Below, piece after piece: positions 1-64,000 of a stretch of DNA of 64,000 nucleotides. The notes below the pieces were generated by a model. The model searched no databases. It was not told where the DNA came from and saw only the letters and a program-made list of their open reading frames with translations. The DNA is from an uncultured virus (IMG/VR IMGVR_UViG_3300039136_000054) (lineage: Duplodnaviria > Heunggongvirae > Uroviricota > Caudoviricetes), in the IMG/VR virus record IMGVR_UViG_3300039136_000054. One strand, given 5' to 3'. The position numbers and the translations under genes were made by a program. Positions within the stretch are counted from its first letter, which is position 1, and each line of letters starts with the position of its first letter.

Positions 1-38
1 CTAGTGAATCGTTGACTGATTGTGATAATGCCATGTTA

Positions 39-548
39 TTAAATCCAACTCGGTTTTCTGTCTGGCATACGTAGATAGTTATCACGCACCCATGGTTTGG
101 ATGCAATATACCATTTGTATGCTGTAAATGTATCTATACTAGTATCGTGCTTGAATCTATCAGGCATTGCTCTCACAAATGGTGTGACGCTAGCAATACT
201 GCCCTGTGGGAACATAAAGTATGCACTAGTCAGTGTATTATAGCATGAATGTTGTTTGTTGTATCGTAATGAATACTCACCACACAGTTCAATGCCCCAC
301 TGTATCAACCACCATGAGTTGTGGATAGACTCTGCTGCCCACACTGTGCATGGATGATTACGAAATGCGCCTTTCTTTGTGGCATACGGTGTACCATCCT
401 TTCGTGGTAGTTCACCATAACCATGATACCAGGATGATGCCACGATAGAGAGCATTTGACAGCACTCTAGTGGCATCTTGACAATATGTTTGTCAGGTAG
501 ACAAGTAGCACATTTAGATGGATGCTTGTCTGTCACGAAGATGTTCAT
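39..548 (-). CDS. denV: Pyrimidine-dimer DNA glycosylase / endonuclease V-like protein
   Basis: N-terminal MNIF...DKHIVKMPLECCQML and NHPCTVWA motifs typical of this family. Confidence 0.75.
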   Translation of the reverse strand: MNIFVTDKHPSKCATCLPDKHIVKMPLECCQMLSIVASSWYHGYGELPRKDGTPYATKKGAFRNHPCTVWAAESIHNSWWLIQWGIELCGEYSLRYNKQHSCYNTLTSAYFMFPQGSIASVTPFVRAMPDRFKHDTSIDTFTAYKWYIASKPWVRDNYLRMPDRKPSWI

Positions 549-1219
549 CGTACATTACTTGGAAGTAATACACCATCTATAGCAAGATTGAAACTGAACG
601 TCAACCTCATTTTGTTACGATTTTCTATACCTACCTTGATACCATGCGTAAGATGTGGTGGGAACAAGAAAATCATGCCATCTTGCATTGCTGATACCCA
701 CGCATCATTATAGTATTCAGCTAGTTTACTGTTAGCATAATCAAATGTCTGTTGTAGACGCAATGCAGGATTCTTTTGCTGAAATACTAGTTGTCCATCA
801 AAACAGTTCTTGGCAAAGTATATGCCACACCAGTATGGGTTGTGGTTATCAGGTGCCAAGTGATCATGTGGTTCTTGAGCATCACCCTCATAGTATGCAT
901 TATACCAGAAGGCACTGTATCTAATCTCATGGGGCATGTTATAACATTGGAACACCTTCTGTAGATGATCCAGGATGTCTCCCTTCAACTTATCAGATAA
1001 CTCCTTGTCCACATAAGGATCATCATCTTCAATGTCTGGAAATGATGTGTTGAGTGGTGTAAACCATTCTTCTGGTTTTCTATTAACTCTCTCAAATGAT
1101 TCCCACTTGTAGTTCTTATGTTTTGGGAATGGCGTGACAATAGTAGGTGTGGCGAATAGTCCTAGAGTTTCAACTTCTAACACCTCACTCGTCACTGAAT
1201 TAGTAAATCTATCCATCAT
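545..1219 (-). CDS. 2OG-Fe(II) oxygenase (TIGR02466-like)
   Basis: WYNAY...EPHDH...CGIYF...LFPPHLTHGI...RLTFSFN double-stranded beta-helix motifs. Confidence 0.8.
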   Translation of the reverse strand: MMDRFTNSVTSEVLEVETLGLFATPTIVTPFPKHKNYKWESFERVNRKPEEWFTPLNTSFPDIEDDDPYVDKELSDKLKGDILDHLQKVFQCYNMPHEIRYSAFWYNAYYEGDAQEPHDHLAPDNHNPYWCGIYFAKNCFDGQLVFQQKNPALRLQQTFDYANSKLAEYYNDAWVSAMQDGMIFLFPPHLTHGIKVGIENRNKMRLTFSFNLAIDGVLLPSNVR

Positions 1220-1503
1220 AACTTACCACCAACAATAGCAGAACCAACTACTCTAGAGTATTGTTCAAGTGTACCATCTTGCTCACACTTGAGGTGCCAA
1301 TGTGTCATCATGATGACACCATCTCTAGTACCACCAGTGAGCATCTTACGTCCCTGTTTAGTCATCGTAGAGAATAGACCAAACCTAGTCTTCCAAATGT
1401 AGAATACATCATCAATTAGTTCTGCATGATCAGGAAGTCCTTGCTCCTTGCATACTGCAAGGTTATTCTTTTCCTTTTCAGTCAGTTGCTCGCCATTGTC
1501 CAT
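1216..1503 (-). CDS. Hypothetical protein
   Basis: 95-aa ORF in a tightly packed, overlapping minus-strand gene run. Confidence 0.6.
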   Translation of the reverse strand: MDNGEQLTEKEKNNLAVCKEQGLPDHAELIDDVFYIWKTRFGLFSTMTKQGRKMLTGGTRDGVIMMTHWHLKCEQDGTLEQYSRVVGSAIVGGKL

Positions 1504-1690
1504 AACTAGTTGTTCTCCTTGTTGCTTGAAATTCTTCTACTAATTCTAGAATGTGTTGTGAAATTTGTGACGCTGCATCTTCATCCCAGTCACTGTCATC
1601 GAGAGTTCTACCCATGTTGAACACTTCATACAGTTTGATGTTGATGGAGTCAATTAACATATCATGCTTTGTCATTCCGATGCTCTCCAT
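1478..1690 (-). CDS. Hypothetical protein
   Basis: 70-aa ORF (start may be the second Met) packed between neighbours. Confidence 0.55.
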   Translation of the reverse strand: MESIGMTKHDMLIDSINIKLYEVFNMGRTLDDSDWDEDAASQISQHILELVEEFQATRRTTSYGQWRATD

Positions 1691-2136
1691 TGTTTTCTTA
1701 AACTTTGGTATATAGCATCGCTTGTAACCTTTTCTCGCATTTGTTTAAAAATAGCAGCACTTTTGGCTTTGGTAGAGGTTCGCCAATCTTTCTCCTGGGG
1801 TCTAACTTTACCAGATGTTTTATCGTACTTCCGTCCACTGGAGTGATTTGCATAGCGACGTGCTCTCGTAAAACCCATCTCCAGGAACTTCCTTGCCATG
1901 TCCATACCAATGAAGTCTCCTTGGGTCTTAAATCCAAGGTACATTTGGTATATCTTATCAGCAGATTTGCGAGCAGTAGTTTCATCTACAAAGCGCCAGT
2001 GAGCGCAAATGTCGTTAGTGTAAGGGCGTACCAATAGCACTCCTTGCTCTCCCCTTCCAATACGATAAAGTTTGCGAGTCTCTGGATCTGTGAAGTCAAG
2101 TTGTTTGTAATCCAGTCCATAGTCAAACTCTTTCAT
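1672..2136 (-). CDS. DUF4385 family protein
   Basis: YRIGRGEQGVLLVRPY...HWRF and GMDMARKFLEMGFTRARRYANH motifs. Confidence 0.8.
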   Translation of the reverse strand: MKEFDYGLDYKQLDFTDPETRKLYRIGRGEQGVLLVRPYTNDICAHWRFVDETTARKSADKIYQMYLGFKTQGDFIGMDMARKFLEMGFTRARRYANHSSGRKYDKTSGKVRPQEKDWRTSTKAKSAAIFKQMREKVTSDAIYQSLRKQWRASE

Positions 2137-2321
2137 GTGAAATTAGTGAGTGAGTGATATACTGCCTCAATATGCATGTTGCCTTTGAAATAACCAGCAA
2201 CAATGATACTGATGCCAAACAAAAAACATGCCACTAGACTTAAGACTAGTGGCACGGTGGGATTCTGTGGTTCAGAGCTCAAAGTTTCGCCTCTCGTCAA
2301 GGTATCTAATGATGTCACCAC
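2133..2321 (-). CDS. Small membrane protein (start uncertain)
   Basis: Single hydrophobic segment VPLVLSLVACFLFGISIIVAGYF; stop overlaps next start (ATGA). Confidence 0.5.
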   Translation of the reverse strand: MVTSLDTLTRGETLSSEPQNPTVPLVLSLVACFLFGISIIVAGYFKGNMHIEAVYHSLTNFT

Positions 2322-2451
2322 GCCATTCCATCAACTCATGATAGCACAGTTGCTCATGTGCTGCCTGACGAAGTTCATGGTCTGGTTTCAGAACAGATTC
2401 ATAAAACAAATTGAAAGCATCAAGTCGTTTTTGTCGTTTAAGATCGTCCAT
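2272..2451 (-). CDS. Hypothetical 59-aa protein (not in ORF track)
   Basis: Manual translation MDDLKRQKRLDAFNLFYESVLKPDHELRQAAHEQLCYHELMEWRGDIIRYLDERRNFEL; fills the gap in the gene run. Confidence 0.6.
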   Translation of the reverse strand: MDDLKRQKRLDAFNLFYESVLKPDHELRQAAHEQLCYHELMEWRGDIIRYLDERRNFEL

Positions 2452-2477
2452 AATTGTAATGTCAGTGTTTGTATATA

Positions 2478-2720
2478 TTACTCGTCGAACACCTTACACA
2501 TGGGTGAACCAGGGTGATCATCACAGAACTTATCCAAAATCTTGTCTTTGTGACGTTCTTGTGGATCAGCGATCTTACCTTCAGTCTTTGGATCCCACTC
2601 ATCAGGTGAGTGTGTTTCGTTAGCGTGGAAGTCTACCTTGTATTCATTCCACTTATCGTTGGGATCGTACAGTGGATCTTGTGGGTCGCGTTGTCGTGGT
2701 TCGGATTGTGACATTAGCAT
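2478..2720 (-). CDS. CP12-like protein (C-terminal Cys pair only)
   Basis: Acidic protein ending FCDDHPGSPMCKVFDE, matching the CP12 C-terminal C-x8-C-xVYDD motif. Confidence 0.65.
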   Translation of the reverse strand: MLMSQSEPRQRDPQDPLYDPNDKWNEYKVDFHANETHSPDEWDPKTEGKIADPQERHKDKILDKFCDDHPGSPMCKVFDE

Positions 2721-2893
2721 TGCTCCTTTTTGAACAGTTTACGGCACTTCTTAACTTCTTTGAGTTCGTCTTTGATCATCTGATATGCATCTTCAGGAGA
2801 GATTCTCCTTGACATTTCCATAGCAGTGATGACTTCAACTCTAGTCCCAAAGTGTTTAAGTGCCTCCTCAAAACAATTTAGCTCTTCGTACAT
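2714..2893 (-). CDS. Hypothetical 59-aa protein (not in ORF track)
   Basis: Manual translation MYEELNCFEEALKHFGTRVEVITAMEMSRRISPEDAYQMIKDELKEVKKCRKLFKKEQC. Confidence 0.65.
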   Translation of the reverse strand: MYEELNCFEEALKHFGTRVEVITAMEMSRRISPEDAYQMIKDELKEVKKCRKLFKKEQC

Positions 2894-3174
2894 GCTGCCT
2901 CCTTGAGACGTTGTTTTTCTGCCTTTGCTTCTGCTGCCTTACGCTTTCGTGCCTGTTCAACTACACTGAAGTCAAGACTGCCAGGATAGACAGCATTGTA
3001 AGCGTCACAGACGTTCTTGAGAGAGTCTTCACGCTTTTTAGACTGTAGACCACGCGCACGGAGTTCCTGGCGGGTAGGAATGGCACCGTGAGGGCGTTGA
3101 GCAGCGAAGAACGGGGCGAGAGCAGCAGCATCCTTGACAGACAGGGTGCTGCGATCGGGCAGAGAACCTTGCAT
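2878..3174 (-). CDS. Hypothetical basic early protein
   Basis: 98-aa ORF directly downstream of a sigma70-type promoter. Confidence 0.6.
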   Translation of the reverse strand: MQGSLPDRSTLSVKDAAALAPFFAAQRPHGAIPTRQELRARGLQSKKREDSLKNVCDAYNAVYPGSLDFSVVEQARKRKAAEAKAEKQRLKEAACTKS

Positions 3175-3200
3175 GATGTAGTGGGGTGATCAACTGACTA

Positions 3201-3229
3201 ATCATACAGCAGTTGACCATGGTTGTCAA
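3201..3229 (-). promoter_or_regulatory. Sigma70-type early promoter
   Basis: TTGACA-N17-TATGAT on minus strand. Confidence 0.75.
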
Positions 3230-4227
3230 GGGATCAGGGTCTCTACCTCATCGAACTGATAGTGTGTTGTCCTAAACAATAGAATATCTACCAATTCATT
3301 ATTCTCAAACACAAACTCAAAGTCAAGTCTGAAGTTCTGGAATCCTTTTCTATCTCTTCCATCCTCATATACTCTTTGACGAACGTCAGGGAATACACTA
3401 TAGATGTATTGTCCTTGCTCTTCTGTCAAGAAGTTACCCACTGCAGATGATAAACCATACAGATGTTTTCTACAGACTTGTTCTGTTGTTAACTCAATCT
3501 TTTGTGAATTGATTTCAGGTGTTATCTTTGATCTACCCTCTTTGGCACTAGACTTTCTCTCTTTCCAAAATGCTTCAGGATACTTACAATTCAACCTGAC
3601 TGATTCTTTACCATCAATATGGAAGATCTTTTCTGGTTTGAGATATACAGGACTTCTATTGCAATGTGCAACGAGTCTATCCATCAGGTCATTACCAGTG
3701 GGGTTAAACGATTTAGACCACTGTTGTGACTGCCCTATCTTGATAGCAGTGGGTATACCAGAACTATCATGTAAGTATCCATAAAAGTGTGATCCATGAT
3801 GACAGGTTTTATTTGCCAGTGGATTAACATGATGTGTTAGTAGAGCCTCCACTGCTTTGTCATACACAGCACTCAAGTGAGAAGTATTTGTCTGGTTGAT
3901 TAAATTCTTGAAGTTGCCTCCTTGCACATACAAATCATTGAAAGATAGATCTACAACAGTTTCGTAAGACAAGTGCTGATCACCATTGTGATTCACCACA
4001 AGATGTTTTTGTTCATTCTTAATAGCAGGACATACACCACCACCAAGCATATATTCAAAAACAAATATCTCATTCAACTGGTTACGAATATTATGTTCTA
4101 GTGCAGGTTGATACTTCACATCTTTCAACGATGTGTACAACCATGGCATCGATGAACTAGTGTATAGATGCTCCTGCCTCAATACACTGTATACTTCGTT
4201 AACTGTGTAGATATCGGAGAAGATCAT
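3226..4227 (-). CDS. Hypothetical protein
   Basis: 333-aa ORF; start overlaps upstream stop; no family recognised. Confidence 0.7.
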   Translation of the reverse strand: MIFSDIYTVNEVYSVLRQEHLYTSSSMPWLYTSLKDVKYQPALEHNIRNQLNEIFVFEYMLGGGVCPAIKNEQKHLVVNHNGDQHLSYETVVDLSFNDLYVQGGNFKNLINQTNTSHLSAVYDKAVEALLTHHVNPLANKTCHHGSHFYGYLHDSSGIPTAIKIGQSQQWSKSFNPTGNDLMDRLVAHCNRSPVYLKPEKIFHIDGKESVRLNCKYPEAFWKERKSSAKEGRSKITPEINSQKIELTTEQVCRKHLYGLSSAVGNFLTEEQGQYIYSVFPDVRQRVYEDGRDRKGFQNFRLDFEFVFENNELVDILLFRTTHYQFDEVETLIP

Positions 4228-4577
4228 TCGTTCGATGCGATAAGTTGTCCTTCGTCATTATATAATGCGTAGAAGATATAGAGTTCTGGATTAGCAACAG
4301 ACGCTTGATTCTCTGGGAAGTTATCTTCAAAGTATTCCATGACACCTTGGTCTAGTCGCTCCAGTTCTACAACCACATACTCTGACTGTTTCATGTCAGC
4401 GATGAGATCTGTCTCTAGCATTGATGTGTATCTAGCGATAGATGTATTGATAGCATCAACATCAGTGCTATTGTTCCACCCAGTCACTCTAATGAACGCC
4501 AATGGTTTGCCTGCCGCTAGTGCATAGCGTCCAAGAATCTCTTGTAGATTGTAGATCTGATAGTTTTGGTTAATCAT
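4224..4577 (-). CDS. Hypothetical protein
   Basis: 117-aa ORF overlapping both neighbours. Confidence 0.7.
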   Translation of the reverse strand: MINQNYQIYNLQEILGRYALAAGKPLAFIRVTGWNNSTDVDAINTSIARYTSMLETDLIADMKQSEYVVVELERLDQGVMEYFEDNFPENQASVANPELYIFYALYNDEGQLIASNE

Positions 4578-5106
4578 CGATAAACAGTTTCCAGGCGATG
4601 GTGACTCTTAATCCTTTGAAGGTTCTAGTACACGGTGCAGCACAGTGTGGTACTTGACCAGGGAACAATACTGCTTTATTAGCTTTAGGGAAGATACTAT
4701 GTGCTTCACCGTCATTGATGTAGAAGTTTGTTGCCCCACCTAGCATTGGATGCCATTTAGGATTTACATATAACAGTAGTGTTCTTCCGTTATCAGTCTG
4801 TGCATCAACGTGAATTGACCCATCTTGACCGTAAGTATGCCCATTGGCATACACATGCTGTAGTTTAAATCGTGTCTCTAGTTTCTCCTGTATCTTATTT
4901 AGAAGGTGATCTTTAAAGAATGTATCTGTAGCAAAATCAATCTTCCAGAATGGTGTGCAATATTGATGCTCTGGATGATCTCTTCCATATGATGTGTGAC
5001 CAAAGTTCCACGCAGATCCATATCCAGTCTTATTCTGAATCTCTTGAAAATCTTCTTTATCAAAGAAGTTATCATATTGTACAATGTCGTCAGTGGTGTA
5101 TGTCAT
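4570..5106 (-). CDS. 2OG-Fe(II) oxygenase (prolyl-hydroxylase-like)
   Basis: HVD...LLYVNPKW...GGAT...LFPGQVPH...RVTIAW. Confidence 0.85.
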   Translation of the reverse strand: MTYTTDDIVQYDNFFDKEDFQEIQNKTGYGSAWNFGHTSYGRDHPEHQYCTPFWKIDFATDTFFKDHLLNKIQEKLETRFKLQHVYANGHTYGQDGSIHVDAQTDNGRTLLLYVNPKWHPMLGGATNFYINDGEAHSIFPKANKAVLFPGQVPHCAAPCTRTFKGLRVTIAWKLFIDD

Positions 5107-5750
5107 GGTCTATCAACACATTCTCTAATAAAATTCATTCTCACCTGCTCCAGTTGCTCCAGCTGGTCATGACTGATGTCATCCGCAACATTATTGATTG
5201 CAAATTTAAGGTCAATTAGATTCTGTCTCATGGTAGATTCGGTGACATAACTCTCTGCCCACGCAATAGCAACCTTTCTATCACCTGCAGTGACTTCATT
5301 GACTTTATGCCACAGACCAGTATTGTATAAAACCATTGATCCTTTCGGTGGCTTTATTTCTTTTTCAACATTACCAACACGAAGAACTAACTCTCCACCC
5401 TCATATTCATCAGGGTCATTGAGAAATATAGTCATACTATAGTGTGGTGCAATACCAGAGATGGGAAATGCATCCAAGTGCCAATCATAGAACCCACCAG
5501 TCTTATACCAGACAAAGTATGGTTGTCCAGCTCTCCTGATTAGGTGATCTGATGTTGCTTTTTGTATTGGACCATAGAGATAGTCAACACATTTCCTATA
5601 ATCTGGATCATCATAATCAAGTACACTCGACTTCTTTACACCCACTCGGGGGTTGCTGTCACTACCACAGTGGAATCTATTCTCTTGGTATACAGAGAGT
5701 ATATTGTCACACTGGACAGTGGTTAGAACATCATTCAGTTGCCAAATCAT
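5103..5750 (-). CDS. 2OG-Fe(II) oxygenase (PKHD/PiuC-type)
   Basis: YDWHLD...SMTIFLNDPDEYEGGEL...HKVNEVTAGDRKVAIAW. Confidence 0.85.
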   Translation of the reverse strand: MIWQLNDVLTTVQCDNILSVYQENRFHCGSDSNPRVGVKKSSVLDYDDPDYRKCVDYLYGPIQKATSDHLIRRAGQPYFVWYKTGGFYDWHLDAFPISGIAPHYSMTIFLNDPDEYEGGELVLRVGNVEKEIKPPKGSMVLYNTGLWHKVNEVTAGDRKVAIAWAESYVTESTMRQNLIDLKFAINNVADDISHDQLEQLEQVRMNFIRECVDRP

Positions 5751-6681
5751 TTATATCTGCCTCATCGTAAAATTCAGAGTAGTCAATACCATTTTCAACG
5801 AAATCCTCAACACGCATCAGTTTCATTAAATCCTGAACTGCTGATGCTACGTTTCTGTTTGCATTACCCGATCTATCTCTCCATTCAATGACACTAGCCA
5901 TTCTATCACCAACATAGTCTTTAGATGCGTCAATGTCTCTCTTTGTCCACTGATCATCTGTTCCGAGATATTCTACAGGATTGCCATCTTTATCCACACC
6001 ATCTGGAAATGCTTGTCTAAAGATTGATGGATCGATTGGCCACTTCAAATGATGAAGTGCTTTGAAGAAATCAAGACTATCTTCATATGTAGCATTGAAC
6101 ACTTCCATTTCTCGAAGTGTTTTTCTCCACTTCTTCCACATCTCTTTCTCACCTTCGTAAGAATCTTCAATGTCAGGAAGTACGCGCCAGTCAGAACCCT
6201 TCAGCATTGCTTTTCTTTCTTCCAGCCTCTTATTCATCTTGGCATCGTAAAACAATTTCTCTTCAGAAATTTTAACGATCTTGTCTTGAATCTGTTTCTC
6301 CCTAACAATACGAGAAGCAGAAATTAGATCTATCACTCTCGCTTTTAGTGCCAGAATTTGCTCTGTTGTAGCACCGTTAAAGATGTACTGCACTGCAGTT
6401 GCTGAATCTGTCGCAAAATCGTACTTTAACTTTTTACGTTGGATAATTGCAGTGTCATCACTGTAGAAAATGACATGCTGTAGTTCATCACCTTCCATGT
6501 GAAATGTGTCACCAACAACCTCTGTCTTAAATCTTTCCATAATATCAGGAAGGATTCTGATTGGTTGATTGATGCTTGTACCATTAGGTAAATCAAGGAT
6601 ATGAGTAGCGTCAATCACAACACTGTTCAAGAGATCAATCTCTAAAACACTTCTCCTAATAGTTGTTTCGATATCAGCCAT
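5731..6681 (-). CDS. Phage tail-fibre assembly chaperone-domain protein
   Basis: RKAMLKGSDWRVLPD...WKKWRKTLRE...WP resembles the Phage_tail_APC pattern (R..LL..SDW..LPD...W..YRQ.LRD...WP). Confidence 0.6.
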   Translation of the reverse strand: MADIETTIRRSVLEIDLLNSVVIDATHILDLPNGTSINQPIRILPDIMERFKTEVVGDTFHMEGDELQHVIFYSDDTAIIQRKKLKYDFATDSATAVQYIFNGATTEQILALKARVIDLISASRIVREKQIQDKIVKISEEKLFYDAKMNKRLEERKAMLKGSDWRVLPDIEDSYEGEKEMWKKWRKTLREMEVFNATYEDSLDFFKALHHLKWPIDPSIFRQAFPDGVDKDGNPVEYLGTDDQWTKRDIDASKDYVGDRMASVIEWRDRSGNANRNVASAVQDLMKLMRVEDFVENGIDYSEFYDEADINDLATE

Positions 6682-7357
6682 GGGTTTTCATATACCAACC
6701 TGTTACTATGTATTTATTCTTGTCGCCAAGAAGAAAACCGCCCCTATGAACATGTGTCATGCCAGCGGGGAAAATAACCATCGTGCCTTGAGTAGGTTTG
6801 ATTCTACGTTTCTGATACATAAATTCTGTTTCGCCACCCTCTTCGATGTCATTCAAGTAAATCATCCACACCAATTCACGGGCAGCGCACTCAAACGTAC
6901 CATTCTCATAATGCCATGCATGATATCCACCACCAGGAGGAGTTCTTTGAAACTTGATATCAGTAGACACCATCCTAGTCTTCTTCAGTGTCGAATAATG
7001 CAAACAGTAATGAGAAGCACAAGATTTCAACATCTGATTGACGTTCATAGTGAACTTCGATGATGCATAATTTAGCATGAAAGACTTATCTTCTCTAGTA
7101 TATGAAGATCCGTACATTTCAGAACCCACCATAGGGACTCTATCAGCGTCTGTTGCATCATCATCTAGTTCTAGATCAATGACCGACGACACGTCTTCAT
7201 TTAGAACTCTATCTCCATAATCAATGAGTTGCTCACATAAATTAGCGGGTACGAAGTTTTCCCATACACCAATAAAATCCGTAAAATCAGCCTTGGTGAT
7301 TTTTGGATCCTTCATCAGTTTCAGGGGACGATAAGGAGGGATGCCTTGTTCTGCCAT
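6674..7357 (-). CDS. 2OG-Fe(II) oxygenase
   Basis: GGGYHAWHYE...VWMIYLNDIEEGGETEF...FPAGMTHVHRG...KYIVTGW. Confidence 0.85.
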   Translation of the reverse strand: MAEQGIPPYRPLKLMKDPKITKADFTDFIGVWENFVPANLCEQLIDYGDRVLNEDVSSVIDLELDDDATDADRVPMVGSEMYGSSYTREDKSFMLNYASSKFTMNVNQMLKSCASHYCLHYSTLKKTRMVSTDIKFQRTPPGGGYHAWHYENGTFECAARELVWMIYLNDIEEGGETEFMYQKRRIKPTQGTMVIFPAGMTHVHRGGFLLGDKNKYIVTGWYMKTHG

Positions 7358-7372
7358 TACAATAAAATAATA

Positions 7373-10300
7373 TTAGTATGCTTTAATTATATATTTGACT
7401 TTGTGGAACTCCTCAATGACAGGAACCTGTCTATTGGGTTCCATAGTGACACTAGGAATTGGTTTCTTAATGTTTTGGTTGAGCTCAAATGTACCAGTAT
7501 TTAGTACAAGACCAACAGGTGCTGTATTACCATTGAATTGATTATTGTCAAAGGTAACGTTGAGTGTAGTACCAAAACTACCTAATCCTTCTTTAAAAGA
7601 ACCAGGACCATTCTGGTTGCCATAACTAAAGTCTTGAGTTGGATCTAAAACAGGAGTTAGACCCATCAAGTGGTTGTGAGAAGAGGTTGTAGTATCATTA
7701 TCTTCTAGAATTGCTGGTGGAGTATATGCTTCAACTCTAAATCTTCTTCCTTCAACGTCAATAGCAGCAGAAACAGCGGTTTGACCAGTACGCATCTGAC
7801 CATATACTCCTTCTGGATATCTCTGCATATTGGTGAGTGCAGTATCTAGAGATTCAACGTCACCAGTATCAAGCTGGGAAAAAGGTGATGTCCACCATAC
7901 TTTTGCAGACAATGTACGTGATACTTTTGCTGCAGGCTGTCCTTCTCCAAGAGGTGAAGCTGGCCAAGTGCTAACCCACTCAAGAATTTCTGCCTTGAAG
8001 TTAACTCCTTTATTGGTCAATAAAATTTTATCCCAAACAGTTTTGAAGTCAGTTCTCTGAACTACACGATCTAATTCTCCAATCCATAGGTTATACCAGT
8101 TTTCAGGTTCTTCTCGGAAGAGTTCGTCAGTACCGCCACCACCAATGAAGTCTTCATAAGGACCATCGCCTAGACCAGTTGTTCCAACTGGGGTTCTATT
8201 TTCAAAGGAACCAGGACTAGCCAGAACTTGAGTGTCCCATGGAATCAAACCTGTTGAACCAACATCACTAGTGATGGCACTAACATATAGGTGAGTATGT
8301 ACAGGAACATCAATCAGTTTCTCCTGCAACTGTCCAATCTGTGCAGTTACTGTGCCAGTAACAGCAAACTCAATGTCAGCTTGGATAGGTGCGTTGAACT
8401 GGGTCTTTACTGTACCAAAGTTAAAGAAGTTACTCTCATTACCTGTGTTACCAGTACCAATGATCTGCTCATAAGGATTATCACCAGCAACGTCTACCTT
8501 ATCAATGTACCACCATCCTCCAATGTTACCTGGTTCATTGATATTGTTTGTTGGCAAGAAAGCAGAAGATGCTCTATTTCCATCAACAACACCACAACCA
8601 GTGAGTTTCCTGTTTCTATAATCTGGAACATTGAAGTTAGCACCAGAACCACCATAAGTATATCCGATGACAGCAAATAGATCTCCATAAGAAGCTTTAG
8701 AAAGACTTCTGCCGTCACACTCAATGAAACCAGGATATCTAGAATCCAGGTCACCATCTATTGTACCATAATTTCCGTCTGGTTGCTTAAGAATGGAAAG
8801 AACTGTACCAATAGCAAGACCATCATCCTTCGCATTTCGTAGTTGGAGATCACCATTAGTGTCTTCGTATGTGTAAGAGTTCTTTCTACTATACCACGTT
8901 CCTTTTAATTGTGGAGCTGGTGGAGCAACAGCATATGTTGTAATACTCCAAGTAAATTGATTGCCGCTACCAGTACCAATAGTGATGGTGCTGCTCACAG
9001 TGCTTGCAAGACCACCAGAAGTTAGATAGAACTGGACACTACTGTTGGAGGGTGTAAATGTTCTTGGTCCCGCAACTGGTGTGTCAAAGTCAATAGAAAT
9101 CAGTACATTATTTGTACCTGTGATTGTAATATCTCTGTTGATACCAGAAACACTAACAACAGAACTAACATACTGTCTGTTGGGAGCTTTATTTGTAAGA
9201 CTTGCTGGTGCTGTGAAGTCAGCGTCAGTATCAGGACCAGAGTTTGTAACGATAGACCATGTAGGAACCTGTAGTGTACCAACTTTAATCGTAGTTTGTA
9301 CTGTACCACTGAATGTAGCACTAGATCTGTTATAGATCTGAATCCTATCTCCGTTGCTTACATCTGTAGGGAAGATTCCGACAGAACTCTCACTACCATC
9401 GTCATAGTAAATTTTAACTCTTGGTTCTGTACCATCTGTAGATACTAGTGTTACAGGTACAGATACACCAGCACCCAGTCCAGTGATTCCACCAACTGGT
9501 TTTATATCAGACGCAATCAGTGCATCTTCTTCTGCACTTGGTTCATCTGTAAATACGAATGATTGTGGTGTGGTTGATGGGAAACTACCAGTGGTAACAC
9601 CCCAACTAGATCCAGCAAGAGCATCACCAATGCTTAACAAGTTTGTGGTGGTAGTAGTTGATGTTACTGGTGTAGTTAATACCAACTGTAGATACTCACC
9701 ATTCTGAATGGTTGGATTGGTACTAGAATCAGCAAAAGTAACACCATCTAGAACACTATATCCTAGATCGTTTACAACGAAAGCATTACTAGAAGAGATA
9801 CCAATTCGAGCACCATTATCAGTGTTGACCACTGCCTGTGCATTTAGACCAGTGACTCTTAAGATCTCACTATAAACATCCACATCAACTGGCGCACCAG
9901 TAATCTCATTAAAATCAGGGAATGGTTCTGGAATGTTGGGTGGTTGAATTGCCGATGTGATCGTCCATCTCTCTGTTCTAGCACCAATAGTCAGGTCAGC
10001 AGTTCTAGTTAGACCACCAGTATCATTAGACTTGAGTCTTAACTGAAGTCTGTCACCATTTTGTACAAAGACATTACTACTTGGAATAACCCAGTTACCA
10101 AAATCTGCTTCACCTTGGTGTACTAACTGAATACGAACAGAATAGTCATCAATATTAGTTCCAAGATAAGATGATACTAGAGAAACACTAGCAGATGATC
10201 CAGGTGTTAGTCCAGCAACCTCAACAACATCTTCTTGTGCTCTAGTACCATCACCATAGACGTACATAACGTCTGGTGTTGCATCATCTAGTGGTGTAAA

Positions 10301-10480
10301 TGGGAATGGATCAGGAGCAAAGTCTTCTGGAACTGTAGAGATATACCAGATTGTTTGCTGATCACCAATCTGAACCGTTACACTCTGCGTTGTATCCCAC
10401 GCCGAAGGTGCTTTAAACTTCAGGCGAATAGTTTGCCCTTCGCTTACATATACTGGTGTAGTTCCGAACGAAAAGGTCAT
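7373..10480 (-). CDS. Tail fibre: N-terminal beta-sandwich repeats, collar domain, C-terminal tip
   Basis: Collar motif IGTVL...GFIECDGRSLSKASYGDLFAVIGYTYGG...FNVPDYR; HxH motifs; ends YIIKAY. Confidence 0.8.
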   Translation of the reverse strand: MTFSFGTTPVYVSEGQTIRLKFKAPSAWDTTQSVTVQIGDQQTIWYISTVPEDFAPDPFPFTPLDDATPDVMYVYGDGTRAQEDVVEVAGLTPGSSASVSLVSSYLGTNIDDYSVRIQLVHQGEADFGNWVIPSSNVFVQNGDRLQLRLKSNDTGGLTRTADLTIGARTERWTITSAIQPPNIPEPFPDFNEITGAPVDVDVYSEILRVTGLNAQAVVNTDNGARIGISSSNAFVVNDLGYSVLDGVTFADSSTNPTIQNGEYLQLVLTTPVTSTTTTTNLLSIGDALAGSSWGVTTGSFPSTTPQSFVFTDEPSAEEDALIASDIKPVGGITGLGAGVSVPVTLVSTDGTEPRVKIYYDDGSESSVGIFPTDVSNGDRIQIYNRSSATFSGTVQTTIKVGTLQVPTWSIVTNSGPDTDADFTAPASLTNKAPNRQYVSSVVSVSGINRDITITGTNNVLISIDFDTPVAGPRTFTPSNSSVQFYLTSGGLASTVSSTITIGTGSGNQFTWSITTYAVAPPAPQLKGTWYSRKNSYTYEDTNGDLQLRNAKDDGLAIGTVLSILKQPDGNYGTIDGDLDSRYPGFIECDGRSLSKASYGDLFAVIGYTYGGSGANFNVPDYRNRKLTGCGVVDGNRASSAFLPTNNINEPGNIGGWWYIDKVDVAGDNPYEQIIGTGNTGNESNFFNFGTVKTQFNAPIQADIEFAVTGTVTAQIGQLQEKLIDVPVHTHLYVSAITSDVGSTGLIPWDTQVLASPGSFENRTPVGTTGLGDGPYEDFIGGGGTDELFREEPENWYNLWIGELDRVVQRTDFKTVWDKILLTNKGVNFKAEILEWVSTWPASPLGEGQPAAKVSRTLSAKVWWTSPFSQLDTGDVESLDTALTNMQRYPEGVYGQMRTGQTAVSAAIDVEGRRFRVEAYTPPAILEDNDTTTSSHNHLMGLTPVLDPTQDFSYGNQNGPGSFKEGLGSFGTTLNVTFDNNQFNGNTAPVGLVLNTGTFELNQNIKKPIPSVTMEPNRQVPVIEEFHKVKYIIKAY

Positions 10481-10511
10481 TTAACGCAAGCAATGGTCAC
10501 GATTTCTGTAG

Positions 10512-10518
10512 TATTTAT
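10512..10518 (-). promoter_or_regulatory. T4-like late promoter
   Basis: ATAAATA about 30 nt upstream of the fibre start. Confidence 0.55.
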
Positions 10519-12092
10519 CAGATCTCTCTGACCTCAATGTATGTTCCACTGTTTTCAATTTCAACCTGAATAGGATAATCAGATTTGACCTCCACAGGTA
10601 TATCAATCTCCTCAATTAAAAGTTGATCAGTTGTTACTTCTACATCAGGAGTAATAACTGGTGATTCATCACGCAATTTATCTTCAGATGATGGAATCTG
10701 TATAGCATTGGGTGTTTGATCGATATTGATAGGTACAGTGACAACATCTACATCAGTCAATCCACCGCTACCAATTCCAGTTAGTGAGTATTGTATAGAA
10801 GCAGGTCCTCTATCATGATAAGTAACTAAATGAGTGTAAGAAGCATTTGCGGAATTTCCTGCTCCAAGATCAACAGGACTGACAGACGGAGTAGTTACAT
10901 TGCCGTCAAGATCTGTCTCCTGTATGTATAGCAAATATGATGCTGTTGCTCTAGACATCTCATGGGAGAGTGTTATGTTATCTCCATAAGATACTGCCAG
11001 AGGACCATTAAGAGAAACTGATGGTGGATCTATTACAGTAACGGTAACTGTTGCGCTAGCAGCTCCACCAGGACCATCGGCAGCCAAAGTATATGTGGTG
11101 GTAGTTGTTGGAGAAATAGTAGCTTGAGAAACTATATTAGTAGATCCAATTTCAGGACTGATGGTCACTGTGCTTACACTACCACTTACACTCCAACGTA
11201 ATATTGTGGTATCTAATCTAACAATCTCACTATCATCCACAGTAAATGAAATACTTGGTGGTGTATACACCGTGAGAGTTCTACTTACACTCGCAGATGT
11301 ATATCCATAATAGTTTCCAGTAAGTGTATATGTTGTTGTAGAACTAGGAGATACATTAACACTACCAGAACTAGCAACTGTGCCAATATTTGTAATTGAC
11401 TGTGATGTAGAATTAAATGTACTCCACGATAGCGATGCACTCTGCCCCTGAATGATTGAATCAGGACTCAAGCTTAACGAAACAGTTGGATTTGGGTATG
11501 TACAACTACCATCATTATTTGTAGCACTAGAATTGTAGTTACTAGCATTAGGATCAGTACATCCATAAACAATATAGGTACATCCAGTGCTTGGTTGATT
11601 TGCGTATGGATTGAAGTTGGTAGCATTAGGATCTTTGCATCCATAGACAGGAATTGGTGAATACCACGCAACACCTTCATAGATATATCCACTAGGTGTA
11701 TTACTGCTCGTTTTATACTTGTGGTCACCAGTGCTGGGATTATAAAATCTGTAAACTGGTTCACGATAAGCTCCGTTCTGTGTATATGCAACTCCAATAA
11801 TACCTTCTAATACGTAAGCACTACTAGGGAGACTAGACCCAAACTTAAATAAGTGATCTACAATCGAGTCGCTATAAAATCTGTAAATGTATCCTACTGA
11901 TTGACCATTTGGGATACCTGGTACGGTAGCAGACATGAACAGTTTCCATACATTACTAGCAACAAAGTTGTATGCACCCAAGCTCTCTCCACCAGGATTT
12001 GAGGTGTAAAACGTATCACCACCCCGCTGATTTGCTTGGTCATAAGGGTAGAAAAACGAATCGAAGGTGTGCAGGTTGCCCATTGCGCCCAT
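10518..12092 (-). CDS. Adhesin/tip paralogue D: DUF5648-like head, GCTD repeats, Ig-like repeats, conserved C-terminal module
   Basis: PVYRFYNPSTGDH...GYIYEGVAW repeats; YGCTDPNASNYN...DGSC; TTTYTL.A.GPGG; DQTPNAI...IQVEI tail. Confidence 0.7.
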   Translation of the reverse strand: MGAMGNLHTFDSFFYPYDQANQRGGDTFYTSNPGGESLGAYNFVASNVWKLFMSATVPGIPNGQSVGYIYRFYSDSIVDHLFKFGSSLPSSAYVLEGIIGVAYTQNGAYREPVYRFYNPSTGDHKYKTSSNTPSGYIYEGVAWYSPIPVYGCKDPNATNFNPYANQPSTGCTYIVYGCTDPNASNYNSSATNNDGSCTYPNPTVSLSLSPDSIIQGQSASLSWSTFNSTSQSITNIGTVASSGSVNVSPSSTTTYTLTGNYYGYTSASVSRTLTVYTPPSISFTVDDSEIVRLDTTILRWSVSGSVSTVTISPEIGSTNIVSQATISPTTTTTYTLAADGPGGAASATVTVTVIDPPSVSLNGPLAVSYGDNITLSHEMSRATASYLLYIQETDLDGNVTTPSVSPVDLGAGNSANASYTHLVTYHDRGPASIQYSLTGIGSGGLTDVDVVTVPINIDQTPNAIQIPSSEDKLRDESPVITPDVEVTTDQLLIEEIDIPVEVKSDYPIQVEIENSGTYIEVREI

Positions 12093-12094
12093 GG

Positions 12095-13774
12095 TTAGAT
12101 CTCCCTAATATCTTGGAATGTACCGCTATCATCTATCTCAACCTGAATAGGTTGATCTGCTTTGATCTCAACAGGAACATCAATATCATCGATCAAAATC
12201 TGTTGTGACGTTACTTCTGCATCAGGTGTGATAACTGGTTGCTCATCAAGAAGTTTATCTTCGGATGCAGGAATATCAATAGCATCAGGCGTTCTGTCAA
12301 CATTGATGAATGCATCAAAAGTAGCAGTATCGTTCAATCCCGCTTCACCAACGGCATACAACTGGAACTGAACAACATCTGGTCCAAAATCATCATAATC
12401 TGGAGAGAACAGTAAGTTTCCAGATGTATTTTGACCTGTCGGTAAATTTTCCACCAATGTCCAGTTTGGTTCAGGATTTCCCTGACTAACATACTTTCTC
12501 AACAACTGCAATGAAGTAACAGCATTATCTGCATTAAATGTCAACGTTATATCATCACCATAGTCAGTAGATAGTGGTCCAGTCAAGGAAACTTCAGGTG
12601 GATATACAACCTCAACAGTAAGTTGTTCAGTATCTGTACCACCAAGACCACTAGCAACAGCAGTATATGTAGTGTCTTGTGATGGTTGTATAAGTTGAGT
12701 GCCAGAAAGGTTGGTGCCACCAATACCAGGATTGATGCTCATTGTATCAGCATCGCCAGTAACACTCCACGTTAAAGTAGCAGTATCTCCACCAACAATT
12801 TGAGATTTGTCAACACTGAAACTAATTTGCGGTGGGATATGGACATCAATGGCAACACTCTTTGCAACCGTTCCACCAGGACCAGTAGCAGTTATTGTGT
12901 AAGTGATATCACCACCTGGTAGTATCGTAGCAGATCCAGATGTATTCACATTTCCAACGTCAGTAATGTTGACCGAATTCACAGTACCAGATACACTCCA
13001 GTTTAACTGAAAAGTATTGCCAAGAACCAATGTGCTGGGGCTAGCAGTAAACGTATCAATCGATGGTGGTGGATTTACATAAGAAAGAACTGCATATCCA
13101 TTACCAAAGTTTCCATAACCACTGTTAGTAATCCAACCAATATCTCCATTATTATACCAACCAGAGTTACCACCAATACCACCATATCCATTGCTAGTTT
13201 GAGCACCACCCAAACTTCCTGCACCACCACTAGTGGATCCTCCACCACCGCCACCACGGTGACCAGCAGGAGCAGATTGTCCAGTTCTCCACGAAGGTGA
13301 GCCGCTAGTTGCACCACCACCAATACCACGACCAGCAGTGTAATATCCACTGATACCAGTATCCTGACCGAATCTACCAGCACCGCCGCCACCACCTACC
13401 CAGGCAGTATATCTACCAAGCCAGCTATCGTATACAGCAGTAGCGCCGCCACCGCCTCCACCAGATCTATGTCCATTACCACCACCAGCGAGAGGGGAAG
13501 AACCACCACTGCCACCAGGATTCTGGGGTCCTACTCCATTGCCACCTTGCCCACCAATGTAAAATGTTAGATTGTATGAACCACTTCTTGGTGCGATAGT
13601 GAAGTTACCAGCTCTACCAAATCCACCTCTACTATGATTCCACAGACTACCATCAGAAGGCGATTTAGATCCACCACCACTACCAGCGGCAATAGTAAAG
13701 GTAACATTAGTGGCACCTGCTGGGACAAACCAAGTTACCTGCCCAGGACTATATCTACTCTGTGTTACTGTCAT
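12095..13774 (-). CDS. Adhesin/tip paralogue C: glycine-rich head, Ig-like repeats, conserved C-terminal module
   Basis: Poly-Gly head (GGQGG, GGGGGAT); shared C-terminal DRTPDAIDIP...IQVEIDD..IREI. Confidence 0.7.
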   Translation of the reverse strand: MTVTQSRYSPGQVTWFVPAGATNVTFTIAAGSGGGSKSPSDGSLWNHSRGGFGRAGNFTIAPRSGSYNLTFYIGGQGGNGVGPQNPGGSGGSSPLAGGGNGHRSGGGGGGATAVYDSWLGRYTAWVGGGGGAGRFGQDTGISGYYTAGRGIGGGATSGSPSWRTGQSAPAGHRGGGGGGSTSGGAGSLGGAQTSNGYGGIGGNSGWYNNGDIGWITNSGYGNFGNGYAVLSYVNPPPSIDTFTASPSTLVLGNTFQLNWSVSGTVNSVNITDVGNVNTSGSATILPGGDITYTITATGPGGTVAKSVAIDVHIPPQISFSVDKSQIVGGDTATLTWSVTGDADTMSINPGIGGTNLSGTQLIQPSQDTTYTAVASGLGGTDTEQLTVEVVYPPEVSLTGPLSTDYGDDITLTFNADNAVTSLQLLRKYVSQGNPEPNWTLVENLPTGQNTSGNLLFSPDYDDFGPDVVQFQLYAVGEAGLNDTATFDAFINVDRTPDAIDIPASEDKLLDEQPVITPDAEVTSQQILIDDIDVPVEIKADQPIQVEIDDSGTFQDIREI

Positions 13775-15120
13775 AGTTCTTGTACGTTATACCAAACGTT
13801 GGAATTATCAATCTCGACCTGAATTGGGTAATCAGCTTTTACCTCTACAGGAATATCTATATCCTCAATTACAATTTGTTCACTAACTACCTCAACATCA
13901 GGCGTAATAACTGGTTCTTCGTCACGTAATTTATCTTCTGTTGATGGAATATCAATAGCATTTGGAGTCTGATCAATATTAACAGGTACGTTAGCTTGTC
14001 TTATTGTTTGTAGTCCACCTTGCCCATTGGCAGTCATTGTGACCAGAATTGATTGTGGTCCTCTATTGCCCCACGTTGGTGTATATGTATATACACTACC
14101 ATCAGTTGTAGCAGTATCGGTGAAGAAATCATCACTGTTGTCTAGATCTCTCTGTGTTATTGACACATCTATACTCAATGCATTTACTGCTTCGTATGAA
14201 AAATCAACAGTAGATTGACCATAAGGTATTACAAGAGGACCAGTTAACTCTAGTTCTGGTGGTTGAATGACAGTTAAAGTAATCTGTTCAGTATCTGTAC
14301 CACCAGGTCCACTAGCGGTAAGAGTATAGGTAGTGTCTTGTGTTGGTGTTACTGCTTGAGCACCAGACAAATTAGTTGCACCAATACTAGGAGTAATAGT
14401 CATGGTAGAAGCATCACCAGTAGTGGTCCACCGTAATGTGGTGGTCTCTCCCTGAATAATCGGATTATTATCTAATGATACCGTAATTTGTGGTGGTATC
14501 AGTACCGTGACTGTACGCTGCGTTTGTCTACTTCCATTTGCCCACGTAACAGTATAGAAATATGTTGTCGTCTCTATTGGCGTAACAACAGCACTTCCAG
14601 ATGTATTTACAGCACCAGGCACAGGATCAACGGTAGCTTCTTGTATATACTGCGAATCGCTAGAAGACCAAGATAGCGTAGTGCTACTACCCAAAATAAT
14701 ACTGGATGGACTAGCGTCAAGATTTAGTATTGGATTGACAACTATGCAACTACCATCATCAAGATCTGCGCTAGGATTGTAGTTAATCGCGCCAGAATTA
14801 GTACAACCATAGATGGCAATTGGACCTTGAAACTGACTATTATTAATAAATTGTCCACCACTGACATATATGATCATGTCATTGAAGTCACCATCAGCGC
14901 CAGCTCCTTGTCTATCATCTAAACCTAAAGTCTGACTATTCAATCTTCTCATAGCAACATTGCCAGGACCACTACCATTAGCAGATAGATTAAATACCTG
15001 ATTCCACCCAACATTCGCAGTTCTACTACCACTATTGGGACCAATAGTTCCACCAGGCATACCATATAGGTAGTTACTATCGCCTGCGTTTCTAGACCAT
15101 GAAATACTAACCTGTGGCAT
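13771..15120 (-). CDS. Adhesin/tip paralogue B: putative Ca-binding lectin-like head, GCT repeat, Ig-like repeats, conserved C-terminal module
   Basis: LGLDDRQGAGADGDFNDMII (DxDFND motif); YGCTNSGAINYNP..DDGSC; shared tail. Confidence 0.7.
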   Translation of the reverse strand: MPQVSISWSRNAGDSNYLYGMPGGTIGPNSGSRTANVGWNQVFNLSANGSGPGNVAMRRLNSQTLGLDDRQGAGADGDFNDMIIYVSGGQFINNSQFQGPIAIYGCTNSGAINYNPSADLDDGSCIVVNPILNLDASPSSIILGSSTTLSWSSSDSQYIQEATVDPVPGAVNTSGSAVVTPIETTTYFYTVTWANGSRQTQRTVTVLIPPQITVSLDNNPIIQGETTTLRWTTTGDASTMTITPSIGATNLSGAQAVTPTQDTTYTLTASGPGGTDTEQITLTVIQPPELELTGPLVIPYGQSTVDFSYEAVNALSIDVSITQRDLDNSDDFFTDTATTDGSVYTYTPTWGNRGPQSILVTMTANGQGGLQTIRQANVPVNIDQTPNAIDIPSTEDKLRDEEPVITPDVEVVSEQIVIEDIDIPVEVKADYPIQVEIDNSNVWYNVQEL

Positions 15121-16631
15121 TAGATCTCCCTCACATTATACCAAACGTCATCATTCTCGATTTCAACTTGAATAGGATAATCAGACTTAATCTCAACAGG
15201 GATGTCAATATCCTCAACTACAATCTGTTCTGTCGTAACCTCAACGTTAGGCGTGACAACAGGTTCTTCATCTCTCAACTTATCTTCAGTTGAGGGAATA
15301 TCAATAGCATTAGGAGTCTGGTCAATATTGACAGGAATTACTTCTACTTCTTGTGCTAGCAGTCCACCATATCCATTGGCAGTGAAAGTAATTGACACCG
15401 ACGATGGTCCAAAGTTATCATATACAGGAGTGAATTCAAAATCAGTGATGTTAACCAAATCCCCAGTGCTACCTGGGATTATTACTGGATCTGTCACAGC
15501 TTCTGTGCTACCGTCAGTATTAACCTGCGAATAGACATAACTAACACCACCTGGTGCATTTGTTGCTTCTATACTAAAAGGCATTGGATCTTCATATCCA
15601 ACCACAATTGGACCAGAAACACTCAATGTTGGTGGTGGCAATACTGTAACAACCGCAGTGTCACTACCTGTTCCACCAGGACCAGTAGCAGTTCCTGTAT
15701 AAACTATGGTTGATGTTGGTGTAATTACTTGCTGACCAACAAGGTTAGAGTTTCCAATTCCGTTGTCAATCGTCATATTATTAGCATCACCAGTAACATT
15801 CCATCTCAAGGTAGTGCTCTCTCCCAAGACAATAATAGGATCGTCAACAGTCATATTAACGTTCGGGGGAATCAATACAGTAACTGTGACAGAATCAGTT
15901 GTTGAATATGCTGGATTAATTGCCTGAACTGTATATGTAGTCGTAGAGGCTGGAGAGACACTAAATGATCCGCTTGTGCTTACATTTCCAATACCAGGCT
16001 GCACAGTAACTGAATTAATATCTCCACTTGAGCTCCACGATAATGTACTGCTATTCCCCAAAACAATACTAGTTGGGCTTGCACTTATGCTAGCAGAAGG
16101 GCGGTCATATGTAGTTTGAGAGATGTAGATTGCCCCATTGTCACCCCTTCTTCTATTGCCATTACCACCTTGTGTACCACCTTGCCCGATCGTCCAATAT
16201 ACTCTTTGACCAGCGATAGAACCATTCGATCCTCGATAGTATGTTGAGCGAGAAGCACCACCACCGCCACCACCACCAGTTAAACTAGGCGATCTCCACT
16301 GTCCCGCACCACCAGATCCATATGGTCCATAACCAGATGCAGCACGTTGATACTGACCGCCAGAATAGTTGATCTGACCATTCCTACCATAACGGTAGTT
16401 TCCATATCCACCATAACCACCACGATTTAGTTCTCCATGTCTACCACCCTGCGACCACAATCCTGTGGTATTCAGTCTAGTGTCTTGACCATTGTTAGGA
16501 GATCTACCAAAACCAACATTAGGGCGAGCACCACCGCCACCACCAGCAACAGTAATGTAATTAACTTGCTTTACATCTTGTCTTAAAACCTGACTGCTAC
16601 TATACGTGTAGGTATTGTTATACGTAGCCAT
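15120..16631 (-). CDS. Adhesin/tip paralogue A: glycine-rich head, Ig-like repeats, conserved C-terminal module
   Basis: Gly/Arg/Tyr-rich head; shared tail DQTPNAIDIPSTEDKLRDEEPV...VREI. Confidence 0.7.
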   Translation of the reverse strand: MATYNNTYTYSSSQVLRQDVKQVNYITVAGGGGGARPNVGFGRSPNNGQDTRLNTTGLWSQGGRHGELNRGGYGGYGNYRYGRNGQINYSGGQYQRAASGYGPYGSGGAGQWRSPSLTGGGGGGGASRSTYYRGSNGSIAGQRVYWTIGQGGTQGGNGNRRRGDNGAIYISQTTYDRPSASISASPTSIVLGNSSTLSWSSSGDINSVTVQPGIGNVSTSGSFSVSPASTTTYTVQAINPAYSTTDSVTVTVLIPPNVNMTVDDPIIVLGESTTLRWNVTGDANNMTIDNGIGNSNLVGQQVITPTSTIVYTGTATGPGGTGSDTAVVTVLPPPTLSVSGPIVVGYEDPMPFSIEATNAPGGVSYVYSQVNTDGSTEAVTDPVIIPGSTGDLVNITDFEFTPVYDNFGPSSVSITFTANGYGGLLAQEVEVIPVNIDQTPNAIDIPSTEDKLRDEEPVVTPNVEVTTEQIVVEDIDIPVEIKSDYPIQVEIENDDVWYNVREI

Positions 16632-16632
16632 A

Positions 16633-17550
16633 TCAGAACTTGATGATATAGTGTACCATGATGAATGGAGTTACCACTTGATTCAGAACCTCCAAGTTGG
16701 TTGTATCAACATCAATATATGATTCCATGTCATCCAACGGTACGTTCGTAGCTGGGAATGAATAACTGAAATTATTACTGTAAGTAAAAGGTTTTGTAAT
16801 TCTATGATCGTGTTGAACCGAACCTCTTGGCACATTTGGTTGAGTTTCCTCTAGGATGTTTTGTGCTTCTACGTTTGCATCAAATGCCGAATCAGCGTCA
16901 CCAGTAAGTCCATCCCCATCAGTATTATAACCATCAGATGTAGTATTCAAAACACGCAAATCAGCGTCATGTTGGTGTGCTTGGAACTGTTCAATCGAAA
17001 TGATAGTAGGCTCAACATTCCTAGGCATGTTAAACTTAAGATTACCCCTAAAATCAATACTTGATTGCGCCGTAACTTTCATGCCGTCTCCAGTATTGGA
17101 GATATAGTTTGTAATCAATCTTTCACCAAGTGGTGTGTTTGGCGTAACCTCAACACCAACCTTGTTTTGGTTGGGTTTATTGGTCAAGGTTGTCTCACGG
17201 TATTCACCCGATCCTCTACCACCAATCATAACTTTAGATCCTAGATCAGGTAACTGAAATGATCCAAGATCTCCTGTTTCAGGATCAGGATCGCGCAGAA
17301 TAGCATTTGGTTTTGCAAATCTACATTCAGTGCCTACACCTAAAATTCTAGACAATAGAAGATAATCTTTTGCATTTAAGATAGCACCATTGCATCTCAA
17401 AAAACCACCAGGTAAGTTGTCTTTAAATACCGCAGTCGTAGGATCATTATTAAATCCCATACCAGGAACGGTATGAATCTGAATAGTTCCAGGAACACCA
17501 CCCCAGTGAGATTTCTGTCTGGCGTAATTAGTAGATATAGACTTTCCCAT
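16633..17550 (-). CDS. Tail collar-domain short fibre protein
   Basis: GFLRCNG...FQLPDL, HQH and HDH motifs, ends VHYIIKF. Confidence 0.75.
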   Translation of the reverse strand: MGKSISTNYARQKSHWGGVPGTIQIHTVPGMGFNNDPTTAVFKDNLPGGFLRCNGAILNAKDYLLLSRILGVGTECRFAKPNAILRDPDPETGDLGSFQLPDLGSKVMIGGRGSGEYRETTLTNKPNQNKVGVEVTPNTPLGERLITNYISNTGDGMKVTAQSSIDFRGNLKFNMPRNVEPTIISIEQFQAHQHDADLRVLNTTSDGYNTDGDGLTGDADSAFDANVEAQNILEETQPNVPRGSVQHDHRITKPFTYSNNFSYSFPATNVPLDDMESYIDVDTTNLEVLNQVVTPFIMVHYIIKF

Positions 17551-17551
17551 T

Positions 17552-18907
17552 TTAGTATGCTCTGATGATGTATATGCAAGAAAGAGTTGGTTGTGCGATG
17601 TTCACGTCAATTTGCAATGCTTTTTCATTCTGTGAATTGTCTACATTGACTGTTGCTGGAAGGTTAACCTCACATACAATACTACTATTGGGTCTCAATC
17701 CAGATGAATCAAACTCAACATCAAATTCTCCATGGTCATGAGCTTCAATGAAATCACCACCAGGTTCAGTGTTTGTAAAATTGAGTCCAATATGACTCAT
17801 CAGTGTATCACGAAGTTGTGATGCGTTTTGGTTGTTATCATCATAGTAATTTGTAAATCCAGTGGGAATATTCAAATTACCACCTCTAGCAGCTGCTGGA
17901 ACTGCTCTACCTGAATCTAGAAATGGTCCTTCAGGTCTCAAATTAGTTACCTTAAATTGAGTTGAAATAGGAGTTGATAAAAGGTCTTTAGGTTTCAAGT
18001 TAACAGGAGGACTCTCGGATATTACGTGTGCTACGACAACACCTTGCGTTCCACCACCATGTCCATCAGGTATAACATCACCTGCTTCTGGCCAAGTTAG
18101 TGTATAGTCAAGTTCTTGACCACTTGGAATTGACGTTGCATCTCCAATTGCAATACCAGGACGTTCATCAACTGTACCTGGGTTACCATCACCAGCAGTC
18201 TCACTAGACCAACCAAAGTAGTAGGTATCACCTTGATCACTACCACCCTCGTTATCAACGTGTGAGTGATATAGTGTATATTTAATATTCTCGAATGCAG
18301 AAACACCTCTACCAGGTCTTTTTCGGTTTTGATCATCCAGTGTTGCGTATGTTCCTGGGTGGTTATGTCTCTTAACGTGCTTTCTTCCTAATTTTCTAGG
18401 ACCAATATAAACCGTTGCAACACCTTCTCCATCTTCTTTTGTATTACCCGTGATCTTTCCTGAATATCCAGTTCTATCACCAGCGTTTATATTAAACAAA
18501 ACATCAACAGTAACATCCGTTGGTGAAATTGTAACACCATTGTCATCATGGTCTCCAATGATTGGTGAGATGATGGTGAGAGCATCAGAATCTATGTCTG
18601 CAGCTCTACCTGTACCACCATTTGCAACGGGAGCGAAGTAACTCGATTCAATATCCATCAATGTTTTTTCATTCAAGTCAGGTAACTTGACCGTTCCAGT
18701 ATAATCAGGGAAGTTGCCTGTAATAGATCCCCCCAAAGCATCATATGTATTACCAATAGCTTGTGTAAGCAGTGGATAATCTGCTGCGTCTACAACACCA
18801 CCATCACATAAAATCCACCCAGGAGGGATGTTAGTTAATCCCCCCGTCCACGGCATGATGGTGCCAACCACCGCCGATCTTGCTGTTTTTGACTCCTGAT
18901 AAAACAT
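17552..18907 (-). CDS. Tail collar-domain short fibre protein
   Basis: VGTIMPWTG...PGWILCDG...YPLLTQAIGNTY...LPDL; HNH, HDH; ends YIIRAY. Confidence 0.8.
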   Translation of the reverse strand: MFYQESKTARSAVVGTIMPWTGGLTNIPPGWILCDGGVVDAADYPLLTQAIGNTYDALGGSITGNFPDYTGTVKLPDLNEKTLMDIESSYFAPVANGGTGRAADIDSDALTIISPIIGDHDDNGVTISPTDVTVDVLFNINAGDRTGYSGKITGNTKEDGEGVATVYIGPRKLGRKHVKRHNHPGTYATLDDQNRKRPGRGVSAFENIKYTLYHSHVDNEGGSDQGDTYYFGWSSETAGDGNPGTVDERPGIAIGDATSIPSGQELDYTLTWPEAGDVIPDGHGGGTQGVVVAHVISESPPVNLKPKDLLSTPISTQFKVTNLRPEGPFLDSGRAVPAAARGGNLNIPTGFTNYYDDNNQNASQLRDTLMSHIGLNFTNTEPGGDFIEAHDHGEFDVEFDSSGLRPNSSIVCEVNLPATVNVDNSQNEKALQIDVNIAQPTLSCIYIIRAY

Positions 18908-18911
18908 TAAA

Positions 18912-21900
18912 TCAGACCTCGATTAAGAACCATCCGTCTTTTCCTGTTGGAACTGCAGTGTTACCGTCTGGAGTAGATGTACCAGCGAATACTAGTGCGA
19001 ATCCAGCGTTAGGTGTTTGAACAACTAGTTCACCACCATCATAACCATTTAGGTCAGCAGTATTACCTGTCAATAGAGTGGTTCCTGTGTTGTCAGTTGC
19101 ATTTTGTACTCTAATCGTAGATGGTGCTCTTACAATCAGCGAGAGGTTGTAAGTTAGAAGACCACCGATGTCCACGATACGAATCATGTCACCAATTAGA
19201 GCGTTTGTAGGTAGTTTAACAACGGTATTTTGAGTAACATTGAGGAAGTAGTTAACGTTTGCTTCTGCCTCAACTACAAAGTTGTCGCTGTACTCCCACT
19301 TACGTCCACCAGTTTGTGAGAAGTAGTTGCTAATGCCAGCGATATTGACAGCACCATCATTCTCAACCGAGAAGATCTTATTGCCACCAGAGTTGACTGT
19401 TAGATCACCACCATTGAGAGTCAGATCACCACCAGCAACAATGCTACCACCAAATGTTGATGTTCCTGTTCCTAGAGCAGAGAACGAACCGTAGGTAGTA
19501 AAGTCACCCGAAGAGTTGTTGAACTGAAGACGTGGTGTAGTGCCATCAGGTCCGAAGATATTGAAGTCACCACCATAGATCTCCAGATCACCAGTTGCGG
19601 TGTCAACACGGAGTGTGTTTCTTTCAGCGATGTTCTCGGATCCACCGTTAGTCAGTGTGAAGAACTGGGTCAGTTCTACAACAGATCCTCTTACCTTCAG
19701 AGTATCATTGGTGGTTAGTTTACCTTGAGTTACGGTATCACCAGTTCCACCATCAACAACGAACTTGTTAAATCCTTGTCCGACAGATAGTGTGTTACCT
19801 ACAAATGTGTTACCAGTTGTAGACTCAACCTTAAATACCTCGACTTCAGGATCACCACCGTCTGTGACAACCAGGGACTGAATGTCGGTAGATACCAATT
19901 CAGAAACCTTGACGATTTCAGAATTAGATAGGAGCAGGTAATCACTGGTGGTTAGAACACCACCAAATTCTGCAACACCGATTCTAACATCAACACTGTC
20001 TGCGAGGAGACCAGCGCCGCTGTTGATCTTAAGTTCAGCAGCCGCTACCTGATCAGACCAGATGTAAGTTCCTGTGGAAACATACTGACTTGTCTTGATT
20101 TGAAGGGAAGAAGCAGTTCCAGTGATGCCACCTTGAATTGGCCACGTACCATTCAGACCAACAATGTTAGTGCCAGAGATTGTAATAAACTCACCGTAAT
20201 CAGCACCAACACTATCGTTAGTTTCGCTGTTCCAGTTGATTGTAACGATGTCAGTGCCATCAGCAACAACCGTTAGGATGGAACTATCATTGATAGCGAC
20301 ACTAGATGTAGGATCTAGAGTTCCGCTATTATCAAAGTCAAATCCAGTGATGAACGAAGCATTGATCTGCTTGTCAAACTTGGAGATGATTGCATTATCT
20401 GGGTGATCAGTTCTAGCAGTTGTGCCATCTTTAGCACGAGTAACCAGAATTCTGAAACCAAGAGGATCAGCAGGGTCGGAGATATTAGTTAGACCAGCAA
20501 CCTCAAGAAGTTCGCTGTACTCTTCACCAACAGGAGAAATGTTTGTGTCCTGTCCATCTACTGCTGTGTCTCTTTCAATGAACAGTAGATCACCGATCTG
20601 GAAGTCATTGACAGAAGGTCTGGTGACTGGTAGCAAGTATACGTTACCAGAATCATTAGTTCCATTAACTCTGAAAGATAGATCAACACCGTTGGAGTTA
20701 CCCAGTTTCGATGCCTCAATGGTCAACAGATCGTTGTCAGAGTAACCAGAACCAGGAGATACTAGAGTGATGTCTGCTGTGCCGTCAGATAGAACCTGAA
20801 CAGTGAACAGAGCACCGCTACCTGTGCCACCAGTTGGTTGGATGAACGAGTATGTTTCGTTAGCAACCCATGTAGCACTCGACTCTGGAGTGATGCTATC
20901 GATTGCAGCAATCTGACCACCAGATAGGAGGTACTGATCACCACCCCAAGGTCCAACACCAGCAGTATCAATTTGTCTGCCAAGCTGGATGTACTTGAGG
21001 AACGTGATGTTAGGATTGTCAAGAGATCCAACGATGTGCTCTGATGCAGAAGTGCCGAATCTTGCTCTCTCAATCTCAATAATACCAGCATTTAGACCAC
21101 CAGATAGTTTGATGGTAGAGTTAGATGTGGTGCTACCTTGTACAAGTAGAGAGTTTCTAATCGTTGTGCGACCACCAAGTGCTGCAATGTCAACTGTAGA
21201 AGAGTTAGCACCGAGGGTAACTCTCGTAGTGTTCTGACCATCACCAACGTTCAATGTTGCTGCGGTGGTGAAGATTCTGGTTGCAGATGTGCCAGCAAAA
21301 GCACCGACTTCCAGAGTACCATTCAGTTTGGTCTGATATGTACCGATCAGAGTTTGAGAGTTCAGGTTAGGAGCAGCACCACCAATCTTGATAGAGCAAG
21401 CAGCACCTACTACATCTTCTACCGATGCAATGTCAACAAATGCGTTAGTAGAACGCTTATGTACCTCAAAGGTAGTTACACCAGCGTTAGCACCAATTCT
21501 CAAGGTATGAGAAGAAGTATCAGCAACATTGTTACCGATGTTGATAAGCTGGTCACTAGTGGTGTTGTTGCCGATGTTGAACGATTCTGCGTCACTAGCA
21601 GCAATCAGGAAGTCAACGTTCTCGGTCAGGAATCTGAATGTTTCAGCAGTAGAGTTGATGTCTCCACCGTCAACACTCAAGTCATCCTGTGCAGTGATGT
21701 TACCAGAGAATCTAGAATCACCGATTACAACGAAGTTTCTATCGAGTTCGGTAGATGCATCTAGACCGATGCTGGTGTTAACACCAACGCGACCACCTAC
21801 TCTGTAAGTAGAGGACTGATCGTTAGCTGCTAGATCAGAAGTTGCAACACGAAGTGTAGCGAAGTCATCAGGATCAGCACTGTCACCACCAACCAAGAAT

Positions 21901-24900
21901 GCGTTAGTGAGTGCGAAGTATGTCTTACCGACAGAAGGTTCTGCTAGATAGTTGTTCGCAGTTACTGCACCAACGTTGTCATAAGTTACGAGAGACTTAC
22001 CACTGATGAATGCGTTACCAACAACATCCAAGTTAGATCTTGGATCTGTTTCAGCAGTTACGGAAGCGGTGAGTACACCTTCCTTCGCCATTCTGCCGAC
22101 AGTGTTGATACCCAGTCTGTAATCACCAGGTACTTCAGTTCTCGTGCGAAGTGTTTCAGCACCAATGACTCCAGTCTCCTTCCATCTGGACTTGGAGATT
22201 TCCATCTTCGCACCAGGACCTTCATCAGCCCAGGTGTAGACGTTCTGTGCAATCTCATTGAAGATTCTGATCTTACAGGTGTTACCCGAAGCAGAGAATC
22301 CACCAGCAAGAACTGCCCAAGAACCATTGAAGAAGGAGTTACTGAAGTTGGAGATGCGTAGTTTTTCACCAACTCTAATACCCAGACCAGCGTTATCCAG
22401 ACCAGCAGCCCAGGTAATTGTAAGTTCTGAAGTATTGTTAGATGCAATGGTAAAGATCTGTAGATCACCAATTTCAGTGAAGAAGTTGGAGTATACCCAA
22501 CCCATCGAACCGCTACTACCAACTTCTAGACCCTTGTAGAGTACATCACCAGAAGAAGGTAGGATAGAAGAACCATAACTGATGTTCTGTAGGGTGTAGA
22601 AGGCAGTGCCACCTTGACCATCAGCCAGAAGACCAGTGTTGTCAGGAGAAGTGTTAGAAGGAAGACCACCAGTGTAGTGAGTTCTCCAGCTGTAACCCTG
22701 ACCAGGATCGTTTACGTTACCGCGTGGGTTAAACTTATAAACTGCAGCATCAATCTGGTTCTTGGTGATAATAACATCACCATCTCTAGTGTCTCTGAAG
22801 GAGGATCTATCTTGTGTAGGATCGTCACCAGTGTCAACCAGAGACAGGATGCGAAGTGCATCACCTTCTAGAGGATCGACGTTGATAGTAACAGGATTGT
22901 TCAGGAAGGTGTCACCCTCGATGGTTACCTTGTCATTGAAGGTAACTGCTGTATCGAAGGTAGTGACGAGTGCGCCGATTCCTTCATCGTCGTCACCACT
23001 GTCCTCAAGAACTGCCTGCTCAAGGAACGTCTCTTCGCCTGTAATAGCGTTGATCTTACGGTTACCGATATAGAGGTCACCGTTGGAGTTTAGACCCGTG
23101 TAGAAGACGATACCAGCGTCCTCACGCTTCGCTTGTGCGTAGAAGTCCTGCTTATCAGATAGAACGACTTCCTGACGCAGTGGGAAACCAGTTGAGTAGT
23201 TACCAGGACCGAAACCAAGGTATTCAAACGTATGGTTACCAGATCTTGCAATCGAAGGACGACGCAGTTCAGTGTAGAATCTTCTGTCTAGAGGATATAC
23301 AGAGTCACCAGAGATAGGAATCTGTCTGTTCTCGGAACCTACAGATGCGTTACCTTCTTGTGCTTGAATTCTGTTATCCAGAATCACACTGTTCAGATCG
23401 CTTGTGGTATTGGTATAATCAAAACCAGAGAAAGGTAGCGTTCTAGTCAAATCAATGATCGCTTCCTTCGTTTCACTGAACTTGTAGTCGTTAAGAGTAA
23501 CAAGACCGTGAACGTAGTTGTCAGCAGCCGCAGCAGATGCTGGGGGATCAAGAACCGTTGTATCTCTAGATCCAGTGTCAACATTGATCTGGAACCACAG
23601 TGGGTCATTCTTGTAGTCTAGAGGATACAGGTTAGAAATAGGTTGGGAGAACCTGTAGTAGTGGAAGTTAGTTCCAACACCAGCACCCAGAGGATATGGA
23701 GAGATGTTACCACGGACACATGTCAGATAGTAGATACCATCTTGCTGTAGAGGAATCTGCTCTTGGATAGTCTCAACATCAAAGATGTAGAAGGTATCAT
23801 CAATTTCAGGTACATCCTCTAGTGTAGTGACAGTGTATGTGTCGCCACCAGGTGTAGTAATCTTGTCACCAGGTACTACAGTGTAAACATTAGCGCCCTC
23901 GATTCTGTAGAGATAGTTCTTTCTATCAGATCTAGAGAGTTGTGTTGGATATGCATCAGGATATCCAGAAAGGTTGAAGAACGTACCGTTATTCTGAACA
24001 AATGTAGTGTCACTGTTAACAGAGTAATCTAGTTTTCCAGTGATGTTCTTAAGGATAACAAATGCGGTAGCATCTGCTTGATAATATCCGTGAACGAAAG
24101 CAGATCCAGAGCAGTAACCAGTCCAGCTAACGTAGTTAGAGTCATCGCTGTTGTAGATGCTAGTTTGAATACCTGCACCCTGTGGAGTTCCAATCTCAAC
24201 AACAGTGAAGATTTCATTCTTCAGTTGCTGGTTGATGATCGTATGATCAAATACAGTCAACTCAAGTCTATCCACCAGGGTTCCTGTACCTTGAGGATCA
24301 ACCTCAATGGTTCTAGCAGACTGGATAGTAGTTGCAATCTTGGACTCAAACTCGATCTGTAGAGGATTTTCGTATGGATCATAGAATCCACCACTAACAT
24401 CGACACTAGCGGCATCTAGGTCCGCCAGGGAGAGACCCAGCTGTTCACCAGCACGAGCAGGGTTAAAGAACTGTGCAACGTCTGGAGCGCCGTTGCTGAA
24501 GGGTTCTAGGTAGAACTTCTGTGGCTTCAGGCGTCTTCTGTCGTCAGTTCTTGTCTTAATGACATAACCATTGAGAGGTTCACGAACTGTCTGCAGATAT
24601 TGTGGCAGAACATAACGCAAACGATAGATTCTGTCGAGAGCAGGTCTTTCATCCAGAATTCTTTCGTACCAAGTATCTGGGGTAAACAGGTTACCAGTTC
24701 CATCTACAAAGTCGGACTGGTGGAATCTAGTGAGGATAGCATTAGGATCAAGACCACCTGCAGATTCAGGTTTGACATTCAAGTACCATCTTTGGAAGTC
24801 AACTGGGTCGTACTTGAGGGGGGAAGTCTTTTTATTGCCATAGACGATAAAGTCGCTTCCGCTACCTGAAGTAAATATGACAGCATTTGTGCCAGCTTGA

Positions 24901-27900
24901 GCATCCGATTGTGTGGTATGAACACTAAACTTCGTTTTGGTGATAAAACGTGGGTAGTAATACACATCTGTTGCCACGTCGCCAGCGCCCGAAATAGTTG
25001 GGAGTTGAGAACTTGCATCGCCAGATGTAGCGAAGAAAATTGTTTGTGCAGGGACATTTGGTACAGGAACGTCGAATACGTGTGGAATATCCGTTTCGAT
25101 GTAGATACCAGAGACATTACAAACATATCTGTGCAGATCATAACTTTCGTCAAGAACCTGTTGTTGGACTAGTAGTTCAACATCTGGGCTCATGCTCTCC
25201 GTTTCAGAAGAGTAAATGTAAATACCAGCAGCAGCGTTTTCTTTAGTAGCAGCAAGCATCAACTTGGTGCCTGCAGTATTATCAAACTCTGAAGTATTAT
25301 TAAACGAATTTGGATATGTATCTCTGCCAGGAGCAATTACATAGTATGGTCTGTTAGTCTCAAAACCACGAGGTAGTCTGACTAGGCGCTTATCAACGCC
25401 AGCATTAGTTGCTCTTGGAACAAGTCTTACAGGGGTTCCAGTTTGGAATCCATGAGGGTCGGTCTGTCCTAGACCAGTATCAATCGTGAATACAGTTGCT
25501 CTACCAATCAGAGCCGAAGACTCAATGATAGGTTCAACTCTAGTTACCTGATTAGCATTGCCATTGAGGACCAGATTGACAACATCGAAGTATCCTTCGA
25601 TCGCAGACGCAATGTTAGTACACTCGGGATACTCATCATCTTGAGTGATCGAGAGGTCAATGACTCTTTGAGCACCAGAGTAGATATTAGAATTCTCGAA
25701 GTACAACCATGCAGTTGTGCTATCTTGCTGTGGTTGATATGTCTGACCAGTGTTAGGATCAGTCAACACGATTGTGGTCGCATTAACAATCTGACCAATA
25801 ATTAGTGGACTACCACCGAGCAAGTTAGTACCCAGAGGAACAGCACCTTCGTTTAGAAGACCATTAGTGAAGTCAGATTCAGCATACTCATTGACCTGCA
25901 TACCAGGTACAAGACCAGAAGTGTCGCCAACAACAACGTTGGTGCTGCTGGTAGACGTGGTGCAGTTCTTGATTAGCAGTGTACCATTACGGATTACACC
26001 GAAGATCAATCTCTTCAGATAGTCATAAGCAATCAGAGTCTCGGTAAGTTCTCCATCAACATAGGATACGTTACCGCCAGAGAGGTAAGACTCTGCAGCA
26101 TATACAGTGTTAATGTTACCACCAACGCGAAGGTCTTTTACGACTGCATCAGTGATAAATCCGATGTCTCTTTCACACTTGGTGATAGTCAGAGACTGAT
26201 TAGTCAGCAGTGCTGGATAGAGATCAGTGATATATCCATAAGTTTCTTGTGCCAGATACTCTCTGTTCTTCTCGATGAGGTTAGCAGCATCATATGCCTT
26301 GTTAAAGTCATCGTTACCATCACCATTTAGGTCGAACAATACGTTCAGGTTAGTAGGTGTTAAGGTAGACAGAGATGCTCTGTAAGTAGTGATACCAGAT
26401 GGTTCTAGTGTGCCATGGTAAGTTTGCTTACCACCTACACCACCAGAAGGTAGTTTGACATACAGTCTATCATCTTGCTTGGCACCAATTCTGTATCCAT
26501 CGATGGATGCAGCAGGACGTGTTGCTGGATCTACGTTGATGTCACCTGCTAGGTATAGCTTGGTGTCGTTAGCAACATCGTTGGATGCTTCAATGTCAAG
26601 GGTGTAATAAGCATTCTTCTTGATTGCTTCCTGATTTGTATTAACAACCTTGGGAGGAATAATAGCATCGATGTAACCACCCTTGTCCTGGTTGAATGCA
26701 AATCCTTTGAAACCAATAGAGTGGAGCGAGGTGTTACCGAAGTTGGAGTTCGAGTTGGTGATAGACATGTCACCACCACTTTCCATCAGGAAGTGATCGT
26801 GGAAACCAACAGCGAAGACCGAGACGCACTGGATGAAGGAGTCATCAGAAGCACGAATGTGGAAGTTTCTCCAGTCATCCTTCCAATATGCATCACCCTT
26901 GGTGTGATAAGGAATCGTAGCGAAAGCATCAGTTAGGGATGCCTGATTCCAAGTGTTAGTAAATCTGTCGTAGCGGATGAATGCACGGTCGTCCTTCTGG
27001 AGCGAAACACCCGTGTACTGTGCAACAACCATCGACTTGAATCCAGTTGCCTTGGATCCATCTGCCCACATACCACACTGACCCCAGGTGGATCTGATGG
27101 AGCAGTTAAAGACGTATGGAGATGCAGACTCAACGGAGTCAATCTCTGCCTGAATCACCGCACTGGTGCCGAGACCATTAGCAGTGGTGTAAGTTGTACC
27201 AGAAACAAGTCCTAGACCAGCAGCGGTGATAGGAATGATGTATTCAAAAACCTTGGGGTTGTTGTCATCAATGCTGTCAACCTTAAATGTACCGTTGACT
27301 TCATCAGATAGACCACTGTTGATAACAGCGATGTACTGACCTTTGAAGTAACCGTGCTCAATCTTGGTGGTGACAGTTAGTCTAGAGGTTGATGTACCAG
27401 GGATATCAACAACTTTGATCTGCTCAACAGTTCTAGTATCAGATAGAGGACCAACAATTCTGGTTTCTTGTACCAGTGCTTCTAGTTCACCATCGTCGAT
27501 TGTAGGTTGGAACTGTGCAAATGCTCTACCAACTTTCTCATAGTATCTGTCTAGTTCATCATTACCCGCATAGGTCATGATGCAGATCTTGTGGTGAGAA
27601 TACTCGGGGATCTTTAGATCAGTAGAGTTCTGTTTATAGTAAACCTTACCTACCTTGTCTGCCTGATCATAAAGTGGAGAGTTCTCGGAGAGATCACCAT
27701 CCTTGATAGTGAACTGCCACAGATAGCAACCACCAGTTAGCTTAAAGATACCAGTTCTGTCTACATCTCCATCTACAGGATCGGGAACATACAGAGGTCT
27801 GATGATAGTACGACGGAGGTCATAACCGATCAGAGAACAACCTCTAGGAACAATACAACCGCCCTCGGTAGAGTTGAACTTGTAAAGTACGTTGTCGGGG

Positions 27901-30275
27901 TTACCTAGGTCAAGGATGCTGTCATCCTGCCACTCTTGGAGTGCTCTGTTGTAGTCGAAGATAGGAACAACACCAGTTACCTGAACCGATGCAAGAACAG
28001 AGAGACTACCAGCGTTGATAACGTCCGTCAGGATCGTCATCAGGGTCTGAATGTTCGTCTGAACATCAATACATGCACCAGGGTTACCAGACTCATCATA
28101 CTCGATGTCTGGAGTGAGAGCGTTAGCAATGGCAGGACCAGGAGAGATAGTCAGATCCTTGTCATACAAGGAGTTCGTGACTGCCAGTTTCATCATGTCA
28201 CGCGCTTTGTTGTAAGCGGTGATACTTTCTGCTTCTTCTCCAACAATAGCATCTGCTAAAGGATTGCCTTCTCTGTCAAAGTATGTCTTTGCAACAGAGA
28301 TGATGTTGCTGTTACCACCATTTCTGATGTCAGCAAGTACACCATCAATGATGAATCCGATGTCACGCTTACACTTCTGCTCACCAGGTGTTTCGTGATC
28401 AGTAACAGTTTCGGCAGGTAGTTGAGAGAGGTTACCATCAGTCAGAACGGTCTCAACAATAGCTGCAAGGTTGCCCAAGAAGCTAGCAACATCAGCACAT
28501 AGAGGAGTACCGTTAGGATCAGCAGTAATTGTAGAGTCTTTGGTGAATAGTTCATTCTGGAAAGCGGAGATCATCAGGTCTCTTGCTTTATTGAAAGCAA
28601 CAATAGACTCTGCCTGCTCACCCTCTAGAGAACCAGTAATGAAAGCGTTTCCTGCTTCATTGAAGTATGTCTTCAGATACTTACGAGTATATCTGTTACC
28701 ACCAGCAAGTGCAACGTCAAGGGAGAGAGCATCAATGTACTCACCAAGGTCACGCTTACACTCAATTTCGTTATCACTAGCGAAGTTGCCTAGGTTTTCA
28801 ACAGGAAGTTGAGATAGGTTACCATCAGTAATAACAGTGGTGAGAATCTGCGTTAGTGTAGCGATTGCAGACTGCACATTAGCACAACCACCACCATCTA
28901 CAGTGATAGTAGAATCCTGCACCAGTAGGATATTATTGACAGCAGACTGCATCAAATCACGCGCTTTGTTGAAAGCAACGATACTTTGTGCTTCTTCTCC
29001 TACAAGTCCGTTAGAAATTGGGGATCCGTTATCAAAATATGTACCAGCAAGGCGACGAGTGTACTCGTTACCACCACTAATGAGATCGAGCCCAAGATAG
29101 TCAACAAATAGACCCAGATCACGCTTGCATTTTGCTTCATTTGTCAGATCCGAACCTACAGTTTCTGCAGGCATTCCCGATGCGTCAGCAGCAGCAAATG
29201 CATCAGTAACGATCTGAACTAGAACATTGATTGCAGACTCAACGTTAGCACAGGAATTGGGGTCAACAGTGATGGTAGGATCAGTGATCGTCAACTGATT
29301 CTTCATTGCTTGGATCATCAGATCCCTAGCAGCATTGTATGCATCGGTAGTAGCAGCTGCTTCGCTTACGATGTAAGAGAACACACCACCGTCAAAATAC
29401 TTGAGGGTGAACTTACGGGTATACTCGTTACCACCTTTTACAATATCAATACCAACATAATCGATCAAAAGACCGATGTCACGCTTACACTTATCCTCAT
29501 CAGCAGGATCAGCAGTGTTAGCACCTGCCTGCATTGTAGTCCATGCAGTGTCAATGATCTCCTGTCTGTTCTGCTGAATCAGACGATATGCGTCCTTAAA
29601 TCTGTATACAGGATCGTCTGCAGGATCACCAGGGAAGAAGAAATCAGGGTGCGTTACAGCAATTTCTGCTGCTGCTCTATCAACAATCTCTTGCTTATTC
29701 TGCTGGATTAGACGATATCCATCTTTAAATCTGTACTCGGGTTCAGATGTACCGTCACCACCAGGATAGAAGAAATCAGGAAACTCTACTGCAATATGTG
29801 CAGCAGCTTTGTCTACAATTTCCTTACGGTTCAACTGTACTAGACGATATGCATCAGCATATCTCGATCCAGCATCAGTTTGGTTATCACCAGGATGGAA
29901 GAAATCTGGGTGTTGTACAAAAATTTCTGCTGCAGCACGATCTACAATCGTCTGCTTATTTGCCTCGATAAGGTTACCAGCATCAAAGAATCTAGACTCT
30001 GGATTAGCTGTGTCTACAAGACCAGGACGGTTATCAATAAAGTGATTACCAGGCATCAGCATAATGCTGAACTGGTCAAATCTATCATTATCCTTACCAG
30101 GTAGATAAGAATAACGTGCTACTTCAAGAAAAGCACGCTGGATGGTTTTAAATGGACGGAGAGGTGAATTGCCTCGGTTGTCTAACTCGTCTGTCGCATT
30201 AAAATCATCTGGTGATACGTATAGATACTTACCTGTTTTACTTGAGTAAAGGTTATCAAGTCTTGTAAGAGGCAT
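18912..30275 (-). CDS. Giant virion structural/tail-fibre protein (~3790 aa)
   Basis: Starts MPLTRLDNL...YVSPDDFNATD...PFKTIQRA, typical of giant cyanomyovirus structural proteins; CKRD(I/L)G repeats; perfect late promoter upstream; ORF track start 30299. Confidence 0.8.
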   Translation of the reverse strand: MPLTRLDNLYSSKTGKYLYVSPDDFNATDELDNRGNSPLRPFKTIQRAFLEVARYSYLPGKDNDRFDQFSIMLMPGNHFIDNRPGLVDTANPESRFFDAGNLIEANKQTIVDRAAAEIFVQHPDFFHPGDNQTDAGSRYADAYRLVQLNRKEIVDKAAAHIAVEFPDFFYPGGDGTSEPEYRFKDGYRLIQQNKQEIVDRAAAEIAVTHPDFFFPGDPADDPVYRFKDAYRLIQQNRQEIIDTAWTTMQAGANTADPADEDKCKRDIGLLIDYVGIDIVKGGNEYTRKFTLKYFDGGVFSYIVSEAAATTDAYNAARDLMIQAMKNQLTITDPTITVDPNSCANVESAINVLVQIVTDAFAAADASGMPAETVGSDLTNEAKCKRDLGLFVDYLGLDLISGGNEYTRRLAGTYFDNGSPISNGLVGEEAQSIVAFNKARDLMQSAVNNILLVQDSTITVDGGGCANVQSAIATLTQILTTVITDGNLSQLPVENLGNFASDNEIECKRDLGEYIDALSLDVALAGGNRYTRKYLKTYFNEAGNAFITGSLEGEQAESIVAFNKARDLMISAFQNELFTKDSTITADPNGTPLCADVASFLGNLAAIVETVLTDGNLSQLPAETVTDHETPGEQKCKRDIGFIIDGVLADIRNGGNSNIISVAKTYFDREGNPLADAIVGEEAESITAYNKARDMMKLAVTNSLYDKDLTISPGPAIANALTPDIEYDESGNPGACIDVQTNIQTLMTILTDVINAGSLSVLASVQVTGVVPIFDYNRALQEWQDDSILDLGNPDNVLYKFNSTEGGCIVPRGCSLIGYDLRRTIIRPLYVPDPVDGDVDRTGIFKLTGGCYLWQFTIKDGDLSENSPLYDQADKVGKVYYKQNSTDLKIPEYSHHKICIMTYAGNDELDRYYEKVGRAFAQFQPTIDDGELEALVQETRIVGPLSDTRTVEQIKVVDIPGTSTSRLTVTTKIEHGYFKGQYIAVINSGLSDEVNGTFKVDSIDDNNPKVFEYIIPITAAGLGLVSGTTYTTANGLGTSAVIQAEIDSVESASPYVFNCSIRSTWGQCGMWADGSKATGFKSMVVAQYTGVSLQKDDRAFIRYDRFTNTWNQASLTDAFATIPYHTKGDAYWKDDWRNFHIRASDDSFIQCVSVFAVGFHDHFLMESGGDMSITNSNSNFGNTSLHSIGFKGFAFNQDKGGYIDAIIPPKVVNTNQEAIKKNAYYTLDIEASNDVANDTKLYLAGDINVDPATRPAASIDGYRIGAKQDDRLYVKLPSGGVGGKQTYHGTLEPSGITTYRASLSTLTPTNLNVLFDLNGDGNDDFNKAYDAANLIEKNREYLAQETYGYITDLYPALLTNQSLTITKCERDIGFITDAVVKDLRVGGNINTVYAAESYLSGGNVSYVDGELTETLIAYDYLKRLIFGVIRNGTLLIKNCTTSTSSTNVVVGDTSGLVPGMQVNEYAESDFTNGLLNEGAVPLGTNLLGGSPLIIGQIVNATTIVLTDPNTGQTYQPQQDSTTAWLYFENSNIYSGAQRVIDLSITQDDEYPECTNIASAIEGYFDVVNLVLNGNANQVTRVEPIIESSALIGRATVFTIDTGLGQTDPHGFQTGTPVRLVPRATNAGVDKRLVRLPRGFETNRPYYVIAPGRDTYPNSFNNTSEFDNTAGTKLMLAATKENAAAGIYIYSSETESMSPDVELLVQQQVLDESYDLHRYVCNVSGIYIETDIPHVFDVPVPNVPAQTIFFATSGDASSQLPTISGAGDVATDVYYYPRFITKTKFSVHTTQSDAQAGTNAVIFTSGSGSDFIVYGNKKTSPLKYDPVDFQRWYLNVKPESAGGLDPNAILTRFHQSDFVDGTGNLFTPDTWYERILDERPALDRIYRLRYVLPQYLQTVREPLNGYVIKTRTDDRRRLKPQKFYLEPFSNGAPDVAQFFNPARAGEQLGLSLADLDAASVDVSGGFYDPYENPLQIEFESKIATTIQSARTIEVDPQGTGTLVDRLELTVFDHTIINQQLKNEIFTVVEIGTPQGAGIQTSIYNSDDSNYVSWTGYCSGSAFVHGYYQADATAFVILKNITGKLDYSVNSDTTFVQNNGTFFNLSGYPDAYPTQLSRSDRKNYLYRIEGANVYTVVPGDKITTPGGDTYTVTTLEDVPEIDDTFYIFDVETIQEQIPLQQDGIYYLTCVRGNISPYPLGAGVGTNFHYYRFSQPISNLYPLDYKNDPLWFQINVDTGSRDTTVLDPPASAAAADNYVHGLVTLNDYKFSETKEAIIDLTRTLPFSGFDYTNTTSDLNSVILDNRIQAQEGNASVGSENRQIPISGDSVYPLDRRFYTELRRPSIARSGNHTFEYLGFGPGNYSTGFPLRQEVVLSDKQDFYAQAKREDAGIVFYTGLNSNGDLYIGNRKINAITGEETFLEQAVLEDSGDDDEGIGALVTTFDTAVTFNDKVTIEGDTFLNNPVTINVDPLEGDALRILSLVDTGDDPTQDRSSFRDTRDGDVIITKNQIDAAVYKFNPRGNVNDPGQGYSWRTHYTGGLPSNTSPDNTGLLADGQGGTAFYTLQNISYGSSILPSSGDVLYKGLEVGSSGSMGWVYSNFFTEIGDLQIFTIASNNTSELTITWAAGLDNAGLGIRVGEKLRISNFSNSFFNGSWAVLAGGFSASGNTCKIRIFNEIAQNVYTWADEGPGAKMEISKSRWKETGVIGAETLRTRTEVPGDYRLGINTVGRMAKEGVLTASVTAETDPRSNLDVVGNAFISGKSLVTYDNVGAVTANNYLAEPSVGKTYFALTNAFLVGGDSADPDDFATLRVATSDLAANDQSSTYRVGGRVGVNTSIGLDASTELDRNFVVIGDSRFSGNITAQDDLSVDGGDINSTAETFRFLTENVDFLIAASDAESFNIGNNTTSDQLINIGNNVADTSSHTLRIGANAGVTTFEVHKRSTNAFVDIASVEDVVGAACSIKIGGAAPNLNSQTLIGTYQTKLNGTLEVGAFAGTSATRIFTTAATLNVGDGQNTTRVTLGANSSTVDIAALGGRTTIRNSLLVQGSTTSNSTIKLSGGLNAGIIEIERARFGTSASEHIVGSLDNPNITFLKYIQLGRQIDTAGVGPWGGDQYLLSGGQIAAIDSITPESSATWVANETYSFIQPTGGTGSGALFTVQVLSDGTADITLVSPGSGYSDNDLLTIEASKLGNSNGVDLSFRVNGTNDSGNVYLLPVTRPSVNDFQIGDLLFIERDTAVDGQDTNISPVGEEYSELLEVAGLTNISDPADPLGFRILVTRAKDGTTARTDHPDNAIISKFDKQINASFITGFDFDNSGTLDPTSSVAINDSSILTVVADGTDIVTINWNSETNDSVGADYGEFITISGTNIVGLNGTWPIQGGITGTASSLQIKTSQYVSTGTYIWSDQVAAAELKINSGAGLLADSVDVRIGVAEFGGVLTTSDYLLLSNSEIVKVSELVSTDIQSLVVTDGGDPEVEVFKVESTTGNTFVGNTLSVGQGFNKFVVDGGTGDTVTQGKLTTNDTLKVRGSVVELTQFFTLTNGGSENIAERNTLRVDTATGDLEIYGGDFNIFGPDGTTPRLQFNNSSGDFTTYGSFSALGTGTSTFGGSIVAGGDLTLNGGDLTVNSGGNKIFSVENDGAVNIAGISNYFSQTGGRKWEYSDNFVVEAEANVNYFLNVTQNTVVKLPTNALIGDMIRIVDIGGLLTYNLSLIVRAPSTIRVQNATDNTGTTLLTGNTADLNGYDGGELVVQTPNAGFALVFAGTSTPDGNTAVPTGKDGWFLIEV

Positions 30276-30311
30276 AATTAACCCAATCCTGCTGGACAAT
30301 TTCTTCTGGAT

Positions 30312-30319
30312 TATTTATA
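30312..30319 (-). promoter_or_regulatory. T4-like late promoter
   Basis: Perfect TATAAATA upstream of the giant structural gene. Confidence 0.75.
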
Positions 30320-30322
30320 CAA

Positions 30323-30350
30323 TAAAACCTCCCCTTGTAGGGAGGTTTTA
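30323..30350 (-). terminator. Intrinsic terminator ending tRNA transcript
   Basis: AAAACCTCCC-TACAAG-GGGAGGTTTT hairpin. Confidence 0.7.
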
Positions 30351-30388
30351 CAGCACACGGAAGGGTTCTGGTTTGGCAGTATCGCCAA

Positions 30389-30462
30389 CTCCTCCACCTG
30401 GACTCGAACCAGGAACCTATTGATTAACAGTCAACCGCTCTGCCTAATTGAGCTATAGAGGA
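30389..30462 (-). tRNA. tRNA-Asn(GTT)
   Basis: Cloverleaf TCCTCTA...GTTGA-CT-GTT-AA-TCAAT...GGTTCGAGTCC...TGGAGGAG. Confidence 0.95.
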
Positions 30463-30463
30463 A

Positions 30464-30586
30464 AGGGAATATCCCCTGCTCGTCAGCAGGGGAGGCACCA
30501 AGAGGGTTCCCACCTCTCTCCCACGCGGGTTGGATTCCGATTCTTTTTTCTCTCGGAGACGTGAGCACGGATGTATTCCAGTCCGT
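30464..30586 (-). ncRNA. Candidate structured RNA between tRNA-Ala and tRNA-Asn
   Basis: Four stems plus loop-tail complementarity GGAATA/TATTCC (see findings). Confidence 0.55.
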
Positions 30587-30588
30587 TA

Positions 30589-30661
30589 TGGAGAATAGGA
30601 GACTCGAACTCCTGACATCCTGCTTGCAAAGCAGGCGCTCTACCAGCTGAGCTAATTCCCC
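30589..30661 (-). tRNA. tRNA-Ala(TGC)
   Basis: GGGGAATTAGCTCAG...CCTGC-TT-TGC-AA-GCAGG...GTTCGAGTC...TTCTCCA. Confidence 0.95.
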
Positions 30662-31242
30662 GCAGGTACAAGTGGTTTATGATAGTTAAACCAACCTGTA
30701 ATGATGTACTTATGCTCATTTGGAGCAACTTCTCCCCTATGAGTATAGGTCCAATCACCTGGCCAGATCAAGGTTTTACCCTTTCTTGCCTGAACTGTGT
30801 GTTTCTGATGATAGAACTCGGTTCCACCACCTTCTTCCACATGATTAAGATAAGTCATCCAAACTAGATGCCTATCATTATATGGATGAATTGCATTACA
30901 ACGTTCTGTATGCCAGTTGTAAAAACCTTCACCTGGTTTATACCACTGGATATTGAATCCCTCGACTAATCCCCAAGGACCGTATTCGTTACAATAAGGA
31001 AACTTGCGAACATACTCGTCAGTACAGTCTCTCAACTGTTCGACATAATTTGCTATAACAGGAAGGTTTTCCCATTCCGAGTTAAACATGGTAAGATCAG
31101 TAGATTTCTTACCTTCGTCAGGACCACCATATGTAATGCCAGGACAACGATGTATTTTAGCAAACCTAGAGTTGTGAAAGAAATCAATGATTTCATCACA
31201 AATAGAGATGTCTCTGATGTAAGTTTCTAAAGTAAAATCCAT
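30652..31242 (-). CDS. 2OG-Fe(II) oxygenase
   Basis: YNWHTE...LVWMTYLN..EGGGTEF...WPGDWTYTHRG...KYIITGW. Confidence 0.85.
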   Translation of the reverse strand: MDFTLETYIRDISICDEIIDFFHNSRFAKIHRCPGITYGGPDEGKKSTDLTMFNSEWENLPVIANYVEQLRDCTDEYVRKFPYCNEYGPWGLVEGFNIQWYKPGEGFYNWHTERCNAIHPYNDRHLVWMTYLNHVEEGGGTEFYHQKHTVQARKGKTLIWPGDWTYTHRGEVAPNEHKYIITGWFNYHKPLVPAGN

Positions 31243-31253
31243 GTTATCCTGAA

Positions 31254-31335
31254 TGTCGGTGAGAGGACTTGAACCTCCACGTCATAAGACACTAGAACCT
31301 AAACCTAGCGCGTCTACCGATTCCGCCACACCGAC
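31254..31335 (-). tRNA. tRNA-Leu(TAG)
   Basis: GTCGGTGTGGCGGAATCGGTAGACGC...CTAGG-TT-TAG-GT-TCTAG, long variable arm, GGTTCAAGTCC. Confidence 0.95.
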
Positions 31336-31384
31336 GAAAAGGGGGCACTGCTTCTATACGCAGATCTTTTGTACTCCCCCAAAG

Positions 31385-31458
31385 AGCCACATGTCGGACT
31401 TGAACCGACGACCTACGGTTTACAAAACCGTTGCTCTATCCAGCTGAGCTAAAGTGGC
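31385..31458 (-). tRNA. tRNA-Thr(TGT)
   Basis: GCCACTTTAGCTCAG...ACGGT-TT-TGT-AA-ACCGT...GGTTCAAGTCC. Confidence 0.95.
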
Positions 31459-31991
31459 ATCTTGGTAAATTCAAACTCCCCAAAGCGTCCGCCCCAGACT
31501 TGTTCTGTAGTTCCTACAAGGAATCCACGATCAACCACATTATAAAAGTCTACGCCAAGAGTTGCCTCATTTCTGACATAGGTCATTTGATCTGCCTTGT
31601 AGGGAACCAGACACTCACAACCGTCGATAGCACCATGAAATTGGTTTTTATCTGGGTCGTAAGTCATAATTGTATCACACTTTGCCTTGTGTGTCAACCC
31701 CTTGTCGTATTTGATTTGATCTAAATTTAAAGCACCCAAATAACGCCATTTCTCAAAGTCATAATTAAGGACTCTAATCTGCCCGTTAGGGTCTTCAACG
31801 GCTTCTACAATAAACTGCCTATATGGCGCATGTAGTTTGTAATTGTACGCCTGCTCACCATAAAACATAGAATCCGTGCCAGGGACTTTATGATGAGTTA
31901 GGCGCACCATAGCGAACCTAGAGGGGTTGGAAAATGCCTGAACTTTGTTCTCCCACGTTCCCTCAAACCATTCTATAAATTTATCAATCAT
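31449..31991 (-). CDS. cpeT: CpeT/CpcT-like phycobiliprotein lyase
   Basis: FEGTWENKVQAFSNP...FYGEQAYNY..APYRQ...VDRGF...QVWG...FEF; start reassigned to MIDKFIEW (31991). Confidence 0.85.
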   Translation of the reverse strand: MIDKFIEWFEGTWENKVQAFSNPSRFAMVRLTHHKVPGTDSMFYGEQAYNYKLHAPYRQFIVEAVEDPNGQIRVLNYDFEKWRYLGALNLDQIKYDKGLTHKAKCDTIMTYDPDKNQFHGAIDGCECLVPYKADQMTYVRNEATLGVDFYNVVDRGFLVGTTEQVWGGRFGEFEFTKMPL

Positions 31992-32250
31992 CTTTAGGTA
32001 ATAGCTCTGGATTGTCAACAGTGAGTTCAAACATACATGGATGACATTCCTCCGCCATGAGATATGAAGACCATTTATAGAGTTCTTCATCATCCCAGTC
32101 TCGTCCTTCCAACGCTTCTGTTTGAATCGCTGGATGATCTTGGACAATCAGCGGAAGTTCGTCAAAGGTATATGGTATACCTTGAATGAAATACATCCGC
32201 ACTACGTTTCCCATGTAGAAACAATATGCTTGGGTTAGTGTGTATTCCAT
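31984..32250 (-). CDS. Hypothetical protein
   Basis: 88-aa ORF downstream of a TAAATA late-promoter-like motif. Confidence 0.7.
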   Translation of the reverse strand: MEYTLTQAYCFYMGNVVRMYFIQGIPYTFDELPLIVQDHPAIQTEALEGRDWDDEELYKWSSYLMAEECHPCMFELTVDNPELLPKDD

Positions 32251-32283
32251 AACATTTCCACTACATTTTATTTAGTAGCGGAA

Positions 32284-32368
32284 TAGGGCAAGCGAGACTT
32301 GAACTCGCACGAACTTTACGTTCAACAGATTTTAAGTCTGGTGTGTCTACCGATTCCACCACTGCCCC
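32284..32368 (-). tRNA. tRNA-Leu(TAA)
   Basis: GGGGCAGTGGTGGAATCGGTAGACAC...CCAGA-CT-TAA-AA-TCTG, long variable arm, GTTCAAGTC. Confidence 0.93.
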
Positions 32369-32387
32369 TTGGGACCTCTGTATTATA

Positions 32388-32633
32388 TCACAGAAACATC
32401 CCTTTGTCACTCATATAACGAAGTGCTTCCTTCATTCCACCGATATGCTTGTCGCCAATGGCAATTTGTGGAAAAGTAGCATCTTCGCCAAATTCTTGCT
32501 GAAATGCATTCTGGGTAAAGTGCTTATCTAGACGATATTCGAGATATTCGTCGATATTCTTCAAATCTTGGAGCAACATGCCCATGCGCTCACACTCTTG
32601 ACTGCCGTTACTGTAGATTACTGCTGTGGTCAT
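32388..32633 (-). CDS. Glutaredoxin-like protein (SQEC)
   Basis: IYS..SQECER...TFPQI.IGDKHIGG. Confidence 0.8.
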   Translation of the reverse strand: MTTAVIYSNGSQECERMGMLLQDLKNIDEYLEYRLDKHFTQNAFQQEFGEDATFPQIAIGDKHIGGMKEALRYMSDKGMFL

Positions 32634-32746
32634 ATTCGATGACGATTTTTTTGTGTTGAATTTTTTTGTCGCAACAGACGATATATTTTACTTCAGCGTC
32701 TAATAACTCGCCAACCTTCTCTAGGAGATTTTTGGCGATATTCATA

Positions 32747-33061
32747 TTAGTCACGCTGACGCCAGTCGTCTGGTTTGTCTCGTCCGAACCATTCGTTGAT
32801 GTCATCTGCACCGTCAAATCCAGTTTTGTAGTTATTTGGGTCAGGATCGCCTAAACCCATTTTGTTCATAAAATCGTCCATGCTACCCTCTTGGATATCT
32901 TGAGCAGCTTGTCTTCGTGCCTTGTTTAACCAATCTCGGGCAGTAGTATGTCTCTTGGCGAGTTTCTCTGCCCAAATCATATCTTCGAGTTTTACCTCTT
33001 CCTTATTTGCAATCTTCTTGCAGATAAACTCCAGTCGGAGTCTATATTGAGTTGACAGCAT
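32747..33061 (-). CDS. Hypothetical protein
   Basis: 104-aa ORF MLSTQYRLRLEFICKKI in early operon. Confidence 0.7.
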   Translation of the reverse strand: MLSTQYRLRLEFICKKIANKEEVKLEDMIWAEKLAKRHTTARDWLNKARRQAAQDIQEGSMDDFMNKMGLGDPDPNNYKTGFDGADDINEWFGRDKPDDWRQRD

Positions 33062-33064
33062 AAA

Positions 33065-33259
33065 TCACTCGCGCAGTTTTAGCTCTAAATCTTCGAGTTT
33101 GTGATACTCTGCATGTGCCGCTTCTTGACGGTCACACACAATATTTAGAATGTCATCCATGATAATGTCGTTATCGACATAATCGTCAAGGTACTTGTCG
33201 ATTGCTTCTTTCAAATACCTATATCTATGCCACTCTGGTGAATATGGTTTGTAGTGCAT
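33065..33259 (-). CDS. Hypothetical protein
   Basis: 64-aa ORF directly downstream of consensus promoter. Confidence 0.7.
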   Translation of the reverse strand: MHYKPYSPEWHRYRYLKEAIDKYLDDYVDNDIIMDDILNIVCDRQEAAHAEYHKLEDLELKLRE

Positions 33260-33281
33260 GATAAAGCGAATTCATACAACG

Positions 33282-33310
33282 ATTATAGGGCATTGCCGCC
33301 GTTTTGTCAA
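33282..33310 (-). promoter_or_regulatory. Sigma70 consensus early promoter
   Basis: Perfect TTGACA-N17-TATAAT. Confidence 0.85.
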
Positions 33311-33311
33311 C

Positions 33312-33383
33312 TCGACCTTTCGGACGAAAAATTGGTGGCGAATTTTTTTCGGAATTCTGGTAACCGAAAGTCGAATTTCAGTT
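33312..33383. repeat. Intergenic A/T-tract element, copy 1
   Basis: Similar to 45119-45189 (shared TTTTCGGAATTCwGGTAAmCGrAA...AATTTCAGTT). Confidence 0.6.
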
Positions 33384-34502
33384 GAGGAAGATCGACAGAC
33401 CTTTGATGGTTAGTGTACCAGCTGGGTTCATGATGTCAAGGGTGCCTACCTTGTTAGTAACAACACTGTTACCTTTCATAGCAGTGATAGCAAACGCAGC
33501 ACCAGACTTCATGAGGAATCCCATCTTATTGACACCTAGAGTCAAGGAATAGGTCTGTGTAGGTGGTTTCTTGTCAGTAATTGCTTTGAGACCAAAGATT
33601 TTCTCTTCCTTTGGACCATAGATTTTTTCAACTGACTTCTGCAAAACTTTGATGCCCAGACCACCAGTAGTTGACTGAATGTTGACGTTCTTCAAAGACC
33701 TCAAATTAAGGCGTCCACCCTGAACATCAACCTCATAACTTCCCTGGATCTTATGTGTAACATCACCAGAGGTGTTAATAACATGAGTAGCACCAGGTTT
33801 AATCTGCTGGTCAACTACAACCTCACCAGTTCCTTTGGTGATCTTACGACCATCAATGTTCTCATTTAAAAATTCTGCGTCAAATGTGATGTCGCCTGCA
33901 AATACATTAAACTTGCCGCTACCATCACCAACCTCAATGTTAACAACTTCTCCTGCTTTGAGTGTTAGAGTCTTGATAGCATGGATAAGTACGTTGTCTC
34001 CCTTGATGCCACAATCATCTCCCGATGCTTCAATAGCAACACCTCCCTCTGCCATGACAGAATAGGCAGGGTCCTCTTTAGTTGCGCTTCCAGTTCCTGT
34101 TCTAGTAGACCCAACTCTCTCTGAATCCTTTGGACCCGTTGCTTGAATAGCAATAGTTCCAGATGCTTTCTGGATTTGATCACCTGTATTCAGAATTAGT
34201 TTGCCACCACAACCTGCTTGTCCTGGCACACCAGTAGAGAACGTCATGTTGCCGTTCTCATCAAAGAACATGGCACTTTGACCATTGGTGACCGTGTAAC
34301 CGCCTGGTTGTCCGTCGTCACCCCTCCAACTCATGCAGGTCCAACCATCAGACACCCAGTGTACTGTTGGTTTGCCATTACAAAATGCATCATCAGATAC
34401 GCTTGCTTTTCTACCACCAGCTGGTTCTGCTGCAGGTTGCCCTGAAGTAGAACCCTGGTGTGATTTATCGACGTTTGGTTTAGTATCAGACATTATGGGC
34501 AA
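33378..34502 (-). CDS. gp5 C-terminal-like beta-helix spike protein
   Basis: Short beta-strand repeats, ends TLTIKGLSIFLN like gp5/VgrG termini; follows gp5 N-terminal gene. Confidence 0.6.
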   Translation of the reverse strand: MPIMSDTKPNVDKSHQGSTSGQPAAEPAGGRKASVSDDAFCNGKPTVHWVSDGWTCMSWRGDDGQPGGYTVTNGQSAMFFDENGNMTFSTGVPGQAGCGGKLILNTGDQIQKASGTIAIQATGPKDSERVGSTRTGTGSATKEDPAYSVMAEGGVAIEASGDDCGIKGDNVLIHAIKTLTLKAGEVVNIEVGDGSGKFNVFAGDITFDAEFLNENIDGRKITKGTGEVVVDQQIKPGATHVINTSGDVTHKIQGSYEVDVQGGRLNLRSLKNVNIQSTTGGLGIKVLQKSVEKIYGPKEEKIFGLKAITDKKPPTQTYSLTLGVNKMGFLMKSGAAFAITAMKGNSVVTNKVGTLDIMNPAGTLTIKGLSIFLN

Positions 34503-37500
34503 TCAATATAACGACCAGTTCCAATCTTAACGAGTCCTCTGCTGTTGAGATCCTCGGAGGAGAGACAGATCATGTTTGGTAGAACAATAGCACCAGATCC
34601 TCCACCACCAATCAGTTTAACGACTGGTTTCTTATCATTGTATGTCTTTGTTCTGTCCTTGATCTGGACACTCGTAACATATCCTCTTTCATCAATGATA
34701 GCAGTTGCCAAATTTGGATCTCCATTTATGTATACTTCGGGAGCAGACGTATATCTGATACCAGGAGAGATAAGAGTAAAGGAATCGATGATGCATTGTA
34801 CATCATTATCTTTTGCTAGGTTACGTTTGTATCCTAGTCCACCTCTAGTAACTCTGATCTCCGACACAAATCCGTTGGTGTCAAGAAGAGCGATAGCAGT
34901 AGCACCATACCCTTCTCCAGAGATGATAACTTGAGGTGCTTCGGAGTATGACTCACCAGTATCATTGATAGGGATGCTAACAATAGATCCATCGGAACCA
35001 GTGATAGGATCACCTGCCGTTGGTTTGTTAGGAACGTATTCAGGTACAATATCCTTCTCGTCATCGTCATTGACGCCATCACCATCTAGATCCTCAAACC
35101 CACCACTAGCAAAGATGGTTGCAGAAGCTGATGCAGATGTTCCCATAATTCGGAACGTCAAGTTCTCTGCAGGTTCTATTCTTTCATCTTCCAAGATACC
35201 AACAATAACTCTTGCTTGGTTATCCTTGATCTTGAATTTACCAGTGATTGTACCACCAACAAAATCATTAGCGTCAACATCACCTAGAATAACCCAATCA
35301 AACTCTGTGTTGTCATCGACATTCACACTTGTGATAGAGAAGATGATGTCTTCACCCTCTATGTAAGCAGGTTTGTCAGTGGTAACAGAGATGCTAGATT
35401 CAACTCCTAATTCAGGATCAAGTGGCGAATCAGGGAACAGAGATTCCTCATAGTCTGCTGCAATATCTGTGTCAGCAAAGGAACCTGTATCAAAATTTGC
35501 GTCAGCAAGTTCGGTGTTTCCTGGATCAAACAGAGTGAGTCTGAATGTTTGAATCCGACCCAACTCAATCTCTTCTTGCATAGTAAGAGTAATCGTGCCT
35601 CTACAACGTGGGATAGAGATTGTTTGTAGATCTCCTTCCTCGTCAAGGAATTCTTCTGTTAAAGTTTCATATTCAGATACCGTAACAGTTCCTGTGAGAG
35701 ATGGATTAGCATCATCTATGTACTCTTCTACTATATCACCAGTCAACTCATAAGTCAAGACAGCACCATGTGCTACGTTAGAAGTGTTGACCGTGAACGT
35801 TACGGTGTCACCACCAGCAACGATGGTCGGATCACCAATGACAGAGTAAACCTTGCTGCCATCAAAGGTGACAGGCAGTGAGATGTCATCGTCATCATCG
35901 TCATCATCAGGACCACCAAAGATATCATCTGGGATGTCATCATCATCTGGGAAGATATCATCATCAGGATCGTCATCAGGATCGTCATCAGGAATCACAG
36001 GACGATCAAACTCTGGTGTGTCGGGTCTACCAGGACCAGGTGGTTTTGGTGGACCAGGTGGTTCTGGGATTGGTTCTGCTGGGACACCACCAACAAAAAT
36101 AACTCTAGTTCCTTTAGGATCTAGGTAGTCTTGACTCTCTTCACAGTAGAATCTCTCACCAGTATCACCCGCTTCGATATCATCGAGCATTTTGTCCAAC
36201 CAGTCATCATCGTCTTCATCCTTGGAGCAATCAGTACACTTAACAGTTTCCTTTGGACAGTTACTATCAGGACCACTACAAGAGATGCCTAGGAATGACA
36301 TGACCTTTGAGATGGCACCACCAATCATGTTTAACGGTGATGCTATGATTGATAATATACTCTGTAAAGGTCCAAGTATACTACTTATCAAACCTTCAAT
36401 AAGTTCTAGGATCTTATTGATGATACCTTCTACCAAGTTAATGACTGCACATGCTGCTGGAGAGAAGACATCCATGATAAAATTGAACAGCAAGTTCGTC
36501 AGGAACGCTGCAATTCTATCGGTGATATTCTCGATGGAACAACCGAGTGCCTTTAGGATCTGCTCTAGTACCTTCTGAATTCCATCAAGCAAACGACCTT
36601 TCTTACCAACAGATTTGTGGTCCTGCTCTACATCTTTGGGTACTTTCTCTTTCTGTTGTTTGAATACTTCAATACCTAACAGACCGTTGATTAGATCTTG
36701 AATACCCTGACGTAGATTCCTAATGATTTCAGACTGGGTGCGACCTAACAAGCTACGGACAAGTCTAGTGACTCTACCGATATGATGTCTAGCAATCGCT
36801 ACCTTGTCATACAAGAAACCATTAACCTTACTGACATAGAAGTTACCTAACTGACCACCAGACTGTTGATTAGCAGCGAGCATCTCACCAATGATGTTCT
36901 GCATCTGCTTACCGAAGTTGCTCTCCGTACCACACTTCGGGTTAGCAATAGTAACACAGTTCTGCGATCCAATAGGATTAGTCTCGCTATGCTTTGCACG
37001 TAGAGCAGCAATGATAGCAGGAGCACCCTTCTCCTCGTTAGAACGAGCAGCAGCTGGTTCACCACCATCTATGTTAGCACCAGTCTCGGGGTCGGTTCCG
37101 TTGGTGCTATCTTGAGACCTATCTATCTGTGGGATAACATCAGCAGCACGTTGCCTCTCCAGTCCTCGGGGACCATCGCCACCACCTTGACTGTCCTGAT
37201 TGACAACAACAGTAGATGATTTAGTGTGACCAATAGATCCCATGATGACAGGCTTCTGCTTGTCATTATCAAGGAAGAAACCAATGACCCAGTTGCCTGC
37301 ACGAAGTTCTGCAGTAGCACTTGACTTACCATCACTGAATGGTGTAGTCACAGGCATGACTACGTTTGCCCAAGGCAGTTGCTCTGTTGGTGTCTGCTGT
37401 CCCTCCTTTAGGTGTACACCAACGATACGCACACGATATCTACCAGACTTCTTGGGGTCACTCTCTCTCCCCGTCTCAACCTGTCCAATCCACCAGTTGA

Positions 37501-37555
37501 AACCATCAGAACCTATTGAGTTTGTCTGTAATAATGACGATAATACTGGATCCAT
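34493..37555 (-). CDS. gp5: Baseplate hub/spike protein gp5 (OB-fold N-terminus, extended)
   Basis: GFNWWIGQVE...GRYRVRIVGVH...EQLPWA...WVIGFFLD...PVIMGS. Confidence 0.85.
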   Translation of the reverse strand: MDPVLSSLLQTNSIGSDGFNWWIGQVETGRESDPKKSGRYRVRIVGVHLKEGQQTPTEQLPWANVVMPVTTPFSDGKSSATAELRAGNWVIGFFLDNDKQKPVIMGSIGHTKSSTVVVNQDSQGGGDGPRGLERQRAADVIPQIDRSQDSTNGTDPETGANIDGGEPAAARSNEEKGAPAIIAALRAKHSETNPIGSQNCVTIANPKCGTESNFGKQMQNIIGEMLAANQQSGGQLGNFYVSKVNGFLYDKVAIARHHIGRVTRLVRSLLGRTQSEIIRNLRQGIQDLINGLLGIEVFKQQKEKVPKDVEQDHKSVGKKGRLLDGIQKVLEQILKALGCSIENITDRIAAFLTNLLFNFIMDVFSPAACAVINLVEGIINKILELIEGLISSILGPLQSILSIIASPLNMIGGAISKVMSFLGISCSGPDSNCPKETVKCTDCSKDEDDDDWLDKMLDDIEAGDTGERFYCEESQDYLDPKGTRVIFVGGVPAEPIPEPPGPPKPPGPGRPDTPEFDRPVIPDDDPDDDPDDDIFPDDDDIPDDIFGGPDDDDDDDDISLPVTFDGSKVYSVIGDPTIVAGGDTVTFTVNTSNVAHGAVLTYELTGDIVEEYIDDANPSLTGTVTVSEYETLTEEFLDEEGDLQTISIPRCRGTITLTMQEEIELGRIQTFRLTLFDPGNTELADANFDTGSFADTDIAADYEESLFPDSPLDPELGVESSISVTTDKPAYIEGEDIIFSITSVNVDDNTEFDWVILGDVDANDFVGGTITGKFKIKDNQARVIVGILEDERIEPAENLTFRIMGTSASASATIFASGGFEDLDGDGVNDDDEKDIVPEYVPNKPTAGDPITGSDGSIVSIPINDTGESYSEAPQVIISGEGYGATAIALLDTNGFVSEIRVTRGGLGYKRNLAKDNDVQCIIDSFTLISPGIRYTSAPEVYINGDPNLATAIIDERGYVTSVQIKDRTKTYNDKKPVVKLIGGGGSGAIVLPNMICLSSEDLNSRGLVKIGTGRYIDCP
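35961..35993. repeat. 12-bp tandem repeat encoding (PDDD)n in gp5 linker
   Basis: TCATCAGGATCG x2.75. Confidence 0.8.
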
Positions 37556-37572
37556 ACCAATAAGGTTTATTT

Positions 37573-38952
37573 TTATTTAGTTGTGGTATTCGACTCTTCG
37601 TTAGGTCTACCGTAGGAGTCTCTAACTAGAGTCAAGTATGTGTTTGCTCTTCTTGCTTTTGTTTCACATGCGTGATTAAGTTTAGCAACCAAGTAAACAC
37701 CACTGTGCTCTGGATCATATAGGTCTGGTTGTCTATCTTGTGTTGGAATCTGGTTAGGTATTCTTATCTCAACAGTAGAACCAACTCTCAAGTCAAGTCT
37801 GATAGGAACTGTGATCAATACCTGCTGATTGTTCTGCGACTCAAGTCTAGCGATGCTCTGTGCAACATAATTCTTCTGCCAGTCAGGAAACTCGGCAGTG
37901 TTTTGTTTACCACCGTCTGGTTTCTCTGGTGATGCTACCTCGACACCATCAAACCAGGTCTCATGGTCAATCAACACAGACATGATTCTACTTGGAGTAG
38001 CCGCTAGATCTGCTTGTCCTTTAGCAAGACCTGACTGTGATCCAAGATGCTCCATGTCATCGAAAGAATCCTGTAGTTTATAGTTGTACTCCTCGTATGC
38101 ACCTGTGCTGTAGTTGTAGAAACAGATGACATTAGAGAACGTACCCATCCTCAACTTGGTAAGGATGTCAATCTCTTGCTGGAAGTCAATGCTTAAAATC
38201 TTTTGCTGCTTTGACGCACCAGCGACAGCATCAGTCTCTTGCGTGAATATTTCTACTGGAGGATTCTTATCGATAGAATTCAATCTATCAATAGAATTAA
38301 AGTAGTATCCGTCTACGTTCTGATAGAAATAATATCCTGCACTACCAGTTGACTTTGCAAACTCACCCGTGACACTGTTGCTTGAGTTGTTTACCTTACT
38401 GTCTTCAGCAACAGTCTTCATCCTCATCGACTCGATGATAGAGAAAGGAGTCTTCTTACCAGGAAAGAATCTAACCTTAAACATTGCAGGATCTGTTTTA
38501 ATCCTGTCACCAGCAACACCAAGTTCTTCTGTCAATAATTTTCTGACGATACCATCTCCCTTTCCAGTAAGTATAGTACCAACTCTCTTGGATTCATTTA
38601 GCAATGCTTCTGCAGAGATCAACCCAAGAGAATACTTCTGGAATCTATCACCAGAGAATCTACTGTGGATTCTAAAGACCTTGAAGTTATATACCTGCTT
38701 CAGTTTACCATCATCGTCACCAATTTGTACCATAGTAATCTTGATATCCTCATACCCCTGAATAGGTAGAGATGAAATCAAGTTGGCACCAGTGTCAACC
38801 AACTCCAAGTTTGCCTCGAATGTTGGGAGACTAATGTTCTCGAAGTAATCAAACCTGACGACTAGATCGGTAATGTTTTGCTTGTCACCATCAACTGAAG
38901 TAATAATACATTCTTCTAGTTGTAAGTCAGCAGCGTATGATAACTCGGACAT
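37573..38952 (-). CDS. Baseplate hub protein (gp27-like)
   Basis: Position upstream of gp5; YFENI...GYYFYQNVDGYYFNSID...SGVYLVAKLNH. Confidence 0.6.
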   Translation of the reverse strand: MSELSYAADLQLEECIITSVDGDKQNITDLVVRFDYFENISLPTFEANLELVDTGANLISSLPIQGYEDIKITMVQIGDDDGKLKQVYNFKVFRIHSRFSGDRFQKYSLGLISAEALLNESKRVGTILTGKGDGIVRKLLTEELGVAGDRIKTDPAMFKVRFFPGKKTPFSIIESMRMKTVAEDSKVNNSSNSVTGEFAKSTGSAGYYFYQNVDGYYFNSIDRLNSIDKNPPVEIFTQETDAVAGASKQQKILSIDFQQEIDILTKLRMGTFSNVICFYNYSTGAYEEYNYKLQDSFDDMEHLGSQSGLAKGQADLAATPSRIMSVLIDHETWFDGVEVASPEKPDGGKQNTAEFPDWQKNYVAQSIARLESQNNQQVLITVPIRLDLRVGSTVEIRIPNQIPTQDRQPDLYDPEHSGVYLVAKLNHACETKARRANTYLTLVRDSYGRPNEESNTTTK

Positions 38953-41441
38953 TATGCAACAGGATTAGGATTATAGTATGCCTCTAGACCAGATGATCTA
39001 CCAGGTGAGATAGCAGTGTTCTGTGTAGTAGGAGGCGCGGATGTTTCACGCGACTGCTCTTGCCCCGCTGGAGTATTTAGAGCGATGATCTGACCCTGTG
39101 AGTTTCTAATAGGTTTATCAGGTTTCATAGCAGTCATAGTCTCTACTGGTTGTGAGGCAGGAGGATTGATTGCCTGGGGACCATTAGCAGGAAGCAGTTT
39201 CTTCTTCTTTAATCTTCTCTGGATCTCATTCTGCACAACAGTAGGTGTACCAGTGAAGATGGTGGTGTTAGTCTCCTGATCAATCAGTCTATCGATAGGT
39301 GGTCCAAGACCGAAGAATCTTCTACCTCTCTGATAGGTAAGACCCAGTTCATCAATACTAAATGTACTGCGGTCACCTGATTTAGACTTGCTAATGAACT
39401 CGGCAAGGTTCGCTGCACCAGTTTCAGTGATCGTTGCTGGATCATTCTGCTGCACCTTGGCTTTCATAGCCCTAACATGCTTCAGTGTATCATCCCAAGA
39501 TAGGTGTGCCTTATTATTTCCAACTCCAGCATAGTAACTGCGACCACCAGCGTCAGCAGGCAGTGCTGCCCACTCCATGGAAAGATTACGCGCAAACTTT
39601 TCATCACTAATCTCACCAGCCAAGTATTCGTTCAGTCCACGACGCACCAATAACATGTGATAGATTTGATCCTGCCCCTCTTTATTGAAGACAAACGAAT
39701 CAGGATCCTGTCCATTATTTCTCAAAACTTCTCTAGCAGTTCTCATTTGAATCTGATACCTGCCCATAGCAAACTGTCCACCAAACTCATTGTTTAGTTG
39801 GTTGACTGTCTTCTCCATGATGCTGGTGTCTTCTCTACCACCAACCAGTTTAGTGTAACTGTTGCCAGACTCTTTAGCACCAAGGAACTGTGCGAAGTCA
39901 GCACTACCTTGCTCATTATAGTCACCCTCTACTCCATCACCTACTGGTGATGCGATGGGAGCAGCGCCGCCGCCACCAGTATCCTGTGGAGCTCTTCTAC
40001 CTTGGTTGATAACATTCTGCAGATCTTTCAACAGACTGCTTCCTGTCTTCTCCGCAGGAATAGGGGGTGGTGCAGAAGGTGGTGCTGATGCCAGTGTAGC
40101 AGGCAACCCATAGATATCTGCTACAGGTCTTGCTTGTGCTGTGATTGCTGCCTGCAATCTAGGGTCTCTGCCACCAATCTCTTGTTGATACTGTTGTGTA
40201 GCAGACAGAACATGACCACCACTCACCATCATAGGCAATGACATTGCCGTAACCAATGCTTTATTCATTTCAGGACTCGATTGTAACCCAGCAGTCCTGG
40301 GTTTGTCCGAGTATTTAGGAATTTTGAGTGGCGTAATACCCATATTTCCACGTTCATACTTCGGTGGAGTTATGACTGGTTGTTTCAGCGACCCCATTTC
40401 ATACTGTGGTGTGGGTCTAGTTACACCATCAACAGCACTCGGTTCTCCTTGAGTGTAATTATTATCAAGAGGCACAACCATCTCATCACCATGTAGTGTG
40501 ACTTCATATCCACTATCAGGACCAGATACTATACCACCTTGCTCCAGCTGTGGATTGTTATCCTGCTGCATGTTATACATCTGCTGCATCTGGAACTCTA
40601 TGTTCTGCTGATCTGTAGCACCTATCGTCTGACTTTCATCTTTAACAGTAGAAGTATCGTCAGCTATCTCATTGAAGTCAGTATCAGCCTGTTTCTCTAG
40701 ACGTGCTTCCTGCCTGATATTCTTCTGCTTCTCCTCGCTAGATTTAAGTGTTGCAGTCTGCTGATTGACAGCAGCAATTAACTTATCAAGTTTACCCTCA
40801 ATGCTATCTGTTCTCTCACTAATCTGGGAGACAACATCGGTTCTCATTCCAGAAATACTAGTAGCAAGTGCAGTATTTTCTTGCGCTTGTCTGTTGATAG
40901 AACTAGCAGTCTTTTGTAGAGACTTGGCAATGTCTGACACAGCAGACAAGATATCTTCTCTAGATATTCTCTGCTTTGAACCAGATGCTGCTTGCGCTAC
41001 CTTCTCTGTAGAACTGGGTTGCTGCCTAGGATATGCTGAACGAGGACGGAGTGCTGGATCATCAATCATGATGTCATTGAGACCCAAAGCATCACGGAAT
41101 CTCTGTGTGCTACTCCTCTTCTTCCCCTTAAAATCTAGAAAAGTAAAAAAGTTTTTCCTTGGATTCTTTAGTAGTTTAGTTCTATCTTTTAAATTTTTGA
41201 ACGCTTCTTTCTTGTCCTCAACCCAGTCACCACCGAAGGTATGAAACAATGCTGCCTTAAAGAAGTGTCCCTTTTCAATACCTGCTTCTTCTAAAGATGT
41301 TTGATTTCTTTCTGCTAATTCTTCTGCATTTTCACGCTCGCGTTCCGCCATTCTTCTGGCAGCCATGACCATACTGATGGCATCACCAATGTGATTCTTT
41401 CCACCATCTGTACTCTGATACGCTTCGGTAAATGCTGCCAT
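38952..41441 (-). CDS. Tape-measure-like protein with lysozyme-like domain
   Basis: Coiled-coil N-terminus, GGIVSGP..LHGDEMVVPL motif, AKESGNSY...AMGRYQI...QD...EWAALP. Confidence 0.6.
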   Translation of the reverse strand: MAAFTEAYQSTDGGKNHIGDAISMVMAARRMAERERENAEELAERNQTSLEEAGIEKGHFFKAALFHTFGGDWVEDKKEAFKNLKDRTKLLKNPRKNFFTFLDFKGKKRSSTQRFRDALGLNDIMIDDPALRPRSAYPRQQPSSTEKVAQAASGSKQRISREDILSAVSDIAKSLQKTASSINRQAQENTALATSISGMRTDVVSQISERTDSIEGKLDKLIAAVNQQTATLKSSEEKQKNIRQEARLEKQADTDFNEIADDTSTVKDESQTIGATDQQNIEFQMQQMYNMQQDNNPQLEQGGIVSGPDSGYEVTLHGDEMVVPLDNNYTQGEPSAVDGVTRPTPQYEMGSLKQPVITPPKYERGNMGITPLKIPKYSDKPRTAGLQSSPEMNKALVTAMSLPMMVSGGHVLSATQQYQQEIGGRDPRLQAAITAQARPVADIYGLPATLASAPPSAPPPIPAEKTGSSLLKDLQNVINQGRRAPQDTGGGGAAPIASPVGDGVEGDYNEQGSADFAQFLGAKESGNSYTKLVGGREDTSIMEKTVNQLNNEFGGQFAMGRYQIQMRTAREVLRNNGQDPDSFVFNKEGQDQIYHMLLVRRGLNEYLAGEISDEKFARNLSMEWAALPADAGGRSYYAGVGNNKAHLSWDDTLKHVRAMKAKVQQNDPATITETGAANLAEFISKSKSGDRSTFSIDELGLTYQRGRRFFGLGPPIDRLIDQETNTTIFTGTPTVVQNEIQRRLKKKKLLPANGPQAINPPASQPVETMTAMKPDKPIRNSQGQIIALNTPAGQEQSRETSAPPTTQNTAISPGRSSGLEAYYNPNPVA

Positions 41442-41463
41442 TAGTTACGATCCCCCTTGATAT

Positions 41464-44190
41464 TTAGTACAACGATTGCAAAATCAAGGATCTAGATGCG
41501 CCATGCATCCTACCACCAGTAGCAATGCTTTGCATTGACTCCTCACCACCACCAGCATTCACCACTGGTTGAGTCATGTTAATAATAAATGTAGTTTGTT
41601 GCTGCTCTTCCTCCTCATCATACATGAGAATATCAGGAGTAAACTTTGCATATGCAGAGACAACTTCTTTCTGGGTCTGTGCATCAGCAACAGCAAGCAA
41701 GTGATCTCTCGCTACACCTGTAGATTGTGCATGTGGAATGACAATCTCTTCACCTTCCTCACCCATCAGTGCAACGTGTGGTTTATCATACGTTAGACCA
41801 CCATTCTTGTATGCAATGTGAACATGATGATGGTGTGAGTCTGGATACTCACGATAAGATCCAGTGCCTCTGTAAGCAGGTGATCCATGCACTAGTTCCA
41901 CTGGAGACACACCCTTTGACTTGTTCCACTTAATAATCTCACGAATGACAGGTGCCTGCTCATCAGCACCCGATGCACCTGGGTAGTCACCATTCTGTGG
42001 AGTAGAAGGAGAGTAACCGCCAATGTCTAGTGCTCTGCCACTATAGTGCATGGACATGGCACGATGTCCACTATTCTGCGACCAAGGTGGATGATCTGGA
42101 TGCCTATGAATCTGTCCAGTAACAGGCAAAGTATTCCTCAATCCTTTTAGATGCGTTCCCAAGTCACCAGCAGTCTTGCTACCACCAGTAGGATCTCCAT
42201 CCGAAAGACCATCTCTAGAATCCATAGCTCCTAGGTTGGTGAAGTCAGAGTTTACATCCTCACCTGACCTCATAGGAAACCCAAAGAACCTAGCAATCAT
42301 ACCCAGCATACCTTCCTTGTTTGCCTGTGGTTCTCCATCCTCTCCCTCGGGACCACCAGCAGGACCATAATATGGTTTCTCCGCCTCTGCTTTCTTCTCA
42401 TACTGATCCATGCGCGATCCCATACCAACAAAAGATCCACCAGCACCACTGACAGCATTGACATGAGTGATGCCAAACTGTCTGGATAGTTTACCCGCTT
42501 CTCTATTGTATAGTGGTGCGATGTAAGATGCAGATGGTCCTGCCTGGCGCATGTATGCTGTTGTAGATCCTAAAATGCCAGAGATAATAGGAGAGTAGAG
42601 TGCTGTTGCTGGGTCAGCATTCTTATGTGTAATTAGTTCTGTTCCATGCAAGATTGCAGTGCCAGGTTTTGTAGCACCACCAGTTTCATACTGATCAGGT
42701 CCAATACCTAGAGCATCCATGAAGAATGCAGTGAAGTTTTCATCACTAGGCATGGGGAAGTTTGGTTCAATGTGCCTCTCATATGCTGGGATGTCAATCT
42801 CCCTGAACAAATCAAGCATAGCAAAACCAACACCAGCAGCAGGTATTGCACCACCAAATGATAAGAACATACCTTTCCAGTCACCCATCAAACCACGAGC
42901 AAGACCCTCAACAGCACCGTAGATAGTACCAACACCTGGCACCAATTTACTTGCCATTTTAGTAGTCAATTTTTCTGCTGCTTCTTGACCAAGTTTCTTT
43001 GACAATGCATTACGAACAGGTTTACTCATCAAAGCACGCTGAAGAACATTGCCACCACCTTCGATGACAGCTTTGTTCATAAGATTGGCGCTCGCTTGCC
43101 CACCAACTGCTCTAACCGCTTTCCTACCAACCTTTGGTAAAGCTTTTCCTGTCATTCTAGCAATAGATTCTGATGCCAAACTAGCAGCACCCTTACCCAT
43201 CACCTTACCGACACGATTACGACTACTATATGTCGCACCTTTGGCGATTGCCCTTTTAGTTTGCTCCTTGGTGACAGTAGATGTTGCTCTCTTTCCCGCA
43301 GCCTTCTTAATATATGAAGGGGCAAGTGCTTTTTTAGCAAGTTGAGCAGCAGTTAAAGTTTGTGTGCCCTTAACAAACCACGACGCTGCTCTCTTGGTTC
43401 CAATCTGGTCAATCAGACCAACACCTTTAACAAATAAAGGCAACACTCCTCTGGTTGCTCTGAACACAGCACCAGTAAGTCTACCACCATACTTGGTTCC
43501 AAGTTTAGTACCTATAGATCTACCAAAACCAACTGCACCACTCTTGATAGCAAATCCTGCTATCTGTTTATAAAGTTTCTTACCAAGAGCATTAATTACT
43601 GCTTTCTTTCCAAATCTAGCAAGACCTTTAGCACCAAGACCTAGTTTAGGTGCAACAACACCAGAGATTACTCTCGAAAGTCTTTGTAATGTCCTTCGTA
43701 TTGCCTTTAGTGCAGGACTAACTACTCTACTCCCTCCAGTAGACTGTGGAAGTTCGACAAAATTATTATCAATCTGTCTCTCTAATGCTGCCTCTTGTCT
43801 TCTATCTTCAGCGAGGTCTGCCTGCTTTGCTAGGAGTTCATTCTGTGCCTCGTAAGCATCAGTCAATGCATCAATCTTTGAGGCAAGTAGACTGTCTTGT
43901 GCTTCAATAGCATTCAACAGTCCACCAGTCAGTTTGAGATTGGATTGGATCAGCGCATTCTGCTGCGCTAATCTGTTGTCGATTGTAGTAAGTTGTCCTT
44001 GTACTTTCTGCAAGGACCCAGTAAGAACGCGAAGAATTCTGGTGTTAGTTACACCAGTGCTACCCTTCTTCTCGGGGACGGGGATGTTTCCACCCTTCTT
44101 ATTGATGAACTCTGCCAAGGATCTCTTGACACTATCAGGCATGTCATCAATGACTGACGGATCTATTTGATTGTCAGTTTCCTCGTTCAC
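41464..44190 (-). CDS. Tape-measure-like protein with Zn-peptidase (M15-like) domain
   Basis: Coiled-coil and Ala/Gly/Lys-rich helices; SMHYSGRALDI...HHHHVHIA; GG...GEEGEEIVIP. Confidence 0.6.
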   Translation of the reverse strand: MNEETDNQIDPSVIDDMPDSVKRSLAEFINKKGGNIPVPEKKGSTGVTNTRILRVLTGSLQKVQGQLTTIDNRLAQQNALIQSNLKLTGGLLNAIEAQDSLLASKIDALTDAYEAQNELLAKQADLAEDRRQEAALERQIDNNFVELPQSTGGSRVVSPALKAIRRTLQRLSRVISGVVAPKLGLGAKGLARFGKKAVINALGKKLYKQIAGFAIKSGAVGFGRSIGTKLGTKYGGRLTGAVFRATRGVLPLFVKGVGLIDQIGTKRAASWFVKGTQTLTAAQLAKKALAPSYIKKAAGKRATSTVTKEQTKRAIAKGATYSSRNRVGKVMGKGAASLASESIARMTGKALPKVGRKAVRAVGGQASANLMNKAVIEGGGNVLQRALMSKPVRNALSKKLGQEAAEKLTTKMASKLVPGVGTIYGAVEGLARGLMGDWKGMFLSFGGAIPAAGVGFAMLDLFREIDIPAYERHIEPNFPMPSDENFTAFFMDALGIGPDQYETGGATKPGTAILHGTELITHKNADPATALYSPIISGILGSTTAYMRQAGPSASYIAPLYNREAGKLSRQFGITHVNAVSGAGGSFVGMGSRMDQYEKKAEAEKPYYGPAGGPEGEDGEPQANKEGMLGMIARFFGFPMRSGEDVNSDFTNLGAMDSRDGLSDGDPTGGSKTAGDLGTHLKGLRNTLPVTGQIHRHPDHPPWSQNSGHRAMSMHYSGRALDIGGYSPSTPQNGDYPGASGADEQAPVIREIIKWNKSKGVSPVELVHGSPAYRGTGSYREYPDSHHHHVHIAYKNGGLTYDKPHVALMGEEGEEIVIPHAQSTGVARDHLLAVADAQTQKEVVSAYAKFTPDILMYDEEEEQQQTTFIINMTQPVVNAGGGEESMQSIATGGRMHGASRSLILQSLY

Positions 44191-44354
44191 ATTGATGTCC
44201 TCGCTGCCTCTTGTTTCTTCTTCTCTTCTTGAATGTGTTGAATCAAGAGGGAGGTGTATACTTCACGCTCCCAAGGCATCATGTTTTCTATCTCTGTCAA
44301 GCTATATTTATGGTACTGCATCATAGCAAAGTTAGTCTTGTAATAGCCCTCCAA
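44187..44354 (-). CDS. gp51: gp51-like baseplate hub assembly catalyst (TTG start, or -1 frameshift product of gp26)
   Basis: Manual translation LEGYYKTNFAMMQYHKYSLTEIENMMPWEREVYTSLLIQHIQEEKKKQEAARTSM; not in ORF track. Confidence 0.8.
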   Translation of the reverse strand: MEGYYKTNFAMMQYHKYSLTEIENMMPWEREVYTSLLIQHIQEEKKKQEAARTSM

Positions 44355-44371
44355 ACTATTTTGGAAGACCG

Positions 44372-45085
44372 CTATGCGAAAAAAGATTGCAGTCCCTCAA
44401 TGGTGTAAGAACACTCGTTACCAGTGTTAGGATTGATCACAGTAAATGTATGAGTCAAGCGTGGCATAGTCTCATAGAACTTTTGGATTGCCTCAAACTG
44501 TTTAGTTGTCAGACTCTCCACAAACTCACGGAACTCTTTCTTACTTGTAGTAGAAGAGTCATACACATCCTCACCTTGGAAGATCTGATCAATGTGATCA
44601 GCGATGAATGTGAATACCTCATCAGTAGTCACATTCTTATCCAAGAACTGCGACTCAATAAATCTATCCATACTAGGATACCTCATCACAATACCAGACT
44701 CTTCGTCCAGCATGATCTTATTGGTATGACCCTCTGGTTTATCTACAATCACGTCATCGATATTGATGTTCGCAGTTGTAGTAGTTTCGTTGTCATCTGT
44801 ACAGGTGACAGTAAGTTCAATGTCTTCACCCACAGCAGCACCCCTGATCTTGAGGAATAGATACTCCAGATCAAATGACGGTAGGTCATCTACTTTAAGT
44901 CTAGAGAGAATACAACTCTTTAGAATAGATTTTACCGCAGTAACAACTTCTTTCTCTACTCCAGACTCAAACGCTAGCAGGAGAACCTTCTCTTCTTTGA
45001 CTAGGAATGGTCTGTATTTAATAGTCTTCCCAGTCGAAGGTAACTTCAGTTCGTAAGTAGGGACTCCAATCTTGGGTAATGCCAT
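44372..45085 (-). CDS. gp26: gp26 baseplate hub assembly chaperone
   Basis: MALPKI..PTYELKLPSTGK.IKYRPFLVKEEKVLL...DLEYLFLKIR...GLQSFF. Confidence 0.9.
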   Translation of the reverse strand: MALPKIGVPTYELKLPSTGKTIKYRPFLVKEEKVLLLAFESGVEKEVVTAVKSILKSCILSRLKVDDLPSFDLEYLFLKIRGAAVGEDIELTVTCTDDNETTTTANINIDDVIVDKPEGHTNKIMLDEESGIVMRYPSMDRFIESQFLDKNVTTDEVFTFIADHIDQIFQGEDVYDSSTTSKKEFREFVESLTTKQFEAIQKFYETMPRLTHTFTVINPNTGNECSYTIEGLQSFFA

Positions 45086-45118
45086 GAAGATTAATTCAAA
45101 TCGTGTATTTATTTAGCG

Positions 45119-45189
45119 CGACTTTTTGAGTCAATTTTTGGCGGGAAAAATTTTTCGGAATTCAGGTAAACGGAATCCCAATTTCAGTT
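45119..45189. repeat. Intergenic A/T-tract element, copy 2
   Basis: Similar to 33312-33383. Confidence 0.6.
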
Positions 45190-45918
45190 CATCTTTCGCA
45201 CGTCGTTATATACTACAGTGTGCTTGCTGTAGTAGAAGTTAGCGGTGACCTTGGTGACCTGGGATGTGCCATAGGACATGGGCACCGCATCGATAGAGTA
45301 TGGATAGATGTCCTCTAGGATGTACATCATACTACCGCGACCATTGGGTGCGAAGGAACTCTTCTCTGTCTTGGTGATCCTACAATTTGCTAGGTAAGTT
45401 TTTGGATAATTAAGTCTAATCGCTCTGTTAAGAGGCAATGGTTGCTCGGTCTTCAGTTTCGCCAGAGGCACATTCTTTCCCGCGTTAACAATCTTGTCAA
45501 ATGCAGGGTTAACACCACCAGCATAACCAAAGATAAATGTATGCCATGCGGTGAGAAACTTGAGTGGTGTCATGTTGGCATCACACATCCACCCAAGCGA
45601 TAGGTCAGTATAAAACTTTGCGTAAGGATATGACACCTGGTTCTCACCCAAGTATCTACCCTGCATTTGTCCAGTAGCAGTCTGAACGTTAGGCAATTGT
45701 GCCTCGTCACAGAGTAACTTAAACGTGCTGGTCTCTGGACTGTAAGGTTCAATCAACTCCGATAATGTTTGCAACACCGTAGTCTTACCTGATTCACCCT
45801 CTCCCACATCCAAGGTGTTGATCCCAGAAAAATCAAACTCAACGTCGTAATTATTTGACATTGACATGCCGCCATTGGCAGCAATAGTATTAATAAATGA
45901 ACTGATAGATCTAGTCAT
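45184..45918 (-). CDS. Tail tube-like protein (gp19/gp54 family)
   Basis: LLCDEAQLP...FLTAW...DIYPYSIDAVPMSYG..QVTKVTANFYY. Confidence 0.7.
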   Translation of the reverse strand: MTRSISSFINTIAANGGMSMSNNYDVEFDFSGINTLDVGEGESGKTTVLQTLSELIEPYSPETSTFKLLCDEAQLPNVQTATGQMQGRYLGENQVSYPYAKFYTDLSLGWMCDANMTPLKFLTAWHTFIFGYAGGVNPAFDKIVNAGKNVPLAKLKTEQPLPLNRAIRLNYPKTYLANCRITKTEKSSFAPNGRGSMMYILEDIYPYSIDAVPMSYGTSQVTKVTANFYYSKHTVVYNDVRKMN

Positions 45919-45950
45919 CTAAATAGATACGGAAGGTGTGCGGAAACATT

Positions 45951-46412
45951 ATGCCTTACTCTGGAAAATATAAACCAGCCTACCCACGGAAGTACAAGGG
46001 CAATCCCACTAATATTATTTATCGCAGTTTGTGGGAGCGTAAGTTCATGGACTTCTGTGATCATAATGGAAGCATCATTGAGTGGGGTAGTGAGGAAGTA
46101 ATCATTCCTTACAGATGTCCTACTGATGGGAGAGTCCACAGATACTATCCCGACTTCTACATCAAAGTCAGATCAAAAGCTGGCGTGGTAGCGAAGTACC
46201 TTGTCGAAGTGAAACCAAAGAAACAGACACAAAAACCGAATGAGAAACCAAAACGAAAGACAGCTGCTTGGAAGAAAGAAGTTCTAACTTACCTTAAGAA
46301 TCGCGCCAAATGGGAAGCGGCGGAGGACTTCTGTGAGGACAGGCAGATGAAATTTATCATCCTCACCGAAGATCACCTAGGGATAAAGAACAATGGCAAG
46401 AAGAAGCACTAA
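45951..46412 (+). CDS. gp4: gp4 head completion nuclease
   Basis: YSGKYKP...KYKGNPTNIIYRSLWERKFM...WGSEE...HRYYPDF...VEVKP. Confidence 0.9.
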   Translation: MPYSGKYKPAYPRKYKGNPTNIIYRSLWERKFMDFCDHNGSIIEWGSEEVIIPYRCPTDGRVHRYYPDFYIKVRSKAGVVAKYLVEVKPKKQTQKPNEKPKRKTAAWKKEVLTYLKNRAKWEAAEDFCEDRQMKFIILTEDHLGIKNNGKKKH

Positions 46413-47058
46413 AGGATTCGGAACCAATAACTATACCACTATCTTCGAGAAGGTTAGTGATGCTACAGGTGGAGAGAAGAAGTCTCTCTCGTGGTACAAG
46501 GGTAAAGTAAAACAACTAGCATCAACCTTCGTAGAGACACCAGAAAAACTAATCCGTCAAGAGAAAAGAGATGCGCGTGACCAGGTGCAGGATGAGAACT
46601 TACTTCGCATGAAAGTAAGAGAGGGTCACCTATACTTCTTTGAGTACAAAGCAATGTCAAAGTGGTTGCCTTACTACGACAGGTTTCCGCTAGTGTATGT
46701 TATCAAACAAGATGGTGAAGGATTCTACGGAGCAAACCTACACTACATCAAACCAAAGAGACGAGTCAAGATCATACAAAGACTAGAGAAAGGATTGATT
46801 GACATCCCTCGCACATTGGTGCATAAATATCTTTATAATCACTGCGAAAGTAAGTTCCTAGATCTTGCCATAGATGAGTGGGAGACTTCTATCTTCTTAC
46901 CTGTCGAAGACTTTATCATGACTAGAGGTACAGGCAAACTACCATACGATAGAGAACTTGTATGGAAAGAGACTGAAACAAAATACAATGATCGTATCAA
47001 AGCAACACGTATCATTAAAGGTTATGGTAAACAATCAGACAAGGAAATGGTAACGTAA
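46393..47058 (+). CDS. gp2: gp2 DNA end protector
   Basis: LYFFEY...LPYYDRFPLV...FYGANLHY. Confidence 0.8.
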   Translation: MARRSTKGFGTNNYTTIFEKVSDATGGEKKSLSWYKGKVKQLASTFVETPEKLIRQEKRDARDQVQDENLLRMKVREGHLYFFEYKAMSKWLPYYDRFPLVYVIKQDGEGFYGANLHYIKPKRRVKIIQRLEKGLIDIPRTLVHKYLYNHCESKFLDLAIDEWETSIFLPVEDFIMTRGTGKLPYDRELVWKETETKYNDRIKATRIIKGYGKQSDKEMVT

Positions 47059-48437
47059 TGCCAGCAAACGTACAAACATTAGGCAACATTCAAACTCCCA
47101 GCGATGGTTTAGCATCTGTTGGTGGAGAAGCTGTGTTTACAAAGTACGGTGTAGTACAAGACCTTAATGCTAATGGTGGAGTTAATTCTCCACCAAAATA
47201 CTATAGGGAATATGAAGATGACGTAGGAAATAAATCTTGGGTAGAAGTAACTGACCAAGATGATCTTAACTTCCTTAATACAAAAGCAAGTCAGCAAGGT
47301 CTAATCGTGTCACCCGACACAAATCAGGCACCAATTGTAGACAACGGAAATGCAACTGATGCATTCCGAACTGGTGCTAGTACAAACCATCCACTAATTA
47401 CTCAAGCACCTGTAACAATTATACCAGACACTGATAACCCCTTCGGATCTATAGGTACAAATGTTATCCGCCCTCAAGCCGCGGCAGTTGTTGGCGATGC
47501 TATGGCACTAAAGTATCCTGCAGAACTGGGTATCACATCAGACAGTGACTACGTATCTTTCAGATTCTATGACTACTTACCTCCATTTAAACCAAGCGGA
47601 GGGAATAGAGGAACTCAAGGAACGACAGCGAATAGTAATCTAGGTGTAAAATATACCGCATATTCACAGAGCATAGACCCTGTAAATATGAAACCAGCGA
47701 ACGGTGATTACTATAAAAATATTATCATGTACATGCCAGAAGATCTGGGTGGACAGTATGCTGCAGACTGGACAGGCAAATCATTCAGCAACGCTGCAGT
47801 AGAAGTCTTAAGGACGATTGGTTCTAGTGGTGTTATTGACAACGGAAGTTATGGTAGAGCAGCAGACACACTCACTAGTGCTCTAAAAGGTGCTGGTTAT
47901 AACATGGCAGTTAAAGCCATCAATGAAGGTTTAGGACAAAACATTGAGTTGAATGATGCTATAGGTGGTGTCAGTGGAACTATCTTGAATCCAAACACCG
48001 AGATGATGTATCAGTCTAGTACAATGAGAGGATTCAGTTTGCGATTCAAGATGCAAGCAAGAAGTGAGTACGAAAACAAACAGATCAGACAAATCTGCAC
48101 AACATTCAAGAGAGCAATGCTCCCTACCTATGGAGGCGAGGTTATTGGTAGAGGTATTGGACCTGGCACACCCACTGACAAGAAACCAGGCAACGGAGGA
48201 TTCATTACTCTACCAAAGATTGTACAAGTTTCTTTCATGACTGGTGCAACTCTAAATGAATACATAACACAGTACAAACCATGTGCTATCACTGCTGTCG
48301 ATATCAATCACACACCTGATGGTGCTTGGGCAGCGTATAAGGGTGGTGCTCCAGTTGCAACCGAACTCAAGATTACATTCAAAGAACTCAAACTTATCTT
48401 CTCCCAAGAGATTGCTAGCGAAGGAGCAAGCTTCTAA
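47058..48437 (+). CDS. gp48: gp48 baseplate tail-tube cap
   Basis: LKYP...IMYMP...NPNTEMMY...RGFSLRFKM...KPCAIT...FKELK. Confidence 0.8.
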   Translation: MPANVQTLGNIQTPSDGLASVGGEAVFTKYGVVQDLNANGGVNSPPKYYREYEDDVGNKSWVEVTDQDDLNFLNTKASQQGLIVSPDTNQAPIVDNGNATDAFRTGASTNHPLITQAPVTIIPDTDNPFGSIGTNVIRPQAAAVVGDAMALKYPAELGITSDSDYVSFRFYDYLPPFKPSGGNRGTQGTTANSNLGVKYTAYSQSIDPVNMKPANGDYYKNIIMYMPEDLGGQYAADWTGKSFSNAAVEVLRTIGSSGVIDNGSYGRAADTLTSALKGAGYNMAVKAINEGLGQNIELNDAIGGVSGTILNPNTEMMYQSSTMRGFSLRFKMQARSEYENKQIRQICTTFKRAMLPTYGGEVIGRGIGPGTPTDKKPGNGGFITLPKIVQVSFMTGATLNEYITQYKPCAITAVDINHTPDGAWAAYKGGAPVATELKITFKELKLIFSQEIASEGASF

Positions 48438-49120
48438 TGTATTTCAGATCAATCCCAGACATTCAATACGATACAAAGCCAGTAAACTATCCGTTTACTT
48501 CTTCAGACTTCATCGTAGCAAAGAATTTCTTCAGAAGATTTCAGTTGAATCCTGATGTGTTTGACTTTGCATTGCTGTACGATCAGACTACCGTAGAGGA
48601 TGGTGAGCGTCTAGATCAAGTAGCATACAGAATGCATGGCAAGGCAGAGTATGACTGGATCATTGTTCTAGTGAACAACCTTATCGATCCACAATTTAAC
48701 TGGCCAATGTCAGATAATGTGTTGAGAAAATACGCTGAAGAAAAGTATGATGATCCATATTCGGAAATCTTATACTATGAAACACGGGAGATCAGAGTCA
48801 ATCAAAAGATCAAGACTGACCTCTCATCTGTAGATAGATTCGTAACTGTACTAGAACCAGGTCTGCGTGTCTCTAGTCAATTCTATAATGATTTTTTCAC
48901 TTACTTCGACGGCACCAATACAGTATCAGTCCCAGGATCCTCGGTGAGTAGAGCGATCACTGCCTTCGAGCATGAGCAAAGAGAGAATGATAACAGAAGA
49001 ACCATCTATACATTAAGGAACGATCTGATCAGTAGATTTATCGAAGAGTTCCGAGGCAAGAATGCCTACGGTAAATCTTCTGACTACATCTCAAATAAGC
49101 TCAAAAAAACGGGGGTTTGA
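48437..49120 (+). CDS. gp53: gp53 baseplate wedge protein
   Basis: MYFRSIPDI.Y...KNFFRR...DGERLDQVAY...YDWIIVLVNN...WPM. Confidence 0.88.
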   Translation: MYFRSIPDIQYDTKPVNYPFTSSDFIVAKNFFRRFQLNPDVFDFALLYDQTTVEDGERLDQVAYRMHGKAEYDWIIVLVNNLIDPQFNWPMSDNVLRKYAEEKYDDPYSEILYYETREIRVNQKIKTDLSSVDRFVTVLEPGLRVSSQFYNDFFTYFDGTNTVSVPGSSVSRAITAFEHEQRENDNRRTIYTLRNDLISRFIEEFRGKNAYGKSSDYISNKLKKTGV

Positions 49121-49128
49121 CCCCCCGT
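49103..49128 (-). terminator. Intrinsic terminator of gp32 transcript
   Basis: ACGGGGG-GTCAAA-CCCCCGT-TTTTTT. Confidence 0.7.
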
Positions 49129-49130
49129 AT

Positions 49131-49205
49131 CTACTTGAAAAGTAGTGCATAATATGTTGCGATAACCAAGAGGGTCAAGCAGACCCTCTCATAGTTCCAC
49201 CTCAT
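49131..49205 (-). CDS. Putative 24-aa hydrophobic peptide coupled to gp32
   Basis: ATGA overlap with gp32 stop; MRWNYERVCLTLLVIATYYALLFK; ends just before terminator. Confidence 0.45.
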   Translation of the reverse strand: MRWNYERVCLTLLVIATYYALLFK

Positions 49206-50098
49206 TCTTCAGCGAGTTTCTGAAAGTAGGAGAGGGCATCGTCGTCGTCGGTCTCATTGGTAGAGACACTAGGTGCGGACGGGGTGATGTCAGGAGCGTT
49301 GAACCCACCAGTGGTAGGGATCGGATCCTCATCTTCCTCTTGCTGTGCCTGTTGGACAGGGCGAGAGGTGCCGAGCACAGCACCCATGCGGCTCTCGATC
49401 TCATCATAGGATTTGAATTGATCGGCAGCAGTGAATGCTTCCAGACTGTGTGCTTGCTTCCAGAGTTGTTCCATCTCGTCATCGTCTGCACTCAATGCAG
49501 TAGGTGCAGCGAACTCGGAAGCATCGTAGTTCCAGTAACCAGCAACGGTGCGGATCTTCAGTTTGAAGTTAGCACCTTCCCACAGATCAAAAGGATTGAC
49601 AGGGGTCTCATCATCGAACTCGGGTTGCATTGCAGCAAGGATCTTGTCATGGATCTTCTTGCCGTACTTGTACAGGAACACTTTGCCTTCGTTCTCTGGG
49701 TTAGCAGAGTCACGAACAACATAGATGTTGCTGTAGTAGGAGAGTTTACGCTTGCGTTGGCGAGCGACCTCCTTGTCGCTTTCGACACCGCTGTTCCACA
49801 GTTTGTTGTTTGCGGCACAGACAGGGCACTGCTCACCTTTAGTGGTGGGGCAGTTGTCGATCAACCAACCACCAGGACCTTGGAAGGCGTGGTTGTAGAG
49901 CTTTGCCCAGGGGAGAGACTCGTTCTCGGGAGCTGGCAGGAAACGGATGACTGCGTAACCGTTGCCAGAAGCGTCAAGTGCGGGCTTCCAGAGTCGTTCG
50001 TCGCCGCTGCTGTTTGCATTGGTGGACTTCTGAAGTTCCTTCTGAAGGAAATCAAAGTTGCTCTGGGACTTGCGCTTAAGTTCTGCGAAATTAGACAT
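49202..50098 (-). CDS. gp32: gp32 single-stranded DNA-binding protein
   Basis: DERLWKP..D.SGNGYAVIRFLP...CPVC...GKKIHDKI...GANFKLK...acidic tail. Confidence 0.95.
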   Translation of the reverse strand: MSNFAELKRKSQSNFDFLQKELQKSTNANSSGDERLWKPALDASGNGYAVIRFLPAPENESLPWAKLYNHAFQGPGGWLIDNCPTTKGEQCPVCAANNKLWNSGVESDKEVARQRKRKLSYYSNIYVVRDSANPENEGKVFLYKYGKKIHDKILAAMQPEFDDETPVNPFDLWEGANFKLKIRTVAGYWNYDASEFAAPTALSADDDEMEQLWKQAHSLEAFTAADQFKSYDEIESRMGAVLGTSRPVQQAQQEEDEDPIPTTGGFNAPDITPSAPSVSTNETDDDDALSYFQKLAEE

Positions 50099-50147
50099 GG
50101 ATGTTTTGGATGTTGGATGTGGCTTGTGTGACCCCTGTCACGAACGA

Positions 50148-50176
50148 ATTATAACACAGGCAGAAGGCAGGGTCAA
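50148..50176 (-). promoter_or_regulatory. Sigma70-type promoter of gp32
   Basis: TTGACC-N17-TATAAT. Confidence 0.75.
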
Positions 50177-50514
50177 GACCCTTCTGCCAGTAGTGTTTCC
50201 CTCATGACCTTGATCTTATCGACCAGATCATCGAACACTACACCAGCGTCCTCATTTTCAGACGCTCCGAACATGACAGCAGCTTGTTTAATGCTTTCTG
50301 CCATGTCAGTTGCCTCGGGATCATCGGACAACTTCAGTCTAGTATAAAAGACTTTCTGTTTCTCGATCATCTCCTGTAACACATCGAAATATTCTAGCTT
50401 TCTCTCGGGAGACAGTGCAGGAAATGTCATCGCTGCCTTCATGCAATACTCTTGCAGTTTGGCAAGTTCTTGTAGGTCACCTCGGACCATCTCGGATTGA
50501 AAGAAATCACTCAT
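50173..50514 (-). CDS. DUF1825 family protein
   Basis: FFQSEMVR...QKVFYTRLKLSDDPEA. Confidence 0.75.
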   Translation of the reverse strand: MSDFFQSEMVRGDLQELAKLQEYCMKAAMTFPALSPERKLEYFDVLQEMIEKQKVFYTRLKLSDDPEATDMAESIKQAAVMFGASENEDAGVVFDDLVDKIKVMRETLLAEGS

Positions 50515-50756
50515 ACCAATAGTAGTTTTGCTCGACTAGTTTTCTTAATGTAGTTCAGTTTCTGTGCATCATACTTAAGTTTTTCCTTAAGTGGTTTGCT
50601 AATAAGTTTGGGGACCGATTCGATCTCGATCTCATGGGTTTCACAGTAAAAAACGATTGCATCAATGTAGTTCATTGAGTTATCAAAGGCAATCTTCTCA
50701 ACTTCCTGCGAAAATTTCGCAGCGGTCATAAATTTATCCTCCAGTTTGTCTAGCAT
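50511..50756 (-). CDS. gp33: gp33 late-transcription coactivator
   Basis: NYIDAIVFYCE..EIEIESVPKLISKPLKEKLKYDA..LNY. Confidence 0.88.
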   Translation of the reverse strand: MLDKLEDKFMTAAKFSQEVEKIAFDNSMNYIDAIVFYCETHEIEIESVPKLISKPLKEKLKYDAQKLNYIKKTSRAKLLLV

Positions 50757-51426
50757 ATTTTTCCTGGTATTCTCGGATGTACTCTTGTAACCTAATAAGA
50801 TATTCTTTTTTAGGAGGCATCACTTTCACTTGAGTGTCACCATTTTCACAAGCAACAATCGTGACCAACTTCTTTACCGACAAACCGTATACTTCCTGCA
50901 GCATACAAGCGTAGCCACATTCTTGTACAAAATAGTCGTAAAGATATTGCTCCTTCTTTGGTGCTTCTGCTGTCTTGAAATCAATGATGGCAAGTTCTCC
51001 TTCATACTCTGCAATGCAGTCCACTCGTCCTGCAATTTGTAAATAGTCAGAGTATAATGCTGCCTCTTGTAGGTATACCCTATTTATACGTTCAAGAATT
51101 TCACGAGAAGAATGGAACATCGTCCATGGTAGAGGCATGTCCTTGTACTTCGTGGTATCAAGTTCGTTGTTGATGAAGTCCTCAACTAGTTTATGATACC
51201 GTGTGCCTCTACCTGCTGCACGAGTAGTCTTCGCTTGCGCTTTATCTTTACCTACCCGTGCTCTCCACTTGGCAAGACCTGCTTGCTTCTTTGCATTGTT
51301 ACTAATCACTGTGGTGATAGAAGGATACTTCCCACCTGTAGGAGTGACATAGTATCTCTTCCCATCAATCATCTCTGCGTTCATTTCAATAGGCGAGATG
51401 TCACCCACATGATTAAAGATATGCAT
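50734..51426 (-). CDS. PD-(D/E)XK exonuclease
   Basis: YPSITTV...RGTRYH...AGRVDCIAEY..ELAIIDFKT...Q..GYA. Confidence 0.85.
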   Translation of the reverse strand: MHIFNHVGDISPIEMNAEMIDGKRYYVTPTGGKYPSITTVISNNAKKQAGLAKWRARVGKDKAQAKTTRAAGRGTRYHKLVEDFINNELDTTKYKDMPLPWTMFHSSREILERINRVYLQEAALYSDYLQIAGRVDCIAEYEGELAIIDFKTAEAPKKEQYLYDYFVQECGYACMLQEVYGLSVKKLVTIVACENGDTQVKVMPPKKEYLIRLQEYIREYQEKYARQTGG

Positions 51427-52178
51427 TAAAGACCCAGGTTAATTTTGCTAATGAGATAAGATTTGACTAGACCAGAACGAACGATGTCCTCAATGTTGTA
51501 TTCAACTAGAGAGAACTCACTCATGTCCTGCAAGATACGTTGGAAGTCAACGATACCTGTGCGTTCATTACTCTTCTGCAAGTCAGACTGACGAGCGTCA
51601 CCACAGAACATGATCTTTGTGTCCTGACCACAGCGTGTCATGATTGAATCAAGTTCGTGGAAGTTTAAATTCTGACACTCATCGATAATTACAATAGCAT
51701 TATCAAGTGTGGTGCCACGCAAGAAAGATGTAGACCAGAATGATACAGTTTCCTGTGCCTTCAGATTTTCATACAGCATCTCAAAGCTGTTGTCATCAGG
51801 CATCTCGAACATGTATTTCACCATGTTTTTGTAAGGAATCTGATACAGAGATGCTTTATCCTCATGGGTTCCTGGTAGAAACCCGATCTCCCTCGTTGCG
51901 ACCAGGGATCTAACGATATAAACTTTATCATATGGACTGTTCTCATCTAGTACATCGCGCAATGCAAGGTACAATGCAACAAATGTTTTACCTGTACCAG
52001 CACACCCATAAGCATAGATGTTTTGCCCCTTACCATACTCTTCAAACATAACCCGTTGGTTATCTGTGAGAGGTTCGATAGGGAGGAGGTAGGAAGAATT
52101 AATTGGTTTCTTCCTTTTCATTTGTTTTGTAGACATACCATTAATGTCAGGTTGATTACGCTTTCTTGCTCTAGGCAT
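51426..52178 (-). CDS. phoH: PhoH family ATPase
   Basis: GCAGTGKT, GFLPG, RGTTLDNA.VIIDECQN, GDARQSD. Confidence 0.95.
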   Translation of the reverse strand: MPRARKRNQPDINGMSTKQMKRKKPINSSYLLPIEPLTDNQRVMFEEYGKGQNIYAYGCAGTGKTFVALYLALRDVLDENSPYDKVYIVRSLVATREIGFLPGTHEDKASLYQIPYKNMVKYMFEMPDDNSFEMLYENLKAQETVSFWSTSFLRGTTLDNAIVIIDECQNLNFHELDSIMTRCGQDTKIMFCGDARQSDLQKSNERTGIVDFQRILQDMSEFSLVEYNIEDIVRSGLVKSYLISKINLGL

Positions 52179-52181
52179 ATT

Positions 52182-52421
52182 TTACCACTCAATAGTTGAA
52201 CCAGGGACTTTAGATGCACGAGTCATGATGTCGTTCCATCCAGGATGAGTCTTGCTCATCTTATTTTTCCAGTGACCAGCTTCACCGACACCAGCGACAC
52301 CTGCTTGCCAATCTTTATCCCACTCGGGGTTGGCTTCCTTCCATTCACAATACTCTTTCATTGTCATGGAGAGTTCTTTCTTCTCCCCAGTCTCCTTATG
52401 AATTACTGGATACGTCGGCAT
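52182..52421 (-). CDS. Hypothetical protein
   Basis: MPTYPVIHKETGEKKELSM... (second Met taken as start). Confidence 0.7.
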   Translation of the reverse strand: MPTYPVIHKETGEKKELSMTMKEYCEWKEANPEWDKDWQAGVAGVGEAGHWKNKMSKTHPGWNDIMTRASKVPGSTIEW

Positions 52422-52632
52422 CTTCTTTCTCCTTTTTGTTGAATCCAAATGGTCCTGTAAGTTTCTCTTCTAGTGCCACCTTCAAAGCAACCCCACCGAT
52501 TGCTTCCATAACTTTGAGAACGTCTTCTGCTCTCGCATCTGAACCAAGTTCAGTGGCAACGTAACGATACTTCGGCCAGAAGTTTTCGCCTGCCTTTTCA
52601 TAGTCTTCAAGTGTAAGTAATTTCATAACCAT
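52396..52632 (-). CDS. Hypothetical protein
   Basis: 78-aa ORF in operon. Confidence 0.65.
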   Translation of the reverse strand: MVMKLLTLEDYEKAGENFWPKYRYVATELGSDARAEDVLKVMEAIGGVALKVALEEKLTGPFGFNKKEKEDADVSSNS

Positions 52633-53267
52633 CCAAGTGCTTCAGATACTGTAGGGAATTGTTCGATAAAGATTTTACGTGCGCCTTCTGCAATGTCCAT
52701 GTGTTCTTTCTGTGTACCATGTGCCGAGCGAAGATCAATGTAATGGATCCATGACCTACATGATCCTGTCATGTAGATTTTTGTGGGCACGGCGAGTGGG
52801 AGTACAAAACGAGCACACTCCTTTGCGATTGACGCATCGAGCATCTCTTTGTAGAGTTTCATACCAGCGGCAAAGTGCTGTTGCATTTTGATCTGGAACT
52901 CTTGCTTGGTGAAAGGATCAATGTCATCGATAGAGTTCTGTCGATTCTTTGTATCCTGACGACGCAATTCAGGTAGTGGGATTGTGTCACCTAGCAGAGA
53001 TGAATCTGCATAGCGTTGGGAAAACTCTTGATATGTGAACGAACGGTGACGCAGCACTTGAGCTGCCACACCGCGTGTTGTATTTATCTCAAGCGTCATG
53101 TATGCCTGCTCGAAGACAGACCAGTGCTGATGCTGTACGCAATACTTAAGGAGTCCCGCTACCTTCGGGTTCTCCTGGTTCGCTGGATTGCTCACCCTCG
53201 CTACGTACCCCATCGTCTTCTCCGCTTCTGGAGTTACGCTTACGAGATTCACTGATGTCATACCCAA
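52623..53267 (-). CDS. thyX: Flavin-dependent thymidylate synthase
   Basis: HWSVFEQ...QVLRHRSFTYQEFSQRY (RHR-x7-S) ...ECARFVLP. Confidence 0.95.
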   Translation of the reverse strand: MGMTSVNLVSVTPEAEKTMGYVARVSNPANQENPKVAGLLKYCVQHQHWSVFEQAYMTLEINTTRGVAAQVLRHRSFTYQEFSQRYADSSLLGDTIPLPELRRQDTKNRQNSIDDIDPFTKQEFQIKMQQHFAAGMKLYKEMLDASIAKECARFVLPLAVPTKIYMTGSCRSWIHYIDLRSAHGTQKEHMDIAEGARKIFIEQFPTVSEALGWL

Positions 53268-53418
53268 ATCCTTTCTGTTTTTGTGCGTTTTTAATTAGTG
53301 CTTCTTCAAGCATTGCATCATATAAATCACTGACTCCCGAATTGATTTCTTCAGGAGTCATTGTGTTGATGTTTTTCATCGCTTTCTTTAGTCGCCTGAC
53401 TTTTGATAGCTTCCTCAT
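53146..53418 (-). CDS. Hypothetical protein (3' end overlaps thyX)
   Basis: 90-aa ORF; N-terminal part fills intergenic space. Confidence 0.5.
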   Translation of the reverse strand: MRKLSKVRRLKKAMKNINTMTPEEINSGVSDLYDAMLEEALIKNAQKQKGFGYDISESRKRNSRSGEDDGVRSEGEQSSEPGEPEGSGTP

Positions 53419-53435
53419 ATTATATCATAGATTAG

Positions 53436-53597
53436 TTAGTCTGCATAGCCATCATCGTCGTCATCATACCTAGCGTAGGCAGCTGACACGTCTGGTTGTC
53501 TGGTGTATGCTTCGGGGTCTGAATAGATCTCTGCTTCCAGGGCGTTAAGCAAAGATTTAAGATTCTTGTGGATTAGTTTGAGTCTTTCTCTGTCCAT
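53436..53597 (-). CDS. Hypothetical 53-aa protein (not in ORF track)
   Basis: GGGAGG SD; MDRERLKLIHKNLKSLLNALEAEIYSDPEAYTRQPDVSAAYARYDDDDDGYAD. Confidence 0.7.
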   Translation of the reverse strand: MDRERLKLIHKNLKSLLNALEAEIYSDPEAYTRQPDVSAAYARYDDDDDGYAD

Positions 53598-53625
53598 AAA
53601 ACCTCCCTTTAATTATATAGTAGCA

Positions 53626-53652
53626 TAAAAAAAGGGGGTTTGCAACCCCCCC
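53626..53652 (-). terminator. Intrinsic terminator
   Basis: GGGGG-TTGCAAA-CCCCC-T8. Confidence 0.7.
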
Positions 53653-53656
53653 AGTC

Positions 53657-53830
53657 TTACATAAGAATACGTCTGCAGATTCTCTTACATTCTGTTTGAT
53701 TGAGCGCGTCACATTCAATCAGGCATTCGTAGTAGTCATCTAGTTTCTGGTTCTCTATTGCTAGATCATCCATTGTTTCTTCTAGATGTCTCCACTCATC
53801 CAACTGACTGCGTGACAGTAGTGTATGCAT
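53657..53830 (-). CDS. Small Cys-rich protein (CxxxC-x7-CxxxC)
   Basis: GGAGGTG SD before MHTLLSR; DDYYECLIECDALNQTECKRICRRIL. Confidence 0.7.
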   Translation of the reverse strand: MHTLLSRSQLDEWRHLEETMDDLAIENQKLDDYYECLIECDALNQTECKRICRRILM

Positions 53831-53956
53831 TTCCACCTCCAAGTCGATTGTACACATAATGTAGAGAGGGGGTTTGGTTCATGTCACACCTCCATGTAAT
53901 GCTGTACTATATAGAGAATTTGGTAGCAGATTTTACTATAATCGATGTGTTAGCAC

Positions 53957-53984
53957 AAAAAAAGAGAGGTAACTTGACCTCCCT
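53957..53984 (-). terminator. Intrinsic terminator ending riboswitch/DUF4278 transcript
   Basis: GGGAGGT-CAAGTT-ACCTCTC-T7. Confidence 0.65.
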
Positions 53985-54004
53985 TCACACAAACGTATTG
54001 AGTT

Positions 54005-54163
54005 TTATTGCTTCACGTTCCAGCTGGACTTGCCTCGCGATTTTAGATAAACCATCTTGGCATATGATACACCACGATAAGTCAAAAATCTAAAGACTTT
54101 ATCTGGATCGTGTTTGGCAGGGTCATAGTCTGGAAGATCATATTCAAGTCTGATCTTCAGCAT
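54005..54163 (-). CDS. 52-aa protein with DUF4278-like TYRGVSY motif (not in ORF track)
   Basis: MLKIRLEYDLPDYDPAKHDPDKVFRFLTYRGVSYAKMVYLKSRGKSSWNVKQ; G-rich SD. Confidence 0.6.
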   Translation of the reverse strand: MLKIRLEYDLPDYDPAKHDPDKVFRFLTYRGVSYAKMVYLKSRGKSSWNVKQ

Positions 54164-54171
54164 CTCTCCCC

Positions 54172-54267
54172 CTACAGTTTTTGCAGGAGTAGGATCTCAC
54201 CGTAAAGTAATGCGATGAATGCTGCACAACCTAGGGATGTTACTCCAACTAATTGTAGTGCTTGCAT
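54172..54267 (-). CDS. 31-aa hydrophobic peptide (not in ORF track)
   Basis: MQALQLVGVTSLGCAAFIALLYGEILLLQKL. Confidence 0.55.
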   Translation of the reverse strand: MQALQLVGVTSLGCAAFIALLYGEILLLQKL

Positions 54268-54272
54268 GACGA

Positions 54273-54440
54273 TCACTTAACGTAGGTGCGACCACGATAG
54301 CAGAATGTACCATGAGCTTCTTTGCTTTCTACGCAACGCTGATCATACTCGACACCACGATATGCGGTAGCGGTGATCTGTGCATCGTGCAGTGCAGCTG
54401 CCTTCTGGATCTGCTTCTTGATGAGAGTGAGGGTGTTCAT
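54273..54440 (-). CDS. DUF4278 family protein
   Basis: AYRGVEY and FCYRGRTY motifs; AGGAG SD before MNTLTLIK. Confidence 0.8.
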   Translation of the reverse strand: MNTLTLIKKQIQKAAALHDAQITATAYRGVEYDQRCVESKEAHGTFCYRGRTYVK

Positions 54441-54473
54441 TGTAGGTCTCCTAAAAGAATGGGATTGTCGCCC

Positions 54474-54658
54474 CGTTCCTTCAGTCGTTTGCGCCCCAAA
54501 CATCGAAACACTCTGGTACATAGTCCTTAACGGTATCTACCAGTTCTATTCTAACCTCTGACTCCAGGTGCTTTTGCTTTTGGATCCGAAGGATTAAAGC
54601 ATCGGCATCTGGACATGCCATCGATGAATACAAAAGTAATTCAAACATGGGGTGAACG
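54474..54658 (-). ncRNA. Glutamine riboswitch-like aptamer 2 (glnA/Downstream-peptide class) with ORF in P2 loop
   Basis: CGTTCACCCCA...TGGGGCGCAAACGACTGAAGGAACG; P1 CGTTC/GAACG; upstream of DUF4278. Confidence 0.7.
54481..54648 (-). CDS. 55-aa two-Cys protein nested in aptamer 2 (not in ORF track)
   Basis: MFELLLYSSMACPDADALILRIQKQKHLESEVRIELVDTVKDYVPECFDVWGAND. Confidence 0.65.
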   Translation of the reverse strand: MFELLLYSSMACPDADALILRIQKQKHLESEVRIELVDTVKDYVPECFDVWGAND

Positions 54659-54661
54659 CTC

Positions 54662-54894
54662 CGTTCCGCGACTTACTTGCGTCCTATGTATACAACCCGT
54701 CGCATTGACCTTCCACCTTTGTCTTGAGATATCCAATAATATTCATCTTCGATCGAAGATCAAGATGAGGATCTAATTGAATCTCCACTCGACGTTGGAG
54801 GAACCTTTCACACGACATGTGCCACCCGTAGGGGTTGCCGTCATCATGATGGGCAAGGGTCAATGCCAGCAGGATGCTGAACATAAGATGAACG
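54662..54894 (-). ncRNA. Glutamine riboswitch-like aptamer 1 with ORF in P2 loop
   Basis: CGTTCATCTTATGT...ACATAGGACGCAAGTAAGTCGCGGAACG; P1 CGTTC/GAACG, P2 TCTTATGT/ACATAGGA. Confidence 0.65.
54684..54884 (-). CDS. 66-aa two-Cys protein with hydrophobic N-terminus, nested in aptamer 1
   Basis: MFSILLALTLA...MSCERFL...VEGQCDGLYT. Confidence 0.7.
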   Translation of the reverse strand: MFSILLALTLAHHDDGNPYGWHMSCERFLQRRVEIQLDPHLDLRSKMNIIGYLKTKVEGQCDGLYT

Positions 54895-54902
54895 ATTGCT
54901 AT

Positions 54903-54948
54903 AGTATAGCATTACTATATATCTTATGTCAACTGTAACATCCGCTAC
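54903..54948 (-). promoter_or_regulatory. Sigma70 promoter with adjacent NtcA box
   Basis: GTA-N8-TAC (54935-54948) next to TTGACA (54927-54932), N18, TATACT (54903-54908). Confidence 0.7.
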
Positions 54949-54953
54949 ATTTA

Positions 54954-55217
54954 TTATTTCTTCTCTTTTGGTGCGTTAGGATCCACCCACAGCTTGGGAT
55001 TTGCTCTGCCTTCAGTCTGTACCATTGTAACAAAGTCTTTACGATACATGTCCCAGTAGTGATCGAAGATGTCTACTCTCTTACTGGCAGTCACGATATC
55101 AAACTTGGTCATACCATCTTGCAAATACTCTACCATGTATGCAGTGTATGGTAGAGAACGATCTTGACAAAGTGTGGGGTCACAATCTTTGTGGATGTAT
55201 TTAATTCCTTTCCCCAT
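54954..55217 (-). CDS. Hypothetical protein
   Basis: MGKGIKYIHKDCDP...; start reassigned to abut upstream stop. Confidence 0.7.
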   Translation of the reverse strand: MGKGIKYIHKDCDPTLCQDRSLPYTAYMVEYLQDGMTKFDIVTASKRVDIFDHYWDMYRKDFVTMVQTEGRANPKLWVDPNAPKEKK

Positions 55218-55651
55218 CAGGCGCGACTCCCCCACTGAATTTGGGGGAACGCTTGTTCCACACATGCCCTGGTGATCTTCCAACGCTTGCCAAGTTTCTT
55301 GTCTTTGACCAGAACCAGAACCTCTGCTTCTCCTTCAGACAAACCCTCCAGCATTTGGATGAACAGTTCCTCTCGCTTGGACTGCTTAAGGGTGCTGCTA
55401 CCGCCCTTGAAGAAGAGATAGAGCTTGCGGTACTCTTTCTCCAGAACTGTGTGCTCCGTCCCTTCAGGGGCATCGTTGGGGGTGTAGGGAACCTCTCCTG
55501 GTGGCAACAGACTGACGATGCTCTCGTCAAAGTTTGCAATCAGAATCGAGCGAAGTGCATTGGTGTTGTACTCCTTCAGAAGTTTGACCTTCTCTGGTTT
55601 TGTCTTCGCGTTGCTCACTTTCTGGAGCACTTCATTGATTAACAATTTCAT
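55217..55651 (-). CDS. Conserved T4-like phage protein
   Basis: LLINEVLQKV...LPPGEVPY...KREELFIQMLEGL. Confidence 0.75.
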   Translation of the reverse strand: MKLLINEVLQKVSNAKTKPEKVKLLKEYNTNALRSILIANFDESIVSLLPPGEVPYTPNDAPEGTEHTVLEKEYRKLYLFFKGGSSTLKQSKREELFIQMLEGLSEGEAEVLVLVKDKKLGKRWKITRACVEQAFPQIQWGSRA

Positions 55652-56511
55652 TTATCAAAGGGTGATGAACTACGAAAAAAGAATTCCTGCAACAAATCAT
55701 TCAGTTGATGTTCCTTGAAGTATTCCAAGGGAACTTTCTTTCCACTGATATTTATGGAGTTGTATTCATCGAGAATTTTTTCCTCGATCTCTTCTGGAAC
55801 ATAATCAAAGTCAATCAAGTTTTGATTGCGATGATAGTTTGCCAGTTGCTGTGTGCTAGTACAGAACTCTGCTGGGTCCTGGTTGATCCACTTGGCAACT
55901 TTCTTTTGACTGATAGGTTTCTGTCGTACACCAACAACAAACGTATCATCATCAGATAGAAAGTTAGGGATACCATCTGACTTGTCCCCACGCATCACAT
56001 GCTCCTTGATATATTGCCAAGGATCATCATGAGACACAGGTCTCTTTGTGATTGGATTGTACTGCCTTACTCCTGGGTATTTCTGCAATTGAATGAAATC
56101 CTTATCCCCAGATAAAATAAGAATCCTGTCCTTCGGTCCCTTGTTCTTGCACAATGTAGAGATTACATCATCTGCTTCGGCACCGTGGACTTCTACTACC
56201 TTGTAAGGAAAGTATTCTCGAATCTCATCTCTAATTTTGTTTAGGACTTCAAAGATTGCTGTCCAGTTGTGAGATGATTCTGCTCTTGCTTTCTTTCTAC
56301 TTGCTTTGTAGAAAGGAAAGATGTCCTTACGCCAGTAGTGTCTGCTATCGTATGCTAAAACAACTTCACCATAGTCTTCGGCGTATTGTTTCTCGTATGA
56401 ACGGAGACTGGTGAGCACCATATGTCTCACCAGTTTCTCATTCAATTCACTTTGTTTGATCTGTGCCATCAGGTTACTAATCATAACCTGATTCATATCA
56501 ATAATAACCAT
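55648..56511 (-). CDS. rnh: T4-type RNase H (5'-3' exonuclease)
   Basis: IIDMNQV...YWRKDIFPFYKASRK...EADDVI...SGDKDFIQL...GDKSDGIPN. Confidence 0.93.
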   Translation of the reverse strand: MVIIDMNQVMISNLMAQIKQSELNEKLVRHMVLTSLRSYEKQYAEDYGEVVLAYDSRHYWRKDIFPFYKASRKKARAESSHNWTAIFEVLNKIRDEIREYFPYKVVEVHGAEADDVISTLCKNKGPKDRILILSGDKDFIQLQKYPGVRQYNPITKRPVSHDDPWQYIKEHVMRGDKSDGIPNFLSDDDTFVVGVRQKPISQKKVAKWINQDPAEFCTSTQQLANYHRNQNLIDFDYVPEEIEEKILDEYNSINISGKKVPLEYFKEHQLNDLLQEFFFRSSSPFDK

Positions 56512-56731
56512 CCTCGTCGGAATCCTCCTCGTCTACGAAACGTACTGATAAGAGTTCTTCGTTGACGACCATACCTTCATCATCATACATTTCTGGATGT
56601 TGTGGAAGATTTGATCGTGTATTCATGTAAGCATAAAGAAAATCGTTTGCTGTCCATCCGATTAGACCGCCGACAATTCCAAACAGAAACATTAGGATTG
56701 TCGAAAAGGTTAGGATTACTGCAGTCGTCAT
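56498..56731 (-). CDS. Small membrane protein
   Basis: N-terminal TM helix, HPEMYD motif. Confidence 0.65.
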   Translation of the reverse strand: MTTAVILTFSTILMFLFGIVGGLIGWTANDFLYAYMNTRSNLPQHPEMYDDEGMVVNEELLSVRFVDEEDSDEDGYY

Positions 56732-56744
56732 GGCTCTTCTCCTG

Positions 56745-56915
56745 TTAGGTAGTGCTCTCCTCCCTCCAGGTAAATTCAATCTTAAATTGAAATACTTTTT
56801 TTAGGAGAGCTAAACTGTGATTGATCTTGATTCCCCGCTCACTCGGCGGCGGGGGTGCTTTCGCCCTCCTACGAAGCATTAACTCCACACCTTTATTTAT
56901 CTGGAGATCATCCAT
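56745..56915 (-). CDS. Hypothetical protein
   Basis: MDDLQINKGVELMLRRR... Confidence 0.55.
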   Translation of the reverse strand: MDDLQINKGVELMLRRRAKAPPPPSERGIKINHSLALLKKVFQFKIEFTWREESTT

Positions 56916-57165
56916 TTTTCTTACGAGGGATAACAACACCATGATCTAGTAGATACTTTGCTGTTTGGGCAAGACCTCCAACTGGTTCACCATCTATAAT
57001 AACATACGGATACCCTTTTGCCAAGGGGTACTGCTTGATCATGGTGTCCCTCGGGATGTCCTGCCCAACCACATAAGAACTGTACTCTAGGTTAGCACGT
57101 TTCATTAGGATCTTTACCTTGTCACAGTAAGTGCAACCAGGAATAGTATAGATGTCGATTTTCAT
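56908..57165 (-). CDS. Glutaredoxin
   Basis: IYTIPGCTYC...YPYVIIDGEPVGG. Confidence 0.88.
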   Translation of the reverse strand: MKIDIYTIPGCTYCDKVKILMKRANLEYSSYVVGQDIPRDTMIKQYPLAKGYPYVIIDGEPVGGLAQTAKYLLDHGVVIPRKKNG

Positions 57166-57746
57166 TGAGGATTTTTAATTTTGAGATTGAATGAAATTGA
57201 GTAGCGTTCTTCTTCACTTTCATTTGGTTTCACCATGTGCAGAAGATGAGAGGGGAACATAACTAGTCTACCCTTCTCTGGTTGAATGAAGTGTACATTA
57301 CTTCCATACCCATAGGTCTGATGCTCATGTGGGGATCGGAATACCAGGTCACCAGAATCTTCAGGAGCTTCAATCCATACCACACCAGAATAAAAACAAT
57401 GAGGATGTGTATGAGTCACGTTCCAGTTTCCTGGTCCATTTATATTGAACCACATGTTGTCAAGTTCCAATGATGTATTAGGAAACCCGTTGTGATAAAA
57501 CTGTTCAGCAATCTCATCAGCACATGGTTTAATCATCTCCCAGAGTCTAGTGGCAAGAGGAATGAAGTCAATGTCCTGGTGAATGTCAGACACAGACTGA
57601 TACCCACCCATGTTACTCACAGTTTCGGATGGATACTTGTCTCTATACTTCCGAAAGTATTCCATGAAGTCAGTGTTGTCAAACTCATCATCATATGCAG
57701 AAAGAATGTAGAGTGGGAACAACTCCATGGTATTGTAATCAATCAT
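57162..57746 (-). CDS. 2OG-Fe(II) oxygenase (TIGR02466-like)
   Basis: SNMGGYQS...WFNIN...HTHP...SGVVW...MFPSHLLHMV.PN...RYSISFN. Confidence 0.85.
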   Translation of the reverse strand: MIDYNTMELFPLYILSAYDDEFDNTDFMEYFRKYRDKYPSETVSNMGGYQSVSDIHQDIDFIPLATRLWEMIKPCADEIAEQFYHNGFPNTSLELDNMWFNINGPGNWNVTHTHPHCFYSGVVWIEAPEDSGDLVFRSPHEHQTYGYGSNVHFIQPEKGRLVMFPSHLLHMVKPNESEEERYSISFNLKIKNPQ

Positions 57747-57973
57747 GCAAAACCTCCCTTGCTTTTCTTCTTCGGTTTAACATCAACCACTTCCATATGT
57801 GATAGGAACTGACCAGGAGACTGGAACCATCGTGCGTGTGCTACCTGCCAGTCATCATAGATTTCTGTCTGACCATTGGTGAACACAATCCTATAGCGAT
57901 GCCTATCGTATGGTTTGTCACAGGTCTGCGTGAAGTATCTAGGATCGTTTGGTTTGATCAGATCGTAAGACAT
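57743..57973 (-). CDS. Hypothetical protein
   Basis: 76-aa ORF, KPYDRH.Y motif. Confidence 0.7.
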   Translation of the reverse strand: MSYDLIKPNDPRYFTQTCDKPYDRHRYRIVFTNGQTEIYDDWQVAHARWFQSPGQFLSHMEVVDVKPKKKSKGGFA

Positions 57974-57974
57974 T

Positions 57975-57997
57975 AAAAAAGGGGTCCGAAGACCCCT
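57975..57997 (-). terminator. psbD terminator
   Basis: AGGGGTC-TTCG-GACCCC-T6. Confidence 0.85.
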
Positions 57998-58003
57998 AGT
58001 ATA

Positions 58004-59059
58004 TCACAGAGCATTGCCTCTTGGCAACACCTCTTCGGGAAATACAAACTGCTCATGCGGTTGATCCACTGGTGCCATCCAGGCACGTAGACCTTCGTTC
58101 AGCAGAATGTTCTTGGTGTAGAACGTCTCGAACTCGGGATCTTCCGATGCTCTGATCTCTTGACTTACGAAATCATAAGCCCGAAGATTAAGAGCAAGAC
58201 CAATAATGCCGATGCTACTTGTCCAAAGACCCATAACAGGAACAAAAAGCATAAAAAAGTGCAACCACCTCTTATTAGAAAAGGCAATGCCGAAGATCTG
58301 ACTCCAGAAGCGGTTCGCTGTAACCATTGAATAAGTTTCTTCTTCTTGAGTCGAATCGAATGCCTTGAAAGTATTTGCTTGTTCGCCATCTTGGTAGAGT
58401 GTGTTCTCAACAGTGACACCATGGATTGCAGACAGTAATGCTCCCCCTAGTATACCAGCAACACCCATCATATGGAAGGGGTTCAATGTCCAGTTGTGGA
58501 ATCCCTGAAGGAAGAGGAGGAATCGGAAGATTGCTGCGACCCCAAAAGATGGAGCGAAAAACCAACTCGATTGACCCAGAGGGTAGATGAGAAAGACACT
58601 AACGAAGACAGCAATAGGACCAGAGAAAGCAATCGCATTGTACGGACGGATGCCAATTAACCTAGCAAGTTCAAACTGTCGAAGCATGAAACCAATGAGA
58701 GCAAAGGCTCCGTGGAGCGCCACAAAATTCCAGAGTCCCCCAAGCTGGAGCCAGCGTTGGAAATCGCCTTGAGATTCAGGACCCCAAAGTAGAAGAAGAG
58801 AATGACCCATAACATCAGCAGGCGTTGACACAGCCGCTGTAAGGAAGTTAGCACCCTCCAGGTAACTACTTGCAAGTCCGTGGGTGTACCAGCTTGTGAC
58901 AAACGTAGTGCCAGTAAGCCAGCCACCAATTGCAAGATAAGCAGTGGGAAAAAGAAGTAATCCAGACCAACCCACAAAGACAAAGCGATCCCGTTTAAGC
59001 CAGTCATCAAGGATGTCAAACCATTCCCTCCTTGGTTGTTGTAATGTTGATGTTACCAT
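58004..59059 (-). CDS. psbD: Photosystem II D2 protein
   Basis: [21 protein letters not shown]...[10 protein letters not shown]. Confidence 0.99.
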
Positions 59060-59079
59060 TTATTTAACCTATGAAGACT

Positions 59080-59103
59080 AAAAAAGGGGGTCGGATGACC
59101 CCC
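59080..59103 (-). terminator. Terminator between psbA and psbD
   Basis: GGGGGTC-ATCC-GACCCCC-T6. Confidence 0.8.
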
Positions 59104-59125
59104 AATGTGTGTGTATACTAACCGA

Positions 59126-60205
59126 TCAACCAACAGTAGGTGCGGTGAGTGCAACAGGAGTAGACTCTGCAGCAGCAAGATCGAGAGGGAAGTTGTGAGC
59201 GTTACGCTCATGCATGACTTCCATACCCAGACCTGCACGGTTCAGAACGTCTGCCCAGGTGTTCACAACACGACCTTGACTTTCAACAATGGATTGATTG
59301 AAGTTAAATCCGTTGAGGTTGAATGCCATGGTGCTGACGCCGAGGGCGGTAAACCAGATGCCCACAACTGGCCATGCTGCGAGGAAGAAATGCAGCGAGC
59401 GAGAATTGTTGAAAGAAGCATACTGGAAGATCAGACGACCGAAGTAACCGTGTGCAGCAACGATGTTGTAGGTTTCTTCTTCTTGACCGAACTTGTAACC
59501 ATAGTTTTGCGATTCGGTTTCAGTAGTTTCACGAACCAGCGAAGAAGTAACCAGACTTCCATGCATAGCAGAGAAAAGAGATCCACCGAATACCCCAGCA
59601 ACACCGAGCATGTGGAACGGATGCATAAGGATGTTGTGCTCTGCTTGGAACACAAGCATATAGTTAAAAGTACCAGAGATACCAAGAGGCATAGCATCGG
59701 AGAAAGATCCTTGACCGAAAGGATAGACGAGGAATACAGCAGATGCTGCAGCGACTGGAGCAGAATATGCTACGCAGATCCAGGGGCGCATACCCAGGCG
59801 GTAAGAAAGTTCCCACTCACGACCCATGTAGGCGTAGATGCCAATCAGGAAGTGGAAGACAACCAATTGGAAGGGACCACCGTTGTACAGCCACTCGTCG
59901 AGAGATGCTGCTTCCCAGATGGGATAGAAGTGAAGACCAATAGCATTGGACGAGGGAACGACAGCACCAGAGATGATGTTGTTACCATAGAGAAGAGAAC
60001 CAGCGACTGGTTCGCGGATGCCATCGATGTCCACAGGAGGAGCAGCGATAAAGGCGACGATGAAGCAGATGGTTGCAGCCAGCAGGGTGGGGATCATCAG
60101 GACACCAAACCAACCGACATACAGACGGTTGTTGGTAGAGGTGACCCATTCGCAGAAGGATTCCCAAGTGCTGACCGAACCTTTACGTGAAAGAGTTGCA
60201 GTCAT
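59126..60205 (-). CDS. psbA: Photosystem II D1 protein (Glu130 form), no intron
   Basis: [15 protein letters not shown]...[16 protein letters not shown]...[14 protein letters not shown]. Confidence 0.99.
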
Positions 60206-60261
60206 AATAGTGCGTTTTGAACGTTAGTTATGCAAACAATGTAACGACTCCTTAAAGGTCC

Positions 60262-60311
60262 TTTACATTTGTTTACCTATTTATTATAGCGTAGGGTCGG
60301 TTTTCCGTCAA
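60262..60311 (-). promoter_or_regulatory. psbA early+late promoter with HLR1-like repeat
   Basis: TTGACG-N17-TATAAT overlapping ATAAATA; TTTACATT-TG-TTTACCTA at 60262-60279. Confidence 0.7.
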
Positions 60312-60338
60312 GCCTTTAAAGTAGAGTATTAATACTCA

Positions 60339-60464
60339 TTAGATAGGGTTGGTGGCGGGGATCATCATGCCCCCACCGTGGTCATCGTCATCGTCGATGC
60401 TACCACCCGTCAGGACAGCAGCAAAGATGAACCCTGCAAACATCGACAGTGCGAGGACTAACAT
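60339..60464 (-). CDS. 41-aa membrane peptide (not in ORF track)
   Basis: MLVLALSMFAGFIFAAVLTGGSIDDDDDHGGGMMIPATNPI; overlaps hli stop. Confidence 0.6.
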   Translation of the reverse strand: MLVLALSMFAGFIFAAVLTGGSIDDDDDHGGGMMIPATNPI

Positions 60465-60583
60465 CACCATACTCCTGGGATGATCTGTCCAGTGGTCAGG
60501 TAAGAACCTACTGCTGCAACGAAACCAACCATTGCTGCACGAGCGTTCAGAATTTCTGCTTCAGGTGTGAATCCAAATTTCAT
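60464..60583 (-). CDS. hli: High-light-inducible protein (39 aa, not in ORF track)
   Basis: FTPEAEILNARAAMVGF...TTGQIIPGVW (ExxNxRxAM). Confidence 0.9.
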   Translation of the reverse strand: MKFGFTPEAEILNARAAMVGFVAAVGSYLTTGQIIPGVW

Positions 60584-60729
60584 TTTTTGTTCTCCAAAGT
60601 TTTGTTTGTGATAATAATCTTCTCTCCATCATGAGAGAATTGTAGTTCGTCGTCTGGATGCCACAGAAGTTCTTCGTATAAATCGTCGAGCTTCTGAATG
60701 TCTTCCCAGAGTGCATTCGGATTAGGCAT
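60580..60729 (-). CDS. Hypothetical 49-aa protein (not in ORF track)
   Basis: MPNPNALWEDIQKLDDLYEELLWHPDDELQFSHDGEKIIITNKTLENKK; overlaps both neighbours. Confidence 0.65.
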   Translation of the reverse strand: MPNPNALWEDIQKLDDLYEELLWHPDDELQFSHDGEKIIITNKTLENKK

Positions 60730-61012
60730 ATTGATTCAACAAGGATCTAATGTTTTGTGTGATCTCCATACCTCCTGTTTTCTTTTCAAGCAACGTACCA
60801 TTAGGTGATGCAATAACGAGAACAGGCGTAGCAGTTACACCATATAATTTAGCAATGTCGAGATTCTCTTGTGGAATTGGTTCATCACTAAAGTCTTCTA
60901 ACTGAACCTCTTCAATTAGATCAAGGCGATCATCTTTGATAGCATTCAAGTATCGCTTTACCAACCCACAAGGACCACACGAATCCTTGGTGAACATATA
61001 AAACTGGTTCAT
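60722..61012 (-). CDS. Thioredoxin/glutaredoxin-like protein
   Basis: CGPC active site, GVTATPVLV. Confidence 0.85.
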   Translation of the reverse strand: MNQFYMFTKDSCGPCGLVKRYLNAIKDDRLDLIEEVQLEDFSDEPIPQENLDIAKLYGVTATPVLVIASPNGTLLEKKTGGMEITQNIRSLLNQYA

Positions 61013-61017
61013 GTATA

Positions 61018-61221
61018 TCAGAAGATACCAAAGAATAGTTTACCAGTAATCGCGTAAGAAATCAAGCCCGAAACGATTCCTCCCATTGCCCAACGTCCAT
61101 TGTACATCTCCTTATATTGCATAGGAGAGAACAGACCCTTGCGATTGTAGTCTTCGACTACCATCTGGGGTTCTCTAGCAAAGAGATTGTTTTGTCCGTA
61201 TTCGTTTGTTGTTACGGTCAT
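61018..61221 (-). CDS. hli: High-light-inducible protein
   Basis: NLFAREPQM...EMYNGRWAM...TGKLFFGIF. Confidence 0.88.
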   Translation of the reverse strand: MTVTTNEYGQNNLFAREPQMVVEDYNRKGLFSPMQYKEMYNGRWAMGGIVSGLISYAITGKLFFGIF

Positions 61222-61247
61222 TGTACTTATGTAAAGAACTGTTACAT

Positions 61248-61284
61248 AGTATATAGCAAAAAAAGAGGGGCGTCAAGCCCCTCT
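61248..61284 (-). promoter_or_regulatory. Terminator hairpin overlapping sigma70 promoter of hli operon
   Basis: GAGGGGC-TTGAC-GCCCCTC-T7; TTGACG-N17-TATACT. Confidence 0.7.
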
Positions 61285-61291
61285 CTGATAA

Positions 61292-61648
61292 TTATTTCTG
61301 ATCGATGACATTTTGTTTTCTTGCTTGACGGGACAACCAGAAGGCGATACCGATCAAAGCGAAGTAGAACAGGGTGTCATCTATCATGACTAGGAAGAAC
61401 ACAACTGAACCACCAATCTTATACATGGGAGGGATGGGGATCAGTTCTACCAGACGACGCACCTGCTTTTCAAATACAAAGAAGTATAGTAATGCAAGTG
61501 CAGTCATCACATACTCACTATAGGGTACAACGAAGTACAGTGAGATGATAATAAAGATTGGAAAGTAATGTCGTTCAGGGACCTTACTCAAGGTCGTAAC
61601 ACTTGCTCTCCAAAAATTCTTGATTAGTTTTGAGAAACGCTGTGACAT
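61292..61648 (-). CDS. Membrane protein
   Basis: Several hydrophobic segments. Confidence 0.65.
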   Translation of the reverse strand: MSQRFSKLIKNFWRASVTTLSKVPERHYFPIFIIISLYFVVPYSEYVMTALALLYFFVFEKQVRRLVELIPIPPMYKIGGSVVFFLVMIDDTLFYFALIGIAFWLSRQARKQNVIDQK

Positions 61649-61766
61649 AACTATCTACATCTTGTTCCATAGTATGGTGTGCATGTGTATGCAGTGACTG
61701 TATGACTCCCAAAGATCCACAGATCAGTAGGTTCATCACCGTGAGGGGGTGGAGAAGGTAGCGCAT
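61584..61766 (-). CDS. Hypothetical protein
   Basis: 60-aa ORF with HTHAHH. Confidence 0.55.
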   Translation of the reverse strand: MRYLLHPLTVMNLLICGSLGVIQSLHTHAHHTMEQDVDSYVTAFLKTNQEFLESKCYDLE

Positions 61767-61767
61767 T

Positions 61768-61790
61768 AAAAAAGGGGTCCGAAGACCCCT
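61768..61790 (-). terminator. Intrinsic terminator (identical to psbD terminator)
   Basis: AGGGGTC-TTCG-GACCCC-T6. Confidence 0.85.
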
Positions 61791-61809
61791 GTATTATAGC
61801 AGGTTTGGA

Positions 61810-62184
61810 TCAGAAGGACCAGGTAGCACCCAGTTTTGTTCCGTAACCACGATCAATGTCATCGTCGCCAGATCCCACGAAGGAGACCTCACCATATACG
61901 GAGAGAGACTCGGTGGCGGCGATGGATGCACCAGCCTTACCAGAAGGAACGGTGTCAGCAGCAGCGCCATCAGGATTGACGTAGCTAGCTCCACCTTGGA
62001 CGTACCAGTCAACCAGACCAGTGGATCCAGAGTAGCCTACGTGAGCGTCTGTCGTGGTTCCAGTGTAGTCCGAGCCAGTGAAACCAGAGTTTGCCTCTAC
62101 GTTAACGTAGGGTCCTGCCAGGGCAGCACCAGGAGCAGCGAAAGCGACGGCTGCAGCGGCAGCAGCGAAAGCAGTTTTGATCAT
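61810..62184 (-). CDS. Small outer-membrane beta-barrel-like protein
   Basis: Ala-rich signal peptide ending ALA, alternating amphipathic strands, terminal KLGATWSF. Confidence 0.7.
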   Translation of the reverse strand: MIKTAFAAAAAAVAFAAPGAALAGPYVNVEANSGFTGSDYTGTTTDAHVGYSGSTGLVDWYVQGGASYVNPDGAAADTVPSGKAGASIAATESLSVYGEVSFVGSGDDDIDRGYGTKLGATWSF

Positions 62185-62273
62185 GTTTGTTTTCCTAAAT
62201 TTGTTGGACAGTAGGTATATAGCACAGAAAAGTTACAAAAGTCAACACCCTTGTGACACTTTTTCTGCACTAA

Positions 62274-62345
62274 AGCGGATGATCGGAATCGAACCGACGA
62301 CATCTAACTTGGAAGGATAGCGTTCTACCGCTGAACTACATCCGC
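62274..62345 (-). tRNA. tRNA-Gly(TCC)
   Basis: GCGGATGTAGTTCAGCGGTAGAAC..CTATC-CT-TCC-AA-GTTAG..GGTTCGATTCC..ATCCGCT. Confidence 0.95.
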
Positions 62346-62349
62346 AGGG

Positions 62350-62562
62350 TGGGAGAGCGTTACTTCTCCCTAGGCTCGCCACTTGTTCTTTCACTGGAAA
62401 CAAGAAACCAGGCGGCAACAATCACCCGCACCACTTGCTTTTGAGGAGAAGCAAGAAACCCGAGGGGTCTGGGACCCATCCCGACCAGGGCGCTTTTAGC
62501 GTCGTCCCGAGACGTGGGTCATAATGACTCCACCAGGGTAGGTTTAGAGTCTATCCAAGACT
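62350..62562 (-). ncRNA. manA-like structured RNA with tandem pseudoknot units
   Basis: Repeated units ending TGGTG/TGGTC/TGGTG/TGGCG; CTTGCTT/AAGCAAG and CTTGTT/AACAAG loop pairings; adjacent to tRNA; family name from memory. Confidence 0.65.
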
Positions 62563-62967
62563 AATGGTGTCGTTACCATCTTCATCATCCTTGACTTGAT
62601 AAGGATCATTGAAGGTGATGGTATCCGTACCTTCTGCACCAGAGATGACGGTATCACCACCAAAGTCTAGCACATCCTCACCGATACCACCGAAGGGAAT
62701 GTTAACAGGACCAGCAGCTGCTGCACCAAAGGTTTCTACATTAGTAGCATTCAGATAGTCGGACTGCAACTGGAAGTTGTAACTAGACTCATCGTAGGAT
62801 GGGTACTCACTGGGAAAGTTAATAACCATACCAGTTTCCATGGGTTCCATGGTACGCAGTTTGTCATAGATCTCAAAGAGATCGCGAACAGAGTCACCAC
62901 TCTTGTTCTGCAGTGCTTCCAGCAGTTCCTGGCGCACTAGTTCTTTTGCTTCAGCGAGACGAGACAT
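62551..62967 (-). CDS. Acidic hypothetical protein
   Basis: Start reassigned to MSRLAEAK; C-terminal repeated GxDxI/LxF motif. Confidence 0.7.
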   Translation of the reverse strand: MSRLAEAKELVRQELLEALQNKSGDSVRDLFEIYDKLRTMEPMETGMVINFPSEYPSYDESSYNFQLQSDYLNATNVETFGAAAAGPVNIPFGGIGEDVLDFGGDTVISGAEGTDTITFNDPYQVKDDEDGNDTISLG

Positions 62968-63190
62968 TATCTTTGATGTAACAAGGGACAGTTTCGGGAT
63001 CCAACCACTTCGTATACTCGAAGTCCTCCATGGCAATAGTCATCTGCATGGCATTGTCACAGAGGTACATGTCAGAGTACCGCTTGGTGTACTCGTGTGC
63101 TTTTTGAATACGAAAGTCAGGCATCCCGTTGGTTTCCAGTGTACCACACTCGACGTAGCGGTAGGGGAAACGCTCAAGAAGGATTTTCAT
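62951..63190 (-). CDS. Conserved hypothetical protein
   Basis: ERFPYRYVECG...GMPDFRIQK...YTKWLDP. Confidence 0.75.
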   Translation of the reverse strand: MKILLERFPYRYVECGTLETNGMPDFRIQKAHEYTKRYSDMYLCDNAMQMTIAMEDFEYTKWLDPETVPCYIKDNVSSR

Positions 63191-63414
63191 TAGTAGGAGG
63201 GATCTCCAGGAACGTCATCATCATAGGGCAAGTCAGGCATAATGTCAAGCAGTGGTTCGATCTCTTCTGTGATCGGTGCTGCGATGACTGCACTGCCATC
63301 AGGGCGACGTACTAGGAAGTGCTCGCCCTGATTCTCAATCAGATCCATGTAGTTATCGAAGTTAGCTTGGAACTCTTCTTCGGTAACCTCACGCATTTCT
63401 TCTACTTGTTTCAT
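63190..63414 (-). CDS. Phd/YefM antitoxin-like protein
   Basis: VTEEEFQANFDNYMDLIE..GEHFLV....GSAVIAP pattern; start reassigned to MKQVEE. Confidence 0.5.
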   Translation of the reverse strand: MKQVEEMREVTEEEFQANFDNYMDLIENQGEHFLVRRPDGSAVIAAPITEEIEPLLDIMPDLPYDDDVPGDPSY

Positions 63415-63656
63415 ACGTTGCAACAAATATTTTGTTCTTGAAGATACTTGATAGTTTCTGTACATCCACCTAGGTGCTTCTTGTCCATAAGAACTTGTGG
63501 GAAAGTTGTTCCCTCCCCAAACAAACTATAGAAATCAGCACCAGTGAAGTCTCTACCTAAACGATACTCTACAAACTTGAACTCATTCAATTCAAAAAGC
63601 AATCTGATCTGCTCACAATAGCGGCAACCGTGCTTTGAATAGATGGTGAAGGTCAT
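63411..63656 (-). CDS. Glutaredoxin (NrdC-like)
   Basis: IYSKHGCRYC...TFPQV...HLGGCTE. Confidence 0.88.
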   Translation of the reverse strand: MTFTIYSKHGCRYCEQIRLLFELNEFKFVEYRLGRDFTGADFYSLFGEGTTFPQVLMDKKHLGGCTETIKYLQEQNICCNV

Positions 63657-64000
63657 TTAGAAAGTTGGGCGAAATCCTGTTCAAAAATATTTAGACCAGC
63701 GTCGGTCAGAACGTGGTTGTACATTTTATCAAACACTGACACAGGTAGAGTGACTACGTGAGCACCGTACAAGAGACAGCGAGCAACGTGATGAACATCA
63801 CGAAGAGAAGCAGCGAGAATCTGGGTCTTCTGTGCCTGTGTGCAGTAAAGACCAGAGATAGCACGAACCAGTTCGACGCCACTGCAACTATTATCGTTCA
63901 TCCGACCCACAAATGGGGAGATGTATGTGGCACCTGACAAAGCGGTCACCGCTGCTTGAGCAGCAGAGAAGCACAGGGTCACATTAGTCTTGACGCCACG
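63653..64000 (-). CDS. talC: Transaldolase TalC (5' part outside window)
   Basis: NVTLCFS..QA...GATYISPFVGR...ILAASLR...HVLTDAGL..F..D. Confidence 0.93.
   Translation of the reverse strand, partial: RGVKTNVTLCFSAAQAAVTALSGATYISPFVGRMNDNSCSGVELVRAISGLYCTQAQKTQILAASLRDVHHVARCLLYGAHVVTLPVSVFDKMYNHVLTDAGLNIFEQDFAQLSK

Follow-up and report, generated by a model that had tools for sequence, protein, structure and literature searches.

Candidate docking elements in an array of adhesin-type paralogues and the adjoining tail fibre of a T4-like cyanomyovirus

Introduction

Cyanomyoviruses carry an array of paralogous genes and an adjoining fibre gene within a common gene order: giant protein, gp12-like protein, collar protein, array, fibre, 2OG-Fe(II) oxygenase and chaperone-like gene. 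The array genes belong to phrog_2155 (T4-GC 737-739), exemplified by S-PM2 p223-225 and S-CAM3 gp229-234, and the fibre belongs to phrog_4924 (T4-GC 740), where it is named 'short tail fiber' (S-PM2 p226). The label 'virion structural protein' attached to the array family comes solely from the RefSeq product names of relatives, and neither the C-terminal module nor the half-repeat considered below is assigned a function in the records of the phrog_2155 and phrog_4924 relatives.

Further afield, several assemblies offer points of comparison. In branched systems with multiple receptor-binding proteins (RBPs), such as gp66/gp63.1 of E. coli phage G7C, the CBA120 tailspikes and the K1-5/SP6 adaptors, conserved docking modules are used. 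In chaperone-usher pili, donor-strand complementation completes an incomplete Ig-like pilin with a strand of the next subunit. T4 Hoc is fixed to the capsid by a C-terminal binding domain, with its Ig-like domains pointing outward.

The window analysed here, a stretch of 64,000 nt, is the tail module of a T4-like cyanomyovirus, a virus of marine cyanobacteria. In it, the array proteins and the fibre each have one part that combines the highest conservation with the lowest folding confidence: a common acidic C-terminal module (Cmod) in the former and an orphan half-repeat at the fibre start (N0) in the latter, which we consider as candidate docking partners.

Gene organization of the locus

On the minus strand, four paralogues of 503, 449, 559 and 524 aa (p503, p449, p559 and p524) are followed downstream by the gene for a 1035-aa tail fibre (7373..10480), a layout that had been described in an initial annotation and is borne out by the ORF coordinates. 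Synteny extends to S-CAM3, S-PM2, Syn1, S-RIM32, S-RIM44 and S-H9-2, where the array precedes the fibre and the 2OG-Fe(II) oxygenase and chaperone-like gene follow it. The p503 protein (15120..16631, minus strand) has a Gly-rich N-terminal head, an Ig-like stalk and a C-terminal Cmod (phrog_2155, E 2.4e-132; Cmod HMM, E 6.3e-38); p449 (13771..15120, minus) has a head that weakly matches DUF4114, then Ig-like beads, and Cmod at aa 382-449; p559 (12095..13774, minus) again has a Gly-rich head, an Ig-like stalk and Cmod (phrog_2155, E 2.1e-169; Cmod HMM, E 5.6e-35); and p524 (10518..12092, minus), the direct upstream neighbour of the fibre gene, has a DUF5648 head (PF18885, E 1.8e-20; 74 bits against a cutoff of 25), two Cys motifs, an Ig-like stalk and Cmod (Cmod HMM, E 3.8e-37). 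All four match phrog_2155 (E about 2.4e-132 to 2.1e-169), and the alignments run to profile position 1192 of 1193. The AF2 model of p449 has a mean pLDDT of 86.2, with aa 1-381 confident at about 90, and its Foldseek matches are the bead-chain adhesins GhpA, SiiE and an RTX adhesin. From profiles and models, the four paralogues are predicted to be bead-chain (Ig-like) adhesin-type virion proteins with differing N-terminal heads. Their number ranges from 1 to 6 across relatives, a variability that had been anticipated.

The spacer between the p524 stop and the fibre ATG (10481..10517, minus strand) is 37 nt long and closed in all three frames. Overlapping its edge, GATAAATA at 10519-10512 matches the S-PM2 late-promoter motif, worded as NATAAATA in a passage of PMC2984593. 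Of 50 distinct relatives, 34 have ATAAATA in front of the fibre, as against 80 of 5000 random windows. The fibre gene thus has a late-promoter-like motif to itself. A single further upstream ATAAATA lies at 30318, and the block behind it contains the giant, gp12-like and collar proteins as well as the paralogues.

The fibre and its orphan half-repeat

The fibre is a full-length member of phrog_4924 (E 0, 1137.6 bits, aa 1-1035 on profile positions 1-1022 of 1022). Its first 515 residues consist of an orphan C-terminal half-repeat, N0 (aa 1-50; 10331..10480, minus strand as for all fibre features), and four Ig-like repeats: R1 (aa 51-176; 9953..10330), R2 (aa 177-297; 9590..9952), R3 (aa 298-412; 9245..9589) and R4 (aa 413-515; 8936..9244). 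These are followed by a fibre body with a Phage tail collar domain at aa 583-624 (8609..8734; PF07484, E 3.3e-13, 49.8 bits against a cutoff of 24). HxH motifs are readable in the C-terminal part of the fibre. The left edge of the region as originally delimited, 8930, corresponds to the end of R4, and the fibre gene itself ends at 7373. The four repeats that had been noticed in the initial annotation are recovered well above chance by hhalign on slices of 120 homologues (R1 with R3, 98.6% probability, E 8.6e-16; R2 with R4, 96.1%), and each reaches a pLDDT of about 90 in the AF2 monomer model.

N0 matches only the C-half of R1-R4. Its aa 8-49 fall on columns 77-119 of the merged repeat profile (hhalign 95.5%, E 1.6e-8), and aa 1-50 match the final 40-48 columns in R1, R2 and R3 at 86-92%. 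The ungapped alignment of N0 with R1, on which the initial annotation had relied, likewise exceeds chance, having 10 of 42 positions identical and a BLOSUM62 score of 49 that none of 1000 shuffles reached. Since a TAA codon stands immediately 5' of the fibre ATG and the start point is the same in 120/120 homologues, the truncation is real and conserved; that the fibre opens with the second half of a repeat can therefore be upheld. An incomplete fold is thus present in one chain with complete copies elsewhere (R1-R4), the arrangement expected under split-domain complementation. N0 is better conserved than any other part of fibre aa 1-560: its mean identity to homologues is 0.73, and that of the other segments 0.50-0.61. 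It is also the least confident part of the monomer model (pLDDT blocks of 52-75, as against about 90 for R1-R4). The net charge of its 50 residues is 0, compared with +2, -2, +1 and 0 for the repeat C-halves.

The common C-terminal module of the paralogues

Cmod comprises the last 68 aa of each paralogue and is strongly acidic, with a net charge of -15 in p503 (15123..15326), p449 (13774..13977) and p559 (12098..12301) and -13 in p524 (10521..10724), all on the minus strand. The four paralogues are 60-82% identical to one another in Cmod and 29-42% outside it, which confirms the conserved module of ~65 aa initially noted on all four. Within the paralogues it is the most conserved segment (0.69, as against 0.26-0.54 for the others). 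In the p449 monomer model, its pLDDT blocks are low, at 44-72, compared with about 90 for aa 1-381.

The module is C-terminal in 119 of 120 relatives, and a single terminal copy is seen in 127 of 142 Cmod representatives. In 11 of the 142, and in loci L070-L076, proteins have 2-3 serial units with Cmod between them; the internal copy leads into a Gly-rich domain or, through a Gly-rich linker, into the next head. Cmod also occurs within longer fused proteins and is therefore not strictly a chain end. Several alternative proteins with one conserved module in common are also what is found in branched RBP systems.

Linkage of Cmod and N0, and comparison of Cmod with the missing half

At least one Cmod ORF lies upstream of N0 in all 76 viral loci with visible upstream DNA; its end is at most 100 nt from N0 in 68 of them (median 40 nt), and in 8 of the 76 another gene or domain intervenes. 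In all six cultured phages considered, which represent five genera, the N0 fibre is preceded by 3-6 Cmod ORFs, and N0 is present in 26/26 phage records with a tblastn match to Cmod, with one N0 per record.

The initial annotation had further taken Cmod to resemble the missing first half of the repeat, and had made hhalign homology between the two decisive for the proposal; here the resemblance is not established, and no significant homology of module and repeat was found. The 32-residue alignment then offered (6/32 identical, score 29) is at chance level, its score being reached by 115 of 1000 shuffles. By hhalign, Cmod against the merged repeat profile is null (0.18%, E 0.34), and a repeat N-half HMM matches Cmod at E 1.6 only. 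Against R4 a marginal match is obtained (7.2% probability; of 286 column shuffles, 1 attains its score of 19.9), and against R3 a lesser one (1.0%; 16 of 286 attain the score); these weak matches sit in the N-half, in the correct order. The net charge of Cmod (-13 to -15) compares with -12, -8, -8 and -2 for the repeat N-halves. In size and charge, Cmod plus N0 parallels a whole repeat and is compatible with a split one. The fused single-gene version that had been envisaged is absent from the sets searched: neither a Cmod-N0 nor a Cmod-repeat protein occurs among 142 Cmod representatives, 120 fibre homologues or 76 loci, and none was found among proteins of 1813-5000 aa, a search that is weak evidence.

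Co-fold test of Cmod with N0

The Cmod of p449, the one module of the four that was run, was co-folded with fibre aa 1-56 alongside three controls. The pair scored ipSAE 0.36, 0.38 and 0.35 in predicted models, as against 0.00 for the best control, with at least 88% contact agreement between runs and a partner pLDDT of at least 67; the verdict of the tool is 'weak support'. In its calibration, 116 of the 157 solved complexes pass the mark, as do 2 of the 215 mismatched pairs, counts that hold only roughly for user-made alignments. Scores of 0.60 or less include only 18 of the 157 solved complexes, together with both mismatches that passed, and a pass in this weak band is, according to the tool, more often wrong than right unless the pairing is likely a priori. 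The pLDDT of N0 is 68 with Cmod as against 37 with an unrelated chain, and that of Cmod 60-61 with N0 as against 39-41 with unrelated partners. The docking predicted by the initial annotation thus gains weak support from structure prediction, for p449.

Docking and its alternatives

Taken as a whole, the split-domain docking originally put forward keeps its orphan half-domain and its shared, docking-like terminal module; the module-repeat homology is not established, and the sets searched contain no fused form. We infer binding of Cmod to N0 and, more weakly, that the joint re-creates a repeat-type sandwich. Cmod would be the common docking module of the four paralogues, and N0 its likeliest socket; we hold such docking tentatively, at slightly less than an even chance. 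The conservation of both segments, their low model confidence when alone, their linkage and the co-fold speak for it, as does the greater likeness of Cmods than of stalks within a genome; the internal Cmods and the 8 loci with an intervening gene or domain speak against it. True split-domain complementation by the two is doubtful. If Cmod and N0 were to fold only when together, any of the paralogues could be mounted at the N-terminal end of the fibre. Were the fibre a trimer, as is presumed from tail fibres generally, it would offer up to three sockets. If this is true, a virion could have mixed heads and interchangeable tips.

A different partner for both elements is a substantial possibility, although we would not expect it. 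Cmod could be a shared anchor whose socket lies elsewhere in the virion: on the capsid, as in T4 Hoc, on the baseplate or sheath, or on the collar protein or the giant protein of 3795 aa. In that case the fibre would attach itself to the baseplate through N0, or N0 would be a conserved remnant that has another partner. The division of the genes between the block behind the 30318 motif, which the paralogues share with the giant, gp12-like and collar proteins, and the fibre with its own ATAAATA favours this, as do the lack of significant homology of Cmod to the repeat N-half, its use at internal positions and the PHROGs category of the paralogue family, 'head and packaging'. The mirror-tree signal points the same way, as it is not specific to N0: the distance-matrix correlation with Cmod is 0.70 for N0 and 0.75 for the repeats. 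Against it, the co-fold passed its controls, albeit weakly, and Cmod and N0 adjoin and strictly co-occur. Moreover, N0 is an incomplete fold in need of cover, and no ORF outside the fibre in the 64-kb window gives a significant match to the repeat N-half.

That Cmod acts in self-association, folding or processing, as a tag for oligomerization, an element resembling an intramolecular chaperone, or the linking or cleaved unit between adhesins of an ancestral polyprotein, is improbable. The serial units with Cmod between them would suit such a role, as would its very acidic character and the prediction that it does not fold alone. Cmod has no match to a chaperone- or peptidase-type family in Pfam, PHROG or PDB, however, and the known C-terminal intramolecular chaperone domains are far longer than its 68 aa. 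It is also mostly a single terminal copy, and its confidence rises with N0 and not with unrelated chains. Most improbable of all is that the two have no functional link, in which case N0 would be a repeat in decay and the conservation of Cmod would have a separate cause, for instance recombination between paralogues: gene conversion could explain why Cmods are more alike within a genome (nearest neighbour in the same genome for 22/54 Cmods as against 10/54 stalks), and the chance-level likeness of Cmod to the repeat fits, but N0, kept at the exact N-terminus in every homologue and the best conserved 50 residues of fibre aa 1-560 in homologues down to about 50% identity, is unlike a decaying remnant.

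Comparison with known systems

T4 gp12, the short tail fibre after which RefSeq names this fibre, has the phage tail collar domain in common with it. A relationship to gp12 beyond that domain is not supported: phmmer against all PDB chain sequences gave no match of the fibre to gp12 or any other solved structure at E <= 0.01, and its matches to E. coli phages do not belong to the full-length ones. To our knowledge, T4 gp12 has no 515-aa Ig-like repeat region. A passage of the review PMC2984593 describes cyanomyoviruses as lacking a g12 homologue.

The locus resembles the branched multi-RBP systems in having alternative receptor-binding-type proteins with one conserved attachment module, encoded side by side. 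It differs from them in that the module is C-terminal, 68 aa long and acidic, the proteins are predicted Ig-bead chains and not trimeric spikes, and the candidate socket is half of an Ig-like repeat. An N-terminal module that docks on a trimeric anchor through the anchor's gp10-like branching domain was considered and set aside: here the module is C-terminal, and none of the seven module proteins gave a match to a T4 gp10-like branching domain. With donor-strand complementation the locus would share the completion of an incomplete Ig-like fold by a segment of another chain; about four strands, half a domain, are missing here in place of one, and complementation is proposed from sequence and models. 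Foldseek with the fibre lists the CfaB donor-strand fusion 3f85 at rank 49, as a generic Ig-bead match. T4 Hoc has the same polarity, with outward Ig-like domains N-terminal to a conserved C-terminal anchor; unlike Hoc, to which no sequence relation was seen, the genes of the window lie in a tail-fibre module and the heads are lectin-like or Gly-rich. The closest counterparts remain the phrog_2155 arrays and phrog_4924 fibres of cyanomyoviruses, with which the window is the same in families, gene order and flanking genes; it is a further member of these array-plus-fibre families, with four paralogues and no difference in kind.

Gene order and late-promoter motifs of the tail-fibre module

The window is a portion of a T4-like cyanomyovirus and carries on its minus strand a module with the following gene order: a giant protein of 3795 aa (18912-30299), a gp12-like collar-domain protein (451 aa), a collar protein (305 aa), four adhesin-like paralogues of 503, 449, 559 and 524 aa (hereafter p503, p449, p559 and p524; 10518-16631), the collar-domain fibre of 1035 aa (7373-10480), a 2OG-Fe(II) oxygenase and a 316-aa ORF, which sits where relatives carry a gene with the annotation 'tail assembly chaperone'. 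The fibre is a full-length match to phrog_4924 and contains the Pfam tail-collar domain (aa 583-624); all four paralogues correspond to the C-terminal portion of phrog_2155, and p524 additionally contains DUF5648. The same gene order is observed in the Synechococcus phages S-CAM3, S-PM2, Syn1, S-RIM32, S-RIM44 and S-H9-2, with six paralogues in the first and three in each of the others, bearing out the variation in paralogue number that the initial annotation had anticipated among relatives. The module is kept in at least five cyanomyovirus genera with differing numbers of heads. Protein-level identity to the relatives is 32-48%, the fibre of the nearest cultured one being just 48% identical, and a megablast search of the region against phage records gave no match. 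Public phage entries already contain these families in this order, labelled 'virion structural protein' and 'short tail fiber'.

Two further features of the large proteins of this module deserve mention. The giant protein, whose counterparts in relatives are called 'short tail fiber protein', has at least five copies of a ~110-aa unit in its N-terminal third (spacing judged by eye), each with a 'KCKRD(I/L)G...GGN.YTR.' motif. The C-terminal body of the fibre (aa ~700-1000; window about 7480-8380) has the HxH motifs 'VHTHLY' and 'SHNHLMG', whose H columns are invariant in the alignment and which call to mind the HxH motif through which T4 fibre proteins bind metal.

The heptamer ATAAATA forms the core of the late-promoter motif of T4 and S-PM2, given for S-PM2 as NATAAATA in PMC2984593. 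Only three copies lie on the minus strand from 5000 to 31000, at 30318-30312, 10518-10512 and 6717-6711, shortly upstream of the giant protein, the fibre and the 316-aa chaperone-like gene, respectively; this restriction suggests three late transcription units, in the first of which the paralogues would be co-transcribed with the genes for the giant, the gp12-like and the collar protein. Upstream of the fibre, the motif is found in 34 of 50 distinct relatives as against 80 of 5000 random windows.

The paralogues share an acidic C-terminal module

The last 68 aa of the four paralogues (Cmod) are 60-82% identical, compared with 29-42% for their remaining parts, in agreement with the conserved tail recorded in the initial annotation. 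Cmod is their best-conserved stretch (0.69 versus 0.26-0.54) and has a net charge of -13 to -15. Among relatives of 246-786 aa, it lies at the exact C-terminus in 119 of 120 cases. When 1.84 billion representative proteins were searched with a profile, 192 carriers emerged at E <= 0.001. Among the 150 matches listed we analysed 142, the remaining eight being already in the set of 120 relatives: 127 of these have one terminal Cmod, 11 have two or three copies, and four have a single Cmod ending 7-26 residues short of the protein end, two of the latter being fragments of less than 90 aa. Within a genome, Cmods resemble one another more than the stalks do: the nearest neighbour lies in the same genome for 22 of 54 Cmods versus 10 of 54 stalks. 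We consider Cmod fairly likely to be a common docking module.

The model of p449 is confident up to aa 381, where it resembles bead-chain adhesins; its Cmod blocks have a pLDDT of 44-72 and are largely coil. PDB sequence searches with the paralogues returned generic Ig matches alone, and the ESM Atlas gave no usable match to Cmod. Between head and stalk, p524 (twice, aa ~150-200) and p449 (once, aa ~103-125) have a cysteine motif, 'YGC(T/K)D..A.N(F/Y)N..A...(D)GSC.Y', which is also present in relatives, e.g. at the viral loci L060 and L047.

The fibre begins with an orphan half-repeat

The fibre and 120 homologues were aligned and sliced into the units of the initial annotation, namely four Ig-like repeats (R1-R4; aa 51-515) preceded by the first 50 residues (N0), and the slices were compared by hhalign. 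Both the repeats and the proposal that the fibre starts with only the second half of one were upheld: R1 matches R3 at 98.6% (E 8.6e-16) and R2 matches R4 at 96.1%, while N0 matches solely the final 40-48 columns of R1, R2 and R3 (86-92%). When 120 repeat slices were combined into one profile, aa 8-49 of N0 aligned with its columns 77-119 of 119 (95.5%, E 1.6e-8). The ungapped N0/R1 alignment proposed earlier (10 of 42 identical, score 49) was equalled by none of 1000 shuffles. Profiles are required for detection of the repeats, since self-BLASTP of fibre aa 1-560 detected none. The start point lies within 0-5 residues of that of the fibre in all 120 homologues, and N0 is the best-conserved stretch of fibre aa 1-560 (0.73 versus 0.50-0.61).

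In AlphaFold2 models R1-R4 are confident β-sandwich beads (pLDDT about 90) and N0 is a single hairpin with a pLDDT of 52-75; thus N0 and Cmod, though best conserved, are the stretches modelled without confidence in isolation. Foldseek likewise recovers the fibre model as a chain of Ig-like beads. A PDB sequence search with the fibre gave no match, no solved structure in the PDB being sequence-related to the fibre or the paralogues beyond the generic Ig matches, and the ESM Atlas returned unnamed clusters alone for fibre aa 1-176.

Linkage, co-variation and co-folding of Cmod and N0

Of 80 viral loci fetched, 77 have a recognizable N0 heading the fibre ORF; in at least two of the other three, the fibre match, located at the end of the locus, starts partway into the protein. 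At all 76 N0 loci with upstream DNA at least one Cmod ORF is found upstream, and its end lies within 100 nt of N0 in 68 of them (median 40). In the eight exceptions the two are separated by an extra gene, of 153 aa or ~200 aa, or by a Gly-rich extension. Conversely, N0 is present in 26 of 26 phage records with a Cmod tblastn match, always once per record. Among the 32 loci whose upstream DNA reaches 9 kb or more, the Cmod count ranges from one (3 loci) through two (5), three (13) and four (6) to five (5).

The ~200-aa insert between the last paralogue and the fibre (L069:1375-2001, L077:5003-5599) is 2OG-Fe(II) oxygenase-like judging by its sequence; the 153-aa insert (L032:9505-9963, L062:7350-7808) has no assigned function. 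In the window, as in cultured relatives, genes for oxygenases of this kind likewise border the fibre gene and the chaperone-like gene, which prompts the question whether the fibre protein undergoes hydroxylation.

A single co-fold of p449 aa 378-449 with fibre aa 1-56, with an alignment supplied for each, yielded ipSAE values of 0.36, 0.38 and 0.35 versus 0.00 for the best of three controls, a result graded 'weak support' by the tool, by whose account passes at or below 0.60 are more often wrong than right unless the pairing is likely beforehand. Solved complexes reach the mark in 116 of 157 cases and mismatched pairs in 2 of 215; scores at or below 0.60 come from only 18 of the 157 and from both of those mismatched pairs. 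The runs share at least 88% of contacts, partner pLDDT is at least 67, and confidence is gained solely with each other (N0 68 versus 37; Cmod 60-61 versus 39-41). Docking of Cmod to N0 is plausible, and N0 is the best candidate socket, an assignment we hold at slightly short of even chances.

In the principal alternative, the docking site of Cmod would be elsewhere, on the baseplate, giant protein, sheath or capsid, with a Hoc-like polarity, and N0 would bind another partner. The co-evolution tests are not specific to the N0-Cmod pair: the mirror-tree is non-discriminating (r(N0,Cmod) 0.70 versus r(repeats,Cmod) 0.75), the partial r(N0,Cmod given repeats) of 0.33 (0 of 2000 permutations) stands beside a partial r(repeats,Cmod given N0) of 0.48, and column mutual information over 57 pairs reflects clade structure alone. 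With the proximity of the two elements and their mutual gain in confidence on the other side, we regard docking elsewhere as a real but minority possibility.

In the clade of S-PM2, Syn1, S-RIM32 and S-H9-2 (L002, L083, L084, L086), N0 reads '...YEAP' where others have '...FKAP', and all Cmods read '...QVRFD' with a 4-5-residue insertion where others have '...QVEID'. This pairing may be a compensating charge swap, but as a single lineage event it is only a lead.

Is Cmod the missing half of a repeat?

A stronger version of Cmod-N0 docking, put forward in the initial annotation, is that one Ig-like sandwich is split across genes and that the joint rebuilds a repeat-type sandwich. The 32-residue Cmod/repeat alignment offered for it (6 identities, score 29) proved to be at chance level, being equalled in 115 of 1000 shuffles. 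By hhalign, Cmod matches R4 at 7.2% (1 of 286 column shuffles reaches the score), R3 at 1.0% (16 of 286) and the merged repeat profile at 0.18%; an HMM of the repeat N-half reaches Cmod at E 1.6 only. In favour of the proposal, the weak matches fall in the repeat N-half and in the correct order, a 'TPDxFxF'-like linker with R3 and a strand block with R4. Further, Cmod (68 aa) and N0 (50 aa) together approximate one repeat (103-126 aa), and the repeats share the charge pattern, an acidic N-half being followed by a neutral C-half. Searches of all ORFs in the 64-kb window with HMMs for the repeat N-half, C-half, whole repeat, N0 and Cmod gave no significant match beyond the fibre and the four paralogues. 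Sequence comparison does not show Cmod to be the missing N-half, and we consider the split sandwich less likely than not.

A protein uniting Cmod with N0 or a repeat, expected under the same proposal, did not materialize: it is seen in none of the 142 Cmod proteins and at none of the 76 loci, no fibre homologue (0 of 120) has an N-terminal extension, and proteins of 1813-5000 aa gave no fused match, which by the tool's own account is weak evidence. The fusions that do occur are between paralogues, with an internal Cmod followed by a Gly-rich linker of the 'G-x-x-GGNS' type and then the next head (L070-L076; representative proteins P0146, P0241-P0250); the fused ORFs span 1000-1800 aa, with three units in L070, L072 and L074 and two in L071, L073, L075 and L076. 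At L047, L051, L060 and L068 the sole Cmod protein upstream of the fibre has ~280 residues beyond Cmod, forming a Gly-rich domain that by eye is of the same kind as the N-terminal heads of p559 and p503. Translational fusion of paralogue and fibre by read-through or frameshift is excluded, the 37-nt spacer being closed in all three frames, as is a fibre ORF extending further upstream, a TAA lying immediately before the ATG.

A candidate assembly rule for cyanophage adhesins

Marine T4-like cyanophages account for a large share of the killing of Synechococcus and Prochlorococcus in the ocean; to our knowledge, the assembly and host-recognition roles of their fibre and 'virion structural' proteins are largely uncharacterized. 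The rule proposed here, that an acidic tail plugs into the orphan half-repeat of the fibre, is concrete and cheap to test. Under its split-sandwich form the paralogue Cmod would provide the N-terminal half of the sandwich and the first 50 residues of the fibre the C-terminal half, their co-folding in trans would remake a fifth repeat, and each fibre chain could mount any of one to six interchangeable, or fused and multi-headed, adhesins. If true, the rule would explain how adhesin heads are swapped, added or fused with the rest of the tail untouched, and protein engineers would gain a naturally occurring half-domain connector; otherwise a partner still has to be sought for the conserved half-repeat and for the conserved tail alike.

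According to a review (PMC2984593), the cyanomyoviruses are without recognizable wac, g10, g11, g12, g34, g35 and g37. In the titles and abstract openings of the literature searched, we found no description of such a half-repeat, tail module or half-domain joint in phage fibres or receptor-binding proteins; the split sandwich, if borne out, would represent a half-domain complementation joint in phage receptor-binding proteins.

Follow-up and report, generated by a model that had tools for sequence, protein, structure and literature searches.

Two microprotein genes lie in the P2 loops of a probable interlocked double glutamine-riboswitch aptamer in a cyanophage leader RNA

A leader RNA with two cores and two nested genes

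The window, by which we mean the whole 64,000-nucleotide stretch of phage DNA analyzed here, contains on its minus strand (54894..54474) an element in which all conserved core nucleotides of a cyanophage glnA-type glutamine riboswitch can be read directly. Intact open reading frames (ORFs) of 66 and 55 amino acids stand in this element in place of both P2 hairpin loops. The best overall explanation is, in our judgment, an interlocked double glutamine-riboswitch aptamer that is built around two translated microprotein genes and that switches a DUF4278-like gene, and we hold this explanation to be fairly probable. Sequence comparison supports the assignment of the cores to the glutamine-riboswitch type, and we infer both glutamine binding and the direction of regulation. 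The element and its transcription unit comprise the following features.

54903..54932, minus strand: sigma-70-type promoter, TTGACA-18 nt-TATACT (11 of 12 matches, TG before the −10)
54894-54889, minus strand: CGTTCA (RNA CGUUCA), outer P1 5′ strand and junction A, from the sequence and the Rfam alignment of the relative L111; invariant
54888-54881, minus strand: outer P2 5′ strand TCTTATGT (RNA UCUUAUGU), which includes the ORF1 start codon (54884-54882)
54884..54684, minus strand: ORF1, 66 amino acids, stop TAG, phrog_6471, a two-cysteine microprotein gene in the outer P2 loop
54858..54866, minus strand: GCAUUGACC, 5′ arm of a long-range helix by which P2 continues as a rod into ORF1, from covariation
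54702..54710, minus strand: GGUCAAUGC, 3′ arm of the same long-range helix, from covariation
54689-54682, minus strand: outer P2 3′ strand ACATAGGA (RNA ACAUAGGA), which includes the ORF1 stop codon UAG (54686-54684)
54681-54662, minus strand: CGCAAGTA-AGTCG-CGGAACG, from direct reading
54674..54681, minus strand: outer J2/3 CGCAAGUA (Rfam consensus CGGAAGUA), from comparison with the Rfam alignment
54669..54673, minus strand: P3 5′ strand AGUCG, from the Rfam alignment of a relative, covariation, and RNAalifold
54654..54666, minus strand: GAACG-GAG-CGUUC hairpin, P1 of the permuted inner core, from fold predictions; invariant
54661-54659, minus strand: GAG linker, from direct reading
54658-54653, minus strand: second CGTTCA, from direct reading
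54648..54652, minus strand: inner P2 5′ strand CCCCA, whose A is the A of the ORF2 AUG, from reading and covariation
54648..54481, minus strand: ORF2, 55 amino acids, phrog_504, a two-cysteine microprotein gene paralogous to ORF1, with stop codon UGA at 54483-54481
54498-54494, minus strand: inner P2 3′ strand UGGGG (DNA TGGGG), from reading and covariation
54488..54493, minus strand: inner J2/3 CGCAAA, from reading and the Rfam alignment of a relative
54483..54487, minus strand: P3 3′ strand CGACU, from covariation and RNAalifold
54474..54482, minus strand: J3/1 GAAG and GAACG (outer P1 3′ strand), from reading and the Rfam alignment of a relative
54448..54456, minus strand: UUUUAG-GAG, candidate partner of CUGAAG (54484-54479), overlapping the ORF3 Shine-Dalgarno sequence AGGAG; candidate expression platform
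54273..54440, minus strand: ORF3, 55 amino acids, DUF4278-like (IF17-like), phrog_545, the presumed regulated gene
54005..54163, minus strand: ORF4, 52 amino acids, YRGV motif, phrog_6192, the last gene of the transcription unit
53961..53986, minus strand: terminator-like hairpin followed by a T run, which closes the transcription unit

Positions 54493-54474 of the minus strand read CGCAAA-CGACT-GAAG-GAACG, and the last six codons of ORF2 supply the inner P2 3′ strand, J2/3, the P3 3′ strand, and the start of J3/1. The C-terminus W-G-A-N-D-stop, which a first-pass annotation of this DNA had claimed for ORF2, is found in both sequence and translation. The number of CGTTCA hexamers is not in itself significant (32 in the window versus 25.2 expected), and the significance of the element comes from the comparison with its relatives and not from the hexamer count. 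No further compact glutamine element was found elsewhere in the 64-kb window.

Related elements support a glutamine-riboswitch assignment

The region is matched by 409 phage records, and at least 120 IMG/VR contigs contain exact copies of a 29-nt non-coding junction, which does not differ between compact and ORF-bearing forms. Among 170 unique related elements, a compact first hairpin is combined with ORF2 in 103, both ORFs are present in 63, both hairpins are compact in 2, and an ORF is followed by a compact hairpin in 2, which brings the compact second hairpins to 4 of 170; these class frequencies are biased because the search patterns used for sampling relatives fixed parts of the core. The middle linker is 3 nt long in 159 of the unique elements and 4 nt long in the other 11. 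A 15-nt linker motif was too unspecific in genome contigs, where the full junction was present in 0 of the 120 loci listed.

The window gives no glutamine-family match at the Rfam gathering score, and positions 54300-55000 give none even at E ≤ 10, which agrees with the earlier guess that covariance-model scans would miss the element; its membership in the glnA family therefore rests on relatives. A natural relative that has an identical core and two short hairpins (L111) scores 46.4 bits against RF01739 (E = 7.5e−8; gathering score, 35), and we thus attribute the failure of the window to reach the 35-bit threshold to its inserts. Rfam aligns L111 over its full length as one glnA match, in which P3 encloses the second core as a 41-nt insert. 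All consensus-capital positions of RF01739 but one are kept in this alignment; the outer J2/3 CGCAAGUA is one change (C for G) from the consensus CGGAAGUA, and J3/1 GAAG is present. The CGC variant of J2/3 is common to phage members of the 2010 glnA alignment. The element also has the P2 and P3 helices of RF01739: a hairpin that directly follows CGUUCA-A and is closed before CG(G/C)A, with a gene as its loop versus about 4 nt; and covarying P3 strands AGUCG and CGACU, which are 186 nt apart in the window. The candidate P1 strands CGUUC and GAACG are each present twice, and, slips of the alignment aside, neither varies in 63 of 63 rows.

Single units score lower. Unit 1 of L111 alone reaches 28.9 bits against RF01739, under the threshold of 35, and compact unit 1 of Syn30 and of four other loci has glnA and Glutamine-II as its top matches (23-29 bits). 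Against RF01704 (gathering score, 33), the units score between 18.6 and 28.1 bits. The best of these is unit 2 of L111 (28.1 bits), in whose alignment the second hairpin of RF01704 (loop GGAACG pseudoknotted with CGUUC) contains several non-pairs.

Helices that close the nested genes covary

Covariation of P2 across phages had been named beforehand as a check by the first-pass annotation, and we found that the closing helices of both ORFs are kept and covary. In outer P2, all of 65 elements keep the pairs at positions 1-3 (position 3 is C-G in 37, U-A in 21, and U-G in 7), position 4 is paired in just 40 of 65, and the start codon is paired in 40-49 of 65. In inner P2, positions 1-4 are paired in 166, 166, 166, and 165 of 166 elements, with covariation at three positions; within CCCCA/UGGGG, a pair that is U-A in most relatives is C-G in the window. 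Stem lengths exceed those obtained with shuffled partners (5.38 versus 4.11 for outer P2 and 5.55 versus 4.57 for inner P2), and 0 of 500 shuffles reach the observed values. The MAFFT alignment of the upper outer P2 helix is gappy, and its counts at positions 4-8 understate bulged pairing; anchored counts were used instead.

The stop codon of ORF1 covaries with the 5′ strand of P2, that is, with bases that precede its own start codon. In the 42 elements that have GA after the stop, bases 3 and 4 of the 5′ strand lie opposite bases 3 and 2 of the stop codon: TAA occurs with TCTTA in 10 of 10 cases, TGA with TCTCA in 5 and with TCTTA in 1, and TAG with TCC.. in 24 and with TCTTA in 2. In the rod helix of ORF1 (helices 5-7), pairing extends to 80-87% of cells, and 8 of 9 pairs are changed on both sides (one pair is G-C in 27 elements and C-G in 13). 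Inner P2 has just 4-5 bp, closes a loop of about 143 nt without conserved internal structure, and is thermodynamically weak absent tertiary contacts. Across the whole named structure, 91.8% of cells are paired in 63 ORF-bearing relatives, versus 25-44% when the partners are slid; 16 pairs show double changes, and 0 of 500 shuffles reach the covariation score.

A helix between the units and the likely topology

AGUCG of unit 1 and CGACU of unit 2 form a covarying helix (one pair of it is G-C in 119 cases, A-U in 24, G-U in 14, and A-C in 0), and a reciprocal scan finds a 3′ U in 35 of 35 loci that have a 5′ A and the partner in view. Double changes in P3 are seen at one pair only, and a terminal A-C occurs in one lineage. 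Unaided, RNAalifold predicts P3, the middle hairpin, and inner P2. The middle hairpin GAACG-GAG-CGUUC is invariant in sequence and is predicted in every fold run; it is present in the energy fold of compact L111 as well, with a z-score of just −0.77, which we do not count as support.

Because the P1 strands are invariant, covariation cannot tell the last GAACG from the nearer one as the partner of the first CGUUC. From the covariation between the units and the one-match Rfam alignment of L111, we infer that the last GAACG is the most likely partner. The middle GAACG-GAG-CGUUC would then be a hairpin, and P3 would be common to both cores. The element is thus probably an outer core of the glnA type whose P3 contains a second, permuted core, rather than two independent aptamers.

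The nested genes encode related microproteins

As the first-pass annotation had claimed, each of the P2 loops contains a real protein gene in its entirety. The ORFs are conserved among relatives and have dN/dS values of 0.14-0.26 (0.14-0.19 for ORF1 and 0.23-0.26 for ORF2), a signal that the other two frames lack. An ORF1 of at least 61 amino acids from the first ATG is present in 59 of 65 ORF-bearing relatives, while ORF2 is intact in 166 of 166 elements, with its stop within CGAC-UGA/UAA-AGGAACG in 158. The start codon lies 3-5 nt after CGUUCA in nearly all copies (165 of 166 for ORF2 and 58 of 65 for ORF1), and the two genes leave no room for an independent ribosome-binding site.

Profile comparison identifies ORF1 and ORF2 as paralogues (hhalign probability, 96.1%; E = 3.3e−9), with two invariant cysteines aligned, in line with the relationship claimed earlier. 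Both proteins are modeled as confident helical hairpins (core pLDDT above 90). A Foldseek search of the ORF1 model against the PDB returned no match below E = 2.7, and a Pfam search of ORF1, ORF2, and ORF4 returned no match.

Transcription unit and candidate expression platform

The −10 hexamer of the promoter ends 8 nt upstream of CGTTCA, and the transcript should therefore begin with the aptamer or no more than a few bases away from it. A −10-like TATAAT or TATACT lies at equal distance in related loci. The sequence was found in metatranscriptome contigs and is thus present in RNA libraries (four runs, Logan contigs, which give no strand, start, or level). Bins upstream of 54914 are without cover in 4 of 4 runs, an observation that we do not count as evidence of the transcript start.

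At the candidate expression platform, the base opposite the first base of J3/1 is U in 28 of 28 cases when that base is A, and C in 96, U in 34, and A in 1 when it is G. The 28 A/U cases have a common downstream sequence, and the covariation may reflect one lineage. In the window, the platform helix contains two G-U pairs and covers just two Shine-Dalgarno bases. The minimum-free-energy fold of the 473-nt leader includes the platform hairpin, both P2 helices, and the middle hairpin (z = −3.83).

The DUF4278 gene that the first-pass annotation had placed downstream does follow, but it is best called DUF4278-like only: ORF3 matches DUF4278 (PF14105) with 21.4 bits (E = 3.3e−4), under the Pfam gathering score of 25.3. 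Among its homologues, DUF4278 is the sole family in 28 of 30, with scores of 16.9-25.0 bits that are all under the cut-off.

A proposed switch and its alternatives

We propose that an early sigma-70-type promoter would give rise to an mRNA of about 0.95 kb, whose first 420 nt would form the interlocked double aptamer. The outer core would be a glnA-type three-way junction of P1 (first CGUUC/last GAACG), P2 (UCUUAUGU/ACAUAGGA), J2/3 (CGCAAGUA), P3 (AGUCG/CGACU), and J3/1 (GAAG), and the P3 loop would hold a circularly permuted core made of P1 GAACG-GAG-CGUUC, P2 CCCCA/UGGGG, and J2/3 CGCAAA. Each P2 loop would be a translated gene for one of the paralogous two-cysteine helical microproteins, with the start and stop codons of ORF1 in opposite strands of one helix and the start codon of ORF2 atop its P2. 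A ribosome that initiates on ORF1 or ORF2, or that terminates on ORF2, would have to melt P1, P2, and P3, with the result that the RNA could either fold as an aptamer or have its nested genes translated, but not both. Glutamine would stabilize the fold and reduce initiation on ORF1 and ORF2, and the glutamine-bound fold would withdraw J3/1 and the P1 3′ strand from the alternative helix near the ORF3 Shine-Dalgarno sequence. The DUF4278 (IF17-like) gene would thereby be turned on, as in the cyanobacterial gifB leader; the gifB/IF17 leader of Synechocystis is a glutamine riboswitch and a precedent for this ON logic (PMC6212724).

The reciprocal control suggested by the first-pass annotation, in which glutamine hides the nested starts and ribosomes disrupt the aptamer, fits the geometry. 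More tentatively, we suggest as a possibility that the fold was built around its cistrons, with ribosome traffic as a second input: the bound state would shut the nested genes and open the IF17-like gene, and translation would prevent sensing. If this is true, one phage mRNA would compute on both the nitrogen status and the translational capacity of the infected cell, and paralogous microprotein genes would have landed repeatedly in the P2 loops.

The element had initially been described as a side-by-side tandem of two independent aptamers, each with its own P1 and separate glutamine sensing. Its units resemble known phage singles (CGCAAGUA..CGGAACG in P-SSM2 and CGCAA..GAAGGAACG in S-PM2), give weak full-length Rfam matches of 23-29 bits each, and, in the case of unit 2 alone, have their own P1 closed by RNAalifold; yet no unit has its own P3, and the covarying AGUCG/CGACU helix would have to be a pseudoknot across two closed aptamers. 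Moreover, the nested reading scores above the Rfam threshold while the single units score below it, and the linker of 3-4 nt in 170 of 170 elements is expected of a hairpin loop. We consider such a tandem unlikely. What stands of the initial description is the glutamine type of the cores, as the 46.4 bits of L111 indicate, and what probably does not is the independence of the units, given the covarying helix between them.

That the ORF-bearing forms are relic or re-used RNAs, which no longer sense glutamine and whose helices serve translational coupling, mRNA stability, or processing, seems to us quite unlikely. Against it speak the identity of the 29-nt non-coding junction in compact and ORF-bearing forms, the retention of all but one of the RF01739 consensus-capital positions, the covariation of the P2 bases and the ORF1 rod helix specifically in ORF-bearing forms, and the position of a DUF4278 gene downstream, as for cellular glutamine riboswitches, even though the window lacks an Rfam match, very large loops are closed by short P2 helices, and a partly coding core (WDAND-stop in ORF2) could explain some of the conservation. 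We find it very doubtful that the ORFs are mere passengers, translated without a regulatory link to the switch and surviving only because the P2 loops tolerate any insert. Presence and absence of ORF1 are scattered (at least 23 changes on a tree of neighboring DNA with 128 rows, versus 36-41 in the five shuffles listed), canonical P2 loops are variable, and some loci have a remnant hairpin built from ORF1 flanks, all of which would suit passengers. The starts so close to CGUUCA that no space is left for an independent ribosome-binding site, and the reading of ORF2 through the core to a stop inside J3/1 (158 of 166), would not, since a ribosome, given the size of its footprint, and the fold should be unable to avoid each other.

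Relation to known systems and significance

Riboswitch aptamers are usually treated as compact non-coding modules of about 50-200 nt upstream of their target, and search tools assume so. In the interlocked double aptamer that we favor, the sensor appears to tolerate or exploit coding inserts of 150-200 nt in two helices, and nucleotides of the aptamer core double as codons, with a choice of stop codon that covaries with bases upstream of the start. If the fold binds glutamine, ligand sensing and translation would compete directly on a single natural RNA, and in this marine cyanophage the sensing of nitrogen status should come into conflict with translation of the nested genes from the same mRNA. 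Cyanophages would also have a route to tune an IF17-like regulator of host glutamine synthetase, and covariance-model scans would under-count large-insert riboswitches, with most of the 170 elements missed or half-detected.

The peripheral loops of some group I and group II introns contain ORFs for homing endonucleases or maturases; these introns are self-splicing mobile RNAs whose ORF promotes mobility. They share with the element a gene in a tolerant loop of a functional RNA and a presence/absence polymorphism, whereas here the RNA is a putative ligand sensor that forms part of an mRNA leader, and no connection of the ORF products with mobility is known. In the tandem glycine riboswitch, two homologous cores for one ligand lie side by side in one leader and make tertiary contacts. 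It likewise has two homologous, contacting cores in one leader, but neither is nested in a helix of the other, and there are no genes inside.

The glnA RNA (RF01739) of the gifB/IF17 leader has the same core, CGUUCA-P2-CG(G/C)AAGUA-P3-GAAGGAACG, and likewise lies at the start of an mRNA that encodes a DUF4278 protein (PMC6212724). Unlike this RNA, the window has a 201-nt gene in P2, a second core with a 168-nt gene in P3, C in J2/3 where the consensus has G, and no Rfam match. Glutamine-II (the Downstream-peptide motif, RF01704) shares the layout CGUUCA-hairpin-CGCA...GGAACG and precedes short DUF4278-type ORFs in a marine Synechococcus/Prochlorococcus setting (PMC2864571); there, however, the ORFs lie downstream of the motif and not inside it. 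The compact glnA RNAs of S-PM2 and P-SSM2 in the 2010 alignment belong to the same cyanophage group and show the core variants CGCAAGUA and CGCAA..GAAGGAACG, and S-CREM1 has a 99-nt, 44-bit glnA match (PMC9964418, Table 4), a length expected of a compact double core like that of L111. In contrast to the window, these compact cyanophage RNAs (S-PM2, P-SSM2, and S-CREM1) have no gene in any loop. A literature search that included the available text of PMC9964418, PMC9004378, PMC12379486, and PMC9602691 found no account in which a glutamine aptamer contains a gene.

Both P2 and P3 include broad columns of gaps in the 2010 glnA alignment. None of eleven typical ORF-start strings occurs in the 2010 glnA or Downstream-peptide alignments, and Syn9, which carries the ORF-bearing form, is absent from the former. 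Among cultured phages, Syn9, S-CAM1, and Syn30 present a natural difference, with ORF1 versus a tetraloop.

Layout of the transcription unit

The source of the window is a T4-like cyanomyovirus, and the closest records to it over the leader region are isolates of Synechococcus phage S-CAM1 (~81% identity). Direct reading of the minus strand found the first-pass description of the element accurate at 54894..54474. Two genes, ORF1 and ORF2, lie in the loops of the first and second P2 hairpins (P2-1 and P2-2), and the final block of the element encodes the last codons of ORF2 (W G A N D stop).

Features of the transcription unit and a neighboring RNA, read from the sequence
54932-54903, minus: strong sigma-70-type promoter, TTGACA-18-TATACT, 8 nt before CGTTCA
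54894-54889, minus: first CGTTCA, read directly
After first CGTTCA, minus: TCTTATGT, holding the ATG of ORF1
54884..54684, minus: ORF1, 66 aa
After TCTTATGT and the ORF1 interior, minus: ACATAGGA, holding the TAG of ORF1
After ACATAGGA, minus: CGCAAGTA-AGTCG-CGGAACG, then GAG, then second CGTTCA
After second CGTTCA, minus: CCCCA, its A being the first base of the ORF2 ATG
54648..54481, minus: ORF2, 55 aa
Ending at 54474, minus: TGGGG-CGCAAA-CGACT-GAAG-GAACG
54440..54273, minus: ORF3, 55 aa, DUF4278-like (Pfam 21.4 bits, below cut-off)
54172-54267, minus: strongly hydrophobic 31-aa ORF (MQALQLVGVTSLGCAAFIALLYGEILLLQKL) between ORF3 and ORF4 (a 34-aa GTG ORF in the ORF listing)
54163..54005, minus: ORF4, 52 aa
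53986-53961, minus: terminator-like hairpin downstream of ORF4
62368-62463, minus: wcaG RNA (80.9 bits), immediately upstream of a tRNA

The 31-aa ORF could encode a small membrane peptide. The window has six tRNAs in total, one at 62274-62345 (minus), next to the wcaG RNA, and five more at 30389-32368.

Conservation among relatives and similarity to glnA RNA

The window holds 32 copies of CGTTCA versus 25 expected, and the hexamers carry no significance by themselves. As the first-pass annotation had anticipated for covariance-model scans, Rfam gave no glutamine-family match, neither over the whole window with the gathering score as cut-off nor on 54300-55000 with E ≤ 10. The evidence was drawn from comparison with relatives. 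The leader region matched 409 phage records, and the layout of the window is present in 11 of the 12 examined; the twelfth, Syn30, has a plain hairpin instead of ORF1 (CGTTCA-TCCC-TTCG-GGGA-CGCAAGTAAGTCGCGGAACG), and the two best Rfam matches of this compact unit, Glutamine-II (26.4 bits) and glnA (25.8 bits), are full length and sub-threshold. The exact 29-nt junction occurs in at least 120 IMG/VR contigs, and four more scans aimed at variants brought the total to 223 junctions, 210 of them in complete elements and 170 unique. Among the 170, a compact first hairpin (a short hairpin in place of the ORF) precedes ORF2 in 103, both ORFs are present in 63, both hairpins are compact in 2, and ORF1 precedes a compact second hairpin in 2, frequencies that are skewed by the search patterns used.

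One compact-compact relative (L111), whose core nucleotides are identical to those of the window, scores 46.4 bits against RF01739 (glnA RNA; E = 7.5e−8; gathering score, 35) and is a natural counterpart of deleting the ORF interiors from the element.

Covariation of the P2 helices enclosing the genes

P2 pairs were counted with anchors at the invariant flanks in 65 ORF1-bearing and 166 ORF2-bearing elements. Positions 1 to 3 of P2-1 are paired in 65/65 elements, position 3 as C-G (37), U-A (21), or U-G (7); position 4 is paired in 40/65, and higher P2 positions are less regular. In P2-2, positions 1 to 4 are paired in 166, 166, 166, and 165 of the 166 elements, and position 6 in 73; three of the first four covary. 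Uninterrupted P2 stems are also longer than partner-exchanged stems, with observed means attained by none of 500 shuffles.

The ORF1 stop codon sits within the 3′ strand of P2-1. In the 42 elements with GA directly after this stop, its bases 3 and 2 are opposed by bases 3 and 4 of the 5′ strand, and its identity follows the bases before the start codon: all 10 TAA stops face TCTTA, TGA stops face TCTCA (5) or TCTTA (1), and TAG stops face TCC.. (24) or TCTTA (2). Within ORF1, the P2-1 stem is prolonged by a long-range helix of 9 bp (54866-54858 with 54710-54702), which has two-sided changes at 8 of its 9 pairs, non-synonymous double changes among them. In the alignment of the 63 elements with both ORFs, 91.8% of the cells of the full named structure are paired, versus 25 to 44% when partners are slid by 1 to 3 columns; 16 pairs have changes on both sides, and none of 500 shuffles attained the covariation score of the structure. 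No conserved structure was found in the ORF2 interior.

ORF2 of S-CAM1 and S-CAM3 has ~31 extra nt and ends 15 nt short of the P2 3′ strand. In the S-CAM1 locus (L001, 655-825 and 835-1059), the record's "gp197" CDS begins within the aptamer 3′ core, and this start is probably mis-called.

Evidence for an interlocked topology

AGUCG, located 3′ of the first CGCAAGUA, and CGACU, located 5′ of the last GAAGGAACG, are complementary to each other.

P3 pair types (5′/3′) among 170 unique elements
AGUCG/CGACU: 119
AAUCG/CGAUU: 17
AGUCG/CGGCU: 12
AGUCG/CGAUU: 7
GGUCG/CGAUU: 7
GAUCG/CGAUU: 7
AGUCG/CGACC: 1

In a reciprocal scan for A at the second 5′ position, U is opposite in 35/35 loci with the partner in view, two more loci being truncated before it. 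Unguided RNAalifold predicts the P3 helix, the middle hairpin (GAACG-GAG-CGUUC), and P2-2, and the Rfam alignment treats L111 as a single glnA RNA, CGUUCA-P2-CGCAAGUA-AGU[41 nt]ACU-GAAGGAACG. The linker of the middle hairpin is 3 nt long in 159 elements and 4 nt in 11. The simplest reading of these sequences is an outer glnA-type three-way junction that would enclose a circularly permuted second junction in its P3. The P1 strands show no variation, so that covariation in P1 favors neither nested nor side-by-side pairing; we consider it unlikely that the two cores sit side by side, each closing its own P1. The first-pass proposal of tandem aptamers with a gene in each P2 loop holds for the helices around both ORFs; the cores appear interlocked through P3 rather than simply tandem.

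In a different phage lineage (L222-L225), a fully compact double element with canonical CGGAAGTA, linker GAA, and P3 AGUCG/CGACC (terminal A-C) lies directly 3′ of a tRNA cluster.

The nested ORFs as genes

Sequence conservation indicates that the nested ORFs are genes. ORF2 is open in 166/166 ORF-bearing elements (49 to 68 aa), its ATG lies 3 to 5 nt downstream of CGUUCA in 165, and its stop is UGA or UAA within CGAC-UGA-AGGAACG in 158. Read from the first ATG, ORF1 has at least 61 aa in 59/65 elements; among the six shorter ones are L043 and four duplicated-leader loci with a later second ATG. With helix-overlapping stretches left out, dN/dS is 0.14 to 0.19 for ORF1 and 0.23 to 0.26 for ORF2, and codon position 3 varies most, a signal absent in the other two frames.

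The two families (ORF1, phrog_6471; ORF2, phrog_504) have no assigned function in the PHROG annotation. Their suspected relatedness is borne out by a 96.1% hhalign probability, with the two invariant cysteines of each family matched. AlphaFold models of both proteins have a hydrophobic N-terminus followed by a confident helical hairpin, and a Foldseek search of the PDB with the ORF1 model gave no match below E = 2.7. On a neighboring-DNA tree of 128 rows, ORF1 presence is scattered, with at least 23 changes versus 36 to 41 in five label shuffles, on a FastTree tree from a short alignment to which recombination may contribute.

The duplicated-leader loci (L152, L164, L168, L171) open with CGTTCA-TCTTATG-TGTAA-CATAAG, a compact hairpin made of the sequences flanking the start and the stop of ORF1; the leader is then repeated, as TTCATCTTATG, ahead of ORF1 (alignment columns 1-40). 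L190 is similar (CGTTCA-TCTTATATG-TAA-CATAA, then CCTTATG). This arrangement resembles a scar left when an ORF was lost or duplicated.

A candidate expression platform and a proposed mechanism

Evidence is weaker for an expression platform, in which CUGAAG (the P3 end and J3/1, 54484-54479) may pair with a hexamer that lies just before the AGGAG of ORF3 and overlaps it. The hexamer is locatable in 159/170 elements. J3/1 starting with A has U opposite in 28/28, which may reflect one event because their downstream sequence is common; J3/1 starting with G faces C (96), U (34), or A (1). Either base (window 54481-54483) keeps the ORF2 stop (UGA, 129; UAA, 29; TAG elsewhere, 8), so that one polymorphism meets the stop codon, aptamer junction, and downstream helix at once. 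In its MFE fold (−157 kcal/mol, z = −3.83), the 473-nt leader forms the two P2 helices and the middle hairpin, and a further hairpin joins UGAAGGAAC to the U-rich tract before the SD. In this fold, GUUCAU (54888-54893, minus) also pairs with the complementary AUGAAC at the ORF3 start (54435-54440, minus); ORF3 starts with ATGAAC in most related loci, and the pairing could be a second way of hiding this start or chance.

We propose that a 30S subunit bound at the AUG of ORF1 or ORF2 would also cover the neighboring CGUUCA and P2 5′ strand, and that a ribosome completing ORF2 would unwind P2-2, J2/3, P3, and J3/1, so that folding and nested-gene translation would be mutually exclusive. The gifB aptamer is described as required for IF17 expression, with an inhibitory duplex at the ribosome-binding site proposed to be melted by glutamine binding (Klaehn et al., PMC6212724). 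By analogy, a putative glutamine-bound fold would free the ORF3 SD (ON) and hide the nested start codons (OFF). Metatranscriptome contigs of four studies contain the element, contigs being blind to strand, ends, and expression. In those of two runs, relatives have compact second hairpins instead of ORF2 (window 54493-54653), either of the form TCCGTC-loop-GACGGA or with CGAA as a 4-nt loop.

Relation to known compact glnA RNAs

Compact glnA RNAs in cyanophages are already known: the 2010 glnA alignment includes units from S-PM2 and P-SSM2, and a 99-nt glnA match is mentioned for S-CREM1 (PMC9964418). Syn9, which carries both ORFs, is not in that alignment, and eleven typical ORF-start strings are absent from the glnA and Downstream-peptide alignments of the 2010 set. 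Full-text search returned no passage describing a gene inside a glutamine aptamer; earlier notice is possible, including of sequences behind the wide gap columns in P2 and P3 of the 2010 glnA alignment. In contrast to the compact RNAs of S-PM2 and P-SSM2, the P2 loops here hold ORF1 and ORF2.
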